A stretch of 53,196 nucleotides of DNA, from the IMG/VR virus record IMGVR_UViG_3300020045_008062, positions 1-53,196 of that record; one strand, written 5' to 3'. Of the stretch, positions 1 through 53,196 are shown one piece after another. A program made the position numbers and the translations under genes. The notes below the pieces were generated by a model that was not told the DNA's origin, made no database searches, and worked only from the letters and a program-made list of their open reading frames with translations. Positions within the stretch are counted from its first letter, which is position 1; each line of letters opens with the position of its first letter. Source of the stretch: a virus. Its lineage: Duplodnaviria > Caudoviricetes.

Positions 1-17
1 CCGTTACCAGTAATATT
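1..17 (+). repeat. Partial attC-like site (R' end only; window starts here)
   Basis: CC-GTTACCAGTAATATT; reverse complement matches AATACTACTGGTAAC at 265-279 (14/15). Confidence 0.8.
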
Positions 18-249
18 ACACCTGACAATGTGCATATTTACCATCTTTTAAATTTGAACACATTGTTGAAGATAATTCCCAAATTCTTTCTAAAGCGTAA
101 AAGTCTTTGTGTGTAATCCCATTATTATTGTTGTACTCCATCATTTCGTAGTACTTTTTTTCAACTTCTTTTTGAAATTCAAATACTCTTTCATTTTTTG
201 TGCCTTCTAATTGGAAGAACTCTACTGCAATTTGTTTTAGTGTTGCCAT
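16..249 (-). CDS. Cassette 1 hypothetical protein (77 aa)
   Basis: ORF fills the space between GTTA (3) and TAAC (279). Confidence 0.75.
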   Translation of the reverse strand: MATLKQIAVEFFQLEGTKNERVFEFQKEVEKKYYEMMEYNNNNGITHKDFYALERIWELSSTMCSNLKDGKYAHCQV

Positions 250-272
250 TACGTTTTTGTTTAAAATACTAC

Positions 273-403
273 TGGTAACATATGCTACACAATAGCTGGG
301 TTAATTGTTTAATTTAAAGTCTGTTTTGCACTTGAATAATTTGTCTTAAATCGATGTATGGTTTTGTGCTTAACCAGCCATCGTGTAGCATCAGCCGTTA
401 GTA
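273..403 (+). repeat. attC-like site 1
   Basis: TGGTAAC...ATGCTACACAATAGCTGG / CCAGCCATCGTGTAGCAT...GTTAGTA. Confidence 0.85.
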
Positions 404-418
404 GCAAGACTACGTTTG

Positions 419-703
419 CTACTCAAAACTACTATTGTCCACACGTTTTGAAAGTCTATCTAACTTAAACGCTTTAGTTTCATCTACTCTTGATTGTACC
501 GATGGAAACATATATTTTATTTGTTCAATCATAATTTCAACATCTGCTATTTCTCCGCACATATCAACAAATCTTTCTTCTGTTGAGTTTCTTACGAATT
601 TTCTAACGGCTAATGCTAATTCCGTAGCTTCTTCTTGAGCCATTTCTAATTGAGCTGTTTGCCCCCATTTTTCAATTGTTTTTTTGTAAATTTCGTTTGA
701 CAT
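419..703 (-). CDS. Cassette 2 MazG-like nucleotide pyrophosphohydrolase
   Basis: QEEATEL...GEIADV acidic helical motifs of the MazG-like/all-alpha NTP-PPase superfamily. Confidence 0.75.
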   Translation of the reverse strand: MSNEIYKKTIEKWGQTAQLEMAQEEATELALAVRKFVRNSTEERFVDMCGEIADVEIMIEQIKYMFPSVQSRVDETKAFKLDRLSKRVDNSSFE

Positions 704-750
704 TTTATTTAGTTTTTATAATTAATATTCGTTTTAATGAGCCGTCCAGC

Positions 751-829
751 TACTAACACTCGCTACAAGCTAGTAGCCGAAAGTGTGTTGGCGCATAGGC
801 TACCATCTTGTAGCGAGATAACGTTATGT
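751..829 (+). repeat. attC-like site 2 (short type)
   Basis: TACTAAC-A-CTCGCTACAAG / CTTGTAGCGAG-ATAAC-GTTATGT, perfect 11-bp arm. Confidence 0.85.
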
Positions 830-847
830 GATATACTACTATTGTGG

Positions 848-1105
848 TTAAAATGGCAAACCATCGTCGATATATTTATTTTCACAACTATAAGGTATTT
901 TCATAATTAATGGCGGTTCTGGAGAAAATGAATTTGGTATATTAATTCCTTTTTGTTCCATTGTGTAAATCAAAATAGAAATATAATGATTCAATCCTCT
1001 ATCATCATAATCATCTTCGTATTGTTGTCTTGATATTTCTAAACATTCAGCTTCATTATAACAATCTCTTCCTAATACGCCTCCACAAGCTCTACAGTTT
1101 GCCAT
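848..1105 (-). CDS. Cassette 3 hypothetical protein, N-terminal Cys cluster
   Basis: CRAC...C...C; ORF fits cassette. Confidence 0.7.
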   Translation of the reverse strand: MANCRACGGVLGRDCYNEAECLEISRQQYEDDYDDRGLNHYISILIYTMEQKGINIPNSFSPEPPLIMKIPYSCENKYIDDGLPF

Positions 1106-1139
1106 TTCAATAATATTTAGTTGTTAATAATCGTACATC

Positions 1140-1274
1140 ACATAACACACGTTTGCAGTTATGGCTTATATCGTTTTTTCCTGCGGAAAAACCTCTGATA
1201 ATCTTAATTTGGGTTTGTGCTTGTTTATTTTAGTCCTGAATCCCGCCACATCTGCAAGCGTGGGAACGTTAGCA
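1140..1274 (+). repeat. attC-like site 3
   Basis: ACATAAC-A-CACGTTTGCAG / CTGCAAGCGTG-GGAAC-GTTAGCA. Confidence 0.85.
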
Positions 1275-1279
1275 AACAG

Positions 1280-1474
1280 CTACACAACATTGTCGTTAAG
1301 AAGCTTAATTGCTTTTTGAAGTTCAATTATTTCTAATTCAATATTTGCTAAATCATTTTGCAGAAATTCGTGGTCGCAAACCATTTCGCAGTTATCAAAA
1401 TCGGAATCTTTTTTATCCCATTCTTTACCTAATAATTCAATTCTTTTTTCAAGAACTTTAATTGCTTGTTTCAT
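1280..1474 (-). CDS. Cassette 4 small coiled-coil hypothetical protein
   Basis: 64-aa ORF fits cassette. Confidence 0.7.
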   Translation of the reverse strand: MKQAIKVLEKRIELLGKEWDKKDSDFDNCEMVCDHEFLQNDLANIELEIIELQKAIKLLNDNVV

Positions 1475-1498
1475 ATTTTATCTGAATAAAAGCCGATT

Positions 1499-1634
1499 TG
1501 CTAACAGTGGTTTTGCGAGATTTTCGGCACTTGGTTTAATTTAATTTTTAGTTTGTACTTGTTGTTTTTTTTGCTCAACTGAAAGATTACGCATCCTTAA
1601 CCGAAAATCCTCGCAAAGCCACGAACCGTTAGGG
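1499..1634 (+). repeat. attC-like site 4
   Basis: TGCTAAC-A-GTGGTTTTGCGAGATTTTCGG / CCGAAAATCCTCGCAAAGCCAC-GAACC-GTTAGGG. Confidence 0.85.
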
Positions 1635-1642
1635 ATAACCGC

Positions 1643-2044
1643 CTATTGGAGTCCAAAAACAGAATCTAAAAAGACAGTATCATTAGTGAATGAATCACAT
1701 TCTTTTGGCATTGGTTCTTGGTATTCAAAAGTTTCAGGATGTTTTTCTAAAGCACTTGATTTTTCAATTGAAAACGGATACATTATTTTATCAAATTTTG
1801 TGCATTTAAAAGCACTAACTTGTTTTGTTGAATATTGAGTTTCCCCATTTTCATAATCATAGCCAATTTCAAAATCAACATCAATATCTTCTCTTTCTAA
1901 AAACACACATCCATTAGTACACGCTCTGAAATTTAATGGATTGCAATTGCATTTTTCTTCGTGATTTGCCATTGCGTGTTTTCGCTTCAATTCCTTTTTA
2001 CAAAAATCACATTTGTAAATTGTAACATTTTCTATTGTTTTCAT
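1643..2044 (-). CDS. Cassette 5 Cys-rich, putative zinc-finger protein
   Basis: YKCDFCKK...HEEKC motif plus further Cys. Confidence 0.7.
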   Translation of the reverse strand: MKTIENVTIYKCDFCKKELKRKHAMANHEEKCNCNPLNFRACTNGCVFLEREDIDVDFEIGYDYENGETQYSTKQVSAFKCTKFDKIMYPFSIEKSSALEKHPETFEYQEPMPKECDSFTNDTVFLDSVFGLQ

Positions 2045-2073
2045 AAATTATAGATTAGTAATTCGTGGTATAT

Positions 2074-2207
2074 CCCTAACACGTGCTTGTATCAATGGCT
2101 TGCATCGTTTTTTCCTTCGGAAAAACCGCTGGCGGGATTAATCAGGATTTATCGGTTGTGCTTGGGTCTTGAATCTTAGCCACTGAGACAAGCACACAAC
2201 GTTATAA
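2074..2207 (+). repeat. attC-like site 5
   Basis: CCCTAAC-AC-GTGCTTGT / ACAAGCAC-ACAAC-GTTATAA. Confidence 0.85.
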
Positions 2208-2208
2208 C

Positions 2209-2415
2209 TCATTTTGCAGAACGTTTGCTAGTAACTAGTTCGGTTTTGTGAATTACTATATCTTCATTTTCAAAAGGAGTTTCAAAATTCCATCTATCGA
2301 GAGTAAATTTTGAAACTTTCAAAGTTTTTCCCCAAGTCGTGCAAAGTATTGTTAAATCCCCGTAATGAAAATGAAACCCACTTGCCTTAAATTCTAAATG
2401 ATATATCTTTCTCAT
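2209..2415 (-). CDS. Cassette 6 ORF3, hypothetical
   Basis: 68-aa ORF, stop 8 nt from GTTA. Confidence 0.7.
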   Translation of the reverse strand: MRKIYHLEFKASGFHFHYGDLTILCTTWGKTLKVSKFTLDRWNFETPFENEDIVIHKTELVTSKRSAK

Positions 2416-2573
2416 TACTTGTGATTTTTAATTAATTCAATTGCATTATTAATTTCTTTTAACTTTTGATTTCTTTGTGCAAAATCATCAGGATAATTTT
2501 CGGGTTTCCATCCTTTTAAACAATCTTCTAAAAGTTTCTTTTCTCTCTCAAGAATAAATATTGCTTCGTTCAT
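2415..2573 (-). CDS. Cassette 6 ORF2, hypothetical (52 aa, absent from ORF track)
   Basis: MNEAIFILEREKKLLEDCLKGWKPENYPDDFAQRNQKLKEINNAIELIKNHK; TAATG overlap with the next ORF. Confidence 0.65.
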   Translation of the reverse strand: MNEAIFILEREKKLLEDCLKGWKPENYPDDFAQRNQKLKEINNAIELIKNHK

Positions 2574-2579
2574 GGCTTA

Positions 2580-2792
2580 TTAAGTTAAGGCGATTATTTG
2601 ACCATTAATCCATTGGCTATAAGTTTTTGGGTTTCCAAATTTTTCTACATTATCCGAATTTCTTTTATGATATTCAGTATATCCTTTTTTTGAATCTTGT
2701 ATAAATTCCTCGAAAGATTTATAAGCATTTCTACAAGCTATAAATAGACATTTTAAATCATCTTGGTCGATAGTAAAATCAATATTTCCCAT
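2580..2792 (-). CDS. Cassette 6 ORF1, hypothetical
   Basis: 70-aa ORF downstream of an internal promoter. Confidence 0.7.
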   Translation of the reverse strand: MGNIDFTIDQDDLKCLFIACRNAYKSFEEFIQDSKKGYTEYHKRNSDNVEKFGNPKTYSQWINGQIIALT

Positions 2793-2841
2793 AATACAAA
2801 TTGTTTAGAAATTGCCGTGAATATCACTTCCTTATTTCTTT

Positions 2842-2891
2842 TACAAATATAGTAATTAATATTTGTATAAACCTAATTAAATTACAAATAT
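2842..2891 (-). promoter_or_regulatory. Cassette-internal Bacteroidota-type promoter with operator-like repeats
   Basis: TATATTTG on minus strand (2844-2851); TACAAATAT/ATATTTGTA/TACAAATAT at 2842, 2859, 2883. Confidence 0.6.
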
Positions 2892-2927
2892 TATTAATAA
2901 AAATTGTAAATAAATAAAAAAAACGAG

Positions 2928-3058
2928 TGATAACAACGGTTTGGAGCGATTGCAAGATTAGGATTTACTCGAATTATTAGAAAGAAAATTAAAAACTGTC
3001 TTGTACTTTTAAAAATAGTCTTGAATTTTTGCAACCGCACCAAGCCGATACGTTACCA
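2928..3058 (+). repeat. attC-like site 6
   Basis: TGATAAC-AA-CGGTTTGG / CCAAGCCG-ATAC-GTTACCA. Confidence 0.8.
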
Positions 3059-3064
3059 GTAATG

Positions 3065-3391
3065 CTACGAAACCTGCTCAACAACCTTTATTTTTTGTCT
3101 TTTTGTCTCCCAATCTCTCATTGCTATTATTTTAGCATCAAAATATACTCTCTGTTTATTATTACAGACCACATAAGCTATGTAATGTGTTTTTTCTGCG
3201 TAGTAATCTTTTAAAGCTATTACAGGAAAATCTTTTTCACTTCCTTCAGTGCCTTCCATCACAACTACGTGATACATATAATAATTTCTATTTCTTGACC
3301 TGAAATGAAATACTTTCAATAAATCTCCAACTAATATTTGTTTTCCAGATTGGTCAAAATATGTGTTGTTTTTTCTTTCTTCTAATGTCAT
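3065..3391 (-). CDS. Cassette 7 protein with YopX-like motif
   Basis: DQSGKQILVGDLL resembles the DxxGkeIyeGDil motif of phage YopX proteins. Confidence 0.55.
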   Translation of the reverse strand: MTLEERKNNTYFDQSGKQILVGDLLKVFHFRSRNRNYYMYHVVVMEGTEGSEKDFPVIALKDYYAEKTHYIAYVVCNNKQRVYFDAKIIAMRDWETKRQKIKVVEQVS

Positions 3392-3427
3392 TTTTTAAGT
3401 TTTAAATTTGTAAATAAAAAGCACTAC

Positions 3428-3504
3428 TGGTAACAATCACTATACTGCAGTTGCCGAATATACTAAACCGCATAGGCAACCGCAGTATAGTTTTAACGTT
3501 ATCA
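3428..3504 (+). repeat. attC-like site 7 (short type)
   Basis: TGGTAAC...ACTATACTGC / GCAGTATAGT...GTTATCA. Confidence 0.85.
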
Positions 3505-3510
3505 GGAATA

Positions 3511-3699
3511 CTACGATTTGTTTTCATAGATGATTTTTTCAATATCATTGGCGATTTTATCCATCATTTCAGATATTTTCAACTCATACCTTTGTTCCTC
3601 TTTATTTTCATTTATTGAACTCCAATCAAAATATTGATTTGCATATTCTTTTAATTTGTTTTTGTAATCTATTAGTTTTTGTTCTTGAATACTATTCAT
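3511..3699 (-). CDS. Cassette 8 hypothetical protein
   Basis: 62-aa ORF fits cassette. Confidence 0.7.
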   Translation of the reverse strand: MNSIQEQKLIDYKNKLKEYANQYFDWSSINENKEEQRYELKISEMMDKIANDIEKIIYENKS

Positions 3700-3729
3700 A
3701 ATATATTTAGTTTTAAATTGCCGTACTCC

Positions 3730-3865
3730 TGATAACAGTTGCTATAAGAGATTTTCGGCATAGTGATTAATCGTTTTAATTGTGTGTATTTGCGATGATT
3801 TGGCAAAGTGGAAAGATGGTTTTATACTCATCCGAAAATCCTCTTATAGCAACAATCCGTTATAG
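3730..3865 (+). repeat. attC-like site 8
   Basis: TGATAAC-A-GTTGCTATAAGAGATTTTCGG / CCGAAAATCCTCTTATAGCAAC-AATCC-GTTATAG; 21-bp arm with one extra C. Confidence 0.88.
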
Positions 3866-3894
3866 CTTATGGCTCGATTTCGGTTTTTAAGAAC

Positions 3895-4206
3895 TTAATC
3901 AAAAATATTAGCTACGTGACTTCTATATTCCTCTTCTTTAAAAATGAATAAATAAGTACTGTAAAATGGTAGCCAAATATGAAGTGTGCTTCCTGCTAAA
4001 TAGTTATAAATAGGATTTTTAAAATGGTCTATAGGGTAATCAAAATCATTTTCCCATTGCATAATTGAATAGAATATATGTTTAAATATTCCTAACAATC
4101 CAATCATTGCAATCATATAGGAAATTATATTTAACGGAAACCAAACCATTAAAGCTGTAAATAAGAAAATTATAGGGCTAACAATTATTTTAAATATTAT
4201 TTTCAT
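3895..4206 (-). CDS. Cassette 9 small membrane protein
   Basis: Long hydrophobic N-terminal segments. Confidence 0.7.
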   Translation of the reverse strand: MKIIFKIIVSPIIFLFTALMVWFPLNIISYMIAMIGLLGIFKHIFYSIMQWENDFDYPIDHFKNPIYNYLAGSTLHIWLPFYSTYLFIFKEEEYRSHVANIFD

Positions 4207-4238
4207 AACACGTTTAGTTTTTAAAAACCCACCACAAG

Positions 4239-4372
4239 CTATAACAGCAATTTGTGGTAATTCGGGTATTAGTTATTAATTTATTTTTGGTCTTGCATTT
4301 GTAAAATCTGTCTTGCATCGGTACTTTAGGATTTATTTACCCCAAACTACCACAAGTTGCAGGACGTTATCA
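4239..4372 (+). repeat. attC-like site 9
   Basis: CTATAAC-A-GCAATTTGTGGTA / TACCACAAGTTGC-AGGAC-GTTATCA. Confidence 0.85.
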
Positions 4373-4726
4373 GCAACCGCCCACAATCATCGTAAAGTGT
4401 TCACGACAAACATAAGCTGTTAAGTTATGGCGCATTCTATCGGGGTCGTCCGATGGAATTTCTTCTCCTAATTTATTGGTTGCATCTTTTCCGCAAACTG
4501 AACAAATCTCTCCTTCACAACTTCCAGAAATAAAATAAGGTGCAAATAATTCTAATGCTTTTGGTCTTTTGAAAGTATCAAATCCAATAGTTTTTGTTTG
4601 TGCATTTTGAGGAAAATAAGTATAATAATTTCTTTGAGGTATCCATCCATATTCGTCCATAAGTCCATTAGCTATGTCAAAATAATTTCCAAAAACCTCT
4701 TGTAATTTTTCTTTAGGTGGTAACAT
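4370..4726 (-). CDS. Cassette 10 protein with C-terminal CxxC...CxxH zinc-finger-like motif
   Basis: CSVC...CREH; stop codon lies inside the R' core. Confidence 0.7.
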   Translation of the reverse strand: MLPPKEKLQEVFGNYFDIANGLMDEYGWIPQRNYYTYFPQNAQTKTIGFDTFKRPKALELFAPYFISGSCEGEICSVCGKDATNKLGEEIPSDDPDRMRHNLTAYVCREHFTMIVGGC

Positions 4727-4761
4727 ATAAATAGTTTTAAAATTAGTATTAAGTGGTATGC

Positions 4762-4852
4762 TGATAACAAATGATAATGGCTATTTGCACAACCATTTTC
4801 CTCCGAAACAACTTCTGTAGTGGCAAACAGCCACTATCATCCACCGTTAGTG
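4762..4852 (+). repeat. attC-like site 10 (distal end of array)
   Basis: TGATAAC...TGATAATGGCT / AGCCACTATCA...GTTAGTG. Confidence 0.85.
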
Positions 4853-4855
4853 GCA

Positions 4856-4926
4856 ATATTCAAATGTACAAAACATACGTTTACAAATTACAAACAAAAG
4901 TAATTTATAGTAATTATAAATAGTGT
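4856..4926 (-). promoter_or_regulatory. Phage promoter pointing into the cassette array, with upstream palindromic box
   Basis: TACATTTG -7 element (4861-4868); 32 bp identical to 44205-44236; AATTTATAGTAATTATAAATA at 4902-4922. Confidence 0.7.
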
Positions 4927-5648
4927 TATTGAATATTTCCAAAATGACAAAATACATTTTCATAAATTCCTAATTCCTTGTTAATTGAATTACGCAAACG
5001 AATACGATCTTCTAAACTGTATTCGTTGTCAGATTTTTTTAATCTAATTGCGATTTTAGAAGCTAATTTATAAATCTGATGGTATTGTTCATTTGTGATG
5101 TGTAATTGCGGTGTTCGCCTCAAATCGGCTATAAAAGTCATATATTCCTGTCCATACTCTTTTACAATTCCTTCACGCAATAAACCATCATCATTTTGAA
5201 AGTGGTTTGATTGCGCGCTTTGTCTGTGGATGTTGTGTAAATTGAATCGGATTGTTTGATTGCCTCCACGCGCAAATACGTGACCTGCATCATACTTTTT
5301 TGCTGGATAATCACGAGCCAAACAATTCAAACCTTTATCAATTAATCTAACGATTAGATTTACTTTTACCTGAAGTTCTTTTGACCAATTTTTAGCAGCT
5401 TCTTTATCTTTTTTATGCTGAACTTTGTCAAATGGCTTAATTACTGGGCTTTCTTTTTCAACGGCTTTTTTTGTGATTCGCATTGCTTTATTCATATATA
5501 ATTGGCCTGCCTCGGTATCCATTAACCATTTTGGAAAACAACACATTTTCCCTAAACCAAACTTTCTGTTTTCTATTTTTACCATTTTGCCGCATCCTTC
5601 AAATCCGAATGCGGCATCTTGACCATTACATATTTTCTCTTTGATCAT
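4926..5648 (-). CDS. ninG: NinG/Rap-like recombination endonuclease
   Basis: VRLID...C...DAGH...IRFNLHNIHRQ...N motif of lambda NinG family. Confidence 0.75.
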   Translation of the reverse strand: MIKEKICNGQDAAFGFEGCGKMVKIENRKFGLGKMCCFPKWLMDTEAGQLYMNKAMRITKKAVEKESPVIKPFDKVQHKKDKEAAKNWSKELQVKVNLIVRLIDKGLNCLARDYPAKKYDAGHVFARGGNQTIRFNLHNIHRQSAQSNHFQNDDGLLREGIVKEYGQEYMTFIADLRRTPQLHITNEQYHQIYKLASKIAIRLKKSDNEYSLEDRIRLRNSINKELGIYENVFCHFGNIQ

Positions 5649-6658
5649 TAGAAAAGTTCTTTAGGTTTCTCAACAAAATTAAAACGTTTGGTAACTTCTT
5701 TCATATTCAAAATTGCCTGTTTGAAATAGCTGTCTTTTAATTCAATTCCAATTGCCTTTCTTCCCATAGATACAGGACTGAAAACCTCGCTTCCAACTCC
5801 CATAAAAGGAGTTAAAACAACCTCTCCAGGGTTTGAATACAACTCAATTAAACGATCAATTACATCTAACTGTAAAGGATGCACGTGTTTCTCGTCGTCC
5901 TCTTCTTTTGAATCCCTAAAAGGCAAAACATTATCAATTCTGATATCATCCCAAACAGATGAGGCATAACGCTGCCAAACATAATGATTCAATTTAGTAA
6001 TTTTATCATCTTCATTTATGTTATTTAGATGATCCCACAATTGAACTTCATTTAAATTTGAATTATTGGCATTATTCCAAGCTCTTAGAATATTTGGCAA
6101 TATTGGAATTTCACCAGCGTAATGATTCATTCCGTATTTGTGAGTTACAGGAACTTCATTTTCTCCTTTTTTAGTGAAAATTAAAACATAGTCCGGCATT
6201 GCTGTAAAACATTTTGTAGAATCTTCAACAATGAATTTATGCATTAAAGATTGAACCATTGTACGCATACGCACTTTTAAAGGTTCTTTCCAAATTGTAA
6301 TTCTGTTACGATATTCAAAACCATACTTTTCATGAATCTTAATAATTTCATGAGGGAAATCCCAAAGACGGCATGTATTATCAAAAACATCTGTCGCATG
6401 AACTGCAGTTATTCGCCCTAGCTTTGTTACTCTTGAAATTTCTTTTACCAAATAATCGTATTGTTCTAAAAATTGTTCTTTGGTTTCACAATTTGAAAAG
6501 TCATTTTCTGAACTTGAATAATTATAAAGTCCGGCGAAAGGCGGAGAATATACCGATAAATCAATGCTTTTATCTTCTAGTGTAGGCAAAACCAACATGC
6601 AATCTGAATTATAAATTGCGTAATTTTCTGTAATAACTTGATCTTTTACTTTGCTCAT
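5648..6658 (-). CDS. DNA N4-cytosine/N6-adenine methyltransferase (beta class)
   Basis: SPPF catalytic motif precedes TPFMGVGS SAM-binding motif. Confidence 0.9.
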   Translation of the reverse strand: MSKVKDQVITENYAIYNSDCMLVLPTLEDKSIDLSVYSPPFAGLYNYSSSENDFSNCETKEQFLEQYDYLVKEISRVTKLGRITAVHATDVFDNTCRLWDFPHEIIKIHEKYGFEYRNRITIWKEPLKVRMRTMVQSLMHKFIVEDSTKCFTAMPDYVLIFTKKGENEVPVTHKYGMNHYAGEIPILPNILRAWNNANNSNLNEVQLWDHLNNINEDDKITKLNHYVWQRYASSVWDDIRIDNVLPFRDSKEEDDEKHVHPLQLDVIDRLIELYSNPGEVVLTPFMGVGSEVFSPVSMGRKAIGIELKDSYFKQAILNMKEVTKRFNFVEKPKELF

Positions 6659-6661
6659 TTT

Positions 6662-8029
6662 TTAAAATTTTGGTTTAATAATATCTTTGTTAAATTCTTT
6701 TTTGATGTGTGTGAATGACTTATTTACATTTTCGGTTAGTCGCCTATGTAATTCAATTGCTTTTTTTGTTTTTTGCTCCAAAGCTTCTATAACTCTGGTT
6801 TGTCCATCCGAAATAACCATATCAATAACAACATCATTTTTCTGTCCAAATCGCCAAAAACGTCTTATTGCTTGATAATATTGCTCATAACTCCAAGTAG
6901 GGAAAAATACAGAATGATTGCAATGCTGCCAATTCAAACCCATTGAAGTCATTTTTGCTTTAGTTATTAATCTTTCAATTTCTCCATTGGCAAAAGCTAA
7001 AAGAATTTCTTCTTTTTTATCAATGGATTGGGATCCAATTATTTCAACCGCTTTTGAATCTGAATGTTTTAAAATAGTGCTTTCGTTATTAGTATTACAC
7101 CAATAAACAGAAGTTTTCCCATCTGCTAAATTTACTGCTTTTTCACAACGTTTTTCTTCTGTCTGTTTTTGCTCGTGCCTTACTTCTGTCATTGATTTGG
7201 CAATTGGCGTAAACATTTGAATTTGGCCGCTAATATCAATAAGACTTTGATTTTCTACAATATGCCTGTTTGTAATTAATTTTGGTAAAACATATCTATC
7301 ATTTGAAAATCCTAAATCAGAAGGCATTTTTGCCATAATTGACCACTGATTAACCCACGCAAAGAAATCATTTTCAGCATGTGGCTTTAAATAGAATTTT
7401 TCGCCAATATTTCTATTTGTTGAATCTACTGAATTTTGATTGTTTTTGAAAAACTTTCCTAACATGTCCATGTAACCCATGTAACCTAAAAACTCTGATG
7501 TAGTTCCTAATTCAATAAAATCATTTGGCGAAGGAGTTGCAGTTGATCCAAAACGATATTTTATTTTCTTTACGAAAGCCGTAATTTGACTTTTAATTTT
7601 TCCATCAAAATTTTTAAGAATAGAACTTTCATCTAAAATAACACATTCAAAATCTTTCGGATCCAAATAATGTAATCTTTCATAATTACAAATTACAATT
7701 TTTTTTGTGAATTTACCATCTTTGGTAATTTCGATATCATCTGTAATATTTCGCTCTAAAGCTTCTTTTATGAATTGAAAGCCAACGGCCAAAGGAGTTA
7801 ATATTAAAACTCTTTTGTTTGTGTGTTGTATTACATTCCTGGCTATTGACAATTGAATTAATGTTTTTCCAAGTCCCGTATCTAAAAAGTTGGCAATCCT
7901 TCCTTTTTCAATTGATTTTTCAATAACATAAGATTGAAAATCAAAAGCGCAATCAGGGATAAAATTTGCCTTGAATCCAAAATTACCTATTGAATGGCGT
8001 TTTGATTCTAAAAATTGGTTATAATCCAT
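6662..8029 (-). CDS. SF2/SNF2-related helicase
   Basis: DTGLGKT, LDESS, TATP, GLNWQ, QAIRRFWRFGQ motifs. Confidence 0.88.
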   Translation of the reverse strand: MDYNQFLESKRHSIGNFGFKANFIPDCAFDFQSYVIEKSIEKGRIANFLDTGLGKTLIQLSIARNVIQHTNKRVLILTPLAVGFQFIKEALERNITDDIEITKDGKFTKKIVICNYERLHYLDPKDFECVILDESSILKNFDGKIKSQITAFVKKIKYRFGSTATPSPNDFIELGTTSEFLGYMGYMDMLGKFFKNNQNSVDSTNRNIGEKFYLKPHAENDFFAWVNQWSIMAKMPSDLGFSNDRYVLPKLITNRHIVENQSLIDISGQIQMFTPIAKSMTEVRHEQKQTEEKRCEKAVNLADGKTSVYWCNTNNESTILKHSDSKAVEIIGSQSIDKKEEILLAFANGEIERLITKAKMTSMGLNWQHCNHSVFFPTWSYEQYYQAIRRFWRFGQKNDVVIDMVISDGQTRVIEALEQKTKKAIELHRRLTENVNKSFTHIKKEFNKDIIKPKF

Positions 8030-8037
8030 ATTTGTTT

Positions 8038-8235
8038 TTATTTTATTAAATATTCAATGTATTCGGCTAATTGATTTGCTTTGTGGATAAAATCAAATTT
8101 ATTTTTTGTGTGTTCTTCCTGTTCTTTTCTAATATGCTGCCGTATTTCGCATTTCTTTTTAGCTTGTGCTATTTTCAAAGATTTGATAATTAGTATAACA
8201 TCATCTTCTGGTAATGTTAGGTTTATTGTTTTCAT
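8038..8235 (-). CDS. Hypothetical protein
   Basis: 65-aa ORF downstream of promoter at 8261. Confidence 0.6.
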   Translation of the reverse strand: MKTINLTLPEDDVILIIKSLKIAQAKKKCEIRQHIRKEQEEHTKNKFDFIHKANQLAEYIEYLIK

Positions 8236-8258
8236 TATTTTAAGTTTTAAAATTATAT

Positions 8259-8321
8259 GTAAATGTACTTTTTATACGTTTACGAATTACATTTAAACAT
8301 AATTTATAATTAATTTAAATA
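8259..8321 (-). promoter_or_regulatory. Phage promoter-family copy with palindromic box
   Basis: AAATGTA-N6-ATACGTTTA at 8261-8282; AATTTATAATTAATTTAAATA at 8301-8321. Confidence 0.6.
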
Positions 8322-8479
8322 AACTATTTCAGCATAAATTTTATAGGTTTTTGTAAGTGTGGCAAATCCTTTGACGCTTCTACAACTTTTTTTGCTTCGG
8401 TGTTATCATTGGTTCTTAAAAATGCTGTATTGCTTTTAAGTTTTTCTGTTGGAGTAACTAAATGTTTGTTTTTCATGGT

Positions 8480-8995
8480 TTATTTTATTAGGTTGTTTTC
8501 AAATTCCCAAAAAGAAAGTTTACCTTTTACGTTTAGGATTGGTTTTTCATAGATAACAGGATTTGCTAAAACCCAATTCCAAATTGGTTTATTTTCATTA
8601 TACATTTTCAATGCTTCATCATAACCTCTTAAATTTTTATCCTTAAGCAATGGTTTTTTATAAACAATTGGTGTTTTATCAGCCCAAATACTTTCATGAT
8701 TGATAACACAATCAACTATATCTACTTGACCAATTATTGCTCCAACATGTAAAGGTTCTCTAAATTTAGGAGTAAAATACTTTCTATATTCAAAAACTCC
8801 TTTTGCATTATCTAAAATGCATGAAACTTGCTCTTTTGTATATATAGAGTTTGTTTTTAATCTATCGTGCCATTTCATTGAAGCGTGAATATAAATACTG
8901 CCTCGGAAATGAGTTTTAAAAGATCTGTTTTCGATATCTTTTATTCCCTCACAAATTAACTGAGAATAAGGCTGTTTTATTGATAATGCTTTCAT
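8480..8995 (-). CDS. ASCH domain protein
   Basis: MKALSIKQPYSQLICEGIKDIENRS...RGSIYIHAS...GAIIG...KGKLSFW. Confidence 0.88.
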   Translation of the reverse strand: MKALSIKQPYSQLICEGIKDIENRSFKTHFRGSIYIHASMKWHDRLKTNSIYTKEQVSCILDNAKGVFEYRKYFTPKFREPLHVGAIIGQVDIVDCVINHESIWADKTPIVYKKPLLKDKNLRGYDEALKMYNENKPIWNWVLANPVIYEKPILNVKGKLSFWEFENNLIK

Positions 8996-8997
8996 AA

Positions 8998-9639
8998 TTA
9001 TTTTAGTTTATTAATTAATTCTCTTTCGTAGCTATAATACATTTTGGTAAAAAGTTTTTTCACATCGAGTTTATCTTTATGCAGAAACTTTCCATCTTTA
9101 ATTTTGGTGCAGTTTCCAAATTCATCAACATAAATCAATCCTGCATAATTCGGAACCTCTTCTTTTGAAATTAATCCTGCTGGAACAACATAAAAAAACT
9201 TGTTTGGAATTAGTTTGTTATCGATTGAACAAATATCTATTCCGCATGAAACTTTTGCTCTATATTGAACCCCTCTTACTTCTTGAAATTCTCTATTTAC
9301 ATATTCATATATTGAATGTTCAGTTGATTCAATTAATTCCGGAAATTGTCTGCAAAATTCCCAACTTAAATTGCTTTGAAAATTATCATAAGTTTTTTTA
9401 AGAAATAATTTACCTCCTTTTTCATTCACTTTATGAATAGTATGTTTCTCTTTTTTGAAATCAGCTTTGAAATCTGAACGGCTTATTTTTATTTCACATT
9501 CATAACAAAAACCAGATTGTAAAAAACTTAAGAAGTCGCTTTCATTACCGAAATAATAAACATTGGTAAATTTATATTCGTGTGAACTAAAAGCTCTTAA
9601 AAGTGCTTTTTGGATTAGTTTTTCAGTTAGTATACCCAT
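8998..9639 (-). CDS. PD-(D/E)xK-like nuclease-fold protein (MmcB-like)
   Basis: ESD...ECEIKISRSDFKADFKK...PNKFFYVVP...YAGL. Confidence 0.65.
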   Translation of the reverse strand: MGILTEKLIQKALLRAFSSHEYKFTNVYYFGNESDFLSFLQSGFCYECEIKISRSDFKADFKKEKHTIHKVNEKGGKLFLKKTYDNFQSNLSWEFCRQFPELIESTEHSIYEYVNREFQEVRGVQYRAKVSCGIDICSIDNKLIPNKFFYVVPAGLISKEEVPNYAGLIYVDEFGNCTKIKDGKFLHKDKLDVKKLFTKMYYSYERELINKLK

Positions 9640-9646
9640 ATTTATT

Positions 9647-9862
9647 TTATAAATTAATTCTACTGTGTTTTTCTACATCATAGGTTATTACTTCCTGCCT
9701 TGAATCGGCAACCGACATTCGTCTTAGTATCTCTATTTTTTCAGATAACCTTACTAATTCGTAAGATATTTTTAAAAATGAGTCTCTTGGAGCAAATGGT
9801 GAAAAGTCAATATAACTTTTTTGCTGCTGTTCTGTTTTTCCGAGTAGGGTTGCGTAATTCAT
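9647..9862 (-). CDS. Hypothetical protein
   Basis: Tightly packed in operon. Confidence 0.55.
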   Translation of the reverse strand: MNYATLLGKTEQQQKSYIDFSPFAPRDSFLKISYELVRLSEKIEILRRMSVADSRQEVITYDVEKHSRINL

Positions 9863-10065
9863 GGCTCAAATAATTTATTATAAATTACTTCAAATTTTTT
9901 CTTCATATTTTTATTGCTATTGAAGTGTTTTGAAAGCTTGCATTTATTAATAAAGGCTTTATCTTCTTCGCTTAGTTTAATAAATTCGCTTGGTTTCGAT
10001 ATCTCATGCAATTTATCTCTAACAGATTTATTTGCAAAGTGGAGTTTGTTTTTTGGATCGAACAT
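9859..10065 (-). CDS. Hypothetical protein
   Basis: Tightly packed, ATGA overlap. Confidence 0.55.
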   Translation of the reverse strand: MFDPKNKLHFANKSVRDKLHEISKPSEFIKLSEEDKAFINKCKLSKHFNSNKNMKKKFEVIYNKLFEP

Positions 10066-10067
10066 TG

Positions 10068-10898
10068 TTAACTTTTTAAAATGGTTAATAATTCTTCAAT
10101 TGAAATTTTTGAATTAAGAATATATTTTGAAACCAAAATACTTCTGCATCTGTTTTTAACGTACGTTGGTCGTTTTCCGTTTTCATGTGATTTTTCCAAT
10201 TCCTTTAAAACAAATTTCTTATTCAAAGGATTTTGTTTTGTTATTCGCTGTTTTTCATCATCAATATAGATTCTCAATTCCTTTTCATAAAGTTCTTGCT
10301 TCTCTTCATTGGTTTTTATAATGGTTCCCGATTCCTCTAGTTTTTTAAATAAATACCAAGCAGTATCAGAAAATTTATTTTTCAAAACTTCATCGTAAAC
10401 CATTTTAACAAAATCACTAAATATTTTTTCTTTTTCAGATTCTGTTTTTTCAATTGGTGCATTAAGCAATGTTTGGCGTTTAATCAAAAAAGGTTCAACT
10501 GATTGGTTTCTATGATCGATGTAAGCAGTTAATATTTCACCAACAGCAACGCAATCAATCAAACGGAAAACTTTTACATCAATAAATTTTTTTGCAACGT
10601 ATAATTTAAAAGCTTCTTTAACTTCTGGAATTGTTAGTTGTGGAAATTGACCGTTTATTAATTCAGCAATTAAAATCATTTGCCTATCCAATGAATCAAT
10701 ATCATCATCGGTTACAACTTTTATATTTAGAATCTCAATCATGAAATTTAAACATTCTGATTTTTCTTCAAATGATGTTTTAACCCATCGGTTGTGATCT
10801 TCCTTCAATTTTAGCAGCTGCGGCTTTTGCTGCTCTAAGAGGGTCAAAGTTTGCTGCTTTTTTTGCAGTGCCGGCAAATTGTTGTTCTGATTTTCCAT
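10068..10898 (-). CDS. Hypothetical replication-associated protein
   Basis: 276-aa ORF directly downstream of the initiator-like gene. Confidence 0.5.
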   Translation of the reverse strand: MENQNNNLPALQKKQQTLTLLEQQKPQLLKLKEDHNRWVKTSFEEKSECLNFMIEILNIKVVTDDDIDSLDRQMILIAELINGQFPQLTIPEVKEAFKLYVAKKFIDVKVFRLIDCVAVGEILTAYIDHRNQSVEPFLIKRQTLLNAPIEKTESEKEKIFSDFVKMVYDEVLKNKFSDTAWYLFKKLEESGTIIKTNEEKQELYEKELRIYIDDEKQRITKQNPLNKKFVLKELEKSHENGKRPTYVKNRCRSILVSKYILNSKISIEELLTILKS

Positions 10899-11664
10899 TT
10901 GAAGTATTTTTTTGAATTAATAATTTTTGAATCTGCTTTCTAAGCGATTCTGTTGAAAGAATATTTTTTTTCCAAAACTCACCATCTATTGAGTTTAAAA
11001 ATGCATGAGCATCTTTTATTTGCTCCTGTGTGACATTATCAGAGTCAAACATCAAACGAATTGGATCTACATAACTTTTATACTTTGCTTTTTCCTGTGT
11101 TGAAGTTGGCGAATTTTTTTCTTTTAAATTTTTTATGAAAAGTTTTTGAAACCAAACCGCTGTTTTGAAATTTATTCTTTCTTTTTCTGAAATTGAAATT
11201 ATGTGTTCTCCAAACTTTAAAAAATTATTATCGTCTGAAATTTTAATTTCGGACAATAGAAAACTATTTAATATCTTAAGTTTATCTTTATCTGTTACTG
11301 TAACCTTTACTGTATCTGTTACTGTAACTGTTGATTCTGTTGAATTTTCGCCAACATTTTCAACACGTGTTGATTCTGTTGAATCAGTTTCGTTTTCTTT
11401 TTTAAACTTCTTAGCCTCAGCACTAGCAAGACCTGCCCGCCTTTTACCCTCTATTGATTCCTCCCATTTTTTTAAATCTCGTTTCAATTGGTTCTCAATA
11501 TCAACAAACATTAATTTAGTGAGTCTATCGGGAGGATCAGGGTTTTTATCGTTTACATATCGGAAAAAATGCTTTATAAGTCTACCTGCTTCATCATCTT
11601 CAAGATTTTCAAACTTATCCATCCAATCAGCATAAACTACAATTCTTTTCTTATTTTCAGCCAT
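10780..11664 (-). CDS. Putative replication initiator (DUF6291-like N-terminus)
   Basis: VYADW...LEDDEAGRLIKHFFRY...RRAGLAS, Thr/Val-rich linker, C-terminal FWKKNILS..LRKQ. Confidence 0.65.
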   Translation of the reverse strand: MAENKKRIVVYADWMDKFENLEDDEAGRLIKHFFRYVNDKNPDPPDRLTKLMFVDIENQLKRDLKKWEESIEGKRRAGLASAEAKKFKKENETDSTESTRVENVGENSTESTVTVTDTVKVTVTDKDKLKILNSFLLSEIKISDDNNFLKFGEHIISISEKERINFKTAVWFQKLFIKNLKEKNSPTSTQEKAKYKSYVDPIRLMFDSDNVTQEQIKDAHAFLNSIDGEFWKKNILSTESLRKQIQKLLIQKNTSNGKSEQQFAGTAKKAANFDPLRAAKAAAAKIEGRSQPMG

Positions 11665-11667
11665 AAG

Positions 11668-12144
11668 TTAATTTTTAAGTGAATTTACTTTTTCCCACAT
11701 GTGTTTTTTTGCTTCTGAATCACACCATTCATTTACATAACTTCTTTTATCATCTATTCCAGAATGAGCTTTAACGTGTCTAAATTCAATAGTTACATTG
11801 TTTTTAGACTGCTGTAAAACTTTTTGATAAACTTTGTAAATATTTAATCTTTGTTTTGAATTTAATCGGGAATACCTTGTATTGTGTTTTTCGTTTTTTT
11901 CAAGAACAGCAATAGCATTTAAAGAATCTGAATTTATAATTATTTTATGTATTCCTGAGTGAACCAATACAGTTTTTAATGCATTAATTATACATTTTGC
12001 TTCTGCATCATCTGTAGTAAAACATTTTTCTTTAAATGGTCCGGATTTGGTTATTTTAAAATCATCAGATACCGCCCAAAAAGCGTATGCACCGTATCTT
12101 AATTTTTTGTGTAGACTAGCGTCCGTGTTGATAGTTACTAACAT
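11668..12144 (-). CDS. Ribonuclease H (RNase HI family)
   Basis: NTDAS, AEAK, NSDS, HVKAH, NEWCD catalytic pattern. Confidence 0.85.
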   Translation of the reverse strand: MLVTINTDASLHKKLRYGAYAFWAVSDDFKITKSGPFKEKCFTTDDAEAKCIINALKTVLVHSGIHKIIINSDSLNAIAVLEKNEKHNTRYSRLNSKQRLNIYKVYQKVLQQSKNNVTIEFRHVKAHSGIDDKRSYVNEWCDSEAKKHMWEKVNSLKN

Positions 12145-12157
12145 AAGTTAATTGTAT

Positions 12158-12276
12158 AAAAAAATCCCATCAAATTTGGCGGTATTGTGGAAAGCGCCTC
12201 CTTCGATAGGATTTATAAAATACATGAGTCGTAAATAATTGCAATTGCTTTCCACGTCAACAGCATTACGAATTAC
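12158..12276 (-). promoter_or_regulatory. Leader attenuator-like element A
   Basis: Terminator-like hairpin 12162-12214 with U-tract; loop GTGGAAAGC (12187) complementary to GCTTTCCAC (12247). Confidence 0.55.
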
Positions 12277-12335
12277 AAAAATACACATTTATTTCAATTA
12301 TAAAACACTATTATGTAATTTATAATCAATTTAAA

Positions 12336-14072
12336 TTATTTCAATGATGCAACAAATTTATTTATAAATTCAGTTTTCATAACATCAGTACTTCCAGTTA
12401 TCGCATTTGAAAGCTCTGCTTTGCTCTGAATCAATTCAAAATTTTGTTCGTCAATTGTGTTCTTCCCAAGAAAATAAGTCGCTGTAATCGGTTCTTTTTT
12501 CTTGAAATCAAAAACTCTATCTTCACATTGGAAGCTGTCCGCAGCTGTCCAAGGGTATTCAACAAAAGCAACTTCTTTAGCAGCTGAAAAATTATGTCCA
12601 ACACCTCCCGCCTCAGTATTACAAATTAATAACGGGTAATCACTTGGTATATAATCGTGATCTTTATCCTGATGATGTTCTAATTTAATTTTACATTTTT
12701 TACACTGCTGAAACTTGGTTTTGGCATCTTCTTTTTGGTGTTCGTCTTGCCTGCCTGTAATCATTAAAGCATTTGGAAAGTTTTTTTTAAGTTCGTCAAC
12801 AATAACATGCATTACGCAAAATATTACTATTTTTTGTCCATTATCGATTAAATCCTGGATATAGTAAACAACCTCATTAATTTTTCCCAATGCTGAAATT
12901 CGTTTCAATTCCTGCATCTTTACAAGTGCCTGTCCTTTTAATTTGTCTGATATTTGTTCCTCAGTGCTTCCATTTTCTTTAAGGAAATTTAAAAAGTCAT
13001 TTTTAGCAGAATTATAATTATCACGTGTTGTAATGTCGCATAAAATAGTTTGCCTTTGTTTTGGAGGCAAATCTTTTACTACTTCTTTTCTTTCACGTCT
13101 GAAATAGCAAATTTCATTTAATTTTGAATTCAATTCTTTTAAGTTTGCCGCTCCTGATCCTCCCTCACAATATCTTCCTTTAAATACTTTTGGGCCGCCA
13201 AATTCTTTTAATCTTCCCATAATTGCCAATTGAGAATATAAATCTAATGGCTTGTTTTTTACAGGAGTTCCGGATAACAAGATTATCCATATTTTACGCA
13301 AACATATTTGTAATGTTATTTTTGTTTGCTGCGTTTCAGAATCTTTTAATTTATGACTTTCATCTACTATTACAGAATTAAAAAGATGAATATTAGACTT
13401 CATTCTAATATCGTTAGAATCTTTCATCTTATGTTTTGGAGGGTAATATTCAACAAAATTCTTTTTTAAAGATTGAAAGTTGCAAATAACAACATCATAC
13501 ATATCCATTGTAATAAAATGATGCCAACGGTCTTTTGTAGTATCATCCAAAACCAAAACCCGCTTATTGCTCCAAATTTTCCATTCATCCTGCCAGTTTA
13601 ATTTTAATGGTGCTGGACAAATTACCAAACATGGAAAAGTAGGTTCTTTTTTTATTTCCTGAGCAATACAAAGTGTAATAATTGTTTGAATACTTTTACC
13701 TAATCTTTGTTCGTCACCGTTTATGTATCGTTTTAATTCAAGTCCTCTGGCAATTCCTTTACGCTGATAATCACGTAAACTTCCCTGTTTTAAAGGATAT
13801 TCGTAAATCAATTCCGGAAGCGGTGCAATAGGTTTAATTTTATCATCTGACTGCTTTGAAATGTCAATCCATTCAATAGGATTTGCGGGTTTTGCTTTGT
13901 TTTTTAATTCAATCAAATGATTACGATAACCGACACTTACAACGAAAGCATTTTTAACATAACACCATTTTACCCCTGGAATCTTTTTAATTTCAACAGC
14001 ATTGTTATTACGGAACCTGTCAAATGGTATTTTAACTTGCAACTCATGTGAATGTTCGATTACCTGCATCAT
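12336..14072 (-). CDS. SNF2-family helicase (HARP/SMARCAL1-like)
   Basis: DEQRLGKS, ICPAPLKLNW, VDESH, LSGTP, QCEDR motifs. Confidence 0.88.
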   Translation of the reverse strand: MMQVIEHSHELQVKIPFDRFRNNNAVEIKKIPGVKWCYVKNAFVVSVGYRNHLIELKNKAKPANPIEWIDISKQSDDKIKPIAPLPELIYEYPLKQGSLRDYQRKGIARGLELKRYINGDEQRLGKSIQTIITLCIAQEIKKEPTFPCLVICPAPLKLNWQDEWKIWSNKRVLVLDDTTKDRWHHFITMDMYDVVICNFQSLKKNFVEYYPPKHKMKDSNDIRMKSNIHLFNSVIVDESHKLKDSETQQTKITLQICLRKIWIILLSGTPVKNKPLDLYSQLAIMGRLKEFGGPKVFKGRYCEGGSGAANLKELNSKLNEICYFRRERKEVVKDLPPKQRQTILCDITTRDNYNSAKNDFLNFLKENGSTEEQISDKLKGQALVKMQELKRISALGKINEVVYYIQDLIDNGQKIVIFCVMHVIVDELKKNFPNALMITGRQDEHQKEDAKTKFQQCKKCKIKLEHHQDKDHDYIPSDYPLLICNTEAGGVGHNFSAAKEVAFVEYPWTAADSFQCEDRVFDFKKKEPITATYFLGKNTIDEQNFELIQSKAELSNAITGSTDVMKTEFINKFVASLK

Positions 14073-14098
14073 TTTGTTTAAATTTTAAAAGTTGTTAA

Positions 14099-14632
14099 TT
14101 AAATTCCTTCTTTTTCCTCACCGTTAACCTCAAACAAATCTAGCTGAGCTTTGGCCGCTTGTTTTCCGCTCATGTAATGTTGAACCTCTTCTTTCAATGT
14201 TTCAATTGCCATTTCAAGTGCTGAAGCAAATTTGTAATCCGAGTCAAATTTAATTAATGGTGTTGACCATCCAATTTCCTCAAAATTAGCCAACTGTCGG
14301 GATCCTGAAATTACAACTCCTTCACCTGATTTTGACATTGCAAAACTGCTTACATTGAATTTTAAAAAATCTTCTGAAACAACTGAATCACGGTCACCAA
14401 TGTAATCAGAAATATTGTCGATACATTTTGAAATTAATGATTCATCCAAAATCTGCTCTGAAATGAAACAGAAATGAGGGATTAAGGCACGAAAAGCGTT
14501 TCGTAGGTCATAATGTATTGGAGCATCACTATTTGTCTTAATAGTGTTTTTAATTTCACCATCTGTACGCTCAAAGGAATAATCTAGGAATAGACTAGAT
14601 TTAATACTTGCATTTTTTACTGCTAAACTCAT
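14099..14632 (-). CDS. Hypothetical phage protein
   Basis: 177-aa ORF. Confidence 0.6.
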   Translation of the reverse strand: MSLAVKNASIKSSLFLDYSFERTDGEIKNTIKTNSDAPIHYDLRNAFRALIPHFCFISEQILDESLISKCIDNISDYIGDRDSVVSEDFLKFNVSSFAMSKSGEGVVISGSRQLANFEEIGWSTPLIKFDSDYKFASALEMAIETLKEEVQHYMSGKQAAKAQLDLFEVNGEEKEGI

Positions 14633-14659
14633 ATATTAATTATTTATTGATTACTGATT

Positions 14660-14767
14660 AAAAATAGAAATTCCCTAAAGGCCTATTGTCGGATAGGTGA
14701 TCTTTAGGGAACTCTAATATGTCTTAAGTTGTGATGAATCCGACAATAAACCACTTAGACAAATATA
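14660..14767 (-). promoter_or_regulatory. Promoter plus leader attenuator-like element B
   Basis: TATATTTG (14760-14767); stem TTCCCTAAAG/CTTTAGGGAA; loop TATTGTCGGAT complementary to ATCCGACAATA (14738). Confidence 0.65.
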
Positions 14768-14773
14768 AAAAAA

Positions 14774-15145
14774 TTACTCGAATTGTAAACCTATTTGACT
14801 TTTATTTTTGGTTGCGTTTGCACTTTGTTTGGCTTTAAACTCTTTGGAAATCCAAGAACGAATTGGCCGACCGTGGCAAATAGGATTTTTTGAATAAACC
14901 CAATCTTTTTTAAAAATCATACCATCCTTAGAAAGTTTGTTAAATATTGCGCCAAAAATTCTACACTCATGGGGTGGGTCGTTTCCTTTGGCGTAATAAG
15001 CTTCTTTTAAATCTTCTGATGTGAACGCTTTAAATTGATTTTTAACCCATTCATAAGCAAATAAAAGGCAGTCATTGTAATAGTTTTGATTATTACGTTC
15101 AACTGAATCCAAGGCTTCACGCATTTTGTCGAATTGGTTTTTCAT
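14774..15145 (-). CDS. Hypothetical protein
   Basis: 123-aa ORF in operon. Confidence 0.6.
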   Translation of the reverse strand: MKNQFDKMREALDSVERNNQNYYNDCLLFAYEWVKNQFKAFTSEDLKEAYYAKGNDPPHECRIFGAIFNKLSKDGMIFKKDWVYSKNPICHGRPIRSWISKEFKAKQSANATKNKSQIGLQFE

Positions 15146-15147
15146 AA

Positions 15148-15444
15148 TTATTCAACTTTAAATGTTACTTCTTCACCATGTAGATACAAATTTCCTTTGT
15201 TGTCACATTTACCTCTACCTGATTTAGATTTATAAGAACTACAAAGTGATTTTTTACAATCACTTTTTTGTACGCAATCATAAATACCACACCAAATATA
15301 TTCTGATGTTCCGTTATCTGGAATTGCTTCTAAAACTGTTACTTCTGAAAGTTCGTCAATTTTACCGTCATGTAGTATGTCTTCAATTGTTTCGCAATTT
15401 GTAGAGTCTACACTTCTGAAATATAATTTAGTTTCTGTTTTCAT
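15148..15444 (-). CDS. Cys-rich hypothetical protein
   Basis: 98-aa ORF. Confidence 0.6.
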   Translation of the reverse strand: MKTETKLYFRSVDSTNCETIEDILHDGKIDELSEVTVLEAIPDNGTSEYIWCGIYDCVQKSDCKKSLCSSYKSKSGRGKCDNKGNLYLHGEEVTFKVE

Positions 15445-15884
15445 AAATATTGTTTATTATTTTCTAATTCAACTTCAATTTCCTGCATAATTGCCAAATC
15501 AGAAGGTTGTGGTAAATAAATACCAGCTTCTTTTGATGAATAATCCCTAAATCGATCAATTGCCAAAGTCATTTCATCTTTTGTCAGTTCCGCACAACTT
15601 CGTAATTCAATTCTTATTTCACCTGTTTTACGATTAATAAATTCAAATTCGAAAATGTCATGATTAACTAACTTTTTGAAAAACTCAATTTTAATATAAT
15701 CTCGTTTCTCTCCAAATTCTAAGGCGAACCAGCCTAAAATAAGATGTAAATATTTCAATTGCGGATATGTTTTTGATTTTCGCTTCTCAGTCAGTTCAAA
15801 AACCTTTTCATGCTTTATCAGAAACTTAAGTTTCTCAATTGCCCGTTGTTGATCTATGAGTTTTGATCCGTTGTAAATTGCCAT
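15441..15884 (-). CDS. NinB/Orf-like recombination accessory protein
   Basis: KT..QLKYLH...RSCAELTKDEMTLAID...GIYLPQP. Confidence 0.6.
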   Translation of the reverse strand: MAIYNGSKLIDQQRAIEKLKFLIKHEKVFELTEKRKSKTYPQLKYLHLILGWFALEFGEKRDYIKIEFFKKLVNHDIFEFEFINRKTGEIRIELRSCAELTKDEMTLAIDRFRDYSSKEAGIYLPQPSDLAIMQEIEVELENNKQYL

Positions 15885-16198
15885 AATATTTTTTTAGAAT
15901 TATAAATATGGTTTGCGTGTTTAATAGCGGCATTATAACAATTTATTCTTTCATCATATTCTGATTCAGAAATGTATTTTTTAGGAAATTCACTTCCTAA
16001 TTGTTTTTCTTTAATTATATAATAAAACTCATTACAAGAAGTATCTATCAAAATATATATTCCAGATAAATCAAAAAAATCTATTATTCTTGTTTGTTGA
16101 AAAGATTCAGGTAATTGTAAAAATTCATCCCAATTTGAATATAATTTTTTTTCAGGATGATTTTTTGCATCATCCAAACATTTTCCCGTAAGCTCCAT
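15854..16198 (-). CDS. Hypothetical protein
   Basis: 114-aa ORF. Confidence 0.55.
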   Translation of the reverse strand: MELTGKCLDDAKNHPEKKLYSNWDEFLQLPESFQQTRIIDFFDLSGIYILIDTSCNEFYYIIKEKQLGSEFPKKYISESEYDERINCYNAAIKHANHIYNSKKILWQFTTDQNS

Positions 16199-16199
16199 A

Positions 16200-16586
16200 T
16201 TAAGTAAATTTAAGTTCTTCTTTGTTTATTGCTGAATGTAGATTTTGAAGCTCATGAACATACTCCAAATGCGTTCCTGTAATTATATGAATGAATCTTA
16301 CACCTGTAAAATAAATGGCTGAATTATCTTCAAAATTACTCAATGAATAGGTTTTTTCAACACGTCTCAATTGCTTGTAATTTGCTTTTCTTAGCCAATT
16401 TACCGATAGTGATATTGGTAAAAATTGATTAAACTCCCTTTCATGTAATAATTCTTTTTTATCGTTAAAAAAATAAGTTTTAATATAATATTTTTCAATA
16501 CCCACTATAATTTGAGGAAGTAAAGGATAATCACGGTGAATTATTAGATTACCAGGCTTTAAATTAATACTATTTAATTCAGACAT
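16200..16586 (-). CDS. Hypothetical phage protein
   Basis: PISLS..WL...YVHELQNL pattern familiar from Bacteroidota phage ORFs. Confidence 0.6.
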   Translation of the reverse strand: MSELNSINLKPGNLIIHRDYPLLPQIIVGIEKYYIKTYFFNDKKELLHEREFNQFLPISLSVNWLRKANYKQLRRVEKTYSLSNFEDNSAIYFTGVRFIHIITGTHLEYVHELQNLHSAINKEELKFT

Positions 16587-16703
16587 ATCCCGATTTCTTT
16601 AATGAGTTTATCAATCATTTCTTTGTTTGACTTGCAAAAAGTATAATCGTTTTTTGTGGTCAAACTCAGCATTAAAGTATAATTATGCTGTTTTACTATT
16701 TGG

Positions 16704-16976
16704 CTAGTTTTTTTCATTTTGTCTTTGTTTTAACATTTCATCAGCAATCATAAAACATCTTTTTACAAAATTTTGGACGCTTTCTTCAGTTTATTTTTGT
16801 CCGTGGTAAAAAGTTGTCCCGCTTAATGAAGCCATTGCCTTAGATGCAAAATAATCTCTTAATGTCATTCCATCCTGACTACCTACAGTTTGTCCTTGAT
16901 CGTTCCATTCGTAAGCCGTTTCTGTTGGTGTTGGAAAGGCATTTGGATTTCTTGGCTTTTTATTTTGTGTTTCCAT
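16704..16976 (-). pseudogene. 'GMTLRDYFA'-family phage gene interrupted by an in-frame TAA (16791-16793)
   Basis: The same frame continues TEESVQNFVKRCFMIADEMLKQR, the expected family C-terminus. Confidence 0.6.
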
Positions 16977-16978
16977 AA

Positions 16979-17713
16979 CTAAAATGCTTCTTTGTTAAAT
17001 TCAATTTCTAATCCTTTTGATGCGCACACCGTTTTTTTACCTGTTAATTCGTAAACCTCTTTTTGAAAGCGTTTTTCATCTGAATTTGAATCACTAAGAT
17101 GAATAAGTACAATATTCTGAACCTTACGTAAATCATTCGCCAAAAGCATATTTTTACAATCACGTAATGAGAAATGAGATTTAAATATTCTATTTTTTAA
17201 AAACCCTTTGCTACTTTCTGGATTATATTTTTTATTAATAATATCATGGCAAAAATTAGCTTCTATAATTACATTGTTTAAATCTGGAAAAGTGTAATCG
17301 CAAAAGTAAGTGTCTGTTAAAAATATAAATCTGCCTGTTTCTGGATGCTCAATTAAAAAACCAACACAAGGAACATCGTGACGAACATTAAAAGGCATTA
17401 CTTTAAAATTTCCAACATGAAAAACTTTTCCGTGTTCTATTTCATTTTTATTACTGCTTTGGCAATTGTGATGCTCAAATGTTTGTTTTAAGGCAAAAAC
17501 TTCTATTCCTAAACTCATAACAGCATTTATACTTTTTGAGTGATCATTATGCAAATGAGTTGACAAACACCCAACAACCTTTTTTATATCAAAATTAATT
17601 GCTTCTTTGATTTCTTGAATTGAAACCCCGCATTCAATTATCAGGGTTTCATTTTCATTTTCAAGAATATAGCAATTTCCAACGGATCCGCTGTTTACTA
17701 CTTTTAGCTTCAT
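16979..17713 (-). CDS. Metallo-beta-lactamase-fold hydrolase (putative exonuclease)
   Basis: SGSVGN, THLHNDH, HD, TD, HLS motifs; adjacent to Bet. Confidence 0.88.
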   Translation of the reverse strand: MKLKVVNSGSVGNCYILENENETLIIECGVSIQEIKEAINFDIKKVVGCLSTHLHNDHSKSINAVMSLGIEVFALKQTFEHHNCQSSNKNEIEHGKVFHVGNFKVMPFNVRHDVPCVGFLIEHPETGRFIFLTDTYFCDYTFPDLNNVIIEANFCHDIINKKYNPESSKGFLKNRIFKSHFSLRDCKNMLLANDLRKVQNIVLIHLSDSNSDEKRFQKEVYELTGKKTVCASKGLEIEFNKEAF

Positions 17714-17714
17714 C

Positions 17715-18497
17715 TTAAAACAATGGGTCTATAGTTTTGTTTTCAGGTTCTTTTGGTTCGTCATTGGCCGGCTGTTCTTTATCCAGAATTGCATCCTCAA
17801 CATTTGAAATGTTGAAATCCAAGGGCTTTTTATTAGCTTTTTCCTTTATCTCTTTAGAAGTCATTTCTTCATGATCGATATCAATTGTATTTGGGTTTTC
17901 TTCCTGAGTGTACATTGCGCCTAATTGAGCAGGAAAAGCCTCTCTTAACGCCTGAACCTTTGCAATCTTAGAAATCATTGTAGATTTTTTTTCATTCCAA
18001 ACAGACTGTTTTTTATCGTATTCATCTAAATTTACTTTTGCTACAATCGGAAACTTTCTGTCTTTTCTGAAAACCTCACACCATCCACCAACTAATTCAT
18101 CTGTTTTTAAGCAAAAACATCCTTCTAATTCTACATAATTTCCATCTCTAATTACAATTATTCCGGCTTTAATTCCTTCGTAGTTTTCGTTTGCATCAGC
18201 TCTTTTAAAGAAAGCTTCTTTTGAAACAATCATTTGTGCTGGTGCATTACCAAACTTAACTAAATAAGCCTCATTTAAGAACGGATTTAATTGATTGTAT
18301 TTACAAATTGAAATGAATTGTGTTAAATCCTGATCTGAAACATTTCCAGTTCCTTTAGTCAAGAAATCCCTAACAATTTGATATGAAAGTTTTACGTCCT
18401 GACCTGCTACCTGATAAACAATTTGTCCTTTTTCATTAGCCTTAGCTAATGATTGCTCTTCTTTTGATGGTCCTAAATTTGTGTTTGTTGTACTCAT
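17715..18497 (-). CDS. bet: Single-strand annealing recombinase Bet/RecT family
   Basis: LNPFLNEAYLVKF...VGGWCEVFRKDR...W...MISKIAKVQALREAFP. Confidence 0.88.
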   Translation of the reverse strand: MSTTNTNLGPSKEEQSLAKANEKGQIVYQVAGQDVKLSYQIVRDFLTKGTGNVSDQDLTQFISICKYNQLNPFLNEAYLVKFGNAPAQMIVSKEAFFKRADANENYEGIKAGIIVIRDGNYVELEGCFCLKTDELVGGWCEVFRKDRKFPIVAKVNLDEYDKKQSVWNEKKSTMISKIAKVQALREAFPAQLGAMYTQEENPNTIDIDHEEMTSKEIKEKANKKPLDFNISNVEDAILDKEQPANDEPKEPENKTIDPLF

Positions 18498-18509
18498 TTT
18501 TTATTTAAT

Positions 18510-18725
18510 TTAATTGTTGTTTAATTTTTCTACACTCCAAAATAATCCTAAATTAATAGATGATTTAATTGTTCTGATTGTCCAACTGAAATAAAAAGCA
18601 CTTGAATTAGTTCTAAATCTCCAAAATATGCTTTTATCATTATTTATGACTTCCCAAAATTCATCCAAGGATTCTATTTGTTTTTTTAAGACAAAATTCT
18701 TTGATGCTTTATCGCCTTTTTTCAT
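18510..18725 (-). CDS. Hypothetical protein
   Basis: 71-aa ORF. Confidence 0.55.
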   Translation of the reverse strand: MKKGDKASKNFVLKKQIESLDEFWEVINNDKSIFWRFRTNSSAFYFSWTIRTIKSSINLGLFWSVEKLNNN

Positions 18726-18731
18726 AATAAT

Positions 18732-18926
18732 TTAAATATCAATATTGCTCATTATTTTTTTAGTTTCAGCAGCCAGAATAGATCTGCCGTTGTAAATATC
18801 CTCGCCTGATCCCAAAGCATTAAAAGCATTGGTTAAAACTCTTTTCTCTGATTCTGCTTTTTGTATTACATTTTCTAAATGTCTTATAGCTTCTTCAATA
18901 TCGTTTCTTTGTTCTTGAATTGTCAT
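18732..18926 (-). CDS. Hypothetical protein
   Basis: 64-aa ORF downstream of promoter. Confidence 0.55.
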   Translation of the reverse strand: MTIQEQRNDIEEAIRHLENVIQKAESEKRVLTNAFNALGSGEDIYNGRSILAAETKKIMSNIDI

Positions 18927-18951
18927 GATTTTTATAGTTTTTTATGATGTT

Positions 18952-19015
18952 GTAAATGTATAAAAAATACGTTTATGTTTTACATATCCATTACAATTTA
19001 TACGTATTCTAAATA
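18952..19015 (-). promoter_or_regulatory. Phage promoter-family copy with palindromic box
   Basis: AAATGTA-N6-ATACGTTTA at 18954-18975; AATTTATACGTATTCTAAATA at 18995-19015. Confidence 0.6.
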
Positions 19016-19018
19016 ACG

Positions 19019-19044
19019 AAACCCACCGATTAAAGTGGGTTTTG
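19019..19044. terminator. Intrinsic terminator
   Basis: AAACCCAC...GTGGGTTT hairpin. Confidence 0.6.
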
Positions 19045-19047
19045 AAA

Positions 19048-19692
19048 TTACTTTTTAAGTCTTAAACGTGTGGTTATTGCTTTTTCAACACTCCAACCTT
19101 TTTTTAATCTTTGAAACAAACACTGATCCGTTAATCCATATAATTCAGCCCATTCTGACATTACCTTGGATTCTCCATTTAATTCTAAAAATCTTGATGA
19201 TCTTCTGTTTCTGGTTTGGTCTTTGTCCGTACTCCATTTACAATTTTCAGGATAATAATCCTTGTTATTTTCAATCCTGTCAATAGTTAATAATTCTGAA
19301 TAACCTTTAGCAATAGCCCAATCGTGAAACGACTTAAAATCGTTTTTCCATTCATCACACATGGTAATTCCTCTACCTCCGTAATTTTTATATTCTTTTA
19401 CATTGGGATTATAACATCTTGTTTTTATTCCCATCCAAATTCTGAATAATCTAGTTTTTTTACCATCTTTTGTTTTGGATAACCCATGTGTTGTTGCAGA
19501 ATTAGCTCCAGAAATTGCGGCCTTTTCTTTTTGTAAACAACCACAACTTTTAGTATTACTGCTTTTCAAATTAGCAGTTGATGCAATTATTAAATTTCCA
19601 CAATCACAAATACAATTCCAATTTCTTTGACGCCATTTGTCTGTGAGCGAATAGTTAACAATAGTTAATCTATTAAATTTTAAACCCTCCAT
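19048..19692 (-). CDS. HNH-like homing endonuclease-type protein
   Basis: WNCICDCGN, KSCGC, YGGRGI, TIDRIENNKDY.PENCKW; ATG at 19692 preferred. Confidence 0.75.
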   Translation of the reverse strand: MEGLKFNRLTIVNYSLTDKWRQRNWNCICDCGNLIIASTANLKSSNTKSCGCLQKEKAAISGANSATTHGLSKTKDGKKTRLFRIWMGIKTRCYNPNVKEYKNYGGRGITMCDEWKNDFKSFHDWAIAKGYSELLTIDRIENNKDYYPENCKWSTDKDQTRNRRSSRFLELNGESKVMSEWAELYGLTDQCLFQRLKKGWSVEKAITTRLRLKK

Positions 19693-19790
19693 AAAATAAA
19701 AAACCCACAAATCAAAAGGTCGTAGTCTTTATCATTGCGGGAATTTGTATAAATTTTTATTTGTAGCTACGACTCTACGTAGCAAATATA
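19693..19790 (-). promoter_or_regulatory. Promoter plus leader attenuator-like element C
   Basis: TATATTTG (19783-19790); hairpin 19704-19741; loop GTCGTAG complementary to CTACGAC (19767). Confidence 0.55.
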
Positions 19791-19797
19791 ATAAAAA

Positions 19798-21801
19798 CTA
19801 TTCTATTCTTAGCACTTTATCATTAGCACTAACGAAAAGATTTACTATCTGGGAATCAATTTCTATTATTTCGGTTGTAGATTCTCTGTTGTCTAAAAAT
19901 ATTACTGCACTTGCTTGGTAATGCTCACAAAGAACTGAAATTATATCGAGTCCGGCATTAAGTTTTCCTGCAGTATTAGCGTGACTAAAGTTAACTCCAT
20001 CAACTAAACACTCGCAAATTTCCTCGGTTCCTTGATTAATTAAGTTTTTGAAAAGTTTAAATTTTACATATTTAAATCTTTCGTTAACTTGACTTTCGAT
20101 TGATTCAACTTTTAGTTTGTTGAATTTCTCAATTATGAAAAACTCTTTTTCTACATTGGCAATCTCAGAAGCTAAATTTTGCTGCTCAATTTTTAAATCA
20201 GAAACTCTTTTATCAACTGCATCGTTTTGAACTTTGTTTCTTAATTTGGTTTTGATTGCTTCAATTTCTGTGTTTAAATCAGTTTTTTGGCTGTTAAGTT
20301 CCGTGTTATCAATAATGGGGTTTTCTTGAATCGTAGCATTGATTGCGTTCAATTCAACTACTTTCGATTGATATTCTTTGTGTTCCAATAAAGCGGCATC
20401 AATATCAAAATCAGAAACTTCTTTGTTGGATAATTTTGCAGTTTCAGCATCAACATTTGATTGAAGTAAAACAACATCGTTTTTAAGAGTTGCAATTAAT
20501 TTTTCTCCCGTTCCAATTCTTTCAATAATAGTTTTTAATTCAGCTTCTTTTGATTCTTTTTCGCCTTTTAATCTGATTCCTGATTGTTGGATTGCTTCAA
20601 CTTTTTTTGACTGATCTACATTGAAATTAGTTCTTAATTCTAATTCCTTTGCTATAATATCTCCAGATTCAAATTCACGCTTGCAAGTAGGGCAAACGCA
20701 TTGAGAATCATCAAAAACAAATTCTTTCTCAGCAGCATTTTTTAATTCAGTTCTTTTTAATTCAAGTGATTCGGTAAGCGTTTTTATTTCCGCTTCTAAA
20801 TTTGTTTTCTTTACTCCCAAAGTTTTAAACGCAGATTCAGCAATAATAACATCACTGTTTTTTGAATCTAATTTTGATTGAGCAGTCTTTAAAGCAGAAT
20901 CATCTGAATCATTTGAATTGTTGTTGGCATTAATCAAATTTTGTTTGATAGTGTCCAATTTGTTTTTAACGCCGTTTGCTTTTACTTTTTTAGCATTTTC
21001 AACTATCAAAAGTTCGTCAAAGGCATTTGCTTTGTTGGTTATACTTTTTTCAATTTTTGAAAGCTCAGTTTCTTTTTCTGATTTTTCTGATTCTAATTTG
21101 CCCCAATCAAAAACTTCTAATTTTCCTTTTAAAACTTCATCGATTCGGGTAGGAATTGCTTTTAATAAATCTTTTGATTTTACAATTGTTGCAGCAATCT
21201 GTTTTCTGTAATCTTCCAATTCTTTACCTTGAACCAAATTAGCAATCAATTTTAAGTATTCTGAAGAAGTTCCGGCCAATTCCTCATTAGATGGAGCGGG
21301 GCAAATTTCGGTTAAAACTTCGCGTTGTTTTTTCCAATCCAAAGAAGTAAAATAAAGTGGGTTTGTAATCATTTTAAAAACCTGCTCATTTAGAATAAAT
21401 GATACTTTGGCAGCGTATTCAGTTGCGGAAACAGGAACATCATTAAAATAATACTCGGTTACGTGTCCTGTCATTTCTGCAAATTCACTGCCTTTTTTCT
21501 TTGTCCATTTTTCTTTATAAACACGTTTTAAAGAGTTGTCAATTCCATCAACATTTAAAATAATTATTCCGATATGTTCCTGTTGATTGAAAGATGTGTC
21601 TTTTGTATCTTTAATTCCGTGATCCGCTTTTCCTGCAGCGTTTTTACCAAACAATACCCATTGGAAAGTATCTACAATTCTACTTTTTCCAACTCCATTA
21701 TCAGCAAAGATATTTGTAATATCTTGATTGAAATCGATTGTAAGGTTTCGGCATCCCATTAAATTTTCAAGTGTAACCGATTTTGCGATAATTTTTTTCA
21801 T
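19798..21801 (-). CDS. SMC/Rad50-like coiled-coil ATPase
   Basis: Walker A ADNGVGKS, long coiled coil with CPTC hook, C-terminal IFLDNRES. Confidence 0.85.
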   Translation of the reverse strand: MKKIIAKSVTLENLMGCRNLTIDFNQDITNIFADNGVGKSRIVDTFQWVLFGKNAAGKADHGIKDTKDTSFNQQEHIGIIILNVDGIDNSLKRVYKEKWTKKKGSEFAEMTGHVTEYYFNDVPVSATEYAAKVSFILNEQVFKMITNPLYFTSLDWKKQREVLTEICPAPSNEELAGTSSEYLKLIANLVQGKELEDYRKQIAATIVKSKDLLKAIPTRIDEVLKGKLEVFDWGKLESEKSEKETELSKIEKSITNKANAFDELLIVENAKKVKANGVKNKLDTIKQNLINANNNSNDSDDSALKTAQSKLDSKNSDVIIAESAFKTLGVKKTNLEAEIKTLTESLELKRTELKNAAEKEFVFDDSQCVCPTCKREFESGDIIAKELELRTNFNVDQSKKVEAIQQSGIRLKGEKESKEAELKTIIERIGTGEKLIATLKNDVVLLQSNVDAETAKLSNKEVSDFDIDAALLEHKEYQSKVVELNAINATIQENPIIDNTELNSQKTDLNTEIEAIKTKLRNKVQNDAVDKRVSDLKIEQQNLASEIANVEKEFFIIEKFNKLKVESIESQVNERFKYVKFKLFKNLINQGTEEICECLVDGVNFSHANTAGKLNAGLDIISVLCEHYQASAVIFLDNRESTTEIIEIDSQIVNLFVSANDKVLRIE

Positions 21802-21805
21802 TTTG

Positions 21806-22030
21806 TTAAATATTAGTTATTAATTTATGTATTTCAGAATGTGCATTTCCTATAGAAGTAATAACACTTTCTTTTAAATCTCTAAAGATTTGGTTTATTT
21901 CGCTTCCTAAATCTCCATTATGATTAGTTCCAAGTGTTTTAAATAATTCATTAATTTGAGATTGAACATCTAAAAGTTTTTTTTGTTCATTACGGCAACG
22001 GTCTAATTGTCTAATTTGCGTATCATTCAT
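21806..22030 (-). CDS. Hypothetical protein
   Basis: 74-aa ORF. Confidence 0.55.
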   Translation of the reverse strand: MNDTQIRQLDRCRNEQKKLLDVQSQINELFKTLGTNHNGDLGSEINQIFRDLKESVITSIGNAHSEIHKLITNI

Positions 22031-22193
22031 TATGTTTTTATTTTAATTATTAAATTTTTTGGTTTTTGTTTTGATTTGTATGATTCTTTCATAAAAACAA
22101 TAAAAGTTGAAAGTACTTGTTTTTCTTCTTCATTCATATTTTGGTAGTTGTTACCGTTCACAGTCCAACGACCAGAATGTCTAACGATACTCA

Positions 22194-22424
22194 TTACTTG
22201 ACAATTTTTTTAGTAGTAAACATTTCGTCAATCGTTTTAAGCTTTAAGAACTTTTTTATAACACACAAAATATTGTATTTCGTGAGTTTTTCGGATTTCT
22301 TAATTGCCAGCATCCTAACGCTATTGTTTTGGATGAATTCAGCCTCTGCAATTGCTTCACGCAATTCATAATTTACCCTTACTTCTTCAATGAATTCAGG
22401 TTTAAAGATTTTAATTTCTGACAT
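22194..22424 (-). CDS. Hypothetical protein, possible HTH regulator
   Basis: 76-aa basic helical ORF. Confidence 0.45.
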   Translation of the reverse strand: MSEIKIFKPEFIEEVRVNYELREAIAEAEFIQNNSVRMLAIKKSEKLTKYNILCVIKKFLKLKTIDEMFTTKKIVK

Positions 22425-22425
22425 T

Positions 22426-22611
22426 TTATATTGATTTTAATTGTTTAATTTTCCATATTCCGATATCGGATTTTGTTTTATCAGATCTACATATTTCTAT
22501 TGGACCAAAGAAAGCCCAATTATATATTTCATTTTCTTTTTGGTAATTAGAAACAACTACAAAATCTTGTTGTTTATTAGTTTCGTGAATTATTATATAT
22601 CCTGTTTTCAT
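22426..22611 (-). CDS. Hypothetical protein
   Basis: 61-aa ORF. Confidence 0.55.
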   Translation of the reverse strand: MKTGYIIIHETNKQQDFVVVSNYQKENEIYNWAFFGPIEICRSDKTKSDIGIWKIKQLKSI

Positions 22612-22613
22612 AA

Positions 22614-22904
22614 TTAATCCATGTTTAAAGTTTTCCCATCATAATAATTTGCAGCTCCTGAGTTGTCTAAAATGTTTCTAAAAACCAATTCAAACCCAAC
22701 ACTATTAAAAGTTTCATACATTCTTTTAGCTTCAATTTTCTTTTTAGCATATTGAGATTTAGATGGAATTTTATTGTAAATAGCAATATAAAATTCTCTT
22801 TTGAAATCAGTCCATGCTTTAACTAATGCTTGACTAAAAGTGATGTTGTATTTTCTAAACAATCCCCATGCTTTTGAAAATATTTGAGATTTATTTTATT
22901 TCAT
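22614..22904 (-). pseudogene. Phage early gene with in-frame TAA at codon 3
   Basis: ATG AAA TAA AAT AAA TCT...= MK*NKSQIFSKAWGLFRKYNITFSQALVKAW, in frame with ORF 22614-22862. Confidence 0.55.
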
Positions 22905-22939
22905 TTTGTTACGATTTAAGTTCTTACTGTTTTGTTTAG

Positions 22940-23013
22940 CAAATGTATAAATAATACATATACGATGTATGTTTTATACATCAAATAAATACAATTTATA
23001 TTAATTCCAAATA
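22940..23013 (-). promoter_or_regulatory. Promoter with palindromic box heading the recombination region
   Basis: TACATTTG at 22940-22947; AATTTATATTAATTCCAAATA at 22993-23013. Confidence 0.6.
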
Positions 23014-23021
23014 GTGAAAGC

Positions 23022-23060
23022 AAAAAAAAGTCCGATGCAAATTAATACATCGGACTTTTT
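23022..23060. terminator. Intrinsic terminator after lysis module
   Basis: AAAAAGTCCGATG...CATCGGACTTTTT. Confidence 0.8.
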
Positions 23061-23079
23061 AACTAATTCAAAAACAAAA

Positions 23080-23649
23080 CTATTTCATAATAACAACTCC
23101 TAAAATTAAACCGGTGCCAATTTTAAAAAGTGTAGTGTCGTAAAAAGGTTTTTTCTTTACTACTTCAATATGCTGTACTTGATCCGATGAAATGTATTTG
23201 TTAGTATGTGAAATATCTATTGTATTTATTTCTTTACCTAAAAACCATTTTCGTTTAGTTCCTGTTATAACTAGTAACGAATCGTGTAATTCCAAATTAG
23301 CTATATTTAAGCCGTTTTGATTTGTTTGGTAAGTTAGACTATATTCTTTTTCGTTTATTGCTACAGAACGCTCAAAAACGCATGGAACAGTATCTTTATA
23401 TCGAATTGTAATAGTATCGATTTTAATTCGGTCAACATATCGGGTTACCGTTTTTATTTCAGTAAATTTTTTAACTATTGTATCTGGAATTGAAGCCTCT
23501 TGAATAGCTTCTTTTTTTGATGTGACCGTTTTATAAACTGCAGTATCTTTTTTGGTAATTTTTTCATTACTGCATTTGCTGAATAATAGCGAAATAAGAA
23601 CTATAACAATCCCTATCCAATACCAATTGTCTTTTATAAATTGTTTCAT
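23080..23649 (-). CDS. Lysis-associated membrane protein (spanin-like)
   Basis: N-terminal TM with Cys and C-terminal hydrophobic tail; downstream of endolysin. Confidence 0.5.
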   Translation of the reverse strand: MKQFIKDNWYWIGIVIVLISLLFSKCSNEKITKKDTAVYKTVTSKKEAIQEASIPDTIVKKFTEIKTVTRYVDRIKIDTITIRYKDTVPCVFERSVAINEKEYSLTYQTNQNGLNIANLELHDSLLVITGTKRKWFLGKEINTIDISHTNKYISSDQVQHIEVVKKKPFYDTTLFKIGTGLILGVVIMK

Positions 23650-23877
23650 ATTAAAAGAATTTAGAATTTGATATAAATGTTTTTGAAATATCATGCGAAA
23701 TTACATCAGGAAGTCCGATTATATTTACCCCTATTTGGAAGTAAATTATTGTGATTAATTTTTTCATGTTATTTAAGTTTTATGCGTTTTTCTTAATTAA
23801 TGCATTACCGTAATCACTTGCTTTTTGTTTTGTTTCTATGGAGGTTTCCGATAATATCCTTTTTGCTGTTTCGCTTT

Positions 23878-24312
23878 TCATAATGTAAAGTATTGTTTAA
23901 CCTCTGATTCTCTACGGCCTATCAATTCTTTATCTTTTGTCCACATCATAAACGCCTCTTTAATAGTTGGGTCGTTTGGATTAATATTTACTTTTCGTAA
24001 TACTGTGCTGTTTCTAAAACCTGTAATTCCAATGTTATAAGCAAGCGATACCAAAGCGTTAAATTGATTTTGATTAACTTTTGATTTTAATAACGTATCT
24101 ACTTTAAAAGCGAATTTATCAGCTGTAACAGTTGCTAAATTCCCGGCTTCTTCAATTGTCAATGCAGGATCGCTCATTGTCACTTTTGTGCCGTCTAAAT
24201 AGTAAGTGTTGCCCATTGCGATGGTCGGTACTCCTTTGGAATCTAAATAAGGTTTTAAACGTAATCCTTCTCTTTGGTGTAGTTCTTTGTATCCGTAACT
24301 ATTTAGTTTCAT
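23878..24312 (-). CDS. Endolysin, GH24 lysozyme
   Basis: EG.RLKPYLDSKGVPTI catalytic E-D-T; NQNQFNALVSLAYNIG; RRESE. Confidence 0.92.
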   Translation of the reverse strand: MKLNSYGYKELHQREGLRLKPYLDSKGVPTIAMGNTYYLDGTKVTMSDPALTIEEAGNLATVTADKFAFKVDTLLKSKVNQNQFNALVSLAYNIGITGFRNSTVLRKVNINPNDPTIKEAFMMWTKDKELIGRRESEVKQYFTL

Positions 24313-24432
24313 TTTCAATATCTTTGGTTATTTTTTCTATGTTTTTGCGCATTTTTTTAGCTTCTTTCAAATAGTGCGACCTATCAAAAGAAAAACACAT
24401 AGGCTTTATTTTTTCTGTTGGAAAACACATAA

Positions 24433-24747
24433 TCATTTTTTTTGCAGTTCAACTAAGCTTCTTATTGAATCATAATATTGATTATTGATTTTCATTAACA
24501 AATCATTGAAAGATTTTATTTCTGTCAAATGTTCTTTGTACAACCTATCTCTTTCGGCTGTGAACTCTTGATATAATTTCTCTCTTTCTGCAGAACTTGA
24601 TTTATATAGTTCTTGATTTGTTTTAAATAGGTAATAGATAACTGATCCAAAAGCCAAAACAAAAGCTATTAGCACACCCGTGATTGTAGCATCATTCCAA
24701 CTTATAACATCATGTATCTGCTCGGGGGCTATTTGCAGTGAAATCAT
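24433..24747 (-). CDS. Holin-like single-TM protein
   Basis: N-terminal TM plus coiled coil; upstream of endolysin. Confidence 0.5.
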   Translation of the reverse strand: MISLQIAPEQIHDVISWNDATITGVLIAFVLAFGSVIYYLFKTNQELYKSSSAEREKLYQEFTAERDRLYKEHLTEIKSFNDLLMKINNQYYDSIRSLVELQKK

Positions 24748-25115
24748 TTAAACGTTCTTTTTGTTATACATACTATCAAAGATACAAATAAAGTTATAGA
24801 TAAGATTATTACTTCGAAAAATTGTTCGTATACCTTAAACCAATCAGGAAAAAATGAAGCAAACATATTTACAAAAGACACAAACATCATTGAGACTGGC
24901 AATGCTCTGGTAGTAAAGCAATAATTTTTATTTAAGGTTAAAATGTATACAAATATAATATTTGTAAAAAAAGAATAGCCTCCTAGATTACACCAAAAAT
25001 TCCTGTCAAAATTCCAACCCATCCACCCAAACAATACAGACAAAAAACTTACTGCCATTAATAAATAAGGCAGTAAGAATATTGTTTCTGATAATATATG
25101 TTTTATATATTTCAT
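24744..25115 (-). CDS. Multi-TM membrane protein (lysis region)
   Basis: About four hydrophobic segments. Confidence 0.55.
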   Translation of the reverse strand: MKYIKHILSETIFLLPYLLMAVSFLSVLFGWMGWNFDRNFWCNLGGYSFFTNIIFVYILTLNKNYCFTTRALPVSMMFVSFVNMFASFFPDWFKVYEQFFEVIILSITLFVSLIVCITKRTFK

Positions 25116-25366
25116 TATGGATTTTTTGGAGGGTCGTTTTTAACTCCGCCTCCTTCTATTGGTGCTTCTGCCGTGGTTTGTTTTGGAACAGGAACTAAAG
25201 ACCTAGAAAAAGCAGTCCATATTACGCCTAAAACCAAAACAATCTTTGTTGCCTTTGGTGACAACCCTAATTCTGCCAGTAATCCTGAGTTTTCGGCTAA
25301 CACTCCATACAAAGTGTCAAGCAACGCTCCTAACGTAACAATCCATGTAATAATTCTTGTTTTCAT
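25115..25366 (-). CDS. Holin-like two-TM protein
   Basis: 83 aa, two hydrophobic helices. Confidence 0.5.
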   Translation of the reverse strand: MKTRIITWIVTLGALLDTLYGVLAENSGLLAELGLSPKATKIVLVLGVIWTAFSRSLVPVPKQTTAEAPIEGGGVKNDPPKNP

Positions 25367-25389
25367 GTTTATATTTATTTAATTATTAA

Positions 25390-27873
25390 TTAATGCGCAA
25401 CCCAATTTGTACCATTATAAAAAACAGGAGTTACAACCGCCCCGCCTCCTACTACCGCAACCATATAAGATGGCGCTAATGCATCGGTAACAACCGCAAA
25501 AGCTGTTCCGGTAGGCGTTGGCAAAGTAGCTACTGTGTAATTTTTATTTACCACATCGTTAGCAAATAGAGTTGTTGCAATACTCGTGTCTTTATCGCCT
25601 ATTGCTGGCGTTGGTGCTTTTGGGTCTCCTGTAAATATTGGACTCTCTAAAAAAGCAAATGTACGTCTGTTCCCTGCCGTTGGTGACCCGTACCAATTTG
25701 TACCGTCAAACTCAACCGCTCCTGCTTCTGCCGTTGTTAAATTTACGCCTGCAGTAAATTTTAAAGGGGCGTTTGAGGCTGTAGCTGTCCCAGCTTTTAA
25801 GTTTAAAAAAGCCGTAGGTGCGGTTACGCCTATACCTACATTTCCTAAAAAATAATTGGGAGCAGTACCTCTGGCATAGATATTATGCTTCCCTGTTCCT
25901 GCCATTACTCCCGAGTCGAAAGCTCTTGAAATTGTAGTTCCTGAAAGATCGTCTATAAAAAATCCTCTTGCGTTAGTCACGTTATTTAGAGGTGTTCTCA
26001 ATATCCAAACTCCATTAAAATTAGTAATAGTATTTGTATTATCGATATTATAAGAGCCGTGAAAAATAGAAGCATTATTTGTTGTACCGGTACCTCCGCC
26101 GTCATTCTCTGAACTCACCCCCGCAGTAAAACCTAAATTTCCCGTATTTTGCTGAATAAAGGCTCCTCTTATCCCAAAGAATTGACCCGCTTGATTTGTC
26201 GATTTATTCACTACTGCCCTCCCGATTAAAGAACCGTTTATTAAAGTCGAAAGAGATCCAAATCCGTCCTCGTTGTAGTTGGTGGTAGTGGCGTTAAATA
26301 ATCTTGATGTTGAAGCCGATCCTGTTACGTTTATTGTCTGCCCAAAATTATTATCCCCGGCATTAAGCACTCTAGTGACCGTACCACCTATAAAATTATT
26401 TATACTAACTAATCCTCCTGCGCCTGTACCTGTGTCAGTAATTGTACTACTTGTCAAAGAAGATGCTCCGTTTGCTTTTGGTATTACATTAGTTATAAAT
26501 GTACCTGTAATAGGGGATAGGCTATTAAAATAATATTTAAAATCTTTACTTTGCAAATAACCATTCTTATCAAACATGTTTCCAAGTCGCTGATTTAAAA
26601 ACTCTGCTACTTTAGCATATCCAGCAGTATTTAAATGCAAAGCATCTAACCGTAATGAGGTAGGTGTAACATCATTATTATGATCGGTAACATCTTGCGG
26701 AATGGATGGATTATATTGACTAACGATGTATTCACGCATAGCAACGTACTTATTACCATATAAGACTTTTAAATCAGCGTTTAAAGCATTAATTTGTGTC
26801 CACGCTGTGCTGTTTATTGGTTCAGTATTTGCGTTTAGTATTCCAACAACTAAATAACGTGTATGTCCGATAGTTGAAATCATTGTAGCTATGTCAGCCT
26901 TTACCGTTGTCGGGGAGGTAAAATTGTTTCGACCTGCCCATATAATAACGCTCTTACTATAATTAGCAACATCTGCAACTAATCTGTTTTTTATCTGTGT
27001 GGAAGTTTCGCCTCCTACGCCCTTATCGGTAACAGAATAGCCATACAGAGTGGTTAACTGTGTAGGATAGTTAGTTGTTCCAAATCCGTTAGTTAAGCTG
27101 TCGCCCCATCCAAAAATCGACGCTAAAGCAATATCAAAACGGGAAGATTCTGGCTGTAAATCTCTTTTCTTAATTAATAAATTGGATGGATCTTGACTTA
27201 ATAACAGGTCGAAATCTGTTGAATAAGTTAAGACCTCTCCTGTTTTATGAACTGTATTTGAATCATTAGCCTTACTAGTGTTCAAAGTATTTAATCCATC
27301 TGACACAGTTTCACCTGAAACATCTGAAACATTTAGAATTTCATCAGAATCGTATGGTCCAATAACAGGAGGCACATACCCAATTGTAGAATCAGTAACG
27401 TTAATAGTAGTAATCAAAACCGTATTTAAAGGTACGTTTGGAGTTGGTGAAATACCCTCGGTTTCTGGTCCTACAACACGATAAATTAAGTTTGATTGAT
27501 CACCAACTAAAATATCATTTCTTGTATATCCTGTTTCGGCATAAGGAATCGTTTCTGTAAAATCAGCAGCTAATTCATAATCAATATTATTAATTACCCA
27601 TTGCGCACCAGCATCAACCGTTATGTCATTATCTAAAACAGATACATTAGCTTCAATTAATTGGTTTTCCCTATATGATAATGCGGCATCAATAATTTGT
27701 TGAACCGTAATGAATTCTGATATTTCGTCTGGATTTGAAATCTGTAATTTAGATCCTGGAATCAAAGTTGATTGCCATGGAAGTTGAAAAATTTTTCTCG
27801 CTGATGCTGTAATATTATTAAGCCTTTGCGTTAAATTAGCGACTTGCTGTTTTAATGTTGATAATTCGCTCAT
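25390..27873 (-). CDS. Tail fibre/spike with internal SGNH (GDSL) hydrolase domain
   Basis: WGDSLT, KGVGGETS, AGRNN, DALH.N..GY; C-terminal SPIFTGDPKAPTP...TSIATT fibre motif. Confidence 0.8.
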   Translation of the reverse strand: MSELSTLKQQVANLTQRLNNITASARKIFQLPWQSTLIPGSKLQISNPDEISEFITVQQIIDAALSYRENQLIEANVSVLDNDITVDAGAQWVINNIDYELAADFTETIPYAETGYTRNDILVGDQSNLIYRVVGPETEGISPTPNVPLNTVLITTINVTDSTIGYVPPVIGPYDSDEILNVSDVSGETVSDGLNTLNTSKANDSNTVHKTGEVLTYSTDFDLLLSQDPSNLLIKKRDLQPESSRFDIALASIFGWGDSLTNGFGTTNYPTQLTTLYGYSVTDKGVGGETSTQIKNRLVADVANYSKSVIIWAGRNNFTSPTTVKADIATMISTIGHTRYLVVGILNANTEPINSTAWTQINALNADLKVLYGNKYVAMREYIVSQYNPSIPQDVTDHNNDVTPTSLRLDALHLNTAGYAKVAEFLNQRLGNMFDKNGYLQSKDFKYYFNSLSPITGTFITNVIPKANGASSLTSSTITDTGTGAGGLVSINNFIGGTVTRVLNAGDNNFGQTINVTGSASTSRLFNATTTNYNEDGFGSLSTLINGSLIGRAVVNKSTNQAGQFFGIRGAFIQQNTGNLGFTAGVSSENDGGGTGTTNNASIFHGSYNIDNTNTITNFNGVWILRTPLNNVTNARGFFIDDLSGTTISRAFDSGVMAGTGKHNIYARGTAPNYFLGNVGIGVTAPTAFLNLKAGTATASNAPLKFTAGVNLTTAEAGAVEFDGTNWYGSPTAGNRRTFAFLESPIFTGDPKAPTPAIGDKDTSIATTLFANDVVNKNYTVATLPTPTGTAFAVVTDALAPSYMVAVVGGGAVVTPVFYNGTNWVAH

Positions 27874-27897
27874 TATTAAATTTTTTTAATTCAATTA

Positions 27898-27933
27898 CAA
27901 ATGTAGTAATATTATTTAGATTCATTACAAACT
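27898..27933 (-). promoter_or_regulatory. Promoter for tail fibre/lysis operon with overlapping palindromic box
   Basis: TACATTTG at 27898-27905; TATTTAGATTCATTACAAACT at 27913. Confidence 0.5.
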
Positions 27934-27978
27934 AGCAATCAATGTTACATGAATTGTATTTTACATTAATTTTGTTTT

Positions 27979-28194
27979 ATGATGATAATTGTATTTATAG
28001 TTTTTGGATTTTTCGCTTTTGGATATACAGGATATAAATTAGCTAGATGGCTTTTTGATTTGTTGTTTCCAAAACCTAAAAAATCAACTAATACATTTGT
28101 TGATAATTCGGTGCATCATCATTATCACGAGCATAAAAACATTCACATCATAGATGACAGGACAAAAGAAAATATTATTAATAATTTAAATTAA
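27979..28194 (+). CDS. Small membrane protein with His-rich motif
   Basis: N-terminal TM; HHHYHEH. Confidence 0.6.
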   Translation: MMIIVFIVFGFFAFGYTGYKLARWLFDLLFPKPKKSTNTFVDNSVHHHYHEHKNIHIIDDRTKENIINNLN

Positions 28195-28199
28195 AAAAA

Positions 28200-28412
28200 A
28201 TGATTACAGAAGAAACTTTTATTATTAATTGCAACATATCATTAAGAGTGGAAAAAATTATAATAATGTGTAAAATTTATCAAGTGAAAGACTTGCTTAA
28301 TTATAGTATTTACGATTTAGCTAAGTTTAGAGGCATAGGCAAAAAAAGTTTATATGAATTAATTGAATTTGTTGCTAAAAATGGATTTAAATTAAAAAAA
28401 CCTGAATTATGA
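28200..28412 (+). CDS. Stand-alone RNA polymerase alpha-CTD-like protein
   Basis: ISLRVEKI...VKDLL.YS..DL.KFRGIGKKSL.EL resembles LsvRa.ncL...i..v.dL....e.dLlk.rnfGkKSl.Ei. Confidence 0.7.
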   Translation: MITEETFIINCNISLRVEKIIIMCKIYQVKDLLNYSIYDLAKFRGIGKKSLYELIEFVAKNGFKLKKPEL

Positions 28413-28476
28413 AAACACAAAAACTTAATTATTTAGCAATTATTACTTTTTTAGTAATTTCTTTGGGTGCTGTTTT

Positions 28477-28716
28477 ATGGAGTTGGGGAATTATTTATTT
28501 AATTCAAAAACTAATCTCATGAATCTATTCACCAACCCAAAAGACATAAATCCAGGCGATACCGTTTTTATGGAATACGATGATGATAAAAAATCTTTCG
28601 GTGTTTGTGTTGGATTAAAAGATGACTTAATTCAAGTTGATTACACTGCGGAACAAAGTAAAGAACAAAAAATTGATGCCTTTCAAAAAGGCGTTTGGAA
28701 AAAAGAAATGATATGA
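28477..28716 (+). CDS. Hypothetical protein
   Basis: Plus-strand island ORF. Confidence 0.55.
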   Translation: MELGNYLFNSKTNLMNLFTNPKDINPGDTVFMEYDDDKKSFGVCVGLKDDLIQVDYTAEQSKEQKIDAFQKGVWKKEMI

Positions 28717-29015
28717 GTTGCTATTTAGAAACAAAATTACAAGGGTGTAATTACAAAGAACCAAATGAAATTTTATCAGAACATATTCCATATTTGAAAG
28801 GAATCACTAAACAAATAATAAAAAAACTTTGCAAGCAATACAGAATTATTCAAATCAGTCAAGAACCTGAAAATTATTGTGAAGACAGACAAGGCAGATA
28901 TCACATTGTAAGACGAATGCCAATTGTAGTTAAATATCAACATTGGCAAACTAACGATCCATTTTTTAAACCTTTCGAATGGGAATTTTACCAAACAGAT
29001 TTGCAAATATTTTAA
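28713..29015 (+). CDS. Hypothetical protein
   Basis: Plus-strand island ORF ending at terminator; ATG at 28713 gives an ATGA overlap. Confidence 0.55.
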   Translation: MSCYLETKLQGCNYKEPNEILSEHIPYLKGITKQIIKKLCKQYRIIQISQEPENYCEDRQGRYHIVRRMPIVVKYQHWQTNDPFFKPFEWEFYQTDLQIF

Positions 29016-29019
29016 ACCA

Positions 29020-29057
29020 TAAAAAACCCGAATCAAATTAATGGTTCGGGTTTTTTA
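29020..29057. terminator. Bidirectional intrinsic terminator
   Basis: TAAAAAACCCGAA...TTCGGGTTTTTTA between convergent genes. Confidence 0.85.
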
Positions 29058-29083
29058 ATTGTGGCAAATTCGCCCTAGTTATA

Positions 29084-31114
29084 TTAATACTCCAAATATC
29101 CTGCATCGGTTTCAATTAAATTAGGTATCTCAACATTTTCTTCATCAGTATAACCAAAACTATCATTTGATTGAGTATTAAACACATTTCCTATTTTAAT
29201 CATTGAAGCGGTCAAAACATATAAATTTGTATCCCCCAACGGCCCCTCAGTCGTAAAACCTGCTGATTTCACATAACCTACACCGTTAACCGAAATTGTA
29301 TCATGTGATAGTGCTATATTGATTTTTCTCCAAATCTCTTTAGTATTTGGCTCCAATAAAATTTCATCCAATTCAAACAACTCTGAACCTAATAAAATGG
29401 CAGTTGTGTCAGTTTTGTAAGTTTCACTTTCATCATCATATTTACCCTGTAATTTATTATACGGAATCCTGATTAAATGCTCAATTCCTGTTGAGTAGTT
29501 GATATCGGTATTAGATGAATTTTTATACCTTATTTCAAGCAAATCAGTTCTTTTTAATTGAACGTTAATCTGTTCGCTTAAATGTGTTTTTGTTCCAAAA
29601 TTTGGATCCGTCGCTACCCATTTAACCCTGAAATCAGAATTTAAATAATCTGCCATATTTACCGTATATTCGTAAACCTCAAAGTTTTCACGGTTGTAAA
29701 TTGACCCAACAATTACAGGAATTTCAGCACTTGTATAAACATTTGAAATAACTAGAATATCAGAAGCCTTTTCCTCACTATATAAAATTTGTTCGATTTG
29801 GAACCAAGCCAAACCAATCTGAATATAATTTCCAATTCTAGCCCATTCCGGCACACCTCCATTTAAAACATAGCTTCCTGTAACTGCATTTGTATCATAA
29901 TCATAAACATTACCAGCATTAAAAAATATACCTGTTTTTCCTGATCCTAAATTATACTGAATTGCATCACGTTTGTCTTTTATGCCTATATTCTGCGTTT
30001 TCTGTGTAATAGGTATATTGGTAATAGTTCCATTTAATTCTTCAGCAGTAACAACATTTGATGCGTAATTTGATCTAAATTGATTTGTTATATTATCACT
30101 TGACTGCCATTCCTGTACCTCTTTATACGGTAAAACTACATCGCTTTCACAACTCAATGTATTTTCATCAGTTTTAAAAATATTAATGTAATCCCATACA
30201 ACCCGCTCGGCCAGTCTAATACTGTTTGATTTTGGGTATAAAAAATATGGCGTGTTAATATTGAATTCTGAAACATGAAAATCTATAGATGTACTGCATC
30301 CATATTGATCCATAACATAAGCTGTAAAATCCCCCTCAGTTAATCCTGTGAAAACATTTTCTTCCTGCCATGTTGTATTATCCAATGAGTATTCTAATTC
30401 TAATCCTGATAAGCCTGAATTGGTAATTACTGCAGTAGCACCGTTTGGTGAATTATTAGCCGTTACCGTGAAATTAGCCGATGTTAAAGGGCTTGGTAAT
30501 GACAATGTTTGGTTTGCTTGGTTTCCGTTTGAATCCTCTACTAAAACATTAATTGTCTGACCTCTTAAAAAATCAAATGAAAACGGATTGGCCGCATTCG
30601 GATCAATCACAACAGGCGATAAAACTTTTACAGCTAATAAATCAGTTGTAACATTTACTTTTACGTATTGACACTTATTGGTTGTTGCTTCCGATAAATC
30701 TATATCAGTAATATTAATTACAGGTACTGCAGTTTCATTTTCTATAAGTATTTCTACATCAGTTGTAAATAATGGGGTTGTAAAAACAGCATCAGGATAA
30801 TTTGCTTCAATTATAACAGTTCCCAATCCTGAGCCAACATCACCAGGTATACTAGTTACAGTAAACAATGATGTTGCATTGTAGTCTAAATTAAAAGCTG
30901 TTTTGAAGTAATCAGAAATAAATCCTTTGTATGTGTCTGGATCTGTTGGGTGAGAAAAATCCAAATACAAAGGTATTTTTGTTTGTCCAGACGAAAGCCT
31001 ATTTGTTTTAAATATTTCGTTTAAGTTTAAACTTAAATTTGATTCAGTTATATTTAAAACATTGTCAATCTCCGGAACCGTTAGCCATGTTATAGTTATC
31101 TTAGAATTTGCCAT
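29084..31114 (-). CDS. Tail/baseplate structural protein
   Basis: 676 aa, beta-rich with Ig-like segment; downstream of tape measure. Confidence 0.65.
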   Translation of the reverse strand: MANSKITITWLTVPEIDNVLNITESNLSLNLNEIFKTNRLSSGQTKIPLYLDFSHPTDPDTYKGFISDYFKTAFNLDYNATSLFTVTSIPGDVGSGLGTVIIEANYPDAVFTTPLFTTDVEILIENETAVPVINITDIDLSEATTNKCQYVKVNVTTDLLAVKVLSPVVIDPNAANPFSFDFLRGQTINVLVEDSNGNQANQTLSLPSPLTSANFTVTANNSPNGATAVITNSGLSGLELEYSLDNTTWQEENVFTGLTEGDFTAYVMDQYGCSTSIDFHVSEFNINTPYFLYPKSNSIRLAERVVWDYINIFKTDENTLSCESDVVLPYKEVQEWQSSDNITNQFRSNYASNVVTAEELNGTITNIPITQKTQNIGIKDKRDAIQYNLGSGKTGIFFNAGNVYDYDTNAVTGSYVLNGGVPEWARIGNYIQIGLAWFQIEQILYSEEKASDILVISNVYTSAEIPVIVGSIYNRENFEVYEYTVNMADYLNSDFRVKWVATDPNFGTKTHLSEQINVQLKRTDLLEIRYKNSSNTDINYSTGIEHLIRIPYNKLQGKYDDESETYKTDTTAILLGSELFELDEILLEPNTKEIWRKINIALSHDTISVNGVGYVKSAGFTTEGPLGDTNLYVLTASMIKIGNVFNTQSNDSFGYTDEENVEIPNLIETDAGYLEY

Positions 31115-31125
31115 ATCTTAATTAT

Positions 31126-33360
31126 TTATATATTTGCTTTTAATACTACCCATTTTCCCGCGCCGTTCGGCTTCAAATTCTGCAAAAAACCTCTTTCAAT
31201 TTCATTATCTTCATTTATAAATTCAATTAATCCGTACAAATTACGAACTTTTACGCCTAATAAATCAGTATATCCGTTAACCTGAGCCATTACATCAAAA
31301 TCGCAAATGTGTTCAAATTCAATTTCTTCGGTAATATATCTTGCTTTTTCAAACTCTGAATTTACAATGTTTCCATTTTCTGCATACTCTGGCTTTCCAA
31401 TCATTTGAGTTTTCAATCTTGAATTTAGCGTACTGCTGGCATATCTTGCAAACTCACTTAAATAAGTTTGCAAACAAGCGGTAAATATCCATCCATGTCT
31501 AAGCATCATATACAATGGTGATAATCTTAAATTAGTTGCTGTTTCTGGGCTAAAAACACCTGTAGGAACTTTTACAAAATCATCCTGCCATTTTCTTTGC
31601 AAAAAAACAGCATTAGGGCCGCGTTTGCAATCATTTAAAAAAACATCAGAATCGTAAGGTGTATCTTCTGTTCCGAAATCAATTGCGTTTTTTCTCCTTG
31701 CGAATTCCTGGCCGTAACTATCGGCACGATGTGTTGAAACTTTAGTATAAGTGTTTTTTAATCTATTTATGAATGTTGTGAATTTTGTTTTTGCATTTGG
31801 TTCATCAAGACCCATTGCTTCCTGATAATCTAATACTTTTTCATATCCGAATTCTAAAGACGAATAATCCTGTTCTGCAAGTTCTCTGCGTTTTACATTT
31901 TTTACTTGATTAGGAAGCCTTATCAAAACATTTCTATTCCAAAAATATGATGTTTTTTCAATTCTAACAAATTCCTTATTTCCATCGTTTTCAATTCCTA
32001 AACCAATATTAAAAACGGCGTTTAATGATTCATAATTTTGTTTAAAAGATGTGGTTAATGGTTTGAAAAGATTTTCAACTTTTACTGGTGTTTCCGCAGG
32101 TATTGGAAGTTTATCAAAACCTCTTATCCAAAAGCCATGGCTGCATGTTACTAATGACCATTCCCCATCTTCGGAATAACCTAAATCAGTTCGTCCAAAT
32201 AAACTGCTTTTAAAGGCGTTTTTCTTATTGGTACATATAGTCACAAGCCTATCGCAAAATTCATAAAGCAGAATGCCTTTTGTCACTGATTTATCATAGA
32301 AAGAATTTTCATTTATATTTAAAAAACCTGAAACATCTTTTACTTCGATATTTAATCTTGAAGTATGAAGCGCGCGTCCATCAAACCATTGGTCAAAAGT
32401 CAATGACATGCTTTCGCCTGCAAATAAAGTAATAAACTCATCAAATGAAACATTATAACGTTTATTTGAAATATCTGAGAAACTGGAAGTCGTTTTTAGC
32501 ATTACATTGCTTTTTGATATATAATCTATTCCGTCTTTATAAGTTCCCAAACGAACATAAAAATTAAACCTAGATATATCATCAAATTCAGTACAGTTAA
32601 TTGTAAAGTCTATTGAAAAACTTAATCTAAAAGTTCTGTCTCTATCCGATACAGCAAAAAACATATTGCCTGTTTCTCCTGGTCCTGTTCTGCTTTCTGA
32701 GTTATCACCAACTAAACTATTTTCTAAAGGATTTTGAGCATTTTCATGAGACTTACCTTTTAAAAATAAAGGTACTGAAATTGTCGATCCTCTTTGATTA
32801 CCTGATGATGTTGAATTTTCTAATCTAACAATATTGTTTTCTGGCTTAACTACGAAATCAGTTATCAGATTTATGTTTCGGCCGTCTAATTGAATTTCAA
32901 TAGGAATTAACGGATCAATTGCATATCCGTCAATTGTTGTTTCTCTGTCAATTTCAACATCATCGGAATCACGGGATTTCAAAGCCTGCTCCAATCCTCC
33001 TGAGTTGAATTTTACAGAAACTTTTTTATCTTCATCCTCATAAGTTGACAAATCCAAAAACCCAAAATAAGTAACTTGCCATTGGTCTGTAACTGGATCA
33101 CGTTCTTTTCTAGTTAATCGTATCTCTTCATTGATTCCGTAAAATTTACGAACATCTCTTATATAGGTTCTTCCATCATTTACAAATTTCAATGAGTTGG
33201 AAAACTGAGGAAACATCCCGCCATAATCTTTATGGCGTTGATATTCCTTTTCGTCACTATCCCATCCAATAGGCTCAGTTTTTAATATTAAACTTCCTGA
33301 TTGTTTATTGAATAGTTCGTATTGAACACGGTCATTATATCCTTGGTTTACATTTCCCAT
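31126..33360 (-). CDS. Tail tip/hub structural protein
   Basis: 744 aa immediately downstream of tape measure. Confidence 0.65.
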   Translation of the reverse strand: MGNVNQGYNDRVQYELFNKQSGSLILKTEPIGWDSDEKEYQRHKDYGGMFPQFSNSLKFVNDGRTYIRDVRKFYGINEEIRLTRKERDPVTDQWQVTYFGFLDLSTYEDEDKKVSVKFNSGGLEQALKSRDSDDVEIDRETTIDGYAIDPLIPIEIQLDGRNINLITDFVVKPENNIVRLENSTSSGNQRGSTISVPLFLKGKSHENAQNPLENSLVGDNSESRTGPGETGNMFFAVSDRDRTFRLSFSIDFTINCTEFDDISRFNFYVRLGTYKDGIDYISKSNVMLKTTSSFSDISNKRYNVSFDEFITLFAGESMSLTFDQWFDGRALHTSRLNIEVKDVSGFLNINENSFYDKSVTKGILLYEFCDRLVTICTNKKNAFKSSLFGRTDLGYSEDGEWSLVTCSHGFWIRGFDKLPIPAETPVKVENLFKPLTTSFKQNYESLNAVFNIGLGIENDGNKEFVRIEKTSYFWNRNVLIRLPNQVKNVKRRELAEQDYSSLEFGYEKVLDYQEAMGLDEPNAKTKFTTFINRLKNTYTKVSTHRADSYGQEFARRKNAIDFGTEDTPYDSDVFLNDCKRGPNAVFLQRKWQDDFVKVPTGVFSPETATNLRLSPLYMMLRHGWIFTACLQTYLSEFARYASSTLNSRLKTQMIGKPEYAENGNIVNSEFEKARYITEEIEFEHICDFDVMAQVNGYTDLLGVKVRNLYGLIEFINEDNEIERGFLQNLKPNGAGKWVVLKANI

Positions 33361-33362
33361 TG

Positions 33363-36300
33363 TTACGATTTAATGTTTTTTAATTTCCAAAGTTCGTGAT
33401 TTAAATCAATTGGTTTTTGTTGATTGACAGAAAGTTTAATTTTAGAAATAGCTTTTCTAGTTAATTTCATTTCAGTAACCATTTCACGGCCGTAACGATC
33501 TTGGTCGAATGTTATATTGAAATATTCATTTACCTTTTTTTGTTCGGTACCCAAAGCGCTCATAACCGACATACGGCCATTACGCTTATAATCTTCAATA
33601 TCCTTATAAACATTATCACCTTGTGCCAATTCAACTAAAGTATCACGTGCTGGAGTAAGTTCAATTTTACCGTTTTTACGTTCGATAACCTCAGATACTC
33701 CACCATCCCCAACAATTGCTTTTTCTTTTGGGCCGCCTTTTCTACCTGTTTTGTATTTTGGTATTGGTGCCGCTGCTATTGCAGCAATCTGAATTCCTCC
33801 AAGTACACCGGCTAAAGTTGCCATAGCTGGTCCAAGTGGTAAAAAAGGTTGTGTGCTTAACGCCGCCAATACTGCCAAAGCCGTAGATATTGTTGCCTGA
33901 GCTAATGCGGCCGCTTTATTTGCAACTGCTTGTCTGTGTTGTTCTTTTTTTCTTTTTTCCTCTAAAACTTTGTTTTTCTTGTCACGTTCTTTTTCTAATA
34001 AAGCAATCTGTCTTTCATTATCTCCTGCTGCTTCGATCTGATTATCATAATACTCATTATTTTTACCTATTTCCGCTTCAATTTTTTGAATTTTAGCTTC
34101 GAATAATGCTGATGCCAAATCATTTAAAGCACCTGTTAACGATGAAGATATTTCCAGAATCTTTTGTGCTTTTTCAGTTTCCGAAATTATATCTTCCTGG
34201 TTTTTCTTTTTATTGTTGCTTACTTCAACATCTGATAAATCTAGTTTTGCTTTAGAAAGTTTATCTGCTATTTCTTGCCTTTTTTCAGCCGTTAACTGTT
34301 CTGCTTTTGGCAGTTTATCACTTGCAGCTAATTCAGATTCTAAATTGGCAATTTGAAGTTTTAAGGCTTGAATAGCGTACTTTTTCTTAATTTCAAAAAC
34401 ATTTCTCTCATGCTCTTCAATTGCTTCTTCGCGTTTTTTATTTGATAATGCTTCAATATCGCCTAATGCCTTGAATCTATTGTTTTCTTCTATTAAAGCC
34501 TCATTTTCTGCAATCTGATTTTCAGATAGCTTAGATGCTAAACTTTTTTTATAGCTTTCTTCATCAAAAAGTCTTATTTTTTGAATATCTTTTTGTGCTT
34601 TATCAGTTGCATCAACTTGTTTTTGTAATGCATCATATTGAATCAATAATTTTTGATTGGCATTTAGTTTATCTTCTGCCAAAACAAACTTATCATAATC
34701 CAGTTTATTTTTTTTAATAAGTTCTATTAGTTCAAATTGACTATTTTTTACATTTTCAGCGGATCCAATTCTAACAGCATCGGTTAATAATTCATCTTCT
34801 GCAATTTCCTGATTAATTTTTATATTTCTTTCAAGTTTTGCTTTTGATAATTCAAATTCAGCATCGGATAACACTTTTGCACGTTTAAGGGCTTCTTTTA
34901 ATTCTTTTTCTGTTAATCCTGTTACGGTTGGCGTTTCTTCTTCTGTTGATGTTGGTGTTTTTTTAGGATTAAGTTTATTTTGAATTTTTTTATATGCTGC
35001 TTCATATTGCCCTAGCATATTATATAAATCTTCAATTTCCTTTTCAGCTGTTGCTTTACCTTTAGAAAAAGGATTGAAAGCCTGTAAAAAACTTCTTTGA
35101 TCAAGGTCTTTTCTTAATTTATTTAAAAGAATTGTTGTTTTATCAATCTCTCCAGATATAACATCCCTTTCTTTTTCTAATTCTTCTTTTGATTTATCAA
35201 CATTGAATACTTTGTAAACAAAATCACTACCTTTCTTTCTTGATTTCTCCCCTAATTCATCTACGCTAGAATTTAATCTAATCAATAATTTTAGTCCGTT
35301 TTCGGCTCCTTCTATAAAAATTTTAAAGAAGTTTGAAACTGTTCCGGATCCTTTTCCAATTGATAAAATTAAAGAATCATAAGTACTTTTTAATAATTCT
35401 GTTTTACCATTAACAGTGTCCATTCTGATAGCGGCTTGTTCTTCGGCTGTGCCAAATTCATCCATTTTACCAATTAATTCTTTTAATCTATCAGTATGGG
35501 AAAGAACATTTATAGCTGCAGTTGTGTTTTCTAAACCAAACACTTTAACTATAGACGCATTATCTTTTAGTAATGGTTTTAGGCTTACTAATTTATCAGC
35601 AACTGGAATAGTTTTATTTCTTAAGAATTCCATTGAAATTCCTAATTTTTCAAATTCAGCGCGTGCTAATTTAGGTAATGCATCTGGAGCTGATATTTTA
35701 AGCAATACATTTCTTAATGCTGTTCCTGCATCTGCTCCTTTTAATCCGTTTTCTGCCAATAATTCAACTAATGCAACAGATTCTTTAATGCTAATATTTG
35801 AACTTCTAGCAACTGCACCAAATTTTAACAAAGCCTCTGTTAATTGAGGTATCTCGGCAGATCCAAATTTAGCACCATTAGCCAATGCATCAATAAATAC
35901 TTGTGCTTCTTCTGCTCCGGCCCCAAATTGATTCATTGCATCGGTTAAAGCCGTTGCCGCATCCGGCAATTCCATACCAGCAGCTTGTGATAATGTAATT
36001 GCAGCTTCCGTAACTTGGTTTAATGCTTCAACACTTTCCAGTAATTCAGGTTTAGCACTCGCAATTAATTTATAAGCTTCTACAACTGCAATTGCACCTC
36101 CTTGCACATTTTGACCTAAATCAATTGCAGCATTTTTAAGAAAAGCTAAATCTTTACCTGCGGCACCTGTAATAGAACTTAAATCAGCTAATCCTTGCTC
36201 AAAGGTTTTTATAGTTTCAAAAGCATCGGACAATACATCAGCAAATGCCAATCCTCCTGTTATTAATCCAAAAGCAGCGAATAAATCAGATGCAGTTTGT

Positions 36301-36944
36301 TTTAATCCTTCGAATGTTGGATAATTACCAACAGTTTTAGAAAAATCACCAACAGCATGATCTGCAGCTAAAACTCTTTTGTTTAATATTTCGAATTCTT
36401 TGGAAGCCTGCTTAATCGCTTCGATATCTTTTACCTCTGCTGCATATAAATCTAAAAGTTTTTTCTTTGCTTCGGTTCGGGCTGCATTTAATTTTGTATA
36501 TGCGGAAACCAAACCCATCTTTTCTAAAGCAGCCTGTTTTTCTACACGGTTGTTTATTTCATTTTGAATTCTTTCCTCAACGGTAAGTTTTGTATTTCTT
36601 TTCTTTGATGCCGCTTCTTTATCTGATAATGCAAGTGCTTCTTTATCTGTTTTTAATTTTGCTTGAGCAATTTTTTGAGCTGATATTTCAGCTAATTCTA
36701 ATTGCTTAGTAGATTGAATTATTCTGTCATTAGCAAGTTTTTGCTCATTTTTCAAAGTAAGATAATCATCCTGACCTTTAGAATTTCTAAAATCAGTTGC
36801 CAACTTGTTTATGTCTTTTAATCCTGCAGCAAAATCCTTATTTGCAGCAATGGCAACTTGAATTTGTTTTGCGTATTCTGGCCCCCAATTTAAAGCTTCA
36901 TCGGTAATAACCTCTTTTCTTGTAATAACTCCATCATTCGCCAT
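33363..36944 (-). CDS. Tail tape measure protein (TP901-type core)
   Basis: 1193 aa helical; FEQGLADLSSITGA...KGADAGTALRN; C-terminal KYKTG.KGG...VGDGG.SE. Confidence 0.9.
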   Translation of the reverse strand: MANDGVITRKEVITDEALNWGPEYAKQIQVAIAANKDFAAGLKDINKLATDFRNSKGQDDYLTLKNEQKLANDRIIQSTKQLELAEISAQKIAQAKLKTDKEALALSDKEAASKKRNTKLTVEERIQNEINNRVEKQAALEKMGLVSAYTKLNAARTEAKKKLLDLYAAEVKDIEAIKQASKEFEILNKRVLAADHAVGDFSKTVGNYPTFEGLKQTASDLFAAFGLITGGLAFADVLSDAFETIKTFEQGLADLSSITGAAGKDLAFLKNAAIDLGQNVQGGAIAVVEAYKLIASAKPELLESVEALNQVTEAAITLSQAAGMELPDAATALTDAMNQFGAGAEEAQVFIDALANGAKFGSAEIPQLTEALLKFGAVARSSNISIKESVALVELLAENGLKGADAGTALRNVLLKISAPDALPKLARAEFEKLGISMEFLRNKTIPVADKLVSLKPLLKDNASIVKVFGLENTTAAINVLSHTDRLKELIGKMDEFGTAEEQAAIRMDTVNGKTELLKSTYDSLILSIGKGSGTVSNFFKIFIEGAENGLKLLIRLNSSVDELGEKSRKKGSDFVYKVFNVDKSKEELEKERDVISGEIDKTTILLNKLRKDLDQRSFLQAFNPFSKGKATAEKEIEDLYNMLGQYEAAYKKIQNKLNPKKTPTSTEEETPTVTGLTEKELKEALKRAKVLSDAEFELSKAKLERNIKINQEIAEDELLTDAVRIGSAENVKNSQFELIELIKKNKLDYDKFVLAEDKLNANQKLLIQYDALQKQVDATDKAQKDIQKIRLFDEESYKKSLASKLSENQIAENEALIEENNRFKALGDIEALSNKKREEAIEEHERNVFEIKKKYAIQALKLQIANLESELAASDKLPKAEQLTAEKRQEIADKLSKAKLDLSDVEVSNNKKKNQEDIISETEKAQKILEISSSLTGALNDLASALFEAKIQKIEAEIGKNNEYYDNQIEAAGDNERQIALLEKERDKKNKVLEEKRKKEQHRQAVANKAAALAQATISTALAVLAALSTQPFLPLGPAMATLAGVLGGIQIAAIAAAPIPKYKTGRKGGPKEKAIVGDGGVSEVIERKNGKIELTPARDTLVELAQGDNVYKDIEDYKRNGRMSVMSALGTEQKKVNEYFNITFDQDRYGREMVTEMKLTRKAISKIKLSVNQQKPIDLNHELWKLKNIKS

Positions 36945-36951
36945 AGTGATT

Positions 36952-37542
36952 TTATTTTTTATTAGCTTTTTTTATCTCAGATTCTATTTTTATATGAACT
37001 TGTTTTTGAATAGCATAAAATTTAAAATATGTCATTTCATTATAATCAAAGTCGGTTCCTAAAATACGGGTGTAGCTTGCAATTGTATCATAAATAGAAA
37101 ACTTTTCATTTGATTTTTTACTTTCATCTTCTTTTGGAAGCATTGAGCGCAAAGTATTTATTTTAGTTCCAAAACCGCTAGACGCTCTTTGAATGAATTC
37201 TAAAGATTCATAATAATTTTCTGTTGAATCAGTTTTTACAATATATCTTAGTTTTTTAAGCTTATCTATTAGTTCCTGATCGTATTCAAATCCTAAGCAG
37301 TAAATTGCACCTAAAACAAATTCATATTCGCATTCCAGGGCAGAAATTTCATTATGCAGTTTTTGTAATTTATCAGATTCTTTGCTTTTCTGTTTTGATT
37401 CATGCTCTTTTAAAAGCTTTGTCCAGATTTCTATCAATATATCATCTGCAATTTCTTCATCAGTAAGCAATCTTAAATTGCCCGTTTCAGCAATTTCAAA
37501 GAATATTACAATAGGAATTTTGGTGAGCGAGTCATAAATCAT
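36952..37542 (-). CDS. Putative tail assembly chaperone
   Basis: Position immediately upstream of tape measure. Confidence 0.45.
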   Translation of the reverse strand: MIYDSLTKIPIVIFFEIAETGNLRLLTDEEIADDILIEIWTKLLKEHESKQKSKESDKLQKLHNEISALECEYEFVLGAIYCLGFEYDQELIDKLKKLRYIVKTDSTENYYESLEFIQRASSGFGTKINTLRSMLPKEDESKKSNEKFSIYDTIASYTRILGTDFDYNEMTYFKFYAIQKQVHIKIESEIKKANKK

Positions 37543-37988
37543 AAATCTAAAATTTTACGAATGTTTTTAATAAAAAAAGGGGTTAAACGACTAGCGATTA
37601 ACCCTTTTAAGTTTTTGTCAGAAAGTCCAAATAAATCATCAGAAAGCCAATAGTCGGAATCTAAAATAACATGCGTTATGGGATCAGTTGCATAAATTCG
37701 AAACATATCACCCTGCATATCTAAATAAAAGCTTTTTAGCCACTTTCCAGACTCGTAACCATCAAACGGCTCACCTTTCTTTTTTCTTCCTTTGGTGATA
37801 ACCTCAGTAGCATAAGAATAAAATCCAATAGGATTTCCAAAGATGTCTTTGCTGTCTACATTTATTTGTTCAACATTCAATTTTACAATTTCAGCAGAAA
37901 TACTTTTTATGAAACGAAATAAATCATTAGATAATTTCTTTTCATTAAGATTTCTCGCTTTCTTTAGTTGTTGCTGGAATGTTGCCAT
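37539..37988 (-). CDS. Putative neck/tail completion protein
   Basis: Position; basic YS..T...K..KG motif. Confidence 0.5.
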   Translation of the reverse strand: MATFQQQLKKARNLNEKKLSNDLFRFIKSISAEIVKLNVEQINVDSKDIFGNPIGFYSYATEVITKGRKKKGEPFDGYESGKWLKSFYLDMQGDMFRIYATDPITHVILDSDYWLSDDLFGLSDKNLKGLIASRLTPFFIKNIRKILDL

Positions 37989-38223
37989 TTGCTCTCAAGC
38001 TTTTTAAATCAGTTTTCTTTTCAGTTGTTTCTTCAATCATTATTACATCATCTGGAACAGTACTTGAAGGAACCGCAATTCTATAAGCTTTTACATATTC
38101 TGCATCGACTTTATCTCGTGGGATAGCGAGAAAAACATGATTGTCTGCAAAATCTTCTTTAAACTCTGCAAAGGACCTGTTATAATCCTTTGCAAAAGTT
38201 ATTTTCCCATATACCTTACTCAT
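37945..38223 (-). CDS. Hypothetical tail-region protein
   Basis: 92-aa ORF. Confidence 0.5.
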   Translation of the reverse strand: MSKVYGKITFAKDYNRSFAEFKEDFADNHVFLAIPRDKVDAEYVKAYRIAVPSSTVPDDVIMIEETTEKKTDLKSLRANGNIPATTKESEKS

Positions 38224-38225
38224 AA

Positions 38226-39104
38226 TTAAGGCGTAACGGTTATTGATAATGGTTCTATAGCCTCATATGACATTCCAGCCGCGATAACAACACCGTCTAA
38301 TTCTACAGTAAACCCTGTATCGAATCCTGTTCCTGTTAATGTATAAGCTCCTGTTGAATCAGGCGCGGTAAAAGTAATAGTTTGAGCAGTTCCTGAAATA
38401 TTTTTAACAACAAGATCACCCGAAACTAATGACTTAACGGTACCGCCACCTCCGGCACAACCATCTAAAACTCTAACTTTAATATTCGTTGCAGTTGCTG
38501 AAACTTGCACTAAACTAACATCAAAAATACCATATAATTCGGATGCTCTAAAATCAGGAATAAAGATTGCTCCATCTTGCTCTAATTCAGTGTAGTCTCC
38601 ATAAGTTGTGGTAAGTAAAGTACTAGAAGGACGGTCTGATGTAGGATCTAATCGTTTTCCAACATCAAGAATTACGGATTGTCCAAAAATTTCTCCATCG
38701 TCATTTTTAACCCCTTTTACTTTTCCATCTTCTGTAAATTCGAACTGTCTTAATTCGGATCCATTAAAAGTTGTCAATGCGGCATGGCTACATAAACCAA
38801 GCATTGCAGTATAAGTTGTTATTTTTTTACCGTTGGCAGTTTTATAACGCTTTACTCTTCCTTCAAAGAAAGTATCTTCAGTATTAGCTGTTGTGATTTC
38901 TTCAGGATCATAAAGCGGCCACATTTGTTTTGCTGCAATAGCTTCTTCCCATTTAGTAATATCTTTTGCATCCGCAATAGTATCAAACTTAAAATCAGGA
39001 AGCGTAACAACAGGCTTTGTCATAATGCCCTCTAAGCATTGCTCTTTTGCCCCTGTATTTGCCTTTCCTTTTTCTGCTTTTCCGCATTCTTGGTAAACAC
39101 TCAT
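38226..39104 (-). CDS. Major tail (tube) protein
   Basis: 292 aa; position; beta-rich C-terminal Ig-like region. Confidence 0.65.
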   Translation of the reverse strand: MSVYQECGKAEKGKANTGAKEQCLEGIMTKPVVTLPDFKFDTIADAKDITKWEEAIAAKQMWPLYDPEEITTANTEDTFFEGRVKRYKTANGKKITTYTAMLGLCSHAALTTFNGSELRQFEFTEDGKVKGVKNDDGEIFGQSVILDVGKRLDPTSDRPSSTLLTTTYGDYTELEQDGAIFIPDFRASELYGIFDVSLVQVSATATNIKVRVLDGCAGGGGTVKSLVSGDLVVKNISGTAQTITFTAPDSTGAYTLTGTGFDTGFTVELDGVVIAAGMSYEAIEPLSITVTP

Positions 39105-39126
39105 GATTTTTATTGTATTAAATTAA

Positions 39127-39645
39127 TTAACAATTTATTTTATATTTCATGTTTCCTGTTACAGCGAAAATATGATAAGGATGCATGTTATCGGTTGCAA
39201 TTTTGGATATATTGAAACCTTGAAATACATTTGGAATCCCCTCTTCAGTTCCTGTTATAGTAAACATTTTATTCTTTTTTAATTGCTTTATAATGGCAAT
39301 TTGCGCTTCTGTATCTGCACGATGCGTAATTGTTGGATATACTTTTGAAAGATTAACCATAACAACACATTTTACATCTGAAAACCAAAACTGACCAAAA
39401 TCATCAACTGTTGATTCTTCCTCTTTGATAAACATGATAGTTGCATTTACTTCATCATTCAAGTAAACATCACGGTATTCATTGTTTCCTATAAATGCCT
39501 CTGGAAAAAAACCCTCATTAGTTGGATTCTTACGAACACGACCAAAAACATCTATTTCTGACCATCCTAAGCCGTTGTACAAATCATTCTGACAAAATTG
39601 AATCTGCTGATCTATTCCTTTTGGGTTTTCAATTGTATAATTCAT
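39127..39645 (-). CDS. Putative tail terminator/head-closure protein
   Basis: Position between adaptor and tail tube. Confidence 0.5.
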   Translation of the reverse strand: MNYTIENPKGIDQQIQFCQNDLYNGLGWSEIDVFGRVRKNPTNEGFFPEAFIGNNEYRDVYLNDEVNATIMFIKEEESTVDDFGQFWFSDVKCVVMVNLSKVYPTITHRADTEAQIAIIKQLKKNKMFTITGTEEGIPNVFQGFNISKIATDNMHPYHIFAVTGNMKYKINC

Positions 39646-39646
39646 T

Positions 39647-40228
39647 TTACCATTGTTTTGTACCGTTTATAGGTATTTCAAAAGGAAATATAATGCTTTT
39701 TGCTTTTATAATTGCATAGTATCTTTCTCGCTTAATACCCTGAACAACAACTTTTCCAGCATCATTTTTTAATCCTTCTAATTCAACTTTTAAATTTTCA
39801 ATTGCTAGTTTTGAATTTCTTTCTTTTAGGTTCTTCCTTGCAGTTGAAACAAACAATTCTAAAACCTTAATAGCAATCGTATATCCGTAAGCATCATCAA
39901 AAATTGCGGGTCTATCAATCATCCATGTAGAATAATCAATTGATGTGTCATACTGCTGATCTTGATCCAAAATAAGAGTAACAACTTCATTTGCAGATTC
40001 TATTTTTATTTCCTGTAAGTATGCATTAAAATCAACATCAGGCATATTAATTTGAGAAACTGCTGAAAATATATTTTCTACAATTGCCAACTGATGAAAT
40101 GATTTAACTGTTCTCTTTGAGTCACTTAAAATAACTTCGGGAGTTAAAGCAAATTGTAGGTTGGTTTCTACTTTATCAGCGAAACCAACTCTATCAATTA
40201 ATGCTTGTATGCTTTCAGGACTGTACAT
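39647..40228 (-). CDS. Putative head-tail adaptor
   Basis: Directly downstream of capsid gene. Confidence 0.5.
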   Translation of the reverse strand: MYSPESIQALIDRVGFADKVETNLQFALTPEVILSDSKRTVKSFHQLAIVENIFSAVSQINMPDVDFNAYLQEIKIESANEVVTLILDQDQQYDTSIDYSTWMIDRPAIFDDAYGYTIAIKVLELFVSTARKNLKERNSKLAIENLKVELEGLKNDAGKVVVQGIKRERYYAIIKAKSIIFPFEIPINGTKQW

Positions 40229-40229
40229 A

Positions 40230-41513
40230 TTACGCTGCTGCTACTAATGCTGATGCAAATACTAATTCATCTTCATCAGAAAGTTTATTGATTGCTTTCA
40301 ATATTTGTGCATCTGTAGAAGATGTTGTCAATGTTTGACCTGGAGTTGCTAAATTCAATCCTGCAATTGCAGATGCTTTAGTGTAAAGTACTGTTTTGTA
40401 CAAGAAATTAGCATCACCCTCAGTTTGAACATCTTGAACAGAATCAGTAACATCCATTAAGTAAATAGAATCAACATTATCCAATACAGGTAATGCTAAT
40501 GCTTGTGAAGATGTGAACTCACGAACAGGGTCATTAGTACCGTATTTAGAAAGCAAAATCAAATCATCTACTTTTTGATAATCTACACTTTTAACAGGAA
40601 AAGATTCTTCGGCCAATGCGCCATAAGTCAATGTTCCAACGTTTAAATCAGTTAAGAAGCAAACAATATTAGCAGCCCATGGAGTTGTAACAGCACGTTT
40701 ACCGTTTTGCTCAACTAACATTTGTCTATCAATAATTTGAATCGTAACTCCGTAATTTGCACTTAAAAATTCATTTGCTTTTGCAACATTCGGAACATTT
40801 GGAATTGTAGTTCCTACGAATCCAAGTGAAAATGCAAATTCGTTTTTGACTTGTGTGTTAGCTTTAAACAGGTTCCAAGTATTCATATCCATAAATATAT
40901 AAGAAAGCATGTTTCCTTTTACTTTTGCTTCTGCAATAACATGATTTATGTCATCAATAGGTGTTGCATTTGCGTTTGTCCAAGGCAAAGTAACGCCAAA
41001 TTTATTATCATCAGGATGACCGAAATCAATCCTAACTCCTAAACCTGTTGAATCATCACCTGTGATTATTGTATAACCTGTAGATAATGCTTCCAAGAAC
41101 ATAAATTCAAGGGTTTCATAGATACCGTTAACACATTTTTTTGTATCTGAGAACAGATTACGCAAAACTTCAGATTCTCTACCGCCAATAGCTAGTAAAG
41201 TTCTAAGTTCTGTCATAATTGTTTCAGTTAAATACATTTTCATACCCAATTTTGGGATGTCACCGTTTGCAGTTTGAACTGAATCTCTTCTTTTTAAAGG
41301 AAGGCTAGAATCCAAAGCTACGATATCGGCTCTTACAATAGCGCCATTACTAGAAATAGAACCCCATTTCAACGTTGTTGAGAATGTTTTTCTAAGCATG
41401 GTTTTGTGTAAGTATGTCAACGGGTTTTTAGTTCCGTTAACAGTTTCTGAGGCTTTAAGGGCAAAGGACTTGAAGAACTTATCTACCCACTCAGGAAATA
41501 ATGATTTTTCCAT
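40230..41513 (-). CDS. Major capsid protein (lambda E-like)
   Basis: 427 aa; ADIVALDSSLPLKRR...GDIPK...EFMFLEALSTG...IDFG...W...ATPIDDI; follows scaffold and decoration genes. Confidence 0.85.
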   Translation of the reverse strand: MEKSLFPEWVDKFFKSFALKASETVNGTKNPLTYLHKTMLRKTFSTTLKWGSISSNGAIVRADIVALDSSLPLKRRDSVQTANGDIPKLGMKMYLTETIMTELRTLLAIGGRESEVLRNLFSDTKKCVNGIYETLEFMFLEALSTGYTIITGDDSTGLGVRIDFGHPDDNKFGVTLPWTNANATPIDDINHVIAEAKVKGNMLSYIFMDMNTWNLFKANTQVKNEFAFSLGFVGTTIPNVPNVAKANEFLSANYGVTIQIIDRQMLVEQNGKRAVTTPWAANIVCFLTDLNVGTLTYGALAEESFPVKSVDYQKVDDLILLSKYGTNDPVREFTSSQALALPVLDNVDSIYLMDVTDSVQDVQTEGDANFLYKTVLYTKASAIAGLNLATPGQTLTTSSTDAQILKAINKLSDEDELVFASALVAAA

Positions 41514-41540
41514 TTTTCTTTTAGTTTTTTAAAGGATTAA

Positions 41541-41936
41541 TTAGTCCTTAGTGAATAAAATTTGAGGTAATGCAGTAATTGCACCCGCTGGAACCGCTGG
41601 TAATCCGTACTCAATAATTGCTTGTTTATTAACGTCACCCGCCAATAAAACAGCCGCAAAAGGTCTTTTTAATAGAATTGTTGAAATTAAAATCCCTTTA
41701 TAAGTATGACTTGCTGGAAGCGATTCATAAGCACCAGAAGCAATTTTCAAAGGTTTTAAAACCCCCGTAGCCGTAACCTCAATTATAACTCGCCCTGCTT
41801 TTAGGACTTCATCTGTAACGCCTGTAACATCTAAAGTCTTACCTCCTGGAATATCAATCAAATTTTTCTTAATGATGATAGTGTCGAAAGTAGTGTCAAT
41901 TTGAACAGGACTGTTGTTTAAATCTGCTGTTGGCAT
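41541..41936 (-). CDS. Head decoration protein
   Basis: 131 aa between scaffold and capsid; GG.TLD...LKAG. Confidence 0.65.
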   Translation of the reverse strand: MPTADLNNSPVQIDTTFDTIIIKKNLIDIPGGKTLDVTGVTDEVLKAGRVIIEVTATGVLKPLKIASGAYESLPASHTYKGILISTILLKRPFAAVLLAGDVNKQAIIEYGLPAVPAGAITALPQILFTKD

Positions 41937-41961
41937 CTTTTTTCTTTTTAATAATTAGTAA

Positions 41962-42624
41962 TTACATTTCTTCAAAAACCTTATCAATCAATGCTTGATC
42001 TGGCTTTATGTCTGGATTTCCAATTGGTGCAGGTCCTGAAAAACTTGATGAATCGGCAAACGCCTGAGCCATTGTTTTGTATTCAGTTTCTAAACCTAAA
42101 ATCTGTTCCTCGATTGGAGTTTCAGAATCTACATTTATCCTATTTAACCAAGATTGTTTAATCTCAGGTTTCAATACTTTAAGAACTTCAGATTTTTCAA
42201 ATGCTTGTTGTGCTGATGATTTCTTAACATCTGTCAATTTACCTGTTTCGATTACTGTCAGTTTAACTTCAATAGCTTCCTGTTTTGCAATCATTGCCTT
42301 CGCCCATTCTGGCGCATCATCTGCTGGTGCGGGTGTCGGTGTTGGCGTAGGAGTTGGAACCGGTGTTGGAGTTGGTGCAGGATTTGCAGGAGTCTTTAAT
42401 TTAGCCTCCAAACCCACAACCTTGTCATCTTGTGCCGCAATTTCCTTAAAAGGATAAATTGCATTTGCATTTGTAATTACTGCATCAATTGCCGCGTCAT
42501 CTGCGTCATCTGCTGGTAGTTCGCAAAGTCTAGCCGAAATCTCGTCTATCCTATTGTTTGATAAATTAGCCTTGTCAGCGAATGCTTTTAGTCTAATTAC
42601 TACCCTTTCTTTAGGTACTGCCAT
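41962..42624 (-). CDS. Capsid scaffolding protein
   Basis: Acidic/helical with Pro-Thr linker and PEWAK motif; position. Confidence 0.65.
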   Translation of the reverse strand: MAVPKERVVIRLKAFADKANLSNNRIDEISARLCELPADDADDAAIDAVITNANAIYPFKEIAAQDDKVVGLEAKLKTPANPAPTPTPVPTPTPTPTPAPADDAPEWAKAMIAKQEAIEVKLTVIETGKLTDVKKSSAQQAFEKSEVLKVLKPEIKQSWLNRINVDSETPIEEQILGLETEYKTMAQAFADSSSFSGPAPIGNPDIKPDQALIDKVFEEM

Positions 42625-42658
42625 AATTTTTTATTTAAAATGTTGAACGTTTGAGTTA

Positions 42659-42699
42659 CAAATGTAATTATTTTTTCTTATTTATATCGATTCTAAATT
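42659..42699 (-). promoter_or_regulatory. Promoter of head/tail operon with overlapping palindromic box
   Basis: TACATTTG at 42659-42666; TATTTATATCGATTCTAAATT at 42679-42699. Confidence 0.55.
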
Positions 42700-42717
42700 A
42701 AATTTCACTTTATGGCA

Positions 42718-42747
42718 TAAAAAAACCACTCGTATTGAGTGGTTTTA
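42718..42747 (-). terminator. Intrinsic terminator downstream of tRNA
   Basis: AAAACCACTC-GTATT-GAGTGGTTTT. Confidence 0.75.
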
Positions 42748-42794
42748 CATTGACAATTGTATACCTAATTTATCGCATACTCGCTTTATAGTTG

Positions 42795-42866
42795 TGGAAT
42801 TAACAAGAATCGAACTTGTGCATTCGGATTTTCAGTCCGGTACTCTACCAACTGAGTTATAATTCC
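42795..42866 (-). tRNA. tRNA-Phe(GAA)
   Basis: GGAATTA/TAATTCC acceptor stem, ACTC/GAGT D-stem, loop CTGAAAA, ACAAG-TTCGATT-CTTGT T-arm; no encoded CCA. Confidence 0.88.
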
Positions 42867-43095
42867 ATTTTGGCAGATAGTCCTCATATTTCTATGCTGC
42901 ACCTTCGCACTGAGGTTATGTCCACCTTAATTATATGCAAATATAAAAACTTATTCTGAATTTTCAGTTTATTTTTCAGTTTCTTCTATTTTAAATTCCT
43001 GTTTAGATTTAAACTCTTTATTCCTTTTTGCTGTATTTTTTATGTCCTTTGCTTTTTTGGCGCACGAAATAAAATAAAATTTGCTTTGATGATAA

Positions 43096-43428
43096 TTATA
43101 ATTTCCTACACTCATAAACGTTTAGTTTTTTGGTTAATTTAATGAAAGCTTGTAAAATAGATACATTGATTTGAATCCTAACATCGTTCAAAGTAATTGT
43201 AAGATTAAAAGAAGCATGTTCTAAAGTTTTTAAATATTCTTTACCGTAATATGATGCTTTTAAAGTTTCTGCATCACGCAATGACATATTTAAATCAATT
43301 AATGATTGTGTTTTTTTAACAATGCTTTTTTCAATTGATTGGCAAAATGAAAGTTTTTTGAATGGTTTTACTTTTGGATTTCTACATCCGTTGTGGATGT
43401 AAACAGATTTAAAAATTTTGTTATCCAT
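43096..43428 (-). CDS. Hypothetical protein
   Basis: Accessory block between portal and scaffold. Confidence 0.5.
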   Translation of the reverse strand: MDNKIFKSVYIHNGCRNPKVKPFKKLSFCQSIEKSIVKKTQSLIDLNMSLRDAETLKASYYGKEYLKTLEHASFNLTITLNDVRIQINVSILQAFIKLTKKLNVYECRKL

Positions 43429-43643
43429 GATTTACTTTTTTGAGGTGTTAATACTCCGGATTCATTTATCCAATTACTTTTATCAGATTCTAAATGTATT
43501 TGAATCTGGTACATTGTTTGGTTAATTTCAACTTCTCCTATCCCTTTTATAAGGGATCCAGAAAGGTTGTGTTTTACAATTTCATCCCCTAAGTAATCAA
43601 CTACGTGTTGAACTGATAATTGTTTTGATTCTTCTTTTTTCAT
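43368..43643 (-). CDS. Hypothetical protein
   Basis: Accessory block. Confidence 0.55.
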   Translation of the reverse strand: MKKEESKQLSVQHVVDYLGDEIVKHNLSGSLIKGIGEVEINQTMYQIQIHLESDKSNWINESGVLTPQKSKSWITKFLNLFTSTTDVEIQK

Positions 43644-43858
43644 GGTCTTATTCTTATTTGAACGGCTTCAACTACCAAATTATAGTTATACATCTTTACT
43701 TGATTTGTGATTGAAACATAATCATTAAAAGACCTTCCTTTTGCAGAATTTAAATCTTTGATATGAATATATTCAATACCCGTTTCAGTTTGCGTTTGTT
43801 GCAAAACATGCATTCTGAAATCTCTATCACTTGGAGTGATTACCGCTATTTTTCTCAT
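43640..43858 (-). CDS. Hypothetical protein
   Basis: Accessory block. Confidence 0.55.
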   Translation of the reverse strand: MRKIAVITPSDRDFRMHVLQQTQTETGIEYIHIKDLNSAKGRSFNDYVSITNQVKMYNYNLVVEAVQIRIRP

Positions 43859-44039
43859 GGTTTGTTATTTTTGTATAAGTGTAAGCAATTACTAAAGCAA
43901 ACATAATTAGTGAAAATTCTAAGCCGTCTATCGATACATTTGTGATTGCATTTTGACAATGTGGATTATTTGCTCTGGCCGGAACGGCTTCACACCAGCA
44001 CTTTGTAAATGGTGTTTGGCATTCTGAGAATTTTCCCAT
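43827..44039 (-). CDS. Small Cys-rich protein with C-terminal TM anchor
   Basis: Four Cys, then VSIDG + TM + basic tail. Confidence 0.5.
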   Translation of the reverse strand: MGKFSECQTPFTKCWCEAVPARANNPHCQNAITNVSIDGLEFSLIMFALVIAYTYTKITNHEKNSGNHSK

Positions 44040-44204
44040 TACCCTAAGTCCCCAATAATTAGGAACGGAATTATAATCATTAATAATATTGCTACAATAA
44101 TCAATACTGATTTTGTGTTGCTTACTCTTTTTGCTTTTTTGTTTGATAGTGTTAACATGATTTCTAGTGTTTTAAATTGTTAAAATTGTTTTTGTTTTAT
44201 TTTG

Positions 44205-44286
44205 ATATTCAAATGTACAAAACATACGTTTACAAAAAACATTTATTTTTGTTTTAGGCTTAATTTATACAGATTATAAATAGTGT
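44205..44286 (-). promoter_or_regulatory. Phage promoter, duplicate of the array promoter
   Basis: 32 bp identical to 4856-4887; 44261-44286 matches 4901-4926 at 23/26. Confidence 0.7.
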
Positions 44287-44292
44287 AAATGC

Positions 44293-44325
44293 AAAACGCA
44301 CCGACAATTAAGCAGATGCGTTTTT
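44293..44325. terminator. Terminator after portal
   Basis: AAAACGCA...TGCGTTTT. Confidence 0.6.
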
Positions 44326-44342
44326 AAATATGAATAATTTAT

Positions 44343-45779
44343 TTAAGCAATTGGAGGCACAACCTCAGCAACCGCCTTTTCTTTTTCAATAGCAGCAACC
44401 TCTGCTTCTACATCGGTAACCAAATCCAACAACTTAACTCTAGTTCTTGTGCTCATTGAATTTGAAGCAAAGCCATTAGCTACAACAGTACTATTTTCAA
44501 CCATATCAACAGGCAATATAGAATTGAATTTCACATCAATTACTAAATCAGTTGTTGCTGCTTTTGAATTAACATTTGTAACGCCTGTAATTCCAGAAAT
44601 CATAATATTAATCATTCTTTCGCAAATCGTTCTATTTTGGCCCTCATTCATTTTTGCTTTAATGATTGGATCCAAAAACATCAAACGCAAAGCTACTCCC
44701 GAAATAGCACCGATTGATTTCATTTTCTCAAAAGAAATATCCGGCGTTTGGGTCATTGAAAATATCAACTCCCGAATAGTTTCCATTTCCAATTTAACAG
44801 CTTCGGACGCGTTGTCATTCGTTAAAAATTTTGCGTCACCATTGTAAGGCTTGGTAACATCATCATCTTTAAATTTAATTGGGAAATTTAAAGTTTTACC
44901 ATCATCATTCATTTCTGGTAAAATATTTATATCACCATAAGTCAATAAAATTGGGTGACCTGAATAATCATTTGAAACTCCTAATTTTGATAAAGCAACC
45001 TCATAACGGTCAATTAATCCTTCAACATCAAACCACTCTGGAAACTCCTGTTCCATGTAAACAATAGGAATTCTATCGAAACCGTGTGCTAATTCGCTAT
45101 CAATTGCTAATGCTCCGGATGCGTCGCTAATTTTAAAAACTTTTACATTATCAAAAATCCATGTATTATTTACATCTTTTCCTTCTGAATTTTTAGTAAC
45201 GAACTGCCAAACAAAAGCAGTCATATCATAAGTTGCATCAAAATAAGGTGACATGATACCTTGTTCAACCGTAAGAATATTTGATCTAATGTCACGAACA
45301 GAATTTGCGCCGGCCGCCTGTGTTACTTTTGCGCCTCCTGTATTTTCTTTTACAAAGAAATGAATTGCAGTTTCAGTCTGAACTTTTTGCGTTGTTTTTA
45401 GTTTTTGTAATTTATCGTCGATACGGTTTGATTTCCAAAGCCTTGTAACTTCAGTAAACAAAACATTATTTTCAACACTTGGAGTTAATGTAACCGGTTC
45501 ACCAACTTCAAAAGCACATGATGTTGTCACGATCTTTTTAGCATAATTAACAGGTGATCGAATTGATTTAACTATTCGTTGTTTTGAACCTTCGCCAATA
45601 GTCTTATCTTTTTGAACATTTCCGACCTGCGTATCTCTGATTGTTCTATCAAGGTTTTTGTATTCCTTTACGTATTGTAAAATTTTTGAATGGTCTTTTG
45701 TCTGAGATGTAAGCTTTTCAATTGCTTTTTTTAAATCAGGACCTTTTACAATTTCTTCAATCGTTAATTCTTCTTCCAT
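44343..45779 (-). CDS. Portal protein (SPP1 gp6-like)
   Basis: HGFDRIPIVY, LIDRYE..LS...NDY...PIL, TPDISFE...SGVALR. Confidence 0.9.
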   Translation of the reverse strand: MEEELTIEEIVKGPDLKKAIEKLTSQTKDHSKILQYVKEYKNLDRTIRDTQVGNVQKDKTIGEGSKQRIVKSIRSPVNYAKKIVTTSCAFEVGEPVTLTPSVENNVLFTEVTRLWKSNRIDDKLQKLKTTQKVQTETAIHFFVKENTGGAKVTQAAGANSVRDIRSNILTVEQGIMSPYFDATYDMTAFVWQFVTKNSEGKDVNNTWIFDNVKVFKISDASGALAIDSELAHGFDRIPIVYMEQEFPEWFDVEGLIDRYEVALSKLGVSNDYSGHPILLTYGDINILPEMNDDGKTLNFPIKFKDDDVTKPYNGDAKFLTNDNASEAVKLEMETIRELIFSMTQTPDISFEKMKSIGAISGVALRLMFLDPIIKAKMNEGQNRTICERMINIMISGITGVTNVNSKAATTDLVIDVKFNSILPVDMVENSTVVANGFASNSMSTRTRVKLLDLVTDVEAEVAAIEKEKAVAEVVPPIA

Positions 45780-45794
45780 CTTATAAGTATTTTG

Positions 45795-47252
45795 TTAGTA
45801 ATTTAACCCTAATTGCTGCGGTGTTTTAGTCATTTTTTCATCAATTTCAACAGTATGATAGCTCATGTGTCTGTACCTCGCACTATCCCACATGTGATTG
45901 TATTTATCTAATGGCTGATTTATTGCAATACCGCCTATTTCCCGCATTTTATACATTTGCTGTTCAATCTCTGCCTTTTTATGCAAATGATTCTTTACAA
46001 TGTGTATTTTCTTTGTTTTCATTGATAAAAGCCAATGCATAACAGATTTAGTTTTGCTTACTTTTTTGATTGTCCATCCAAAACCTCGTAAATCACGAAC
46101 CATTTCAACGGTTCCATTATGATTACTTGTGTACTTATCTGAGCTATCAGCTGTAATCGGAATGTTTTTTTCAATTCCTAATGCATTAAAAAATTCATTT
46201 ATTGCTCCAGGAGTTTCAATTGATTCGTAACACAACAATTCAATATAAATATTCTTTTCATCTTCGGCGCATTTTGTCAAAGCGGTTGGATCCGTTGTAA
46301 ATCCAAAATCTAAACCGTATGTATATGCTAAATCTGGAAACTTATCAATATAATCTACATGCTCAAAAATAACTCCTTTCATTGCGCCTCTCAAACCAAG
46401 TCCGTAAACTTTCCACATGAATTCATCTGCAGTACCTTGCCTGATATTTTCTAAATGTGGAGGAGGTTGGTTTGTTGAACTGATAACCTCAACTTTTCCA
46501 GTTTTTTTATTATAGCAAAGTAACGAATTATCTTTGACAATATAACTGCCAGGCTTCCAAGGCTCATAAGATAGTATTTCATTCTTTTCTGCAAAAGATA
46601 TATCTGGATTATCTAGCAATGTTGTACGTAAAAAAATAACATCATCACGTGTTATTACGCTTTCGTAAATGTAATGCACCGTAACTGATGGGTTGTAATC
46701 CCCCCACCAAAATTTAGTACACCTCATTTTAGCCTGATTAAAGACTGCTTGTTTAACCGGAAGCATTTCATTCACGTAAAGATATTCGCATTGCGCACCG
46801 TGGAATTTTGAAGGCTTATCAGCTCCTAAAAAGTTGATTTTGTTTTTACCAATTTTGAAACCTTTGATTTCTTCAGCTTTTTCAAACGGATTAGGCAAAT
46901 TGAATAATGGCAGGATCTTTTTAAAATCGTTGTAAAGAGTGGTTTTGAATTCGTTGTAGGTTTCTTTTAGAATGTTTACGGTGCAATTGGTTTCCTTGTA
47001 AAGGCAAATCCAAATAATAATGTAAATTGATGCCCATGTTTTACCGCTTCGGCTGGATCCTTCCAAAATTGCACCTCTGAATCCTTTTACAATTTTTCCA
47101 TCTTCATCATATTGCTGGTCATTGATTGCGGTGTAAAGCAGATTATAATTTTTGTTTCGTTCGTCATTTATTTCACAAAGCGACTTTCTGAGATCAAAAC
47201 ACTTTTTGTCTGCCAGCAATTGCTTAAGAAGTAATAAACGAGATATTTCCAT
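45795..47252 (-). CDS. terL: Terminase large subunit (PBSX-like)
   Basis: EGSSRSGKT Walker A, YVNE, DYNP, YGLDFGF..DPT, ADS, NHMWDSARY. Confidence 0.92.
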   Translation of the reverse strand: MEISRLLLLKQLLADKKCFDLRKSLCEINDERNKNYNLLYTAINDQQYDEDGKIVKGFRGAILEGSSRSGKTWASIYIIIWICLYKETNCTVNILKETYNEFKTTLYNDFKKILPLFNLPNPFEKAEEIKGFKIGKNKINFLGADKPSKFHGAQCEYLYVNEMLPVKQAVFNQAKMRCTKFWWGDYNPSVTVHYIYESVITRDDVIFLRTTLLDNPDISFAEKNEILSYEPWKPGSYIVKDNSLLCYNKKTGKVEVISSTNQPPPHLENIRQGTADEFMWKVYGLGLRGAMKGVIFEHVDYIDKFPDLAYTYGLDFGFTTDPTALTKCAEDEKNIYIELLCYESIETPGAINEFFNALGIEKNIPITADSSDKYTSNHNGTVEMVRDLRGFGWTIKKVSKTKSVMHWLLSMKTKKIHIVKNHLHKKAEIEQQMYKMREIGGIAINQPLDKYNHMWDSARYRHMSYHTVEIDEKMTKTPQQLGLNY

Positions 47253-47272
47253 TTGGGATGTATTTTAATAGC

Positions 47273-47306
47273 AAAAAACTTGATGAATTAAACCACCAAG
47301 TTTTTT
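47273..47306. terminator. Possible terminator
   Basis: AAAAAACTTG...CAAGTTTTTT. Confidence 0.5.
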
Positions 47307-47424
47307 ATAATATTTCTGTAAACTTTATTTACTCTTTCGGAATTAATTCCACGGTGAATATAAAACTCCATTACCTCGGTAATTCTTTCAATTGGCGCTA
47401 ATTTAGATTTCATTTACATCAAAT

Positions 47425-47640
47425 TTAAATATGTCCTTGCTCTGCTAATTCCCGATAATCTAATTCGATTTTGTTTTTTATTTTCTTAGAATATCGTGAT
47501 GGAAATTCTTTTATTTTGGCGTAATCAGCGGATACTTTTTTAGCTTTTTCATTAAGTTCTTTTTTTTGCTCGATAACTATTTTCTTTTCTTTCACTTTTC
47601 GATTTAGGAATTGTCCGAATATTTTGAATAGGTTTCTCAT
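47425..47640 (-). CDS. Hypothetical basic protein
   Basis: 71-aa ORF. Confidence 0.55.
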   Translation of the reverse strand: MRNLFKIFGQFLNRKVKEKKIVIEQKKELNEKAKKVSADYAKIKEFPSRYSKKIKNKIELDYRELAEQGHI

Positions 47641-47642
47641 GA

Positions 47643-47882
47643 TTAAAAAGATATTTTAGTGTGTTCAAATCTCATTTGATCTTCAAAAGTTTCTACTCTA
47701 AAACCCCTATCTATAAGCAATGATTTGTTTACATCTGAAATAGTTCCTACATATGTAAAGAATCTATTTCCATTACTAGAAGCATTAGTTAATGCTTTTA
47801 AATAAAAATCTAAATCTTTATCATTGGTTTTTGCCATTTCACGTAATTCGAATGCTGTCTGAATTTGTTTTTCTTTTTCCAT
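47643..47882 (-). CDS. Hypothetical protein
   Basis: 79-aa ORF. Confidence 0.55.
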   Translation of the reverse strand: MEKEKQIQTAFELREMAKTNDKDLDFYLKALTNASSNGNRFFTYVGTISDVNKSLLIDRGFRVETFEDQMRFEHTKISF

Positions 47883-47884
47883 GG

Positions 47885-48139
47885 TTATTTTTTGGTTTTA
47901 ATGAATACAGTTTTTTTGCAGTCCAACCAAACAGGTGGCTGTGTTTTTCCAGAAAGAACGCCTAGCCAAATATGACCATGAAAAAGGAATTTAAGTCTTT
48001 GCCAAAATGAAACAGTCCATAATGAAATACAAGTTCCGTTATCTTGCTGAAAAATATGCAATGAACTGCATTCTTCATCAGTCATTGATTCTGGTTTTTT
48101 TAATTCAATTGTTGATTCTTTGAAATGTTTTGGTTTCAT
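47885..48139 (-). CDS. Conserved phage hypothetical protein
   Basis: MKP..F...P..M..EEC..L...CISLW...RL..LF.G.IWL.V....QPPV pattern. Confidence 0.65.
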   Translation of the reverse strand: MKPKHFKESTIELKKPESMTDEECSSLHIFQQDNGTCISLWTVSFWQRLKFLFHGHIWLGVLSGKTQPPVWLDCKKTVFIKTKK

Positions 48140-48154
48140 ATAATTATTTTTTGG

Positions 48155-48394
48155 TTAAAATATAATATTTTGAAAATCGGTGTTCATGTCCAATCTCCTA
48201 TCCTTTAATTCCTGTGAGAAATCTAAAAATGCAAAACCAATAAGCTCAGCATCGTATGTTTCAACTCCTTCGACAAATATTTTTCCGTCTTCAACTTTTA
48301 AAGTCGGTTCTTTTACTTGGATTTCTATTGGCATGGTTTTAGTTTTTTTGTAGTTATATTTTTTGTCTCCACGTACTGTAACTTTATGAATCAA
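48155..48394 (-). CDS. Hypothetical protein (start uncertain)
   Basis: ORF; internal ATG at 48335 also plausible. Confidence 0.5.
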   Translation of the reverse strand: MIHKVTVRGDKKYNYKKTKTMPIEIQVKEPTLKVEDGKIFVEGVETYDAELIGFAFLDFSQELKDRRLDMNTDFQNIIF

Positions 48395-48682
48395 CCCTTA
48401 TATTTACTCACTTTATGGAAATGTTAATTTTTAATAAAATATACACTTAATTTCAAACTCCTTCACATGTGTTTTTTATAATGATAATTTATAATATTAA
48501 TAATTCATTATCATAACGCGAACCGATCACATTTTTACTTACTCTACTATTTGCCTATGTCTAACGCAAATGATCTCACAATCCTAGTAAGAGAAATGAT
48601 TTAAAGACTAAATTTCTAAAAGCCTGAGAGTTTCCCTTTCCGATTTATCGGAATCCAAAGTCTGAAATTAGTTTGTATATTT

Positions 48683-49108
48683 TTATTTTGTTTCTGGACT
48701 TACTTCAAGTCCTAATTCTTTTGTAAGTTCAGCAATTAGCTTATTTCTTGAAACCTCATCGTTAAACTCAATCGGGTGATCTTTATCACCTTTTAAGGTT
48801 GTTTCTTGTTTAGTTCCGTTAAGCCTGTGTACCTCATGAGTTTTACCCATAAGCTTATAAGCAGCCACCTGTAAAGTAGGGTTTTCCGACTTCATCCACT
48901 TTCTTTTCATAAATCCGCATGCCTTTATTTTGTTTTCATTAATCAACTCTTTAAATAAGTCCAATTCGTCCGAGTCCTTTGGAAAAAAAACATAGAAAGT
49001 TTGCTTTGAACATGGCAGAAACACTATAAGTTCAGCAATATCTAAGCATTCTTTTTCCGCTATTAACGAAACCGCTTGTTTATATATCTTTTTTTTATTG
49101 AAAGCCAT
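48683..49108 (-). CDS. Putative terminase small subunit
   Basis: 141 aa helical with HTH-like CSKQTFY segment; follows ParB-like gene, upstream of terL. Confidence 0.55.
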   Translation of the reverse strand: MAFNKKKIYKQAVSLIAEKECLDIAELIVFLPCSKQTFYVFFPKDSDELDLFKELINENKIKACGFMKRKWMKSENPTLQVAAYKLMGKTHEVHRLNGTKQETTLKGDKDHPIEFNDEVSRNKLIAELTKELGLEVSPETK

Positions 49109-49120
49109 TTTAAGTATGTT

Positions 49121-49705
49121 TTAAAGGGTTTCTTTTTGTTGTTTGAGCAATTGTACCAACGAACTGCCAATATTATAATCACGGTCTTTAAAGAACTTGA
49201 TTAAAGCAAAGGCTTCATCATATTCGTTTACGTCAAAAGGAATCATGATAGACTTTGTTTTCTTTACATCTGATTTAGTTGGTGATGCGCTGCCGATTGG
49301 ATCAATTTTCTTTTCAACATCTAATCCCCAATTTGATAACTGTAAATCATCCCAATCTAAATTTAAAGATTCCCAATCGTGCTGACCAAAACTAATATTA
49401 TCTTTTATTGTGATTGCTTTTAGCTTTTCTATTGATGTGTTAGCTGGCAGTACTTTGCAAATCATTTCATTGTATCCTAATTCAGTACATGCTTTCAGTC
49501 TCTGATTACCTGCAATAACAACAAAGTTTCTTCTGAATGGAATTACAATTAACTCCCGAAGCTCTAACATTTCAGGATCTTCTTGTATTGACTTTAAAAG
49601 CTTTTTATATCTTGAATCCTTTATAACACGTGGGTTTTTTGGCAATCCTTGGATTTGACCAGTGTTATGATTTAAGGCACCTATTGCAATTGATTTCGTT
49701 TCCAT
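49121..49705 (-). CDS. ParB/Srx-like N-terminal domain protein
   Basis: NPR.I....KL.KSI...VVIAGNQRLKAC.ELG...IKDN. Confidence 0.8.
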   Translation of the reverse strand: METKSIAIGALNHNTGQIQGLPKNPRVIKDSRYKKLLKSIQEDPEMLELRELIVIPFRRNFVVIAGNQRLKACTELGYNEMICKVLPANTSIEKLKAITIKDNISFGQHDWESLNLDWDDLQLSNWGLDVEKKIDPIGSASPTKSDVKKTKSIMIPFDVNEYDEAFALIKFFKDRDYNIGSSLVQLLKQQKETL

Positions 49706-49825
49706 GATGTAAATGTACTAAAATTTAATATAAATGTCTAAAAAAGAATAAAAAACGGCTTATTTTGAATCGTTTTAGATAATTTATAAGTGTTTTTGTG
49801 TAAAAATTGGATTGTTTTGTCAAAT

Positions 49826-49858
49826 AAAAAATCCTGATACGTTTTTGCATCAGGATTT
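49826..49858 (-). terminator. Intrinsic terminator
   Basis: AAAAAATCCTGAT...ATCAGGATTT. Confidence 0.75.
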
Positions 49859-49877
49859 GTTTTATGTATGTTTCGCT

Positions 49878-51287
49878 TTATCTTTTTAATTCAAATTCGG
49901 TTTTTTTAAAAAACCTTTTAATAACTTCTGATTTTTTAGCAGACTTTAATTTTGTTATTTGAAAATAGTCCAGCATTCCCGCAAATGACCAGTTGTCTTT
50001 TACGTAATTACCATCCGTATCAAAACCCCAAAAAGAATCTTTTTCAAAATCAATAAACATTAACCATTTTGGATACTCTTTTTTAGAATGTTTATACCAT
50101 CCTGTAATGGTTTTCTTTTCCTGTTTGCCTAATTCTTTTTCTGGTTGTTCTTTGGTTATTTTTGGAATTATCTCAGCCCATTTTCCATTCATAAAAACAC
50201 AACAATGATGTCCAAATAATAACTGATTATATGAAAATCCATTATAATAAATATCCGATTCACATGTTTTTATTCTTCCATCATTCCATAAGCTTTTAAT
50301 ACAAAGCCCTTCTTTATAACCTCTCTTAACAGCCTCATTCTTCAAAGCTTCTAAAACTTCTAATTCATTGGCTGCATAATCATCATTAGAAATTTCGCCA
50401 TCATTACCATCAAACCAATTACCCTCACATGATATTCCATATTTAATAACTCCCTGTTCTGAATATCCTAAATATTTTTCGTTTAATGGTGATTTTATTT
50501 TAATCCATCCTGTAAAAAACTTAGATAACGGTATTTTTTTTAAATCACTACCAGAAATAGGCAATTCAACTTCATTAATTTTCCTTTCGTCTATAGTTCC
50601 TTTTAAAATAGTTTCCTTTTCGGCTTCTAGTTCTTCGATGCGTAGTTTTAGTTTGGTGTTTTGTTCCCTTAAAAAATCTAATTCCATTAGGCCATTAAAA
50701 GTAGTAATGTAGTGTTGTTTACCTGACCTTAAATCACCAACAGAAACAACAGATTTGTCATTCTCAAAACCCCAATCAACGCTATGACCAATAGGCTTAT
50801 AATTTTTCAATTCCTCGATTGATTTTTCAGTATTTGGAATTTCAATTTTACATTCTTTAATTGCTTTTAGAAGCAATTCGTATGATGGTGCCTTGAAAAC
50901 ATCGGTTTTAAAATCATACTTAATGGCAATCGGTTTTAAATTAGCGTCAACAGGCATATTAATAACTGAATTTTGTTTATTGTAAGCTTCCAAAACTTCT
51001 ACACGTTTTTCAAGTTCAACTAATTTGTTGGTTCTGATTGGTTTTTCAATCTTAATTCCACAAGAATTAAGAAACATTTTTTCATTCCATGTTTTGTATA
51101 ACTTAGAATCTCTGCTCATTAATATTTTGGTTGTGAATCCAAAATTGTTTGGCTTTGAATTATAATAATTAGTTAATAATGGATAGTCAGTAAACGCTCC
51201 TGTCATATCTATATAACGGAATGGTAATTTTGATTTTATAGCATTAAACTGTTCTCGTGTGCAACGCATTGCGATTGGTGTTTTCAT
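49878..51287 (-). CDS. Large modular hypothetical protein
   Basis: 469-aa ORF with coiled coils and two related TGW.K...G....G modules. Confidence 0.6.
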   Translation of the reverse strand: MKTPIAMRCTREQFNAIKSKLPFRYIDMTGAFTDYPLLTNYYNSKPNNFGFTTKILMSRDSKLYKTWNEKMFLNSCGIKIEKPIRTNKLVELEKRVEVLEAYNKQNSVINMPVDANLKPIAIKYDFKTDVFKAPSYELLLKAIKECKIEIPNTEKSIEELKNYKPIGHSVDWGFENDKSVVSVGDLRSGKQHYITTFNGLMELDFLREQNTKLKLRIEELEAEKETILKGTIDERKINEVELPISGSDLKKIPLSKFFTGWIKIKSPLNEKYLGYSEQGVIKYGISCEGNWFDGNDGEISNDDYAANELEVLEALKNEAVKRGYKEGLCIKSLWNDGRIKTCESDIYYNGFSYNQLLFGHHCCVFMNGKWAEIIPKITKEQPEKELGKQEKKTITGWYKHSKKEYPKWLMFIDFEKDSFWGFDTDGNYVKDNWSFAGMLDYFQITKLKSAKKSEVIKRFFKKTEFELKR

Positions 51288-51334
51288 AATTTTACGTTTT
51301 GGATTTATTTAGGCCGTCCAAGCCGTTATTTGTT

Positions 51335-51664
51335 TTAAATATTTAACTCTAATTCAAATTGTTTTTCAGTTATTTTTATCCAACCATGATTATTTAAAAT
51401 GAATTTACACGGCTTGTTTTCATCGTAACACCTTTTATTATGGGCCATTTCCCTAGGTGTTTTTCCAAATGTTTCAAAGTAATTTACATATTTAAAATTA
51501 CCTGTTCTAACAGCATTTAAGTACTTTGCAATTTCTCTTCTGTCTGGCGGGAATGCAACGCCATCACAATGTATAAAATTTAATTTTTCATACGGTGTAA
51601 ATGATTTGTAATTATCGCATAGGTGTTTATAATTTTCAAAAAAATATTTAGCATCGTAATTCAT
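51335..51664 (-). CDS. Hypothetical protein
   Basis: ATG at 51664 gives an ATGA overlap with the upstream ORF. Confidence 0.55.
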   Translation of the reverse strand: MNYDAKYFFENYKHLCDNYKSFTPYEKLNFIHCDGVAFPPDRREIAKYLNAVRTGNFKYVNYFETFGKTPREMAHNKRCYDENKPCKFILNNHGWIKITEKQFELELNI

Positions 51665-51954
51665 ACTAATTTTATTTTTAACTCTTGAAGTATGTAATTG
51701 TGAATCCTCCAATTTACACAAAATCCATCAGGTATTTTACCGTTAATATCAACAATATTACAAACTGGTTTCTTTTCTCTATTACATGCTATTAAAACAA
51801 AATAATCATTGTGCCTATAGTAATATTCAATCTGATAAAAATCTTTAGGCTTACTATCCATATTAAGTAAATCCAGTAATTTATCAGCAGTTGTTCTAAA
51901 CGCTTCTTCTTCTATTTCTGAAAATAGACTAAGTTGGTTTTTTATTACTTTCAT
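51661..51954 (-). CDS. Hypothetical protein
   Basis: 97-aa ORF. Confidence 0.55.
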   Translation of the reverse strand: MKVIKNQLSLFSEIEEEAFRTTADKLLDLLNMDSKPKDFYQIEYYYRHNDYFVLIACNREKKPVCNIVDINGKIPDGFCVNWRIHNYILQELKIKLV

Positions 51955-52085
51955 TTTCTTTTTTATATTTTATTAACTGATTTTCCCAATATTTTAAAAG
52001 GCTTTCTGCAACTCTTTTTACTGCTGCTTTCTTTGGATTATATCCTAATTCAATTACTCTTTTTGTATGGAAGTCAATCCTTTCA

Positions 52086-52295
52086 TCAATTTCTGATTTT
52101 GTTGCCATTTATTTTGGGTTTTAGATGATTATCTAATATATTGTTAATTGCTCCTTTTGAATAATTAAAATGTTTTTTTATTTCGCTAACAGTATTATTT
52201 TTATTTGTTTTCCAGAATTCAATAATTTTTATTCTATCCAATTCATTTATTAAGGATCGGTAGGAGTGATCTTTTGAAACTTTTTTATTTGCCAT
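52086..52295 (-). CDS. Small HTH-like protein
   Basis: TVSEIKKHFNYSKGAINNIL helix-turn-helix pattern. Confidence 0.55.
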   Translation of the reverse strand: MANKKVSKDHSYRSLINELDRIKIIEFWKTNKNNTVSEIKKHFNYSKGAINNILDNHLKPKINGNKIRN

Positions 52296-52339
52296 AATCT
52301 ACAGTTTTATTGCTACTAATGGAGATTGTATTTTGCTTA

Positions 52340-53140
52340 TTATATTGCGAATTGTAAGGTTTGTAACTTTTTACTTGATGTATGGGTGTATATTTCGGTT
52401 GTTTTTCGGGAACTATGCCCTAATAAATCGCCTATCAATTTTAGATCAGTTCCTTTCTCGTATAATCCTGTTGCTGCACTATGTCGCAAAGTATGCATGT
52501 GATATTGCTTACCGAGATATTTTTTTACGATTTGGTTACAGCTTCCGGATGAATATTGAAATCCAAACTGGCCATTGAAAAGGTATTCTTTAGGCAAATA
52601 TTCGACATAATAGAGCCTGATTATTTCTCTTGTTGTTGGTGTAAGCGGTACTATTCTATCTTTTTTACCTTTGGCCGCACGAATATTTATCTGCATCATC
52701 GGGCTGTTTATATCTGACAATTTTAAATTTAAAACTTCTGAAACTCTCAATCCAACGGATGAAGTCAATGCAATTATTGCTTTGTGTTTTTTATTTTCGA
52801 TTTTATCTATCATCGAAACTAAATCAGTTACATCTATTACCAGCGGGATTTTCTTTTCTTTTTTGGCATACTGGATGTATTCAAATTTTCGGTTTTGCTT
52901 AATGGTTAATACATAAAATTTCTTTATTGCCGAATGCATTGCGTTTTGAGAATTTACTTCTTTGGCGTTTAGCAGATAGTTCTTGATTTCGTCAGCCGAT
53001 ATGTGTTTTGGGCTGTCTTTTTCTTTGAAGTAATTCAAGAATAGTTTTATTTGGCTACTATAGTTTTTTATTGTCTCTTTTGAGAAGTGAATGAAGTTCA
53101 AATCTCGCTCATAGTTTTGGATGTAGTTTGCGGAATTCAT
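52340..53140 (-). CDS. Tyrosine recombinase, integron-integrase-like
   Basis: SAM-like N-terminus (SKETIKNY); GLRVSE (R), KGKKDR (K), HTLRHS.AT (HxxR), LLGH, TTEIYTH (Y); no arm-binding domain. Confidence 0.92.
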   Translation of the reverse strand: MNSANYIQNYERDLNFIHFSKETIKNYSSQIKLFLNYFKEKDSPKHISADEIKNYLLNAKEVNSQNAMHSAIKKFYVLTIKQNRKFEYIQYAKKEKKIPLVIDVTDLVSMIDKIENKKHKAIIALTSSVGLRVSEVLNLKLSDINSPMMQINIRAAKGKKDRIVPLTPTTREIIRLYYVEYLPKEYLFNGQFGFQYSSGSCNQIVKKYLGKQYHMHTLRHSAATGLYEKGTDLKLIGDLLGHSSRKTTEIYTHTSSKKLQTLQFAI

Positions 53141-53196
53141 AGGCTTAGTTGTTGTGGTTGTTGGTTTTGTGGGTGGTTGAATAAATGTAGACGTTA
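53141..53196 (+). other. Candidate attI-like primary recombination site
   Basis: Directly upstream of the integrase start; ends AC-GTTA like the attC R' cores but has no hairpin; preceded by GGTTG-rich tract. Confidence 0.55.

What the first reader, a model, noticed from the sequence alone, without database searches (positions are those of the whole stretch)
1..4858. Phage-encoded integron-like system: 10-cassette array plus IntI-like recombinase
Seen: ten 77-136 bp imperfect palindromes, each starting ...TAAC-A and ending C-GTTA, separate small ORFs whose stop codons lie 4-36 nt from a GTTA core. The only recombinase in the window (52340-53140) would sit next to the array and diverge from the attC top strand if the ends join. 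Established: intI<-attI->attC cassette geometry defines integrons, which are mostly described from bacterial chromosomes and plasmids, and rarely from Bacteroidota or phages. Inference: this phage carries its own gene capture/shuffling device for accessory genes.
Basis: partly seen in the sequence, partly recalled or inferred. Interest (0 to 1): 0.96.

Follow-up and report, generated by a model that had tools for sequence, protein, structure and literature searches.

The report
Phage gene-cassette array with Xer-like integrase
A Flavobacterium-type phage carries ten small gene cassettes separated by attC-like DNA hairpins, apparently next to a compact Xer-like recombinase, so it looks like an integron built with a different enzyme and shared by many flavobacterial phages.

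Summary
Ten TAAC...GTTA imperfect hairpins (71-130 nt) separate 12 small minus-strand ORFs at 1-4849. The 10 nt outside each core pair across the ORF (81 of 100 positions), not within a site (29 of 100). This is the footprint of circular cassettes inserted at a G|TTA crossover.

- **Contiguous relatives:** in 9 viral contigs and one MAG contig with integrases 85-94% identical, a conserved 59-nt site beginning TAAC lies just upstream of the integrase ATG. A different cassette precedes it in each contig sequence.
- **Isolates:** near-identical Polaribacter phage Freya isolates differ by whole cassettes, with junctions inside AAC.
- **Association:** in 56 loci with integrase homologues, hairpins number 137 upstream and 8 downstream.
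- **The enzyme is not an IntI.** It scores as Xer-like and lacks the IntI insertion.
- **Orientation:** the ORFs are inverted relative to classical cassettes.
- **Arrays without an enzyme:** four of five other array-bearing phages have no tyrosine recombinase.
- **Window caveat:** the window is a linear contig that ends at the core, so its own integrase-array junction is inferred.
- **Prior art:** a two-site "CALIN" in Polaribacter phage P12002L (PMC9892861).

No recombination assay exists for this enzyme.

The parts
52340..53140 (-). Xer-like tyrosine recombinase, 266 aa, candidate cassette integrase
   Evidence: PF00589 at 3.9e-30 plus SAM-like N-terminal domains. NCBIfam XerA 164.5 bits (cut-off 220) and integron integrase TIGR02249 124.3 bits (cut-off 265) in two stretches. 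Best solved relatives are archaeal XerA-type proteins, and there is a 42- versus 90-residue gap against VchIntIA 2a3v. It is the only PF00589 hit in the record.
53141..53196 (-). attI-like site. On the gene-sense strand it starts with TAAC (the last four bases of the window) and runs 56 nt to the integrase ATG
   Evidence: Conserved from TAAC to ATG in 9 further contig sequences, with no conservation left of TAAC. Three other assemblies (L054, L060, L064) also begin at this TAAC.
1..15 (+). Left contig end: cc-GTTA plus the 10-nt flank that opens cassette 1
   Evidence: The flank matches the reverse complement of the flank before TAAC 276 at 9 of 10 positions.
276..400 (-). attC-like hairpin 1 (125 nt)
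   Evidence: minus-strand MFE -15.07 against -11.9 for plus. 83-85% identical copies occur in FPSV phages and in L015.
754..826 (-). attC-like hairpin 2 (73 nt)
   Evidence: z = -5.34.
1143..1271 (-). attC-like hairpin 3 (129 nt)
   Evidence: Its central part resembles that of hairpin 5.
1502..1631 (-). attC-like hairpin 4 (130 nt)
2077..2204 (-). attC-like hairpin 5 (128 nt)
   Evidence: An identical 128-nt piece sits on a wastewater contig (record 12).
2931..3055 (-). attC-like hairpin 6 (125 nt)
3431..3501 (-). attC-like hairpin 7 (71 nt)
   Evidence: z = -5.52.
3733..3862 (-). attC-like hairpin 8 (130 nt)
   Evidence: z = -5.16.
4242..4369 (-). attC-like hairpin 9 (128 nt)
   Evidence: This is the weakest fold (z = -1.38).
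4765..4849 (-). attC-like hairpin 10 (85 nt), the distal end of the array
   Evidence: Its outer flank has no partner in the window (last row). A near-identical flank opens a methyltransferase cassette in phage mumin6-1.
16..249 (-). Cassette 1 ORF, 77 aa, no family
419..703 (-). Cassette 2 ORF, 94 aa, MazG-like nucleoside triphosphate pyrophosphohydrolase
   Evidence: phrog_2245 at 7.3e-26. 75% DNA match to the Cellulophaga phage phi10:1 gene.
848..1105 (-). Cassette 3 ORF, 85 aa, no family
1280..1474 (-). Cassette 4 ORF, 64 aa, no family
1643..2044 (-). Cassette 5 ORF, 133 aa, Cys-rich, no family
2209..2792 (-). Cassette 6: three ORFs (2209-2415, 2415-2573, 2580-2792) followed by an AT-rich palindromic stretch at 2800-2930
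   Evidence: phrog_20997 for the 70-aa ORF. Inverted repeats I1 and I2.
3065..3391 (-). Cassette 7 ORF, 108 aa, no family
3511..3699 (-). Cassette 8 ORF, 62 aa, no family
3895..4206 (-). Cassette 9 ORF, 103 aa, hydrophobic, no family
4370..4726 (-). Cassette 10 ORF, 118 aa, no family
4926..5648 (-). NinG/Rap-like gene, the first backbone gene beyond the array (context, not a cassette)
   Evidence: PF05766 at 6.6e-18.

Best explanation
This is an integron-like gene-capture platform carried by a tailed phage of Flavobacteriia.

The unit. Read on the gene-sense (window minus) strand, each cassette is C-hairpin-GTTA-N10-5'UTR-ORF(s)-N10'-TAA. In a circularised cassette the two 10-nt flanks would pair. 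They would extend the TAAC/GTTA helix into a 14-bp R box that carries one conserved G.T wobble.

The site. Next to the R box come a one-sided 4-nt bulge and a 15-20-bp L stem with mismatches. This layout resembles a folded attC bottom strand.

The reaction. The adjacent 266-aa Xer-like tyrosine recombinase is proposed to cut at TAA|C on the folded gene-sense strand. It would exchange that strand with the hairpin-less attI-like site lying 52-56 nt upstream of its own start codon (insertion), or with another hairpin (excision of a circle).

The result. Cassettes pile up upstream of the integrase and co-directional with it, at the 3' end of a phage early operon. Relative to attC polarity the ORFs are therefore inverted compared with classical integrons.

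Shown by sequence: the site architecture, the cassette footprint, breakpoints confined to the 3-4-nt core, the conserved attI-like boundary, cassette turnover among near-identical isolates, and the integrase-array association.

Inferred: that this integrase is the catalyst, that the substrate is folded single-stranded DNA, which strand is used, and that the window's two ends are adjacent.
For: 1. Cassette footprint. In the window, cross-ORF flanks match at 81 of 100 positions and own-site flanks at 29 of 100; 0 of 100,000 random assignments reach 81. In 41 further loci, 84 cassettes average 8.06 of 11 and 57 of them reach 8 or more. Own-site flanks average 4.06 and 2 of 126 reach 8 or more. 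Random pairs average 3.97 and 113 of 5000 reach 8 or more.

2. Core-limited breakpoints. Freya_1 versus Freya_10 differ by a 4.9-kb, 12-ORF indel. Freya_9 versus Freya_10 differ by one 305-bp cassette, and Freya_6 carries other cassettes. Every junction lies inside AAC, next to the integrase-proximal site. In vB_FspS phages, 7 of 7 pairs with the same hairpin but a different neighbour lose identity 0-1 nt after GTTA, following identical runs of 6-2394 nt.

3. attI-like site. In 9 viral-contig loci (L008/L009 identical here) plus MAG contig L027, the integrase is 85-94% identical at protein level, and the 59 nt from TAAC to the integrase ATG are conserved. Every distinct sequence is different to the left of TAAC. 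In 8 of the 9 relatives examined by eye (7 viral contigs and L027), the cassette next to that site pairs with the last hairpin's flank.

4. Association. In 56 IMG/VR loci with homologues 45-92% identical, sense-oriented hairpins number 137 in 174,679 nt upstream and 8 in 250,854 nt downstream. 44 of the 48 loci with at least 300 nt upstream have at least one. The same layout occurs in phages Ingeline, Leef and Freya, whose integrases are 32-38% identical.

5. Assembly breaks. The window and 3 other contigs break exactly at this TAAC.

6. Linkage. For similar hairpins in different loci, the TAAC-side flank is shared and the GTTA-side flank differs in 7 pairs; the reverse holds in 1 pair. That places the crossover at plus-strand G|TTA.

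7. Structure. In 46 long sites, 15 of 21 pairs show compensatory changes and 90.5% of cells are paired, against 63.9% in shuffles (0 of 500) and 35-49% when slid. G.T outnumbers A.C by 41 to 13 on the gene-sense strand. The minus strand folds better in 8 of 10 window sites.

8. Experiment in print. One hairpin of Polaribacter phage P12002L, a phage with sites of this type by my reading, recombined with attI1 under IntI1 as bottom strand only (PMC9892861, passages).
Against: - No assay shows that this enzyme recombines these sites.
- It lacks the IntI-specific insertion. A passage of PMC8138268 calls that insertion essential for integron function.
- Arrays with the same precise breakpoints exist in phages with no tyrosine recombinase: 4 of 5 records searched had none. 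In those phages the enzyme must act in trans or be something else.
- In the window itself the integrase and the array sit on opposite ends of a linear contig. In one wastewater contig a copy of cassette 1 is preceded by other sequence rather than by the integrase region (table 7).
- Hairpin-flank linkage is imperfect: 1 reversed pair, 3 both-different pairs and 7 ambiguous pairs among 45.
- The same flank pair plus a 58-nt 5' UTR occurs with three unrelated ORFs and three different hairpins. A simple cassette model does not explain this.
- The G.T bias fits RNA folding equally well, because the favoured strand is also the mRNA strand.
- My site sets were selected for arm complementarity, which inflates the percentage paired. 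It does not inflate the flank, breakpoint or strand-bias tests.
Confidence: 0.72

Rival explanations
1. Recombination linkers without a dedicated enzyme, as with the PeSL cassettes of T4-type phages. The conserved intergenic hairpin-plus-UTR modules would be regulatory elements (terminator, processing site, translation start). Homologous or structure-directed recombination would occur between them, for example cruciform cutting by the NinG/Rap-type nuclease encoded next to the array. The integrase would be irrelevant to shuffling.
For: - Arrays and cassette indels occur in phages with no tyrosine recombinase.
- Intergenic modules are far more abundant than ORF bodies in four wastewater runs from four studies. 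Contigs keep both flanks while skipping the ORFs 419-703, 1280-1474, 1643-2044, 3511-3699 and 3895-4206.
- Identical frames hold unrelated ORFs.
- PeSL exchanges also create mini-circles (PMC2839356, abstract).
- A NinG gene borders the array here and is present in P12002L.
Against: - Breakpoints are confined to a 3-4-nt core and have unrelated sequence on one side. Homologous exchange would scatter them through the shared hairpin.
- Homologous exchange does not predict that otherwise free 10-nt flanks co-vary across each ORF.
- It also does not predict the hairpin-less conserved site at a fixed distance from one integrase clade, or the roughly 25-fold excess of hairpins upstream over downstream.
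Confidence: 0.13
2. The recombinase is simply the phage's lysogeny integrase and the site beside it is attP. The hairpins would be RNA elements of the early operon, and the flank pairing would close each processed mRNA into a panhandle. The array would sit beside attP as an ordinary accessory-gene region.
For: - Integrase next to a non-coding site is the usual temperate-phage layout.
- The window's two ends share CGTTA, as the two ends of an excised prophage would.
- Hairpin polarity always follows transcription, including in the two opposed arrays of L015.
- G.T wobbles lie on the mRNA strand.
- The Freya, Danklef and Leef authors regard the integrase as a sign of a possible temperate lifestyle (PMC8776804, passage).
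Against: - RNA pairing does not explain DNA breakpoints inside AAC or GTTA, or whole-cassette differences between isolates that are 100% identical elsewhere.
- No close copy of the integrase (E at most 1e-60) was found in 301 Flavobacterium genomes searched. This is a sample, not proof of absence.
- Ingeline and Leef are listed with two integrases each (PMC8776804, table passage), which leaves room for a separate lysogeny enzyme.
- A lysogeny role would not exclude cassette capture.
Confidence: 0.1
3. Selfish palindromic miniature elements (MITE- or REP-like) that have colonised intergenic spaces.
For: The elements are repeated, palindromic and intergenic, and they are shared among unrelated phages.
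Against: - An inserted element would have matching flanks on its own two sides or a direct target duplication. Here own-site flanks match at chance level and the partners lie across the ORF.
- The units gained and lost are ORF plus hairpin, not hairpins alone.
- No transposase was found: PF00589 hits once and PF00239 not at all. HUH (Y1) families were not searched.
Confidence: 0.03

Closest known systems
Integrons (IntI, attI, attC cassettes) of bacterial chromosomes and plasmids
   Same: - Imperfect palindromic sites with conserved AAC and GTT triplets, an unpaired spacer and an L stem.
- A crossover at the core, so that each cassette starts with the complement of its own inverse core.
- A hairpin-less primary site beside the recombinase where content varies most.
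- Arrays without an integrase also exist (CALIN).
- Unrelated ORFs share near-identical site modules. From my own recall, this is also seen in chromosomal integrons.
   Different: - The recombinase scores as Xer-like, fails the integron-integrase cut-off and lacks the extra segment.
- The ORFs are antisense to attC polarity, so the cassettes and the integrase are co-directional and the integrase lies at the 3' end of the array.
- The R box extends to 14 bp with a fixed G.T wobble.
- The spacer is a one-sided 4-nt bulge.
- The carrier is a tailed phage.
CALINs in virulent phages, notably the two-site CALIN of Polaribacter phage P12002L (PMC9892861)
   Same: P12002L intergenic hairpins have the TAAC-A...C-GTTA form. 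By my reading, at least two of its genes have flanks that pair across the ORF. One of its sites was recombined by IntI1 as bottom strand (passages).
   Different: That paper reports two predicted sites and no cognate enzyme, and its complete phage integrons carry canonical IntI. Here there are ten sites, a cognate Xer-like integrase clade with its own primary site, and population-level turnover. I could not see that paper's supplementary list of 17 CALINs.
PeSL mobile regulatory cassettes of T4-type phages (PMC2839356)
   Same: Stem-loop modules flank small accessory ORFs in hyperplastic regions. They account for insertions, deletions and replacements between close relatives, and mini-circles were detected (abstract).
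   Different: PeSLs are promoter-terminator units exchanged by recombination between the repeats, with no site-specific recombinase or core-limited crossover described in the abstract. Promoter function was not tested here.
Xer recombinases acting on folded single-stranded DNA
   Same: A simple tyrosine recombinase of the Xer type using a folded hairpin as substrate would be a precedent for activity without the IntI insertion.
   Different: That system integrates a whole filamentous phage at one chromosomal site using host enzymes. It does not build cassette arrays.

Membership tests
Integron (IntI/attI/attC) | Integrase of the IntI clade carrying the IntI-specific insertion in the catalytic domain | tested here: not met
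   TIGR02249 scores 124.3 bits against a cut-off of 265, split into two stretches. NF011946 scores 67.8 against 435. Against VchIntIA 2a3v, query residues 169-210 face chain residues 172-261, so about 48 residues are missing.
Integron (IntI/attI/attC) | attC-type sites: imperfect palindromes with AAC and GTT cores, an unpaired spacer and an L stem conserved in structure rather than sequence | tested here: met
   Ten sites in the window. In 46 related sites, 15 of 21 pairs are compensatory and 90.5% of cells are paired, against 63.9% in shuffles. Caveat: the sites were selected for paired arms. The published attC covariance models could not be run, and Rfam gave no match.
Integron (IntI/attI/attC) | Cassette boundary at the core: the start of each cassette complements the inverse core of its own site | tested here: met
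   81 of 100 positions across ORFs against 29 of 100 within sites. Confirmed in 41 further loci. Breakpoints lie 0-1 nt from GTTA in 7 of 7 pairs.
Integron (IntI/attI/attC) | A primary site (attI) beside the integrase gene where cassettes enter | tested here: met
   Conserved TAAC-to-ATG block with divergent sequence upstream in 10 aligned contig sequences including the window. Freya variation is concentrated at that site. In the window itself this site is the contig end, so adjacency is inferred.
Integron (IntI/attI/attC) | Cassette ORFs in sense with the attC top strand, read from a promoter at the integrase end | tested here: not met
   All 12 ORFs lie on the strand that carries the 5' TAAC crossover side. 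The integrase is downstream of the array and co-directional with it. Promoters were not tested.
Integron (IntI/attI/attC) | Integrase-dependent excision and insertion of cassettes | not testable with these tools
   Only natural polymorphism is available.
Xer recombinases (XerC/XerD/XerA) | Simple two-domain tyrosine recombinase that reaches the family score | tested here: inconclusive
   Best NCBIfam hits are XerA (164.5 bits against 220), XerC (145.4 against 335) and XerD (134.8 against 330); all are below cut-off. Best solved relatives are archaeal XerA-type proteins. The R, K, H-x-x-R, H and Y motifs are visible in the alignments.
Xer recombinases (XerC/XerD/XerA) | Acts at a single dif-type site to resolve replicon dimers | not tested
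   No dif-like site was sought. The repeated hairpins and cassette turnover argue for a different role.
PeSL-type regulatory cassettes | An early promoter plus a terminator stem-loop in each module | not tested
   The available promoter scan covers sigma-70-type consensus only and was not run. By eye I saw no U-tract after the hairpins.
Temperate-phage integrase/attP module | Integrated copies bounded by the core in host genomes | tested here: inconclusive
   No hit at E of 1e-60 or better in 301 Flavobacterium genomes. The one close copy in the genome collection lies on a 36-kb MAG contig with a cassette upstream.

The most novel reading that the evidence does not exclude
A second lineage of integrons may exist. 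A clade of compact Xer-like recombinases without the IntI insertion would run cassette platforms in tailed phages of Flavobacteriia, with 455 relatives confirmed in one capped IMG/VR scan. Their hairpin-bounded cassettes, which include DNA methyltransferases and MazG-like enzymes, would form an accessory-gene pool shared among unrelated phage families, some of which carry arrays but no enzyme. Standard non-coding 'frames' (R-box flanks plus 5' UTR) recur around unrelated ORFs. This suggests that cassettes are manufactured in a template, which would make the long-open question of cassette genesis testable in a culturable phage-host pair (Freya and Polaribacter).
Probability: 0.55. Interest if true: 0.92.

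Novelty: new variant of a known kind. Interest (0 to 1): 0.85.

Why it matters
Integrons are defined by IntI and its special insertion, and they are thought of as bacterial devices. This system has the same cassette logic with a Xer-like enzyme that lacks the insertion, and it sits in phages of Bacteroidota.

- **Enzymology.** If the enzyme is active, hairpin-site cassette capture does not require the IntI insertion. That bears on how integrons arose from Xer-type recombinases.
- **Phage biology.** Phages would have a modular store for accessory and probably counter-defence genes. Methyltransferases and a MazG-like enzyme are cargo, and turnover is fast enough to differ among isolates from one enrichment series.
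- **Detection.** Standard integron finders key on the IntI insertion, so they would report such loci at best as scattered attC sites. For P12002L the published screen predicted two sites and called the locus a CALIN.
- **Cassette genesis.** The reuse of identical non-coding frames around unrelated ORFs offers a handle on how cassettes are made.

Tried and rejected
- **Rfam.** A scan of 1-5200 at E up to 10 gave only chance-level hits, the best at E 0.43 and far below gathering scores. Rfam gave no attC-type match, so this says little.
- **Close relatives of the phage.** Megablast of 29000-53196 against 50,697 phage records found nothing. Relatives came from IMG/VR through the integrase instead.
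- **Cassette ORF homologues.** BLASTP of the 12 cassette ORFs against 545 ORFs from 18 loci gave no hit outside the window at E below 1e-4. Cargo is therefore not shared even where hairpins and flanks are.
- **Minus-strand crossover model.** A reading with the crossover at gene-sense G|TTA (hairpin downstream of its ORF) was considered and dropped. It leaves cassette 1 without a hairpin. It also conflicts with the Freya junctions and the 7:1 flank linkage.
- **Shufflon-like inversion.** Inversion between the inverted flanks of each ORF was considered. All 12 ORFs are co-oriented, and hairpin polarity tracks ORF direction in both arrays of L015. There is no sign of inversion.
- **Expression.** No RNA holder was listed for the stretch. 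Nothing is concluded about expression.
- **Sequencing runs.** The runs held only 6-13% of the sampled words and were contigs, so rare excision products could not be sought.
- **Host genomes.** No close integrase (E at most 1e-60) was found in the 301 Flavobacterium genomes searched.
- **Not done.** Promoter scan, structure prediction, complex prediction and a covariance model of my own were not run. IntegronFinder and HattCI are not available here.
- **Literature.** Searches found no description of this integrase-array system. The library lacks most subscription journals. They may list further flavobacterial phage CALINs or comment on the Freya length differences.

Full report
**What the window is.** The window is a whole IMG/VR virus record of 53,196 bases. 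It is classed linear, with a CheckV completeness estimate of 100%. Almost all long ORFs lie on the minus strand. They include a large terminase, a portal protein, a tape-measure protein and a helicase, so this is a tailed phage. DNA matches of parts of the array are all to Flavobacterium and Cellulophaga phages: 43 records, none covering more than 4% of the 5 kb.

**The observation.** Ten sites of 71-130 nt read TAAC-A...C-GTTA on the plus strand and lie between 12 small minus-strand ORFs. A simple detector asks for TAAC and GTTA 55-160 nt apart with complementary inner arms. It finds nine sites at a strict threshold and nothing else in the 53 kb. At a loose threshold it adds the tenth site and four weak hits that lack the A/C signature. 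All ten fold as long imperfect stems.

**The cassette footprint.** The two ends of one site do not pair beyond the four-base core. Instead, the 10 nt after each GTTA match the reverse complement of the 10 nt before the next TAAC, across the ORF.
- Cross-ORF flanks match at 81 of 100 positions.
- Own-site flanks match at 29 of 100.
- All other pairings average 3.03 of 10.
- None of 100,000 random assignments reaches 81.

The only systematic mismatch is flank position 7. It is always A after GTTA and is G in the partner in 7 of 10 cases. That makes an A.C mismatch on the plus strand and a G.T wobble on the minus strand. This is the footprint expected if each unit once existed as a circle with a complete palindrome and entered the array by a crossover at the core. 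The same footprint holds in 41 other loci:
- 84 cassettes average 8.06 of 11 matches.
- 126 own-site comparisons average 4.06.
- Random pairs average 3.97.

**Which side of the hairpin recombines.** Four related Flavobacterium phages (mumin6-1, hattifnatt9-1, hemulen6-1, lillamy9-1) carry arrays of the same kind. Their cassette strings are LMNFEABCD, OPEAGBCD, HIJKFEAQBCD and RHIJSKAGBCD. They differ by whole units.
- Among pairs of similar hairpins in different loci, the TAAC-side flank was shared and the GTTA-side flank differed in 7 pairs. The reverse held in 1 pair. Both flanks were shared in 27, both differed in 3, and 7 were ambiguous. These pairs are not phylogenetically independent.
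- In 7 of 7 cases with the same hairpin and a different right neighbour, identity ends 0-1 nt after GTTA. It follows identical runs of 788, 29, 527, 2394, 8, 6 and 8 nt.

The crossover is therefore at plus-strand G|TTA, which is TAA|C at the 5' side of the hairpin on the gene-sense strand. A cassette is a hairpin followed by its ORF.

**The recombinase.** The 266-aa protein at 52340-53140 is the only tyrosine recombinase in the record, and no serine recombinase was found.
- It has the Pfam integrase and SAM-like domains.
- In NCBIfam it scores XerA 164.5, XerC 145.4, XerD 134.8 and integron integrase 124.3 bits. All are below their cut-offs, and the integron model matches in two pieces.
- Its best solved relatives are archaeal XerA-type proteins.
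- Against Vibrio IntIA (2a3v), 42 residues of the query face 90 residues of the chain between the two aligned stretches. The IntI-specific segment is absent.

A passage of PMC8138268 states that this insertion is essential for integron function. The enzyme is Xer-like and is not a member of the IntI family.

**The link between enzyme and array.** In the window the two lie at opposite contig ends. The ends share only CGTTA, and adjacency is inferred. Relatives supply the missing contiguity.
- Ten IMG/VR loci and one MAG contig encode integrases 85-94% identical.
- In the nine IMG/VR loci that contain the start codon and in the MAG contig, the 59 nt from TAAC to the ATG are conserved. The sequence to the left of TAAC differs in every distinct contig sequence (L008 and L009 are identical there).
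- Hairpins lie within 450 nt upstream in nine of these ten loci. L007 has only 172 nt upstream.
- In eight of nine relatives examined by eye, the flank before that TAAC pairs with the flank after the last hairpin, again with G against A at position 7.

I kept the 56 loci whose match starts at residue 1 and dropped 24.
- Sense-oriented hairpins number 137 in 174,679 nt upstream and 8 in 250,854 nt downstream.
- 44 of the 48 loci with at least 300 nt upstream have at least one.
- Three contigs begin exactly at the TAAC, as the window ends there. Assemblies breaking at that base fit a population that differs in what lies beyond it.

**Turnover in cultured phages.** The integrase is 32-38% identical to those of Cellulophaga phage Ingeline and Polaribacter phages Freya, Danklef and Leef. 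Ten Freya isolates range from 43,978 to 48,920 bp.
- The array stretch of Freya_10 matches the other isolates at 98.8-100% identity in blocks.
- Freya_1 lacks 4.9 kb with 12 ORFs directly upstream of the integrase.
- Freya_9 lacks one 305-bp unit, and Freya_6 carries other units.
- In each case the sequences switch inside an AAC triplet, the right-hand one being the AAC 46 nt before the integrase ATG.
- Ingeline and Leef show the same layout and a similar integrase-proximal site.

The passages I searched in the paper describing these phages do not mention hairpins, palindromes or a variable region (PMC8776804). I did not open its supplements.

**Site structure.** I aligned 46 long sites from the window and relatives in gene-sense orientation. 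They give a 5-bp TAACG/TGTTA helix, a 4-nt bulge on the 5' arm only, and an L stem with single mismatches.
- 15 of 21 pairs carry compensatory changes.
- 90.5% of cells pair, against 63.9% in shuffles (0 of 500 reach it) and 35-49% with partners slid. Because the sites were chosen for paired arms, the percentage is inflated, so the covariation matters more than the percentage.
- G.T wobbles outnumber A.C by 41 to 13 on the gene-sense strand. My detector does not bias this test.
- The minus strand has the lower folding energy in 8 of 10 window sites.

The gene-sense strand therefore looks like the folded one, and it carries the crossover at its 5' core. From my own recall, the recombining bottom strand of attC does the same. 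In classical cassettes that strand is antisense to the ORF, so here the ORFs are inverted and run towards the integrase. The same bias would arise if the hairpins act in mRNA. The two cannot be separated here.

**What does not fit neatly.**
- Arrays occur without the enzyme. mumin6-1, hattifnatt9-1, hemulen6-1 and P12002L have no PF00589 match, and FPSV-D35 has only a 401-residue open frame with an integrase domain, some 7 kb beyond the array sites found in L001.
- The flank pair of cassette 2, a 58-nt 5' UTR and a 19-nt 3' end are shared by the window, L015 and mumin6-1. The three ORFs are unrelated and the hairpins differ on both sides.
- Contigs from four wastewater runs of four studies cover the hairpins and flanks at depths up to about 1,100. 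They scarcely cover the ORF bodies, and many join the two flanks while skipping the ORF.

The non-coding frames are thus more persistent than their cargo. I cannot explain this. It resembles the shared attC types of chromosomal integrons (recalled) and may bear on how cassettes are made.

**Cargo.** Ten of the 12 window ORFs have no PHROG family. One is MazG-like and one belongs to a PHROG of unknown function. In relatives, DNA methyltransferases are frequent cassettes.

**Comparison with the literature.** PMC9892861 screened 10,705 phage genomes. It found canonical complete integrons in three temperate phages and 17 CALINs, among them two predicted sites in Polaribacter phage P12002L. One of those two recombined with attI1 under IntI1 as bottom strand (passages). 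By my reading of its intergenic regions, P12002L carries sites of the present type. That is indirect experimental support that such hairpins are recombination substrates.

I found no paper describing the Xer-like integrase clade, its primary site or the inverted geometry. The library lacks most subscription journals, and I did not open the supplements.

**Verdict.** This is an integron-like cassette system, but with a Xer-like rather than IntI-like recombinase, with inverted cassette orientation, and with the window's own junction unproven. I rate it a new variant of a known kind and of high interest. The enzyme's activity remains the decisive untested step.

Noticed in passing
window 401-416 and 701-753; L015 6579-6645 and about 6885-6903; L002 7499-7520 and 7796-7846: The same flank pair, a 58-nt 5' UTR and a 19-nt 3' end enclose three unrelated ORFs and adjoin three different hairpins. 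Non-coding frames are reused around different cargo.
   Followed up: partly
window 1-5200 against runs X1, X2, X3, X5: Wastewater contigs cover the hairpins and flanks at depths up to about 1,100 but scarcely cover the ORF bodies. Many contigs join both flanks while skipping the ORF, so the connectors are far commoner than any one cassette gene.
   Followed up: partly
window 300-375, 1165-1245, 2100-2180, 2955-3030, 3760-3835, 4265-4340 (centres of the long hairpins): The loops of the 118-130-nt sites are not random. Alignment A3 shows semi-conserved blocks shared across phages. Hairpins 3 and 5 also hold a small internal stem-loop. This could be an accessory-protein site or a regulatory element.
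   Followed up: no
window 2800-2930: Cassette 6 holds three ORFs and a 130-nt AT-rich stretch with two overlapping inverted repeats (I1 and I2). It is a candidate internal promoter or operator.
   Followed up: no
window 53193-53196; L054, L060 and L064 position 1: Four independent assemblies stop exactly at the TAAC of the integrase-proximal site. This suggests that within-population variation upstream breaks the assembly graphs.
   Followed up: partly
L015 2542-5366 and 5700-7765: Two arrays of opposite polarity face away from each other. The unit between them is bounded by a flank type that also begins the arrays of L009, L010 and L012. Hairpin polarity follows ORF direction in both arrays.
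   Followed up: partly
L025 7793-8249; L026 7856-8375: In phages Ingeline and Leef, about 460-520 non-coding bases with short direct repeats follow the integrase. This may be a separate attachment or regulatory region.
   Followed up: no
window 51955-52339: By eye, two small minus-strand ORFs of roughly 55-60 aa lie directly downstream of the integrase. They were not searched against any library and could be a regulator or directionality factor.
   Followed up: no
L002, L021-L023, L017: DNA methyltransferase genes are recurrent cassettes in related arrays, which fits anti-restriction cargo.
   Followed up: no

Follow-up and report, generated by a model that had tools for sequence, protein, structure and literature searches.

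Region 3-4849 of the window (the whole stretch of DNA that was analysed, 53,196 nt) is quite probably a phage-borne, integron-type cassette array, with its likely recombinase encoded at 52340-53140 and an attI-like site at 53141-53196. The carrier is a complete siphophage genome, and this tailed phage probably has its host group in the Flavobacteriia. Directly observed in the region are ten cassettes and, all in one orientation inside 4.85 kb, ten attC-like hairpins of 71-130 nt (TAAC...GTTA). The sequence-only reading had placed the array at 3-4768; the start at 3 stands, while the end lies one hairpin further, at 4849. The features are given below, the bracket being the inverted repeat around a cassette.

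4..275, minus strand: body of cassette 1, bracket CCAGTA; ORF 16-249, 77 aa
276..400, minus strand: attC-like hairpin s1, 125 nt; 83% identity to a hairpin of locus L011
401..753, minus strand: body of cassette 2, bracket GTAGC; ORF 419-703, 94 aa
754..826, minus strand: hairpin s2, 73 nt
827..1142, minus strand: body of cassette 3, bracket TGTGAT; ORF 848-1105, 85 aa
1143..1271, minus strand: hairpin s3, 129 nt; occurs alone in contigs from other metagenomes
1272..1501, minus strand: body of cassette 4, bracket GCAAA; ORF 1280-1474, 64 aa
1502..1631, minus strand: hairpin s4, 130 nt; occurs alone within a 2138-nt contig from a different sample
1632..2076, minus strand: body of cassette 5, bracket GGGATA; ORF 1643-2044, 133 aa, Cys-rich
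2077..2204, minus strand: hairpin s5, 128 nt; identical copy on a 152-nt contig
2205..2930, minus strand: body of cassette 6, bracket TAACTC / TCACTC with one mismatch
2209-2415, 2415-2573 and 2580-2792, minus strand: the three ORFs of cassette 6, the last being phrog_20997
2931..3055, minus strand: hairpin s6, 125 nt
3056..3430, minus strand: body of cassette 7, bracket CCAGTA (the same as that of cassette 1); ORF 3065-3391, 108 aa
3431..3501, minus strand: hairpin s7, 71 nt
3502..3732, minus strand: body of cassette 8, bracket TCAGGA; ORF 3511-3699, 62 aa
3733..3862, minus strand: hairpin s8, 130 nt
3863..4241, minus strand: body of cassette 9, bracket TAGCTT; ORF 3895-4206, 103 aa, hydrophobic
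4242..4369, minus strand: hairpin s9, 128 nt
4370..4764, minus strand: body of cassette 10, bracket TCAGCA; ORF 4370-4726, 118 aa
4765..4849, minus strand: hairpin s10, 85 nt; the hairpin most distant from the recombinase
4850..4925, minus strand: distal flank, a non-coding spacer from the stop of a NinG-like gene (4926-5648) to the array
52340..53140, minus strand: tyrosine recombinase, 266 aa, XerA-like; Pfam Phage_integrase 105 bits plus a SAM-like N domain
53141..53196, minus strand: hairpin-less attI-like site; TAACG, then a conserved A/C-rich stretch of ~50 nt to the recombinase ATG

The ORF of cassette 1 was without a match in Pfam and PHROG searches, that of cassette 2 encodes a MazG-like NTP pyrophosphohydrolase (phrog_2245, E 7e-26), and that of cassette 5 also occurs elsewhere with unlike termini. 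The stop codon of the cassette 10 ORF is contained in its bracket. In the distal flank, the final bases ..TTGCCACTAA stand where a cassette end would be, and no partner of CCACTAAC was found in the window.

All ten inverted-repeat pairs reported in the sequence-only reading were recovered, with left arms starting at 3, 397, 823, 1268, 1628, 2201, 3052, 3498, 3859 and 4366 and the TAAC of the right arms ending at 279, 757, 1146, 1505, 2080, 2934, 3434, 3736, 4245 and 4768. Pairing is perfect over 10 nt in seven and over 9 nt, the length originally given, in two (397/749 and 1268/1497); the pair 2201/2925 carries a single mismatch at position 6. The pairing reaches 14-15 nt, longer than had previously been seen: among 32 cassettes (10 from the window and 22 from 9 related loci), position 11 is complementary in only one, with usually a G opposite T on the minus strand, a G.T wobble, and pairing resumes at positions 12, 13 and 14 in 27, 25 and 21 of the 32, respectively. 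The arm after each GTTA had been described as complementary to the arm before the next TAAC and not to that of its own hairpin, and this holds across the set, with means of 5.2/6 against 1.8/6. Perfect matches of all six variable bases were found to the next site in 18 cassettes and to the same hairpin in one, and 2000 rounds of random re-pairing reached 2.2 of the 6 on average and 2.9 at most. Next-site matching failed in 4/32 cassettes, three of which have exact 9-10-nt partners at intermediate positions, so that the site finder had missed sites there; the last cassette of locus L016 has no matching bracket and remains unexplained. The interpretation of the inverted repeats as a footprint of circular cassette intermediates is supported; the two checks suggested with it, in-silico circles and cassettes that keep their flanks elsewhere, were each carried out in part with a positive outcome.

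When the units were circularised in silico at G|TTA (plus strand) and folded as DNA, all ten formed a 12-15-bp outer stem, as had been anticipated. The mean outer stem grew from 3.4 bp in the integrated form to 14.0 bp in the circle, and the folding energy went from -19.4 to -26.5 kcal/mol, against -19.9 kcal/mol for units joined to a wrong cassette end (n=90). The same crossover point is demanded by the array ends, since in all related loci a conserved, hairpin-less site, xxxxxxTAAC|G, adjoins the last cassette next to the recombinase gene. The existence of circular cassette intermediates is inferred, as the data consist of contigs, with no circle junctions or excision products.

On the minus strand, which is sense for all genes, a unit consists of an imperfect hairpin (TAACG...TGTTA, 71-130 nt), a cassette-specific arm of 10-15 nt, one to three small ORFs and a complementary arm that closes with TAA. 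If the cassette were a free circle, the two arms would pair, and the TAAC/GTTA core would grow into an R stem of 14-16 bp; a bulged L stem and an asymmetric internal loop (~5 nt vs ~1 nt) would lie above it and complete the attC-like fold. The circle may then be inserted beside the recombinase gene by recombination between the attI-like site and TAA|C (minus strand; G|TTA in plus-strand terms). Such an insertion would split the R stem, leaving each arm beside a different hairpin, which corresponds to the next-site pairing observed. The role of the folded minus strand as recombination substrate is likewise inferred.

By itself, the GTTA motif shows no enrichment in the window (464 observed vs 504 expected), and the signal resides in the hairpins and their pairing. 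A hairpin finder (TAAC..GTTA, a 12-bp inner stem and an asymmetric spacer), run on both strands of the 53 kb, retrieved at a strict threshold 8/10 array sites and no match elsewhere on either strand; 20 shuffled controls gave 0-4 matches, about one apiece. A looser threshold recovered 10/10 sites together with three weak matches outside the array. Across the window and 10 loci, TAACG is invariant (43/43 sites) and TGTTA nearly so (42/43). Of the positions in the 12-bp inner stems, 10.95/12 are paired, with an identity between sites of only 31% in the stem arms; this falls to 5.05/12 when the two arms come from different sites. A pairing filter was used to choose the sites outside the window; the ten of the window were not selected in this way, and they score 10-12. 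The hairpin structure is conserved while the sequence varies, and this covariation of stems, like that of the bracket arms, is directly observed.

Arrays are found directly upstream of, and co-directional with, this recombinase family in the window and 11 further loci, at 31-94% identity, including those that precede the diverged recombinases of L016 (49% identical) and L017 (31%). Related contigs carry the same recombinase and attI-like site, with different arrays ahead. In L003-L011 and L013, whose recombinases are 85-94% identical, a common TAACG(Y)nnn-ATTTAyTCAAC... stretch, 55 nt ahead of the recombinase ATG, is directly preceded by xxxxxxTAAC, where xxxxxx complements the start of the last cassette; no hairpin occurs in these loci between the last-cassette bracket and the attI-like site. 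This conserved junction is an observation in the relatives. The window terminates with the attI-like site on one side and with the end of cassette 1 on the other; the two ends share only TAACG followed by one mismatching base, without a clean overlap. Because of this imperfect overlap, the adjacency of array and recombinase across the contig ends is inferred from the relatives.

The turnover of arrays can be observed on near-identical backbones. L006 and L007 have flanks that are 97% and 98% identical and unrelated arrays, with nothing in common over ~1.6 kb from the terS stop (within a TAAC) to the attI-like site. In L008, where the module is located between terS and terL, a single cassette lies between the terS stop and the attI-like site. 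Among the cultured Freya phages of Polaribacter (6 records examined), with a 34% identical recombinase, the aligned flanks are 99.4-100% identical and the genomes differ only by modules, all right breakpoints being at AAC|ACCCCTATAAC, ~50 nt ahead of the ATG; in Freya_1 the site is empty. The unrelated arrays of L006 and L007 and the Freya modules support the earlier proposal that each unit arrived independently. Cassettes also travel with their own flanks, as had been suggested: cassette 1 matches other metagenome contigs from precisely position 3 to 297, with unrelated sequence before, and cassette 9 recurs in another sample (match 3863-4249). Contigs of four metagenomes, each from a different study, carry single hairpins or cassettes of the array in other surroundings. 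Some units depart from the general scheme, which speaks against it: the first of L007 is without a hairpin, the last cassette of L016 lacks a matching bracket, and the ORF of cassette 5 has other termini elsewhere. L005 and L007 share similar hairpins with different brackets on both sides, so that the linkage of hairpin and cassette is not directly confirmed. Of the window ORFs of at least 50 aa, only the recombinase has a homologue in 14 related loci; the recombinase module is portable.

The 266-aa recombinase is a candidate for the catalyst of cassette recombination, a role that is inferred, without activity data. Its residues R132, K157, H216, R219, H242 and Y251 are invariant among 34 relatives. 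Archaeal XerA and bacterial XerC-XerD provide the best matches (XerA_Arch, the top NCBIfam match, 164.5 bits; 4a8e, 89.5 bits; 5hxy, Foldseek E 7e-15), and the AlphaFold2 model (pLDDT 88) is closest to XerA 5hxy and next to 2a3v. It shares with these enzymes the length, the two-domain build and the absence of an arm-binding domain, but scores under the family cut-off of 220 and neighbours a phage cassette array instead of a chromosomal dif. Its scores fall under both integron-integrase models; TIGR02249 gives 124.3 bits (cut-off 265) with profile positions 173-254 unmatched. The alignment with XerA is uninterrupted, whereas residues 15-168 and 211-255 align with 14-171 and 262-306 of VchIntIA (2a3v), leaving the protein 48 residues shorter at the IntI insertion, which it lacks. 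This insertion is described, in the available part of one source, as essential to integron function (PMC8138268), and the handling of folded hairpins by this enzyme therefore remains unproven. A precedent can be found in the integration of CTX-type phages, which shows that the insertion is not required for every folded substrate. In that reaction, a hairpin folded from the single-stranded attP is the substrate of XerCD, which is devoid of this insertion; the whole phage enters dif by means of host enzymes, and there are no cassettes or arrays. Xer-type sites also bound genes in the pdif modules of Acinetobacter plasmids. These are 28-bp double-stranded XerC/XerD sites of alternating orientation, which, unlike the phage array, have no long hairpins or cassette-specific complementary arms.

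The missing insertion also bears on an alternative that we consider unlikely without dismissing it, namely that the array is an ordinary integron fragment (CALIN) from a bacterial host, recombined in trans by a host IntI, and that the Xer-like enzyme is unrelated to it and serves as the lysogeny integrase or as a dimer resolvase. Phage CALINs without an integrase have been published for Polaribacter phage P12002L, TJE1 and PH101 (Qi et al. 2023, PMC9892861), where, according to section 3.4, one P12002L attC was recombined by IntI1. P12002L has no annotated integrase, yet it has two hairpins of the phage-array type around a methyltransferase gene, whose correspondence to the published attC1/attC2 is not established. 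The published CALINs and the present array have in common attC-type hairpins on either side of accessory genes in tailed phages, a Polaribacter siphophage among them. As far as the consulted portion of that paper extends, its CALINs differ in having 2-4 predicted sites without a nearby integrase or being host-integron fragments, and no dedicated Xer-like recombinase or attI-like site is described (PMC9892861). Such an origin would not account for the arrays lying upstream of one recombinase family, for the conserved attI-like stretch that adjoins a variable, cassette-matched bracket, or for a turnover with one fixed end at that site. No IntI-type gene was found in the window, where the only TIGR02249 match is the sub-cut-off one of the recombinase itself. 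L013 additionally encodes a 398-aa arm-type integrase, and in at least this element the cassette-linked recombinase is not the lysogeny integrase; a close homologue of this recombinase occurs in only 1 of 401 Bacteroidota genomes sampled.

The hairpins might also act between cistrons as RNA or transcription elements (terminators, or stems for processing or stabilisation), with brackets that represent long-range RNA pairing around each ORF and swaps arising by homologous recombination between similar hairpins, without a site-specific enzyme. In all ten sites the minus (sense) strand has the more stable fold, whether integrated or circularised, it shows G.T (G.U) at the two non-Watson-Crick positions that never vary, and the hairpins group into families that are mosaic between samples, all of which would suit RNA elements. 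We nonetheless regard this explanation as improbable, since the breakpoints lie at a 4-5-nt core rather than in the homologous part of the hairpins, the site nearest the recombinase is hairpin-free and yet is the fixed end of all indels, and Freya_1 has a clean empty site. In addition, the bracket bases covary freely, as expected of a structural DNA site, and an Rfam search returned no real match, with one chance hit at E 0.43. Small transposable elements (MITE- or IS-like) accumulated in a hotspot would explain the 10-15-nt terminal inverted repeats ending in TTA/TAA on every unit, but are scarcely credible, given repeats that vary from unit to unit where a transposase would require conserved ends, no transposase found among the cassette ORFs, and structured hairpins that separate units in a single orientation, with one array end fixed beside the recombinase.

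The integron-type array thus preferred shares several properties with class 1 and Vibrio chromosomal integrons (IntI, attI and attC). In both, a tyrosine recombinase gene adjoins a hairpin-less primary site, small and mostly single-ORF units lie between imperfect hairpins with AAC...GTT ends, and each hairpin combines R and L stems, the latter bulged, with an unpaired spacer, keeping its structure while its sequence varies, in arrays whose content turns over. Both use a G|TT crossover, so that a cassette's first bases are complementary to the far arm of that cassette's site. The array is nevertheless not the canonical integron that had been assumed: the recombinase is without the IntI insertion, the ORFs have an inverted orientation with respect to attC, and the unpaired bases show a mirrored geometry. 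The ORFs come after their hairpin and read towards the attI-like site and the recombinase, co-directionally with the latter and opposite to integron cassettes. The cassette-specific R stem measures 10-15 bp instead of 7, the spacer is strongly asymmetric (~5 vs ~1), and the carrier is a phage. The geometry of array and attI-like site places the exchanged AAC on the minus-strand hairpin, with the extra bases on the AAC's own arm. According to the consulted part of the attC literature, extra bases on the AAC arm mark the non-recombined top strand (PMC5027507); on that partial basis, the array geometry is in conflict with canonical attC rules, and its unpaired-base side, opposite to the preference of IntI, also speaks against recombination by a host integron integrase.

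No description of such a cassette platform was found in a literature search. A recombinase that is simpler than that of integrons, lying beside ten swappable cassettes, may show how gene-capture systems originated.

The ten cassettes at the beginning of the window alternate with ten hairpins, all on the minus strand, which are located as follows together with the recombinase gene and the conserved stretch that precedes it.

276-400, minus strand, hairpin s1
754-826, minus strand, hairpin s2
1143-1271, minus strand, hairpin s3
1502-1631, minus strand, hairpin s4
2077-2204, minus strand, hairpin s5
2931-3055, minus strand, hairpin s6
3431-3501, minus strand, hairpin s7
3733-3862, minus strand, hairpin s8
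4242-4369, minus strand, hairpin s9
4765-4849, minus strand, hairpin s10
52340-53140, minus strand, tyrosine recombinase of 266 aa
53141-53196, minus strand, attI-like site

The sequence-only reading had claimed that the bases following each GTTA pair with those preceding the next TAAC, and not with the other arm of the same hairpin. A reading of positions 1-6000 and a scripted arm comparison found every one of its pairs in place, seven of them as perfect 10-mers, two as perfect 9-mers and one (2201/2925) with a single mismatch. The complementarity is longer than had been noted, since ten paired bases are followed by a position 11 that hardly ever pairs and by a further three to four paired bases, giving 14-15 nt. 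The rule was counted over 32 cassettes, ten from the window and 22 from related loci (L005-L011, L013 and L016), leaving out L004 (a 99.6% copy of L005), L003, L012 and L015 (without sites), L017 (without a detected proximal TAAC) and the reversed array of L011. The arm matches the next site in 5.2 of 6 variable bases and its own hairpin in 1.8 of 6, and random re-pairing yields 2.2 matches, with a maximum of 2.9 in 2000 trials; position 11 is complementary in only one cassette. The rule failed in four of the 32 cassettes, three of which have exact partners at intermediate places where sites were missed by the finder, while one remains unexplained. The observed arrangement is the split R box known from integrons, in which a cassette begins with bases that pair with the far arm of its own attC. 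GTTA alone is not enriched in the window (464 counted against about 504 expected), and the signal of the array is the pairing together with the intervening hairpins, not GTTA itself.

The distal bracket of the array, CCACTAAC, has no partner anywhere in the window, so that the whole phage being a single bracketed unit can be ruled out. Cassettes 1 and 7 (window 3-12 and 3052-3061) carry the same bracket, GTTACCAGTA / TACTGGTAAC, around unrelated ORFs; it is also present on a third cassette, L011:8240-8464, and in metagenome contigs it stands behind yet another hairpin. On the question of which hairpin travels with which ORF, shared hairpins give mixed signals: one resembling s1 keeps its downstream bracket in L011 and in one metagenome contig, and the one common to L005 and L007 is flanked on each side by different brackets in the two loci.

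The hairpins are imperfect palindromes of 71-130 nt, found between each TAAC and the next GTTA; s10 (4765-4849) lies past the end coordinate first given for the array. On the minus strand, each consists in order of TAAC, a G, about four further unpaired bases, a stem interrupted by a mismatch or bulged G, a variable loop, the return arm, one unpaired T and GTTA. With a strict threshold, a finder built on this anatomy recovered eight of the ten hairpins and no other match on either strand of the 53 kb, and with a looser one all ten plus three weak matches elsewhere in the window; twenty shuffles gave 0-4 matches. When L017 and the reversed array of L011 are added to the sites compared, TAACG is present in 43 of 43 sites of the window and related loci, and TGTTA in 42 of 43. 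The 12-bp inner stems are paired at 10.95 of 12 positions, with an arm identity between sites of only 31%, and arms taken from different sites pair at 5.05 of 12. This covariation is observed, and its first figure is partly circular because the sites outside the window were preselected by a pairing filter; the ten sites of the window, which were set by the coordinates of the sequence-only reading and not filtered for pairing, score 10-12.

attC sites are imperfect hairpins of about 57-141 nt that end in conserved AAC/GTT and have R and L boxes, extra-helical bases and an unpaired spacer, with a variable sequence and a conserved structure. The window hairpins meet these criteria as judged from their anatomy, without an attC covariance model, and the array would probably be filed on this basis as a CALIN (at least two attC sites without IntI in range), hiding the adjoining Xer-like gene. 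The ten sites, aligned with MAFFT, yielded no consensus structure in RNAalifold, since their variable loops spoil the alignment, and the arms were compared from fixed anchors instead. A search of the hairpins against Rfam returned a single chance miRNA match (E 0.43).

It had been proposed that the stem should lengthen once a cassette is circularised and folded. This was borne out when the end of each unit was joined in silico to its own hairpin and start and folded with DNA parameters: the predicted outer stem of every unit reaches 12-15 bp on either strand, against a mean in the integrated state of 3.4 bp on the minus and 1.1 bp on the plus strand. The predicted dG goes from -19.4 to -26.5 kcal/mol on circularisation, and wrong-partner joins reach -19.9 kcal/mol (n=90). 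The minus strand has the more stable fold at 10 of 10 sites, integrated and circular alike, and two invariant non-Watson-Crick positions flank the R stem, being G.T on the minus strand and A.C on the other.

Arrays of the same hairpin type, co-directional with the recombinase and holding different cassettes, lie upstream of the gene in nine relatives whose recombinases are 85-94% identical (L004-L011 and L013); L003 has only 172 nt upstream and L012 begins inside the recombinase gene. They also precede recombinases that are 49% (L016) and 31% (L017) identical. At ten loci a conserved stretch of about 55 nt, which begins with TAACG and has no hairpin, stands right before the recombinase ATG, and the six bases before its TAAC vary by locus and are complementary to the start of the last cassette of that locus. 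By appearance, on comparative and not biochemical grounds, this stretch would be an attI site after insertions. The observed junction in the relatives also fixes the crossover where it had been suspected, at G|TTA on the plus strand, which corresponds to TAA|C on the minus strand.

The window, an IMG/VR virus record of 53,196 bases, is registered as linear, and CheckV estimates its completeness at 100%. Its minus strand begins with TAACGTCTACATTTATTCAACC, the attI-like site, and its other end is the end of cassette 1, ..TACTGGTAACGG; on the plus strand both contig ends (1-6 and 53186-53196) stop at CGTTA. These ends fit either a circle that was cut open at the attI-like site or an assembly that broke there, perhaps on account of site variants. 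Since the ends have only five bases in common, TAACG, and the next base misfits, the adjacency of array and recombinase in the window is inferred from the relatives.

At the distal end of the array in L008 (9150-9620), L005, L006 and L010, the TAA of the TAAC core is the stop codon of the terminase small-subunit gene (terS), and therefore the insertion point reaches into the end of an essential gene of the phage. In L007 (135-513), the unit that comes first beyond the terS stop has neither a hairpin nor a matching bracket (GGGTAA|TATTTATT ... GTAGAATAAC), and in L005 the next hairpin of L007 (91% identical) directly follows terS; this unit may be a decayed or irregular insertion. In L011 (4542-9765), two arrays face each other around a centre at 7366-7700, which is an inverted duplication of a terS-like 3' end (GTTACCCATGACTA ... 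TAGTCATGGGTAAC). The left array has seven sites, ORFs on the other strand and, as far as the locus extends, no recombinase at the outer end, and the arrangement could be a true inversion between sites or an assembly chimera.

The top NCBIfam match of the recombinase is XerA_Arch at 164.5 bits, below the cut-off of 220, and the XerC and XerD models score 145.4 (cut-off 335) and 134.8 (cut-off 330); it thus differs from XerA, XerC and XerD in falling under every curated family cut-off. The integron-integrase model TIGR02249 (cut-off 265) reaches 124.3 bits and leaves its profile positions 173-254 unmatched, and PRK15417 (cut-off 435) reaches 67.8. The alignment with VchIntIA breaks into two blocks, between which the recombinase is 48 residues shorter, and that with XerA is continuous. 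An AF2 model (pLDDT 88) has only a coil at residues 182-197, the place of the IntI insertion, and its best structural match is XerA (5hxy), followed by 2a3v. The residues R132, K157, H216, R219, H242 and Y251 are invariant in 34 relatives and align with the XerA motifs. As far as sequence and a predicted structure can tell, the recombinase is not an integron integrase by any test applied.

Resolution of chromosome or plasmid dimers at dif-type sites of roughly 28 bp, as expected of a Xer enzyme, appears less fitting, as the phage context and the adjoining array argue for another role. The boundaries of the window cassettes also differ from those of pdif/Xer modules, which are 28-bp XerC-spacer-XerD sites in alternating orientation, in being 71-130-nt hairpins in one orientation with cassette-specific arms. 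The enzyme is probably not a lysogeny integrase either. At L013:2070-3266, the element with the Xer-like recombinase and one cassette was seen to have a second tyrosine recombinase of different build, a 398-aa integrase whose make-up includes an arm-DNA-binding domain, as well as genes for a LuxR-type regulator and a 1105-aa primase. A reading of the recombinase gene as the loop of a giant site closing at the GTTA after its stop codon was rejected because the GTTA in question is located within the ORF and shows no conservation.

Relatives at 85-94% identity were found in ten IMG/VR contigs and one contig of a Bacteroidota MAG, and a close homologue is present in one of 401 sampled Bacteroidota genomes. 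The metagenome family is large: of more than 120 protein clusters, the best 120 have lengths of 260-292 aa and identities of 54-94%, and among these 120 some are named XerD and one, from Flavobacterium sp., 'tyrosine recombinase/integron integrase'. A search of genome contigs gave two loci, one of them irrelevant (23% identity), and a search of metagenome contigs nine, of which three were useful; an exact-pattern scan of IMG/VR brought up the same nine contigs. Among the window ORFs of at least 50 aa, only the recombinase has a homologue in the 14 related loci, and the module lies between terS and terL in the phage group L003-L012 and after a NinG-like gene in the window. From this comparison of loci, the platform formed by attI and recombinase, about 0.9 kb, is judged to be portable.

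The remainder of the window is a tailed phage with all genes on the minus strand, including those for the terminase large subunit, portal, major head protein, tape measure, tail fibre, helicases and the NinG-like protein. Beside the NinG-like gene and just outside the array, an ORF resembling a DNA methyltransferase (336 aa) and a SNF2-type helicase (455 aa, phrog_62) occupy 5648-8029. The cassette ORFs are likewise all on the minus strand, that of the recombinase, and lie upstream of it, each after its hairpin. Pfam gave no match for the eight cassette ORFs searched; PHROG gave a clear match for two of the ten, a MazG-like pyrophosphohydrolase (419-703) and an unknown family (2580-2792), and a third, marginal one (E 0.006). 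The cassette at 2205-2930, the only one with a mismatch in its bracket, holds three tightly packed small ORFs and a 130-nt AT-rich palindromic stretch (2840-2915), and may have arisen by fusion of units or represent a small operon, for instance a toxin-antitoxin-like set.

Turnover of the units is observed in comparisons of close relatives. L006 and L007 have nothing in common over a stretch of about 1.6 kb that is bounded by the terS gene and the attI-like site, and have identities of 97% and 98% on either side of it; L008 has one cassette there. The cultured Polaribacter phages Freya_1 to Freya_10 carry a recombinase 34% identical to that of the window, whose position in the records shifts from 50 to 4147. 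Six of these records (Freya_1, 5, 6, 8, 9 and 10; L024-L031), with aligned flanks 99.4-100% identical, differ only by modules directly upstream of the recombinase. All right breakpoints fall at AAC|ACCCCTATAAC, about 50 nt before the ATG, and all left ones after an AAC; in Freya_1 the flank is joined straight to the conserved stretch, representing an empty site. The module of Freya_6 at record positions 477-918 is missing from Freya_10. The TAACG...TGTTA finder detected no sites in the Freya phages, and some of their sites look like GTT...AAC hairpins, so this branch has a different site anatomy and only its breakpoints were used as evidence. The part of the Freya paper available gives a size range of 44.0-48.9 kb and calls the gene an integrase, and neither the word 'integron' nor 'cassette' is present in that part (PMC8776804).

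Contigs from four runs of four studies, all labelled wastewater metagenome (no habitat is claimed beyond these labels), were compared with window positions 1-5200. Single hairpins occur inside otherwise unlike contigs, and a 2138-nt record (record 4) matches only 1502-1631. Cassette 1 is matched starting precisely at position 3 and up to 297, with other sequence before it, and cassette 9 over 3863-4249. A counter-example is the ORF of cassette 5, which is found elsewhere with unlike termini. None of the four runs, the only ones used as evidence, contained a contig spanning the array, and no public run held half of its words, the best share being 0.13 (20 rows, 9 studies). Metagenome joints with sides of about 20 nt are taken for similar sites in other arrays, not for excision products, and among the assembled contigs no circle-type joint was reported.

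The array was first read as belonging to an integron, which is right in kind, as the logic of the DNA is that of an integron, while membership fails on the defining features. The shared traits are the catalytic residues of tyrosine recombinases (R, K, H-x-x-R, H, Y) and a hairpin-less attI-like site beside the recombinase with a crossover at G|TT, the indels of the Freya phages ending at the equivalent point. In contrast to integrons, the recombinase lacks the IntI-specific insertion in the catalytic domain. Furthermore, an integron cassette consists of an ORF followed by attC and points away from attI, with expression from a promoter (Pc) at the integrase end, whereas the cassette ORFs of the window follow the hairpin and read towards attI. 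The hairpins also depart from canonical attC sites, since their extra bases lie on the AAC arm of the minus strand, the exchanged strand being inferred from the attI geometry. According to the available part of one source, the extra-helical bases of canonical attC stand opposite the AAC arm on the recombined (bottom) strand, and extra bases on the AAC arm are those of the top strand (PMC5027507).

Phage CALINs and integron fragments have been published, including those of Polaribacter phage P12002L (PMC9892861). This phage (L036:38035-38936) has two hairpins of the window type (TAACA...CGTTA), 56 nt (38035-38090) and 58 nt (38879-38936) long, which flank the DNA methyltransferase gene gp54 beside a Mom-like gene; it has no annotated integrase, and it too has a block of small ORFs between terS and terL. 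No account of phages that combine a Xer-like recombinase, an attI-like site and a cassette array was found in the literature searched, which leaves out most subscription journals. The bracketing repeats are a known property of integrons, and what is new is the system to which they belong.

The anatomy of the array, the covariation, the structure of the junction and the turnover are shown by the sequences, whereas the circles, the strand and the catalyst are inferred. On the most likely reading, the minus strand of a circular cassette would fold so that the core and the cassette-specific arms form a long R stem, predicted at 14-16 bp, topped by an asymmetric unpaired spacer and then an L stem with a bulge. 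At TAA|C, the recombinase would swap strands between this folded site and the attI-like one, leaving the product to be resolved by replication in the manner of integrons. Integration would split the R stem and leave the pattern from which this analysis started. There is a considerable chance, somewhat below even, that this is a distinct, IntI-independent and integron-like platform of phages. Somewhat short of an even chance is given to a second kind of integron, in which a compact Xer-like recombinase without the IntI insertion captures circular cassettes via folded single-stranded hairpins with mirrored unpaired bases. Such a system might be a pre-IntI survivor or an independent invention, portable in flavobacterial phages, shuffling small accessory genes and active enough to diversify isolates of one cultured phage.

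Folded-strand recombination in integrons has been linked with a single protein feature, the IntI insertion, and with a single cassette layout. A Xer-like enzyme without the insertion that serves a natural array with all the DNA hallmarks of integron cassettes would, if true, test whether the insertion is truly required and offer a concrete candidate for the origin of integrons from Xer recombinases. Tools that define integrons via the IntI insertion would miss the whole class. Freya and its Polaribacter host, as a cultured pair, make the idea directly testable. If it holds, phages would own gene-capture platforms and not just stray attC sites, which would account for the hypervariable small-ORF islands of flavobacterial phages, such as those behind the size range of the Freya isolates.

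Follow-up and report, generated by a model that had tools for sequence, protein, structure and literature searches.

A probable integron-like cassette array in a Flavobacterium-type phage, with cassette genes antisense to their hairpin sites

According to the relevant sections of PMC8946536 and PMC4889954, the classical integron consists of an IntI integrase, an attI site, promoterless cassettes bounded by attC sites, and a Pc promoter. IntegronFinder defines a CALIN as at least two attC sites with no integron integrase nearby (PMC4889954). CALINs, that is attC clusters without an integron integrase, have been described in phages (Qi et al. 2023, PMC9892861); one example is Polaribacter phage P12002L, whose cassettes carry methyltransferase genes. 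According to section 3.4 and related passages of that paper, IntI1 recombined one of the P12002L sites with attI1, and two sites had 'divergent directions'; these passages name no cognate recombinase, attI-like site or reversed gene polarity. The published phage cases that we found were all such integrase-less CALINs.

We analysed a window of 53,196 nt, the whole stretch of IMG/VR record IMGVR_UViG_3300020045_008062. The phage is of Flavobacterium type, and its first 4.9 kb form a row of exchangeable gene cassettes. Positions 1-4887 hold 10 complete hairpin sites and one cut site, giving 10 cassettes with 12 ORFs (Table 1); the cassette count is 10 and not 12 because cassette 2205-2930 carries three ORFs and an AT-rich stretch, possibly an internal promoter to judge by its motif. 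All 12 ORFs (52-133 aa) lie on the minus strand, and the ORF listing bears out the original prediction on this point. The Cys-rich ORF is an ordinary gene outside arrays in relatives, and methyltransferase cargo is present in Muminvirus arrays. As an explanation of the whole locus, we consider it likely that positions 1-4887 serve a phage-borne, integron-like system of gene capture as its cassette array.

The recombinase gene lies at the opposite end of the record from the array, and the joint between them, split by the record ends, is absent from the window. Both record ends fall on site cores, which may be an effect of population variation at the joints on assembly. On the minus strand the cut site at the left end reads TAAC-GG, like hairpin spacers, whereas attI-like sites read TAAC-GT or TAAC-GC; at least one cassette is therefore missing here. 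The 10 nt following the cut site are complementary to the 10 nt preceding the next site's TAAC at 9 of 10 positions.

Table 1. Features of the cassette array, its promoter motif, the recombinase gene and the attI-like site in the 53,196-nt window.
Feature	Positions	Strand	Remarks
Cut hairpin site, 3' end (ccGTTA)	1..6	+	GTTA at 3-6; site truncated by record start
Cassette ORF, 77 aa	16..249	-	no family match
Hairpin E1, 125 nt	276..400	+	
Cassette ORF, 94 aa	419..703	-	MazG-like nucleoside triphosphate pyrophosphohydrolase; phrog_2245, E 7e-26
Hairpin E2, 73 nt	754..826	+	
Cassette ORF, 85 aa	848..1105	-	
Hairpin E3, 129 nt	1143..1271	+	
Cassette ORF, 64 aa	1280..1474	-	
Hairpin E4, 130 nt	1502..1631	+	
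Cassette ORF, 133 aa	1643..2044	-	Cys-rich
Hairpin E5, 128 nt	2077..2204	+	
Three-ORF cassette, coding part	2209..2792	-	2209-2415, 68 aa; 2415-2573, 52 aa; 2580-2792, 70 aa, phrog_20997
AT-rich non-coding head of three-ORF cassette	2796..2930	-	palindromes; TATATTTG (-7-like) motif at 2844-2851
Hairpin E6, 125 nt	2931..3055	+	
Cassette ORF, 108 aa	3065..3391	-	
Hairpin E7, 71 nt	3431..3501	+	
Cassette ORF, 62 aa	3511..3699	-	
Hairpin E8, 130 nt	3733..3862	+	
Cassette ORF, 103 aa	3895..4206	-	hydrophobic
Hairpin E9, 128 nt	4242..4369	+	
Cassette ORF, 118 aa	4370..4726	-	with E10, shared with contig L023 (93% nt identity)
Hairpin E10, 85 nt	4765..4849	+	most distant from recombinase gene
Bacteroidota-type promoter motif	4861..4894	-	reads into array; TTTG, 15 or 22 nt, TACATTTG (4861-4868)
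Second exact promoter copy, 32 nt	44205..44236	-	intergenic gap between portal gene and run of small ORFs
Xer-like tyrosine recombinase, 266 aa	52340..53140	-	sole PF00589 gene of record
attI-like site	53138..53196	-	TAAC at extreme record end, then 52 nt to recombinase ATG

On the + strand, all 10 complete hairpins (71-130 nt) show the same order: TAAC, 0-4 unpaired nt starting with A, stem, loop, stem, 4-6 unpaired nt with a final C, and GTTA. With its flanks the site plan is flank'-TAAC-A-stem-loop-stem-NNNNC-GTTA-flank. Among 50 distinct elements from 12 sources, A followed TAAC in 49 and C preceded GTTA in 49, and stem sequences were distinct in 43. Within an element, Watson-Crick pairing of the arms reached 79% over 18 positions; arms given shuffled partners paired at 29% (sd 1.7%, maximum 35%). 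AAC...GTT cores and hairpin folding, as in attC, were found in all 10 window elements, with 5 nt unpaired on one side and 1 nt on the other, a geometry unlike that of canonical attC. Strand-biased non-Watson-Crick positions were mixed, favouring both directions. The hairpin asymmetry had been taken to mark + as the top strand. The asymmetry is present in 10 of 10 sites, but alone it leaves top versus bottom unsettled because analogies with canonical attC can be argued both ways; the polarity is taken from the natural recombination joints and the attI-like junction.

The ends of adjoining units are complementary. When the 10 nt after each GTTA were compared with the 10 nt ahead of the next TAAC, reverse-complemented, 9, 8, 9, 6, 7, 8, 9, 9, 9 and 7 of 10 positions matched, while non-neighbour end pairs matched at a mean of 3.0 of 10 (maximum 7, n = 100) and the two flanks of a single element at 1-6 of 10. 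Complementary cassette ends also occurred in every array examined, and across 36 distinct cassettes positions 1-6 and 8-10 of the ends covaried.

We then read four gain/loss events from cultured Muminvirus phages that are 99.5-100% identical around the joints. A 506-nt unit (gp008 and the hairpin on its right), flanked by AACGTTA, is present in mumin6-1 and not in mumin6-3; filifjonk9-1 gained a 412-nt unit at the first position and a block of three cassettes; and tooticki6-1 had its first cassette swapped for another. In all four events the left hairpin (+ orientation) was retained, and the ORF with its right-hand hairpin was mobile. In the cassette shared between the window (4850 to 4374) and L023 (3877-4353), homology begins at TAAC and the neighbours on both sides are unrelated; in the L023 copy, the ends are not complementary and homology ends 4 nt short of TAAC. 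From the Muminvirus joints, this shared cassette and the attI-like junction, we place the putative crossover in the 3' core of the + strand, at G|TTA, which reads TAA|C on the coding strand. By integron convention this makes + the top strand and the genes antisense. Exchange at G|TT and the ends of integrated circles are thus found here as in integrons.

The attI-like site was conserved and gap-free in 10 of 10 aligned loci, with 59 nt from TAAC through the recombinase ATG, and in all 10 the variable cassette end joined TAAC|G at this junction. No hairpin lay between the last ORF and the attI-like site in these 10 loci, and the far end opened with a hairpin in the four arrays read (the window, L010, L013 and L023). 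Muminvirus, which has a different attI-like sequence and no recombinase, showed gain and replacement at the first position. Together, the 10 loci and the Muminvirus first-position events indicate an attI-like entry point near the 5' end of the recombinase gene, as integrons have.

The longest ORF was on the strand reading TAAC-5 nt...1 nt-GTTA in all 36 distinct cassettes, from 12 sources or loci. In integrons the attC top strand carries the cassette genes, and Pc in the platform drives them; here 36 of 36 cassettes have their ORF on the opposite strand, and the promoter motif sits at the array's far end. As in classical integrons, the recombinase gene is encoded opposite to the top strand of the sites, and the cassette ORFs alone share its direction. 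The natural joints and the attI-like junction thus confirm that the cassette genes are antisense to site polarity and co-directional with the recombinase gene. That they also point toward it is supported by the 10 related loci and by the record ends on site cores, although the window itself does not display it.

We next considered the recombinase. It has a tyrosine recombinase catalytic domain and an N-terminal SAM-like domain (PF00589, E 4e-30, with PF13495 and PF02899) and full-length similarity to XerA/C/D, including full-length matches to XerA structures 4a8e and 5hxy. Its best family was the XerA-type NF040815 (164.5 bits, under the cut-off of 220); because the XerA, XerC and XerD equivalog cut-offs were missed, we call it Xer-like and give it no named Xer. 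The match to IntI4 (2a3v) fell in two parts (query 15-168 and 211-255 against chain 14-171 and 262-306), and the IntI-specific insertion is absent, with 43 residues where IntI4 has 91, about 48 aa short. Scores were also below the integron-integrase cut-offs, with 124.3 bits for TIGR02249 (265) and 67.8 for NF011946 (435). Since the enzyme fails these IntI tests, the names attC and integron integrase in the original prediction were unjustified.

The promoter had been predicted to feed the array from its distal end. The motif matches well, TACATTTG lies at a distance of 12 nt from the last hairpin and is preceded by TTTG at 15 or 22 nt, the record holds a second exact copy, and the promoter is kept, after NinG, in one close relative, L047. 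It was not found at the array head in L010, L013 and L023, where the array follows the stop codon of the upstream gene. Feeding from upstream would therefore be general, and a dedicated promoter is not. No terminator-like sites or T-run terminators were found on the minus strand at 1-5300, and by eye no TAnnTTTG motif was found between TAAC and ATG in the aligned attI-like sequences. A reversed expression gradient, with read-through into the recombinase gene, would be consistent with this layout.

Based on these comparisons, a cassette would be a circle-derived unit reading, on the + strand, TTA-flank-ORF (reverse complement)-flank'-TAAC-hairpin-G, which puts the hairpin upstream of its own gene on the coding (minus) strand. 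The comparisons show that units are gained and lost at the G|TTA core and that new ones enter at the conserved attI-like site upstream of the recombinase start codon. The geometry of attI and sites relative to the recombinase gene is that of a classical integron, and the inversion is limited to the genes within cassettes, which run in the same direction as the recombinase gene and the remaining phage genome. The adjacent recombinase would be the enzyme of exchange, acting on a folded single strand. Transcription would come from upstream, here from the promoter abutting the farthest hairpin; this may originally have been the recombinase gene's own, before cassettes were inserted between the two. 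Older cassettes would lie nearest the promoter, with the newest adjoining the recombinase gene, which transcripts could reach only by traversing the array.

Three other explanations were weighed against this one. In a canonical orientation, the crossover would be at TAA|C of the + strand, each gene would be followed by its own site as in a classical integron cassette, and minus would be the top strand. The recombined bottom strand of canonical attC has its extrahelical bases on the 3' arm; by analogy with the phage hairpins, whose extra unpaired bases are on that arm of the + strand, + would be the bottom strand. Hairpin bodies also recur with both flanks changed: copies of E1 about 85% identical stand next to unrelated ORFs in Flavobacterium phage FPSV-D35 and in L013, and a wastewater contig matches exactly 1502-1631 (E4) with both flanks different, so that exchange at the hairpins' other end is possible over longer times. 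However, all four Muminvirus events move the ORF with its right hairpin, the cassette shared with L023 carries the hairpin upstream on the coding strand and not the downstream one, and the last ORF adjoins the attI-like site without a hairpin in 10 loci while four arrays start with one at the far end. This orientation is therefore very unlikely. We also rate as very unlikely that the hairpins act at the RNA level or as structural elements (terminators, processing sites, REP- or MITE-like repeats) separating small phage genes, with an incidental cassette look. T4-type phages do have mobile promoter/stem-loop modules flanking small genes, and an array forming one operon would have its hairpins co-transcribed with its genes. 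But the minus strand has no T-run terminators, the single Rfam match (E 0.44) is far under the cut-off, and neither such elements nor repeat insertion would explain why a unit's end is complementary to the start of the next hairpin, or why whole units are gained and lost exactly at GTTA.

Alternatively, the exchange is real but is carried out by host Xer-type recombinases or by the enzyme of a co-infecting element, the adjacent gene being a lysogeny integrase and the attI-like site its attP. Tyrosine recombinases are absent from four complete array-bearing phage records (mumin6-1, filifjonk9-1, P12002L and G001), and in FPSV-D35 one lies about 8 kb past the array end; arrays nevertheless differ among near-identical phages encoding none, indicating that an adjacent enzyme is dispensable for array persistence and even variation. 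The best matches of the recombinase are Xer families, and Xer enzymes act on folded single-stranded phage DNA, as with the CTX phage. As the sole integrase of the record, the recombinase may also serve lysogeny, a role compatible with cassette exchange. All 10 recombinase loci have an array that stops at a conserved site, always 59 nt from the ATG, and a link this close is what one would expect between an enzyme and the site it uses. We thus consider an outside enzyme unlikely, and favour exchange by the adjacent recombinase.

More tentatively, it is quite possible that Flavobacteriia phages own an integron counterpart, with a short Xer-like recombinase, reversed expression logic, an array that forms the leader of the recombinase transcript, and exchanged host-range cargo. 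If so, a short Xer-like recombinase would handle folded hairpin sites without the insertion thought necessary in integron integrases. Each new cassette would enter the promoter-distal, recombinase-proximal end, and the array would stock anti-restriction methyltransferases and accessory genes that are swapped among lytic and temperate phages and set host range.

Among known systems, the CTX phage and other IMEX also rely on Xer recombination of folded single-stranded phage DNA at dif, and their whole genomes integrate at chromosomal dif. Like the present system, they use an Xer-type enzyme, and their hairpin imitates a two-arm core site whose centre is unpaired; the present system, in contrast, has gene cassette arrays and a dedicated attI-like site by the enzyme gene. 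In Treponema-type inverted-integrase integrons, as outlined in parts of PMC3607928 and PMC4889954, recombinase and cassette genes likewise point one way. Membership in this type was rejected, as the recombinase gene here is opposite the site top strand, canonical relative to the sites and downstream of the array, the flip being confined to the cassette genes. In P12002L, short members of the hairpin family (49-58 nt, spacers of 1-2 and 4-5 nt) lie beside minus-strand methyltransferase genes. Because its enzyme fails the IntI tests, classification of the present array as a CALIN is probable, provided that its sites pass the attC model. Compared with the classical integron as presented in those sections, imperfect hairpin sites with AAC...GTT cores likewise separate the cassettes, crossover would be at G|TT between the ends of integrated circles, and entry is at a conserved site by the 5' end of a tyrosine recombinase gene, with equal site polarity relative to that gene. 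Unlike the classical integron, the phage system has core-stem spacers of unequal length (5 nt on one arm, 1 nt on the other), cassette ends that pair to about 10 nt past the core and keep a conserved A/C at position 7, genes that all lie on the opposite strand, and a promoter located at the array's far end instead of in the platform. The system works like an integron and yet is none, its 266-aa recombinase being Xer-like, without the insertion specific to IntI.

The region under study (4887->1) closes the minus-strand gene order of a tailed phage with a G+C content of about 30%, in which nearly all ORFs of at least 90 aa lie on the minus strand. The phage encodes a large terminase, portal, major head protein, tape-measure protein and helicase, together with an SNF2-type helicase, an N6/N4 methylase and NinG; on the minus strand, the recombinase gene is followed by structural genes, replication genes, the NinG gene and the array. 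Its closest DNA relatives in the phage collection searched were Flavobacterium and Cellulophaga phages. The array and the antisense location of its genes, both claimed in the original prediction, were confirmed: 10 complete hairpin elements of 71-130 nt, plus one cut at the record start, lie between genes, and all 12 ORFs (52-133 aa), which fall in ten cassettes, are on the minus strand. Family matches were obtained for only two of the 12, a MazG-like pyrophosphohydrolase and a PHROG of unknown function. The AT-rich head of the three-ORF cassette contains palindromes and a -7-like motif, and this cassette may carry its own promoter or operator.

Coordinates of the features discussed, in the window unless another record is named (slash, joint)
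Feature	Record	Position	Strand	Remark
Recombinase gene	window	53140->52340	minus	266 aa
NinG gene	window	5648->4926	minus	
Array	window	4887->1	minus	
Promoter motif	window	4861-4894	minus	TTTG, 15 or 22 nt, TACATTTG
Promoter-bearing sequence	window	4856-4887		32 nt
Exact copy of it	window	44205-44236		gap between portal gene and small-ORF run
E10 with 118-aa ORF	window	4850->4374	minus	
Three-ORF cassette	window	2205-2930	minus	
AT-rich head of that cassette	window	2796-2930		palindromes of 23-28 nt, TATATTTG motif
133-aa ORF	window	1643-2044	minus	
Copy of the 133-aa ORF	L026	4000-4367		92% nt-identical
E1 hairpin	window	276-400		paired ends GTTACCAGT...ACTGGTAAC
E1-type hairpin	L003 (FPSV-D35)	6009-6134		identical paired ends
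E1-type hairpin	L013	8115-8240		identical paired ends
Back-to-back arrays	L013	7340-7720		
Promoter fused to hairpin	L047	7780-7870		
Muminvirus entry site	L016-L018	1640-1655		...ATATTGTAG/TTA

We then characterized the hairpin sites. On the + strand, each site reads flank'-TAAC, 0-4 unpaired nt starting with A, stem, loop, stem, 4-6 unpaired nt ending in C, and GTTA-flank, with about 18-22 pairs in the stem and 20-80 nt in the loop. Among 50 distinct elements from the window and 11 other loci, A followed TAAC in 49 and C preceded GTTA in 49, and the most frequent spacer lengths between core and stem were 1 and 5. The stem starts differed in 43 of the 50 elements, and an element's own arms were 79% Watson-Crick over 18 positions, compared with 29% for shuffled partners. 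An Rfam scan of the hairpins yielded no meaningful match and no fitting family, and no terminator-like site was found on the minus strand of window positions 1-5300.

The cassette ends were complementary as well. Reverse-complement matches between the 10 nt after GTTA and the 10 nt preceding the next TAAC numbered 6-9 of 10, while non-neighbouring pairs averaged 3.0/10 and an element's own flanks matched at 1-6/10. Such ends are the signature of a formerly circular unit opened at the core, and they were present in all arrays examined. In 36 distinct cassettes, this end-helix covaried at positions 1-6 and 8-10, and position 7 was A opposite C in 29 of them (for example, window positions 407 and 747). 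Read on the + strand, the position-7 pair is mismatched, and on the coding strand it forms a G.T wobble; the same bias was seen at stem position 13 (28/50), and the reverse bias at stem positions 4-6.

Complementary ends alone do not tell whether the left or the right hairpin travels with a gene, so we used four other lines of evidence. Among cultured Muminvirus phages, sequence identity around the arrays is 99.5-100%, yet whole units differ in four events: a 506-nt unit (gp008 and the hairpin to its right) is present in mumin6-1 and absent from mumin6-3, with AACGTTA on both sides; filifjonk9-1 has an insertion of a 412-nt unit at the first position and another of a three-cassette block; and the first cassette is replaced in tooticki6-1. 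In all four events, in the window's + orientation, the left hairpin was kept and the ORF moved with the right hairpin, the joints lying at the 3' GTTA. E10 and the 118-aa ORF recur at 93% identity in the contig L023, where homology runs from TAAC onward and the neighbours are unrelated on both sides. At the other end of this L023 cassette, the match to the window ends 4 nt short of TAAC, and the far-end boundary sequence at L023 3157-3170 (GCGGTTGTCACTAAC) reappears after the 118-aa cassette at 4347-4360, so that the two ends of the cassette are not complementary there. In ten recombinase loci (nine from IMG/VR and one from a Bacteroidota MAG, with recombinases 85-94% identical), the array leads into a co-directional recombinase gene, and in every case the last array element is an ORF and not a hairpin; there the cassette meets TAAC/G and then a conserved stretch, with a gap-free 59 nt from TAAC to ATG. 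The far end of the array begins with a hairpin in the window, L010, L013 and L023. Taken together, these lines define a cassette unit that reads TTA-flank-ORF (reverse complement)-flank'-TAAC-hairpin-G on the + strand, with a whole number of units per array adjoining an attI-like site just before the start of the recombinase gene.

Integron convention takes as top the strand on which a cassette ends in ...G/TT. Combined with the mapped crossover position, this convention makes the + strand the top strand and the minus strand, which carries the recombinase gene, the bottom strand, the arrangement of classical integrons. The joint mapping thus supports a polarity in which the cassette genes alone are flipped. 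The longest ORF lay on the strand reading TAAC-5 nt...1 nt-GTTA in 36 of 36 distinct cassettes from 12 sources, a count that omits six loci duplicating window or mumin records and modules whose ends match at fewer than 10 of 14 positions. Also left out as an independent orientation test was the second, opposed array of L013, because its joint is an inverted duplication and maybe an assembly chimera. There, the upstream gene's 3' end is duplicated in inverted form between two back-to-back arrays, with complementary ends matching at 14/14; the structure is a genuine inverted duplication at the core or else a chimera of the assembly.

The original prediction that the genes are antisense to a + top strand therefore holds through joint mapping, but the hairpin asymmetry on which it had been based admits either reading. 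Of the two unpaired stretches on the + strand, the longer belongs to the 3' arm, which resembles the side of the extrahelical bases on a canonical bottom strand. On the minus strand, C and about 5 further nt separate the TAA/C cut from the stem; this spacing would match the arm-to-cleavage distance that a tyrosine recombinase needs, and it appears to resemble the 5' half of a canonical bottom strand. Folding energies favoured neither strand, being lower for + in 6 of 10 elements and for minus in 4. Non-Watson-Crick positions compatible with G.T numbered 80 on the minus strand versus 52 on the + strand, position-specific and pointing both ways. The folded strand is thus not named by energies or wobble-compatible mismatches.

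Next, we assessed which enzyme could act on the array. The only tyrosine recombinase in the record gave its top matches to XerA, XerC and XerD models, scored 124 bits against a cut-off of 265 with the integron-integrase model, and lost alignment with IntI4 (2a3v) at the IntI-specific insertion, where 43 residues stand opposite 91. These comparisons class the enzyme as Xer-like, not IntI. Its tight linkage to the array in ten loci makes it the obvious candidate enzyme. Alternatively, cassettes could be exchanged by a trans-acting enzyme or by host Xer enzymes. No tyrosine recombinase was found in four complete array-bearing phage records (mumin6-1, filifjonk9-1, Polaribacter phage P12002L and the L023 contig), and in FPSV-D35 one lies about 8 kb beyond the array end. 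A search of genome contigs with this recombinase returned one close locus, on a Bacteroidota MAG contig that is probably the phage itself, and otherwise only a distant Flavobacterium locus, where no hairpins were found. The Muminvirus arrays, which have no integrase, carry a conserved entry site of their own beside a 65-aa gene, unlike in sequence to the attI-like site of the window's lineage.

A promoter at the distal end of the array had also been predicted. A motif scan placed a candidate 12 nt from E10, in an arrangement which we take to be the Bacteroidota -33/-7 pattern; a sigma-70 promoter scan is uninformative for a Bacteroidota host. The promoter-bearing sequence has an exact second copy, a repeat of a length at which none is expected by chance, and is probably a repeated phage promoter. 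It is also kept after NinG in L047, the closest relative (NinG 88% identical), where it is fused to the middle of an E8-like hairpin; the 5' arm and TAAC of this hairpin are missing, indicating that the L047 array opens with a truncated site. In L010 and L013, the stop codon of an upstream gene supplies the TAA of the TAAC with which the array begins, and at the L023 array head, which follows an upstream gene, no motif of this type was found. The predicted promoter is therefore plausible for the window's phage lineage, where the motif, the 32-nt copy and L047 speak for it, but not as a general feature, which appears to be transcription from upstream. Inspection of ten sequences by eye showed no TAnnTTTG in the interval from the attI-like TAAC to the ATG of the recombinase gene, and with the array removed the window's promoter would lie about 70 nt from that ATG; we propose on these grounds that it was originally the recombinase gene's own promoter. 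A reversed expression gradient and read-through into the recombinase gene would follow from the array layout.

We also compared the histories of hairpins and genes. An attempt to link each hairpin to its ORF through homologous hairpins across loci failed, as 8 related pairs have unrelated genes on both sides. In three phages, the E1-type hairpin encloses ORFs that are unrelated to one another (77, 91 and 62 aa), and FPSV-D35 has two hairpins that are 94% identical with different flanks at both sides. Hairpin "frames" and gene bodies seem to evolve separately. Homologues of the 133-aa ORF occurred at 22 loci, with homology confined to the ORF body in 13 of 13 compared; a hairpin beside the homologue was found in none of the 13 loci scanned, apart from one doubtful match 2.4 kb away. 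The copy on the related phage contig L026 is an ordinary gene lacking hairpins, located between genes syntenic with window 15.4-16.7 kb, in a core slot occupied by a different gene in the window. Only the ORF body is homologous (window 2045->1675): the final 11 codons differ, as do the flanks on either side. The copy looks like the trace of a gene becoming, or leaving, a cassette.

Contigs from four wastewater DNA runs were then compared with window 1-5200. Summed contig depth was from hundreds to about 1,100 in hairpin and flank bins and often 0-10 in ORF-body bins, and in many contigs the two flanks of a cassette enclose a different middle. Others matched a hairpin only, with both flanks different. 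This suggests a large environmental cassette pool sharing window-type sites. No contig of these runs spans the array or bridges the two record ends.

The window comprises an entire IMG/VR record of 53,196 bp, which is classed as linear, with a completeness estimate of 100%. Its right end is the last base of the attI-like core, and its left end lies two bases before GTTA, where the minus-strand continuation TAAC-GG is of the hairpin type, not attI-like; at least one cassette is therefore missing between the ends. Seven of 10 related IMG/VR contigs likewise break at most 2.4 kb upstream of the recombinase gene, and population variation at the joints would explain these breaks.

Integrons are regarded as a bacterial (and archaeal) device relying on a specialised integrase. 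The phage system would achieve equivalent DNA bookkeeping with a plain Xer-like enzyme, which bears on the origin of single-strand hairpin recombination. Because the opposite orientation is fixed in 36/36 cassettes, the coupling of site polarity to gene direction appears to be under selection and could be set either way, according to the source of transcription; the available text of PMC8946536 states that attC strand choice serves genes facing Pc, the integron platform promoter. The cargo of cultured relatives includes DNA methyltransferases, whose presence or absence in Muminvirus was tied to plating efficiency across hosts in the main text of Nilsson et al. 2020 (PMC7077304), in which a word search for "hairpin" and "cassette" gave 0 hits. 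Through this tie, cassette exchange may be a direct route to a change in phage host range. These ideas are testable in cultured Muminvirus and FPSV phages.

Phage arrays of related type have been described: the available text of Qi et al. 2023 (PMC9892861) reports CALINs in phages, including two predicted attC sites beside methyltransferase genes of P12002L, one of which recombined with attI1 under IntI1. We found short members of the window's hairpin family in the P12002L genome, with the same coupling to gene direction. The literature searched, main texts in freely accessible journals, yielded no account of a phage array that has a Xer-like recombinase or reversed gene polarity. Judged by the tests of integron membership, the window's system falls outside the integrons, although it is integron-like in its working. 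In the "inverted integrase" integrons, as presented in the available text of PMC3607928 and PMC4889954, the flipped part is the integrase, whereas in the window it is the cassette genes.

What the first reader, a model, noticed from the sequence alone, without database searches (positions are those of the whole stretch)
265..4852. Non-canonical attC architecture with a conserved asymmetric bulge and position-11 C/A mismatch
Seen: instead of the canonical 5/6-nt spacers and L boxes, the inner stem starts 1-4 nt after TAAC but ends 4-6 nt before GTTA (1 vs 5 in sites 2, 3, 4, 8, 9). In seven cassettes (1, 2, 3, 6, 7, 8, 9) the outer repeat has a C 11 nt back from the end of TAAC opposite an A (e.g. 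GTAC-TCCTGATAAC vs GTTATCAGGA-ATAC), which is a G:T wobble on the bottom strand only. Cassettes 4, 5 and 10 have a one-base bulge near that position instead. Cores are GTTA+variable rather than GTTRRRY. Inference: structure-based, strand-selective recognition by a distinct recombinase class; standard attC models may miss these sites.
Basis: partly seen in the sequence, partly recalled or inferred. Interest (0 to 1): 0.72.

Follow-up and report, generated by a model that had tools for sequence, protein, structure and literature searches.

The report
Non-canonical recombination hairpins in phage cassettes
This phage keeps about a dozen small genes as swappable cassettes separated by DNA hairpins whose odd but strictly conserved shape (a one-sided four-base bulge and a fixed T-G mispair) goes with a small Xer-like recombinase encoded beside the array, not with a classical integron integrase.

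Summary
Window 276-4849 has 10 hairpin sites that separate 12 small minus-strand ORFs in a 53-kb siphovirus-like phage record.

On the gene-sense (minus) strand each site reads T-N6-TAAC-G, a 3-4 nt pyrimidine bulge, the inner stem and loop, then T-GTTA-N6-G.

- **Conservation.** In 172 sites from about 50 related viral contigs, the T 11 nt from the core is invariant. It faces G, C or T, and A in only 1 of 121 cassettes. The bulge asymmetry holds in 165 of 172.
- **Second box.** The inner stem carries a mirrored copy of the motif (T-N6-WARC), which looks like an L box.
- **Cassette signature.** The outer arms pair across the ORF (8.5 of 10 positions), not across the hairpin (4.7, the same as random pairs).
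- **Platform.** A hairpin-less TAAC site lies 54-57 nt before a 266-aa Xer-like recombinase that lacks the IntI-specific segment.

My reading is an integron-like gene-capture system with a different enzyme, different site rules and inverted gene orientation. Recombination itself is inferred, not shown.

This scan has noted the same kind of system on other DNA. I found no paper describing it. The closest in print is Qi et al. 2023, on attC clusters in phages.

The parts
1..18 (-). Right core (GTTA at 3-6) and outer arm of a site whose hairpin lies off the record. The arm GTTACCAGTAAT pairs with the left arm of site 1 across ORF 16-249.
   Evidence: There are 10 matches, then A opposite C at position 11, then 3 matches.
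16..249 (-). Cassette ORF, 77 aa, no family.
276..400 (-). Hairpin site 1, long class, 125 nt from TAAC to GTTA.
   Evidence: It is 83% identical to a site in L011.
419..703 (-). Cassette ORF, 94 aa, MazG-like NTP pyrophosphohydrolase.
   Evidence: phrog_2245, E = 7.3e-26.
754..826 (-). Hairpin site 2, short class, 73 nt.
848..1105 (-). Cassette ORF, 85 aa, no family.
1143..1271 (-). Hairpin site 3, long class, with an inner mini-hairpin.
1280..1474 (-). Cassette ORF, 64 aa, no family.
1502..1631 (-). Hairpin site 4, long class.
1643..2044 (-). Cassette ORF, 133 aa, no family.
2077..2204 (-). Hairpin site 5, long class.
   Evidence: One public contig is identical over 2077-2204 and unlike the window beyond it.
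2209..2792 (-). Three-ORF cassette (2209-2415, 2415-2573, 2580-2792) with an AT-rich palindromic stretch at 2840-2915 upstream of it.
   Evidence: ORF 2580-2792 matches phrog_20997 (unknown function).
2931..3055 (-). Hairpin site 6, long class, the most diverged stem.
   Evidence: 104 bits.
3065..3391 (-). Cassette ORF, 108 aa, no family.
3431..3501 (-). Hairpin site 7, short class, 71 nt.
3511..3699 (-). Cassette ORF, 62 aa, no family.
3733..3862 (-). Hairpin site 8, long class.
3895..4206 (-). Cassette ORF, 103 aa, no family.
4242..4369 (-). Hairpin site 9, long class.
   Evidence: Public contigs stop matching at 4368 and 4369.
4370..4726 (-). Cassette ORF, 118 aa, no family.
4765..4849 (-). 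Hairpin site 10, medium class, 85 nt. It is the distal end of the array and abuts the backbone (NinG gene 4926-5648).
53141..53196 (-). Hairpin-less, attI-like site. TAACG lies at the very end of the record, 56 nt before the integrase start codon.
   Evidence: The same layout is found in 53 of 63 related loci.
52340..53140 (-). Xer-like tyrosine recombinase, 266 aa, with a complete catalytic set.

Best explanation
The ten repeats are the recombination sites of a phage-borne, integron-like gene-cassette array served by the phage's own small Xer-like tyrosine recombinase. They are not canonical attC sites.

Site anatomy. On the gene-sense (window minus) strand each site can fold into two stacked helices.
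- The outer helix is the R box: 5' T-N6-TAAC pairs with GTTA-N6-G 3'.
- The inner helix is the L box, a mirrored and degenerate copy: 3'-arm T-N6-WARC pairs with 5'-arm GYTW-N6-G.
- Each box is about 11 bp long and ends in a T.G wobble.
- Between the boxes lie a G.T closing pair, 3 bp of stem, and a 3-4 nt pyrimidine bulge found only on the 5' arm.

Proposed mechanism (inferred). Two recombinase monomers bind the two boxes of the folded strand. [quoted passage not shown] The junction is then resolved by replication, as in integrons. The bulge and the wobbles would mark which strand is used and in which orientation. They would stand in for the extrahelical bases that IntI reads with a domain this enzyme lacks.

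Shown: the anatomy, its conservation, the cassette signature, the link to the recombinase, and the turnover of array content.
Inferred: folding as single-stranded DNA, the cleavage point, and the roles of the bulge and the wobbles.
For: (1) Cassette signature. In 121 cassettes the arms flanking the ORF pair at 8.51 of 10 positions, and 62 of 121 are perfect. The two arms of one hairpin pair at 4.74, the same as random pairs (4.75).

(2) Position 11. It is G.T in 88, C.T in 21, T.T in 11 and Watson-Crick in 1 of 121 cassettes. Positions 5-9 are Watson-Crick in 106-114 of 121. The T is present in 172 of 172 sites and in 165 of 180 in the independent scan.

(3) Inner stem, commonest registration (n = 76). 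The T at stem position 14 is present in 74 of 76, facing G in 55, C in 11, T in 4 and A in 4. GCTW/WARC occupies stem positions 4-7. The bulge reads G plus pyrimidines.

(4) Covariation. 94.9% of cells are paired against 62.6% in shuffles. The covariation score is 0.758 against 0.156, reached by 0 of 500 shuffles. Slid controls give 27-52%.

(5) The sense strand folds better in 10 of 10 window sites and in 144 of 172 overall.

(6) Platform geometry. A TAAC lies 54-57 nt before the integrase start in 53 of 63 loci. Its arm pairs with the last hairpin's 3' arm perfectly in 25 of 45 loci and at 9 or more positions in 30 of 45. Position 11 there is G.T in 33 of 45. The distal end of the array is a hairpin that abuts a backbone gene.

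(7) All 170 model hits in relatives lie on the integrase strand. The longest ORF is on that strand in 138 of 146 cassettes. In L011 an inverted sub-array carries inverted ORFs.

(8) Turnover. Among phages with integrases 85-94% identical, no array ORF of the window has a homologue in the other arrays.

(9) The enzyme has invariant R132, K157, H216, R219, H242 and Y251.

(10) In cultured Polaribacter phages Freya_1 and Freya_10 (integrase 34% identical to the window's), backbones that are 100% identical differ by a 4.9-kb block. The block is inserted exactly at an AAC beside the integrase gene.
Against: - No experiment or read-level joint shows recombination in this phage.
- Public contigs that share hairpins diverge at either core, not at one only. 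Comparison of homology therefore does not fix the crossover point. Homologous exchange between similar hairpins could add to the shuffling.
- Most site counts come from alignments fitted to a model trained on this family.
- The inner stem also has a C.A mismatch on the sense strand (43 of 76), so not every irregularity favours that strand.
- 26 of 172 sites fold better on the other strand.
- The hairpins are also present in the mRNA, so part of the conservation could serve RNA.
- 14 of 63 integrase loci had no model hit upstream.
Confidence: 0.78

Rival explanations
1. The sites are recombined as ordinary double-stranded core sites, as with Xer/dif or the pdif modules of plasmids. The ability to form a hairpin would be incidental or would serve something else.
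For: In duplex form the 5' half of each site reads as an 11-bp arm (T-N6-TAAC), 8 bp, then an inverted 11-bp arm (GYTW-N6-G). That is the usual arm-spacer-arm layout of a tyrosine-recombinase site. The enzyme is Xer-like throughout. The partner site beside the integrase gene has no hairpin.
Against: A duplex site needs no complementary copy 70-130 nt away, yet the two halves covary at 12 of 12 inner pairs. Positions 11 and 14 avoid Watson-Crick partners (1 of 121 and 4 of 76). That can only matter if the arms meet. The 3' half would have a spacer of only 4 bp.
Confidence: 0.1
2. The hairpins act mainly in the RNA of a long phage transcript, as processing, stabilising or attenuating stem-loops between small genes. 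The recombinase would only integrate the phage.
For: The better-folding strand is the mRNA-sense strand. The conserved non-canonical pairs would be G-U pairs in RNA. A T-rich tract follows the 3' arm.
Against: An RNA role does not explain why the arms are complementary across each ORF rather than across each hairpin. It also does not explain the hairpin-less TAAC site at a fixed 54-57 nt from the integrase start, the complete turnover of ORFs between close relatives, or the insertion at an AAC in the Freya isolates. No Rfam family matches.
Confidence: 0.07
3. The array is a canonical integron fragment (a cluster of attC sites without integrase) picked up from a bacterial host and served by a host IntI, like the clusters reported in phages by Qi et al. 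2023.
For: AAC/GTT cores, imperfect palindromes of 52-206 nt, and the G after AAC that Bouvier et al. 2009 report as conserved on the attC bottom strand (passages read). Qi et al. showed that some phage attC sites work with IntI1 (section 3.4 read).
Against: There is no IntI in the record. The arrays are tied to a non-IntI recombinase at a fixed geometry in dozens of phages. The extra bases lie on the opposite arm to canonical extrahelical bases. The genes are in the opposite orientation. The model finds nothing in Polaribacter phage P12002L, one of the phages of Qi et al..
Confidence: 0.04

Closest known systems
Classical integrons (IntI, attI, attC cassettes; for example the Vibrio cholerae chromosomal integron, VchIntIA, PDB 2a3v)
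   Same: The recombinase gene has a simple site at its 5' end, followed by an array of one-gene cassettes. Each cassette is bounded by an imperfect palindrome with AAC/GTT cores, and a G follows the AAC. Sites in the array are hybrids, with arms complementary across the cassette. Structure is conserved while sequence is free, and loop length varies.
   Different: The enzyme lacks the IntI-specific segment: 42 aa where VchIntIA has 90. There are no single extrahelical bases on the 3' arm. Instead there is a 3-4 nt bulge on the 5' arm and a T.G wobble at position 11 of each box. The outer helix is 14 bp instead of 7. The cores are not GTTRRRY. The ORFs lie on the strand that folds best and point towards the integrase.
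Clusters of attC sites in phages (Qi et al. 2023, PMC9892861; abstract and section 3.4 read)
   Same: Phage genomes carry arrays of hairpin-bounded cassettes without an IntI. One of their examples is a Polaribacter phage.
   Different: Their sites were called with standard attC tools and recombined by IntI1. They describe no phage-encoded partner recombinase. My model finds no site in P12002L. Their supplementary list of phages could not be opened, so overlap with this lineage cannot be excluded.
Xer/dif systems, and integration of folded single-stranded phage DNA by XerCD (CTX phage). The second is recalled, not checked here.
   Same: The recombinase is closest to XerA, XerC and XerD in sequence and length. 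The binding arms are about 11 bp. If the recalled case is right, it is a precedent for a Xer enzyme using a folded single strand.
   Different: There is one enzyme rather than a XerC/XerD pair, and it is encoded beside a cassette array. The sites are 70-130-nt hairpins rather than 28-bp duplex sites. Nothing links it to chromosome dimer resolution.
Integrons with inverted integrase genes (Treponema and others). Recalled, not checked here.
   Same: The integrase and the cassette genes run in the same direction.
   Different: Here the 5' end of the integrase gene, not its 3' end, faces the array, and it is the cassette genes that are inverted relative to site polarity. The enzyme is not an IntI.

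Membership tests
Integron | IntI-type integrase carrying the additional domain between the catalytic lysine and the HxxR motif | tested here: not met
   TIGR02249 scores 124 bits against a cutoff of 265, and PRK15417 scores 68 against 435. The alignment to VchIntIA breaks into query 15-168 and 211-255, leaving 42 aa where IntIA has 90. The alignment to XerA is continuous.
Integron | A simple attI-type site next to the 5' end of the integrase gene, where the array begins | tested here: met
   A hairpin-less TAAC lies 54-57 nt before the start codon in 53 of 63 loci, and its arm is complementary to the last cassette's other end. Function as an insertion site is inferred.
Integron | Cassettes bounded by imperfect palindromes with AAC/GTT cores, with hybrid sites in arrays | tested here: met
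   TAACG is present in 176 of 198 sites and TGTTA in 186 of 198. Arms pair across the cassette at 8.51 of 10 positions, against 4.74 within a site.
Integron | Core consensus RYYYAAC / GTTRRRY | tested here: not met
   Position 4 is always A. Position 5 is T in 94 and G in 62 of 172, and positions 6-10 are free.
Integron | Two or three extrahelical bases on the R''-L'' arm and a two-sided unpaired central spacer (Bouvier et al. 2009; passages read) | tested here: not met
   The extra 2-4 nt lie on the arm that carries TAACG, which is the R'-L' arm of the strand that looks like a bottom strand. This holds in 165 of 172 sites. The other side has 0-2 unpaired nt in most sites.
Integron | Cassette genes read away from attI, on the strand opposite to the recombined one | tested here: not met
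   The longest ORF is on the integrase and TAACG strand in 138 of 146 cassettes and reads towards the integrase gene.
Integron | Recombination of the folded single bottom strand | not testable with these tools
   There are only indirect signs: covariation, avoidance of Watson-Crick pairs at positions 11 and 14, and the strand bias of folding energy.
Xer recombinases (XerA/XerC/XerD) | Sequence membership at the curated thresholds | tested here: not met
   The best model is XerA_Arch at 164.5 bits against a cutoff of 220. XerC scores 145 against 335 and XerD 135 against 330. The protein is Xer-like but is not a member of any curated Xer equivalog.
Xer recombinases (XerA/XerC/XerD) | Acts on a roughly 28-bp duplex dif site with two 11-bp arms and a 6-8-bp centre | tested here: inconclusive
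   The 5' half of each site has this layout in duplex form, but it is tied to a covarying distal copy.
Cluster of attC sites lacking integrase (CALIN) | Two or more sites called by the standard attC covariance model, with no IntI nearby | not testable with these tools
   IntegronFinder and HattCI are not on hand. There is no IntI in the record.

The most novel reading that the evidence does not exclude
A minimal Xer-type recombinase, without the domain thought necessary for integron chemistry, performs integron-style capture of single-stranded hairpin cassettes. It reads a different structural code: a T.G wobble exactly 11 bp from the cleavage core in each of two mirrored boxes, plus a one-sided pyrimidine bulge. 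If so, the integron principle either arose more than once or predates IntI. It would also mean phages of Bacteroidota run their own gene-capture platforms that current integron finders do not see.
Probability: 0.45. Interest if true: 0.88.

Novelty: new variant of a known kind. Interest (0 to 1): 0.78.

Why it matters
Integrons are defined in practice by IntI and by the canonical attC model, and they are reported as rare in Bacteroidetes (IntegronFinder 2.0 paper, passages read).

Here the same logic of platform, insertion site and hairpin-bounded cassettes runs on another enzyme and another structural code, inside phage genomes. At least 49 of 63 related viral loci carry arrays.

The site rules worked out here give a precise and testable hypothesis for how a simple Xer-like enzyme could pick one strand and one orientation:
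- two mirrored 11-bp boxes, each ending in a T.G wobble;
- a 3-4 nt bulge on the 5' arm;
- a G.T closing pair.

They also give a search model for finding such arrays. The cargo is mostly unknown small phage proteins, a natural place to look for host-takeover and counter-defence genes.

Tried and rejected
- **Rfam.** The gathering threshold and E <= 1 on positions 1-5400 gave only a tRNA and a chance miRNA-like hit.
- **Shared cassettes.** I hoped they would fix the polarity. blastn and blastp between arrays found shared hairpins, arms and leaders but no shared cassette ORF. Polarity therefore rests on the geometry of the array ends.
- **Pattern scan.** The IMG/VR scan with TAACGNNNNNATTTAYTCAAC gave 52 stretches. 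The 46 new ones had no hairpin sites and served only as a negative control.
- **Metagenome scan.** It returned only the two contigs already held.
- **Genome scan.** It gave one MAG contig with an array and one distant Flavobacterium integrase without one.
- **Cultured relatives.** The model finds no site in the parts I fetched of Freya_10 (1-6500) and Ingeline_1 (14000-23500), or in the whole of P12002L. The Freya sites are too diverged for it.
- **Public reads.** No run held more than 0.11 of the sampled words. Only short Logan contigs were laid. Many listed joints have sides under 30 nt and are not used. The near-absence of cover over the backbone (4801-6000) in two runs is no evidence of anything. 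No habitat is claimed.
- **Paper search.** I read the section instead.
- **Not attempted.** Structure prediction, complex prediction and the large profile search. None would have changed the verdict.

Full report
**What the window is.** The window is a whole IMG/VR virus record of 53,196 bp, classed linear, with a CheckV estimate of 100% complete.
- All sizeable ORFs are on the minus strand.
- They include large terminase, SPP1-type portal, major capsid protein, tape-measure protein, two SNF2-type helicases, a DNA methylase and NinG.
- The nearest cultured phage by terminase is Cellulophaga phage Nekkels_1, at 52% identity. The host is therefore probably a member of Bacteroidota.
- At the right end lies a 266-aa tyrosine recombinase gene (52340-53140, minus strand).

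**The observation.** Between 276 and 4849 there are ten imperfect hairpins of 71-130 nt that begin with TAAC and end with GTTA on the + strand.
- They separate twelve small minus-strand ORFs.
- A strict scan finds none elsewhere in the window. The covariance model finds only these ten.
On the + strand the inner stem starts 1 nt after TAAC and ends 5 nt before GTTA in sites 2, 3, 4, 8 and 9, with near values in the others.
- The arms that flank each ORF are complementary for 10 bp. They then show C opposite A at position 11 in the cassettes ending at sites 1, 2, 3, 6, 7, 8 and 9, and a one-base shift in those ending at sites 4, 5 and 10 (read).
- The window itself starts inside such an arm (CCGTTACCAGTAAT). 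That arm pairs with the left arm of site 1 across ORF 16-249.

**A larger set.**
- The recombinase has close relatives (85-94% identity) on ten viral contigs and one MAG contig.
- Wherever upstream DNA is present, the same hairpins lie directly upstream of the gene and in its orientation.
- A profile of 19 family members retrieved 284 relatives in IMG/VR, of which the best 80 were kept.
- A covariance model built from 32 sites gave 0 hits in 418,713 nt of unrelated viral DNA.
- It gave 170 hits at E <= 0.01 in 755,766 nt around the new relatives, every one on the integrase strand.
- With the first set this makes 198 sites at E <= 0.001. Of these, 172 have exact TAAC and GTTA at the model positions.

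**Site anatomy, read on the integrase and gene strand (window minus strand).**
- G follows TAAC in 168 of 172 sites, and T precedes GTTA in 171 of 172. These two can close the outer helix as a G.T pair.
- The 5' side then has more unpaired bases than the 3' side: 4 more in 99 sites, 3 more in 49 and 2 more in 17 of 172.
- In the commonest registration (n = 76) the bulge is G followed by four bases that are mostly T or C.
- In the 5' outer arm, the base 11 nt from the C of TAAC is T in 172 of 172 sites, while positions 5-10 are free. In the 3' outer arm, position 11 is G in 127, C in 27, T in 15 and A in 3.
- A scan that does not use this position gives T in 165 of 180.
- The inner stem repeats the pattern in mirror image. 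Stem positions 4-7 read GCTW on the 5' arm and WARC on the 3' arm. At position 5, C faces A in 43 of 76.
- Seven positions further, at stem position 14, the 3' arm has T in 74 of 76. It faces G in 55, C in 11, T in 4 and A in 4.
- The motif T-N6-(T/W)A(A/R)C therefore occurs twice, once on the 5' outer arm and once on the 3' inner arm. Each copy is paired to a strand that puts G opposite the T.
- I read these as R and L boxes of about 11 bp with dyad symmetry. They are separated by 8 nt on one strand and 4 nt on the other.
- The variable stem positions covary. 94.9% of cells are standard pairs against 62.6% in shuffles. The covariation score is 0.758 against 0.156, reached by 0 of 500 shuffles. 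Slid controls give 27-52%. All 12 inner pairs show double changes. That alignment was fitted to the model, so it leans towards the structure.
- Site lengths fall into three classes: about 71-75, 84-92 and 116-133 nt.

**The cassette signature.**
- In 121 pairs of neighbouring sites, the 3' arm of the upstream site and the 5' arm of the downstream site, which are the two arms around one ORF, pair at 8.51 of 10 positions. 62 of 121 are perfect when G.T is counted.
- The two arms of one hairpin pair at 4.74 of 10. Random arm pairs give 4.75.
- This is what exchange within the core produces in integron arrays. An RNA or repeat explanation does not predict it.
- Within this cassette-level helix, position 11 is G.T in 88, C.T in 21, T.T in 11 and Watson-Crick in 1 of 121. 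Positions 5-9 are Watson-Crick in 106-114 of 121.
- Because these two positions lie hundreds of bases apart in duplex DNA, avoidance of a Watson-Crick pair only makes sense if the arms meet in a folded or circularised form.

**Platform and polarity.**
- In 53 of 63 loci with upstream DNA, a TAAC lies 54-57 nt before the integrase start codon. In five more it lies at 46 nt.
- It is followed by a conserved stretch and no hairpin. It is preceded by a variable arm with T at position 11 in 44 of 45 loci.
- That arm pairs with the 3' arm of the last hairpin perfectly in 25 of 45 loci and at 9 or more positions in 30 of 45.
- The window fits this layout. Its last bases, read on the minus strand, are TAACG followed by the conserved stretch and the integrase start.
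- At the far end, the array ends in a hairpin that abuts a backbone gene. In four relatives the same backbone arm is kept there.
- This is the topology of an integron that grows by insertion at a site beside the integrase gene. The window + strand plays the part of the top strand and the minus strand the part of the bottom strand.
- The conserved G after AAC matches what Bouvier et al. 2009 report for the attC bottom strand (passages read).
- The minus strand also folds better: 10 of 10 window sites and 144 of 172 sites overall, by a mean of 1.6 kcal/mol.
- Two things differ from integrons. First, the extra bases lie on the arm with TAACG, the opposite arm to canonical extrahelical bases.
- Second, the genes lie on the folding strand and read towards the integrase. 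The longest ORF is on that strand in 138 of 146 cassettes. The start codon lies a median 31 nt after GTTA, and the stop codon ends a median 13 nt before the end of the next TAAC.
- In L011 an inverted sub-array carries inverted ORFs, so site and gene orientation are coupled.

**The enzyme.**
- Pfam sees a phage-integrase catalytic domain and an N-terminal SAM-like domain.
- The best NCBIfam model is archaeal XerA, at 164.5 bits against a cutoff of 220. The integron-integrase model scores 124 against 265.
- Against solved structures, XerA proteins align end to end. VchIntIA aligns in two pieces (query 15-168 and 211-255), leaving 42 residues where IntIA has 90. The segment specific to integron integrases is therefore absent.
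- R132, K157, H216, R219, H242 and Y251 are invariant in 19 family members.
- The family is large: more than 120 clusters at 54-94% identity, nearly all of 266-268 aa. A few lie on long bacterial contigs, and one is named 'site-specific tyrosine recombinase/integron integrase' by NCBI.

**Turnover.**
- No array ORF of the window has a protein homologue in the arrays of phages whose integrases are 85-94% identical. Those arrays share no cassette ORF with each other either, apart from two contigs of one phage. Hairpins, arms and leaders recur.
- Short public contigs from four runs labelled wastewater cover single hairpins and single cassettes of the window. Several stop matching at a core. One contig ends its match at 4368 and two at 4369. 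One contig is identical over 2077-2204 and unlike the window beyond. One covers 3863-4249 and then differs.
- Contigs and loci diverge at either core, so these comparisons do not locate the crossover.

**Cultured relatives, a side check.**
- In ten Polaribacter phage Freya isolates (integrase 34% identical to the window's), the integrase gene sits at record positions from 50 to 4147.
- Freya_1 and Freya_10 are 100% identical on both sides of a 4.9-kb block. The block is inserted exactly at an AAC, 49 nt before the integrase start.
- Other isolates hold nested parts of the block at 98.7-100% identity. The Danklef phages hold 38% of the queried Freya_10 stretch (1-4200) at 97%.
- The authors of these phages took the integrase as a sign of a temperate lifestyle. 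In the passages I read they do not mention this region.

**What the cassettes encode.**
- One is a MazG-like NTP pyrophosphohydrolase (419-703; phrog_2245, E = 7.3e-26).
- One belongs to a PHROG of unknown function (2580-2792).
- The other ten ORFs match nothing at the thresholds used.

**Comparison and novelty.**
- The system works like an integron. It fails four tested defining features: IntI domain, core consensus, extrahelical-base pattern and gene orientation. I therefore do not file it as an integron.
- Published work closest to it is Qi et al. 2023, who found clusters of canonical attC sites in phages and recombined some with IntI1 (abstract and section 3.4 read). My model finds none of the present sites in their Polaribacter phage P12002L. 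Their supplementary list could not be opened.
- Six full-text searches found no description of hairpin cassette arrays tied to a Xer-like recombinase in phages or Bacteroidota.
- Earlier notes of this scan describe the same kind of system on other genomes. They are unchecked AI notes that agree with my reading and are not independent support.
- What this report adds is the site code: two mirrored 11-bp boxes each ending in a T.G wobble, the 5'-arm bulge and the G.T closing pair. It is tested on 172 sites and 121 cassettes.

**Verdict.** The finding is a new variant of a known kind. Recombination by this enzyme on a folded single strand remains an inference and needs the bench tests listed.

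Noticed in passing
window 1-8 and 53190-53196: Both ends of the record fall on the recombination core. It starts CCGTTACC and ends GACGTTA. The ends overlap by CGTTA but do not join cleanly, with one or two bases too many. Either the assembly broke at the attI-like junction, perhaps because the population is mixed there, or one or more cassettes are missing between the two ends.
   Followed up: partly
L013, L148-L150 (Polaribacter phages Freya_1 and Freya_10): Ten co-isolated Freya phages differ by nested parts of a 4.9-kb block inserted at an AAC 49 nt before their integrase gene. The backbones are 100% identical over the stretches compared. Danklef phages share 38% of the queried Freya_10 stretch (1-4200). 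The T 11 nt from the core is kept in the three Freya arms I read by eye.
   Followed up: partly
L011 4528-9779: One related contig has seven sites and their ORFs in inverted orientation, then the 3' end of the backbone gene in both orientations (about 7355-7704), then six sites in the usual orientation. This is either an inversion between oppositely oriented sites or an assembly artefact.
   Followed up: partly
loops of the long-class sites, e.g. window 310-370, 1175-1240, 4275-4340: The loops are strongly A-rich on the sense strand (A 4652, T 2192, C 1571, G 981 over 134 sites). They often hold TTAAATTAA and ACAAAAC-like words at set places. CAAAAC-like words also occur twice in the stretch between the terminal TAAC and the integrase start. 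They may be accessory binding sites.
   Followed up: partly
window 1160-1190 and 2103-2131: Sites 3 and 5 share a small extra hairpin inside their loops, made of a run of T, CC, a short loop, GG and a run of A.
   Followed up: no
window 2205-2930: This cassette holds three ORFs. Upstream of them is an AT-rich palindromic stretch (2840-2915) that contains TATATTTG on the gene strand. That resembles the -7 promoter motif of Bacteroidetes as I recall it, so the cassette may carry its own promoter or operator.
   Followed up: no
window 42795-42866 (minus strand): A tRNA gene lies among the structural genes (Rfam, 72.8 bits).
   Followed up: no
P0086, P0090: Members of the same 266-268-aa recombinase family lie on bacterial contigs of 452 kb (Flavobacterium sp.) and 273 kb. 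The system, or prophages carrying it, may therefore also sit in chromosomes.
   Followed up: no
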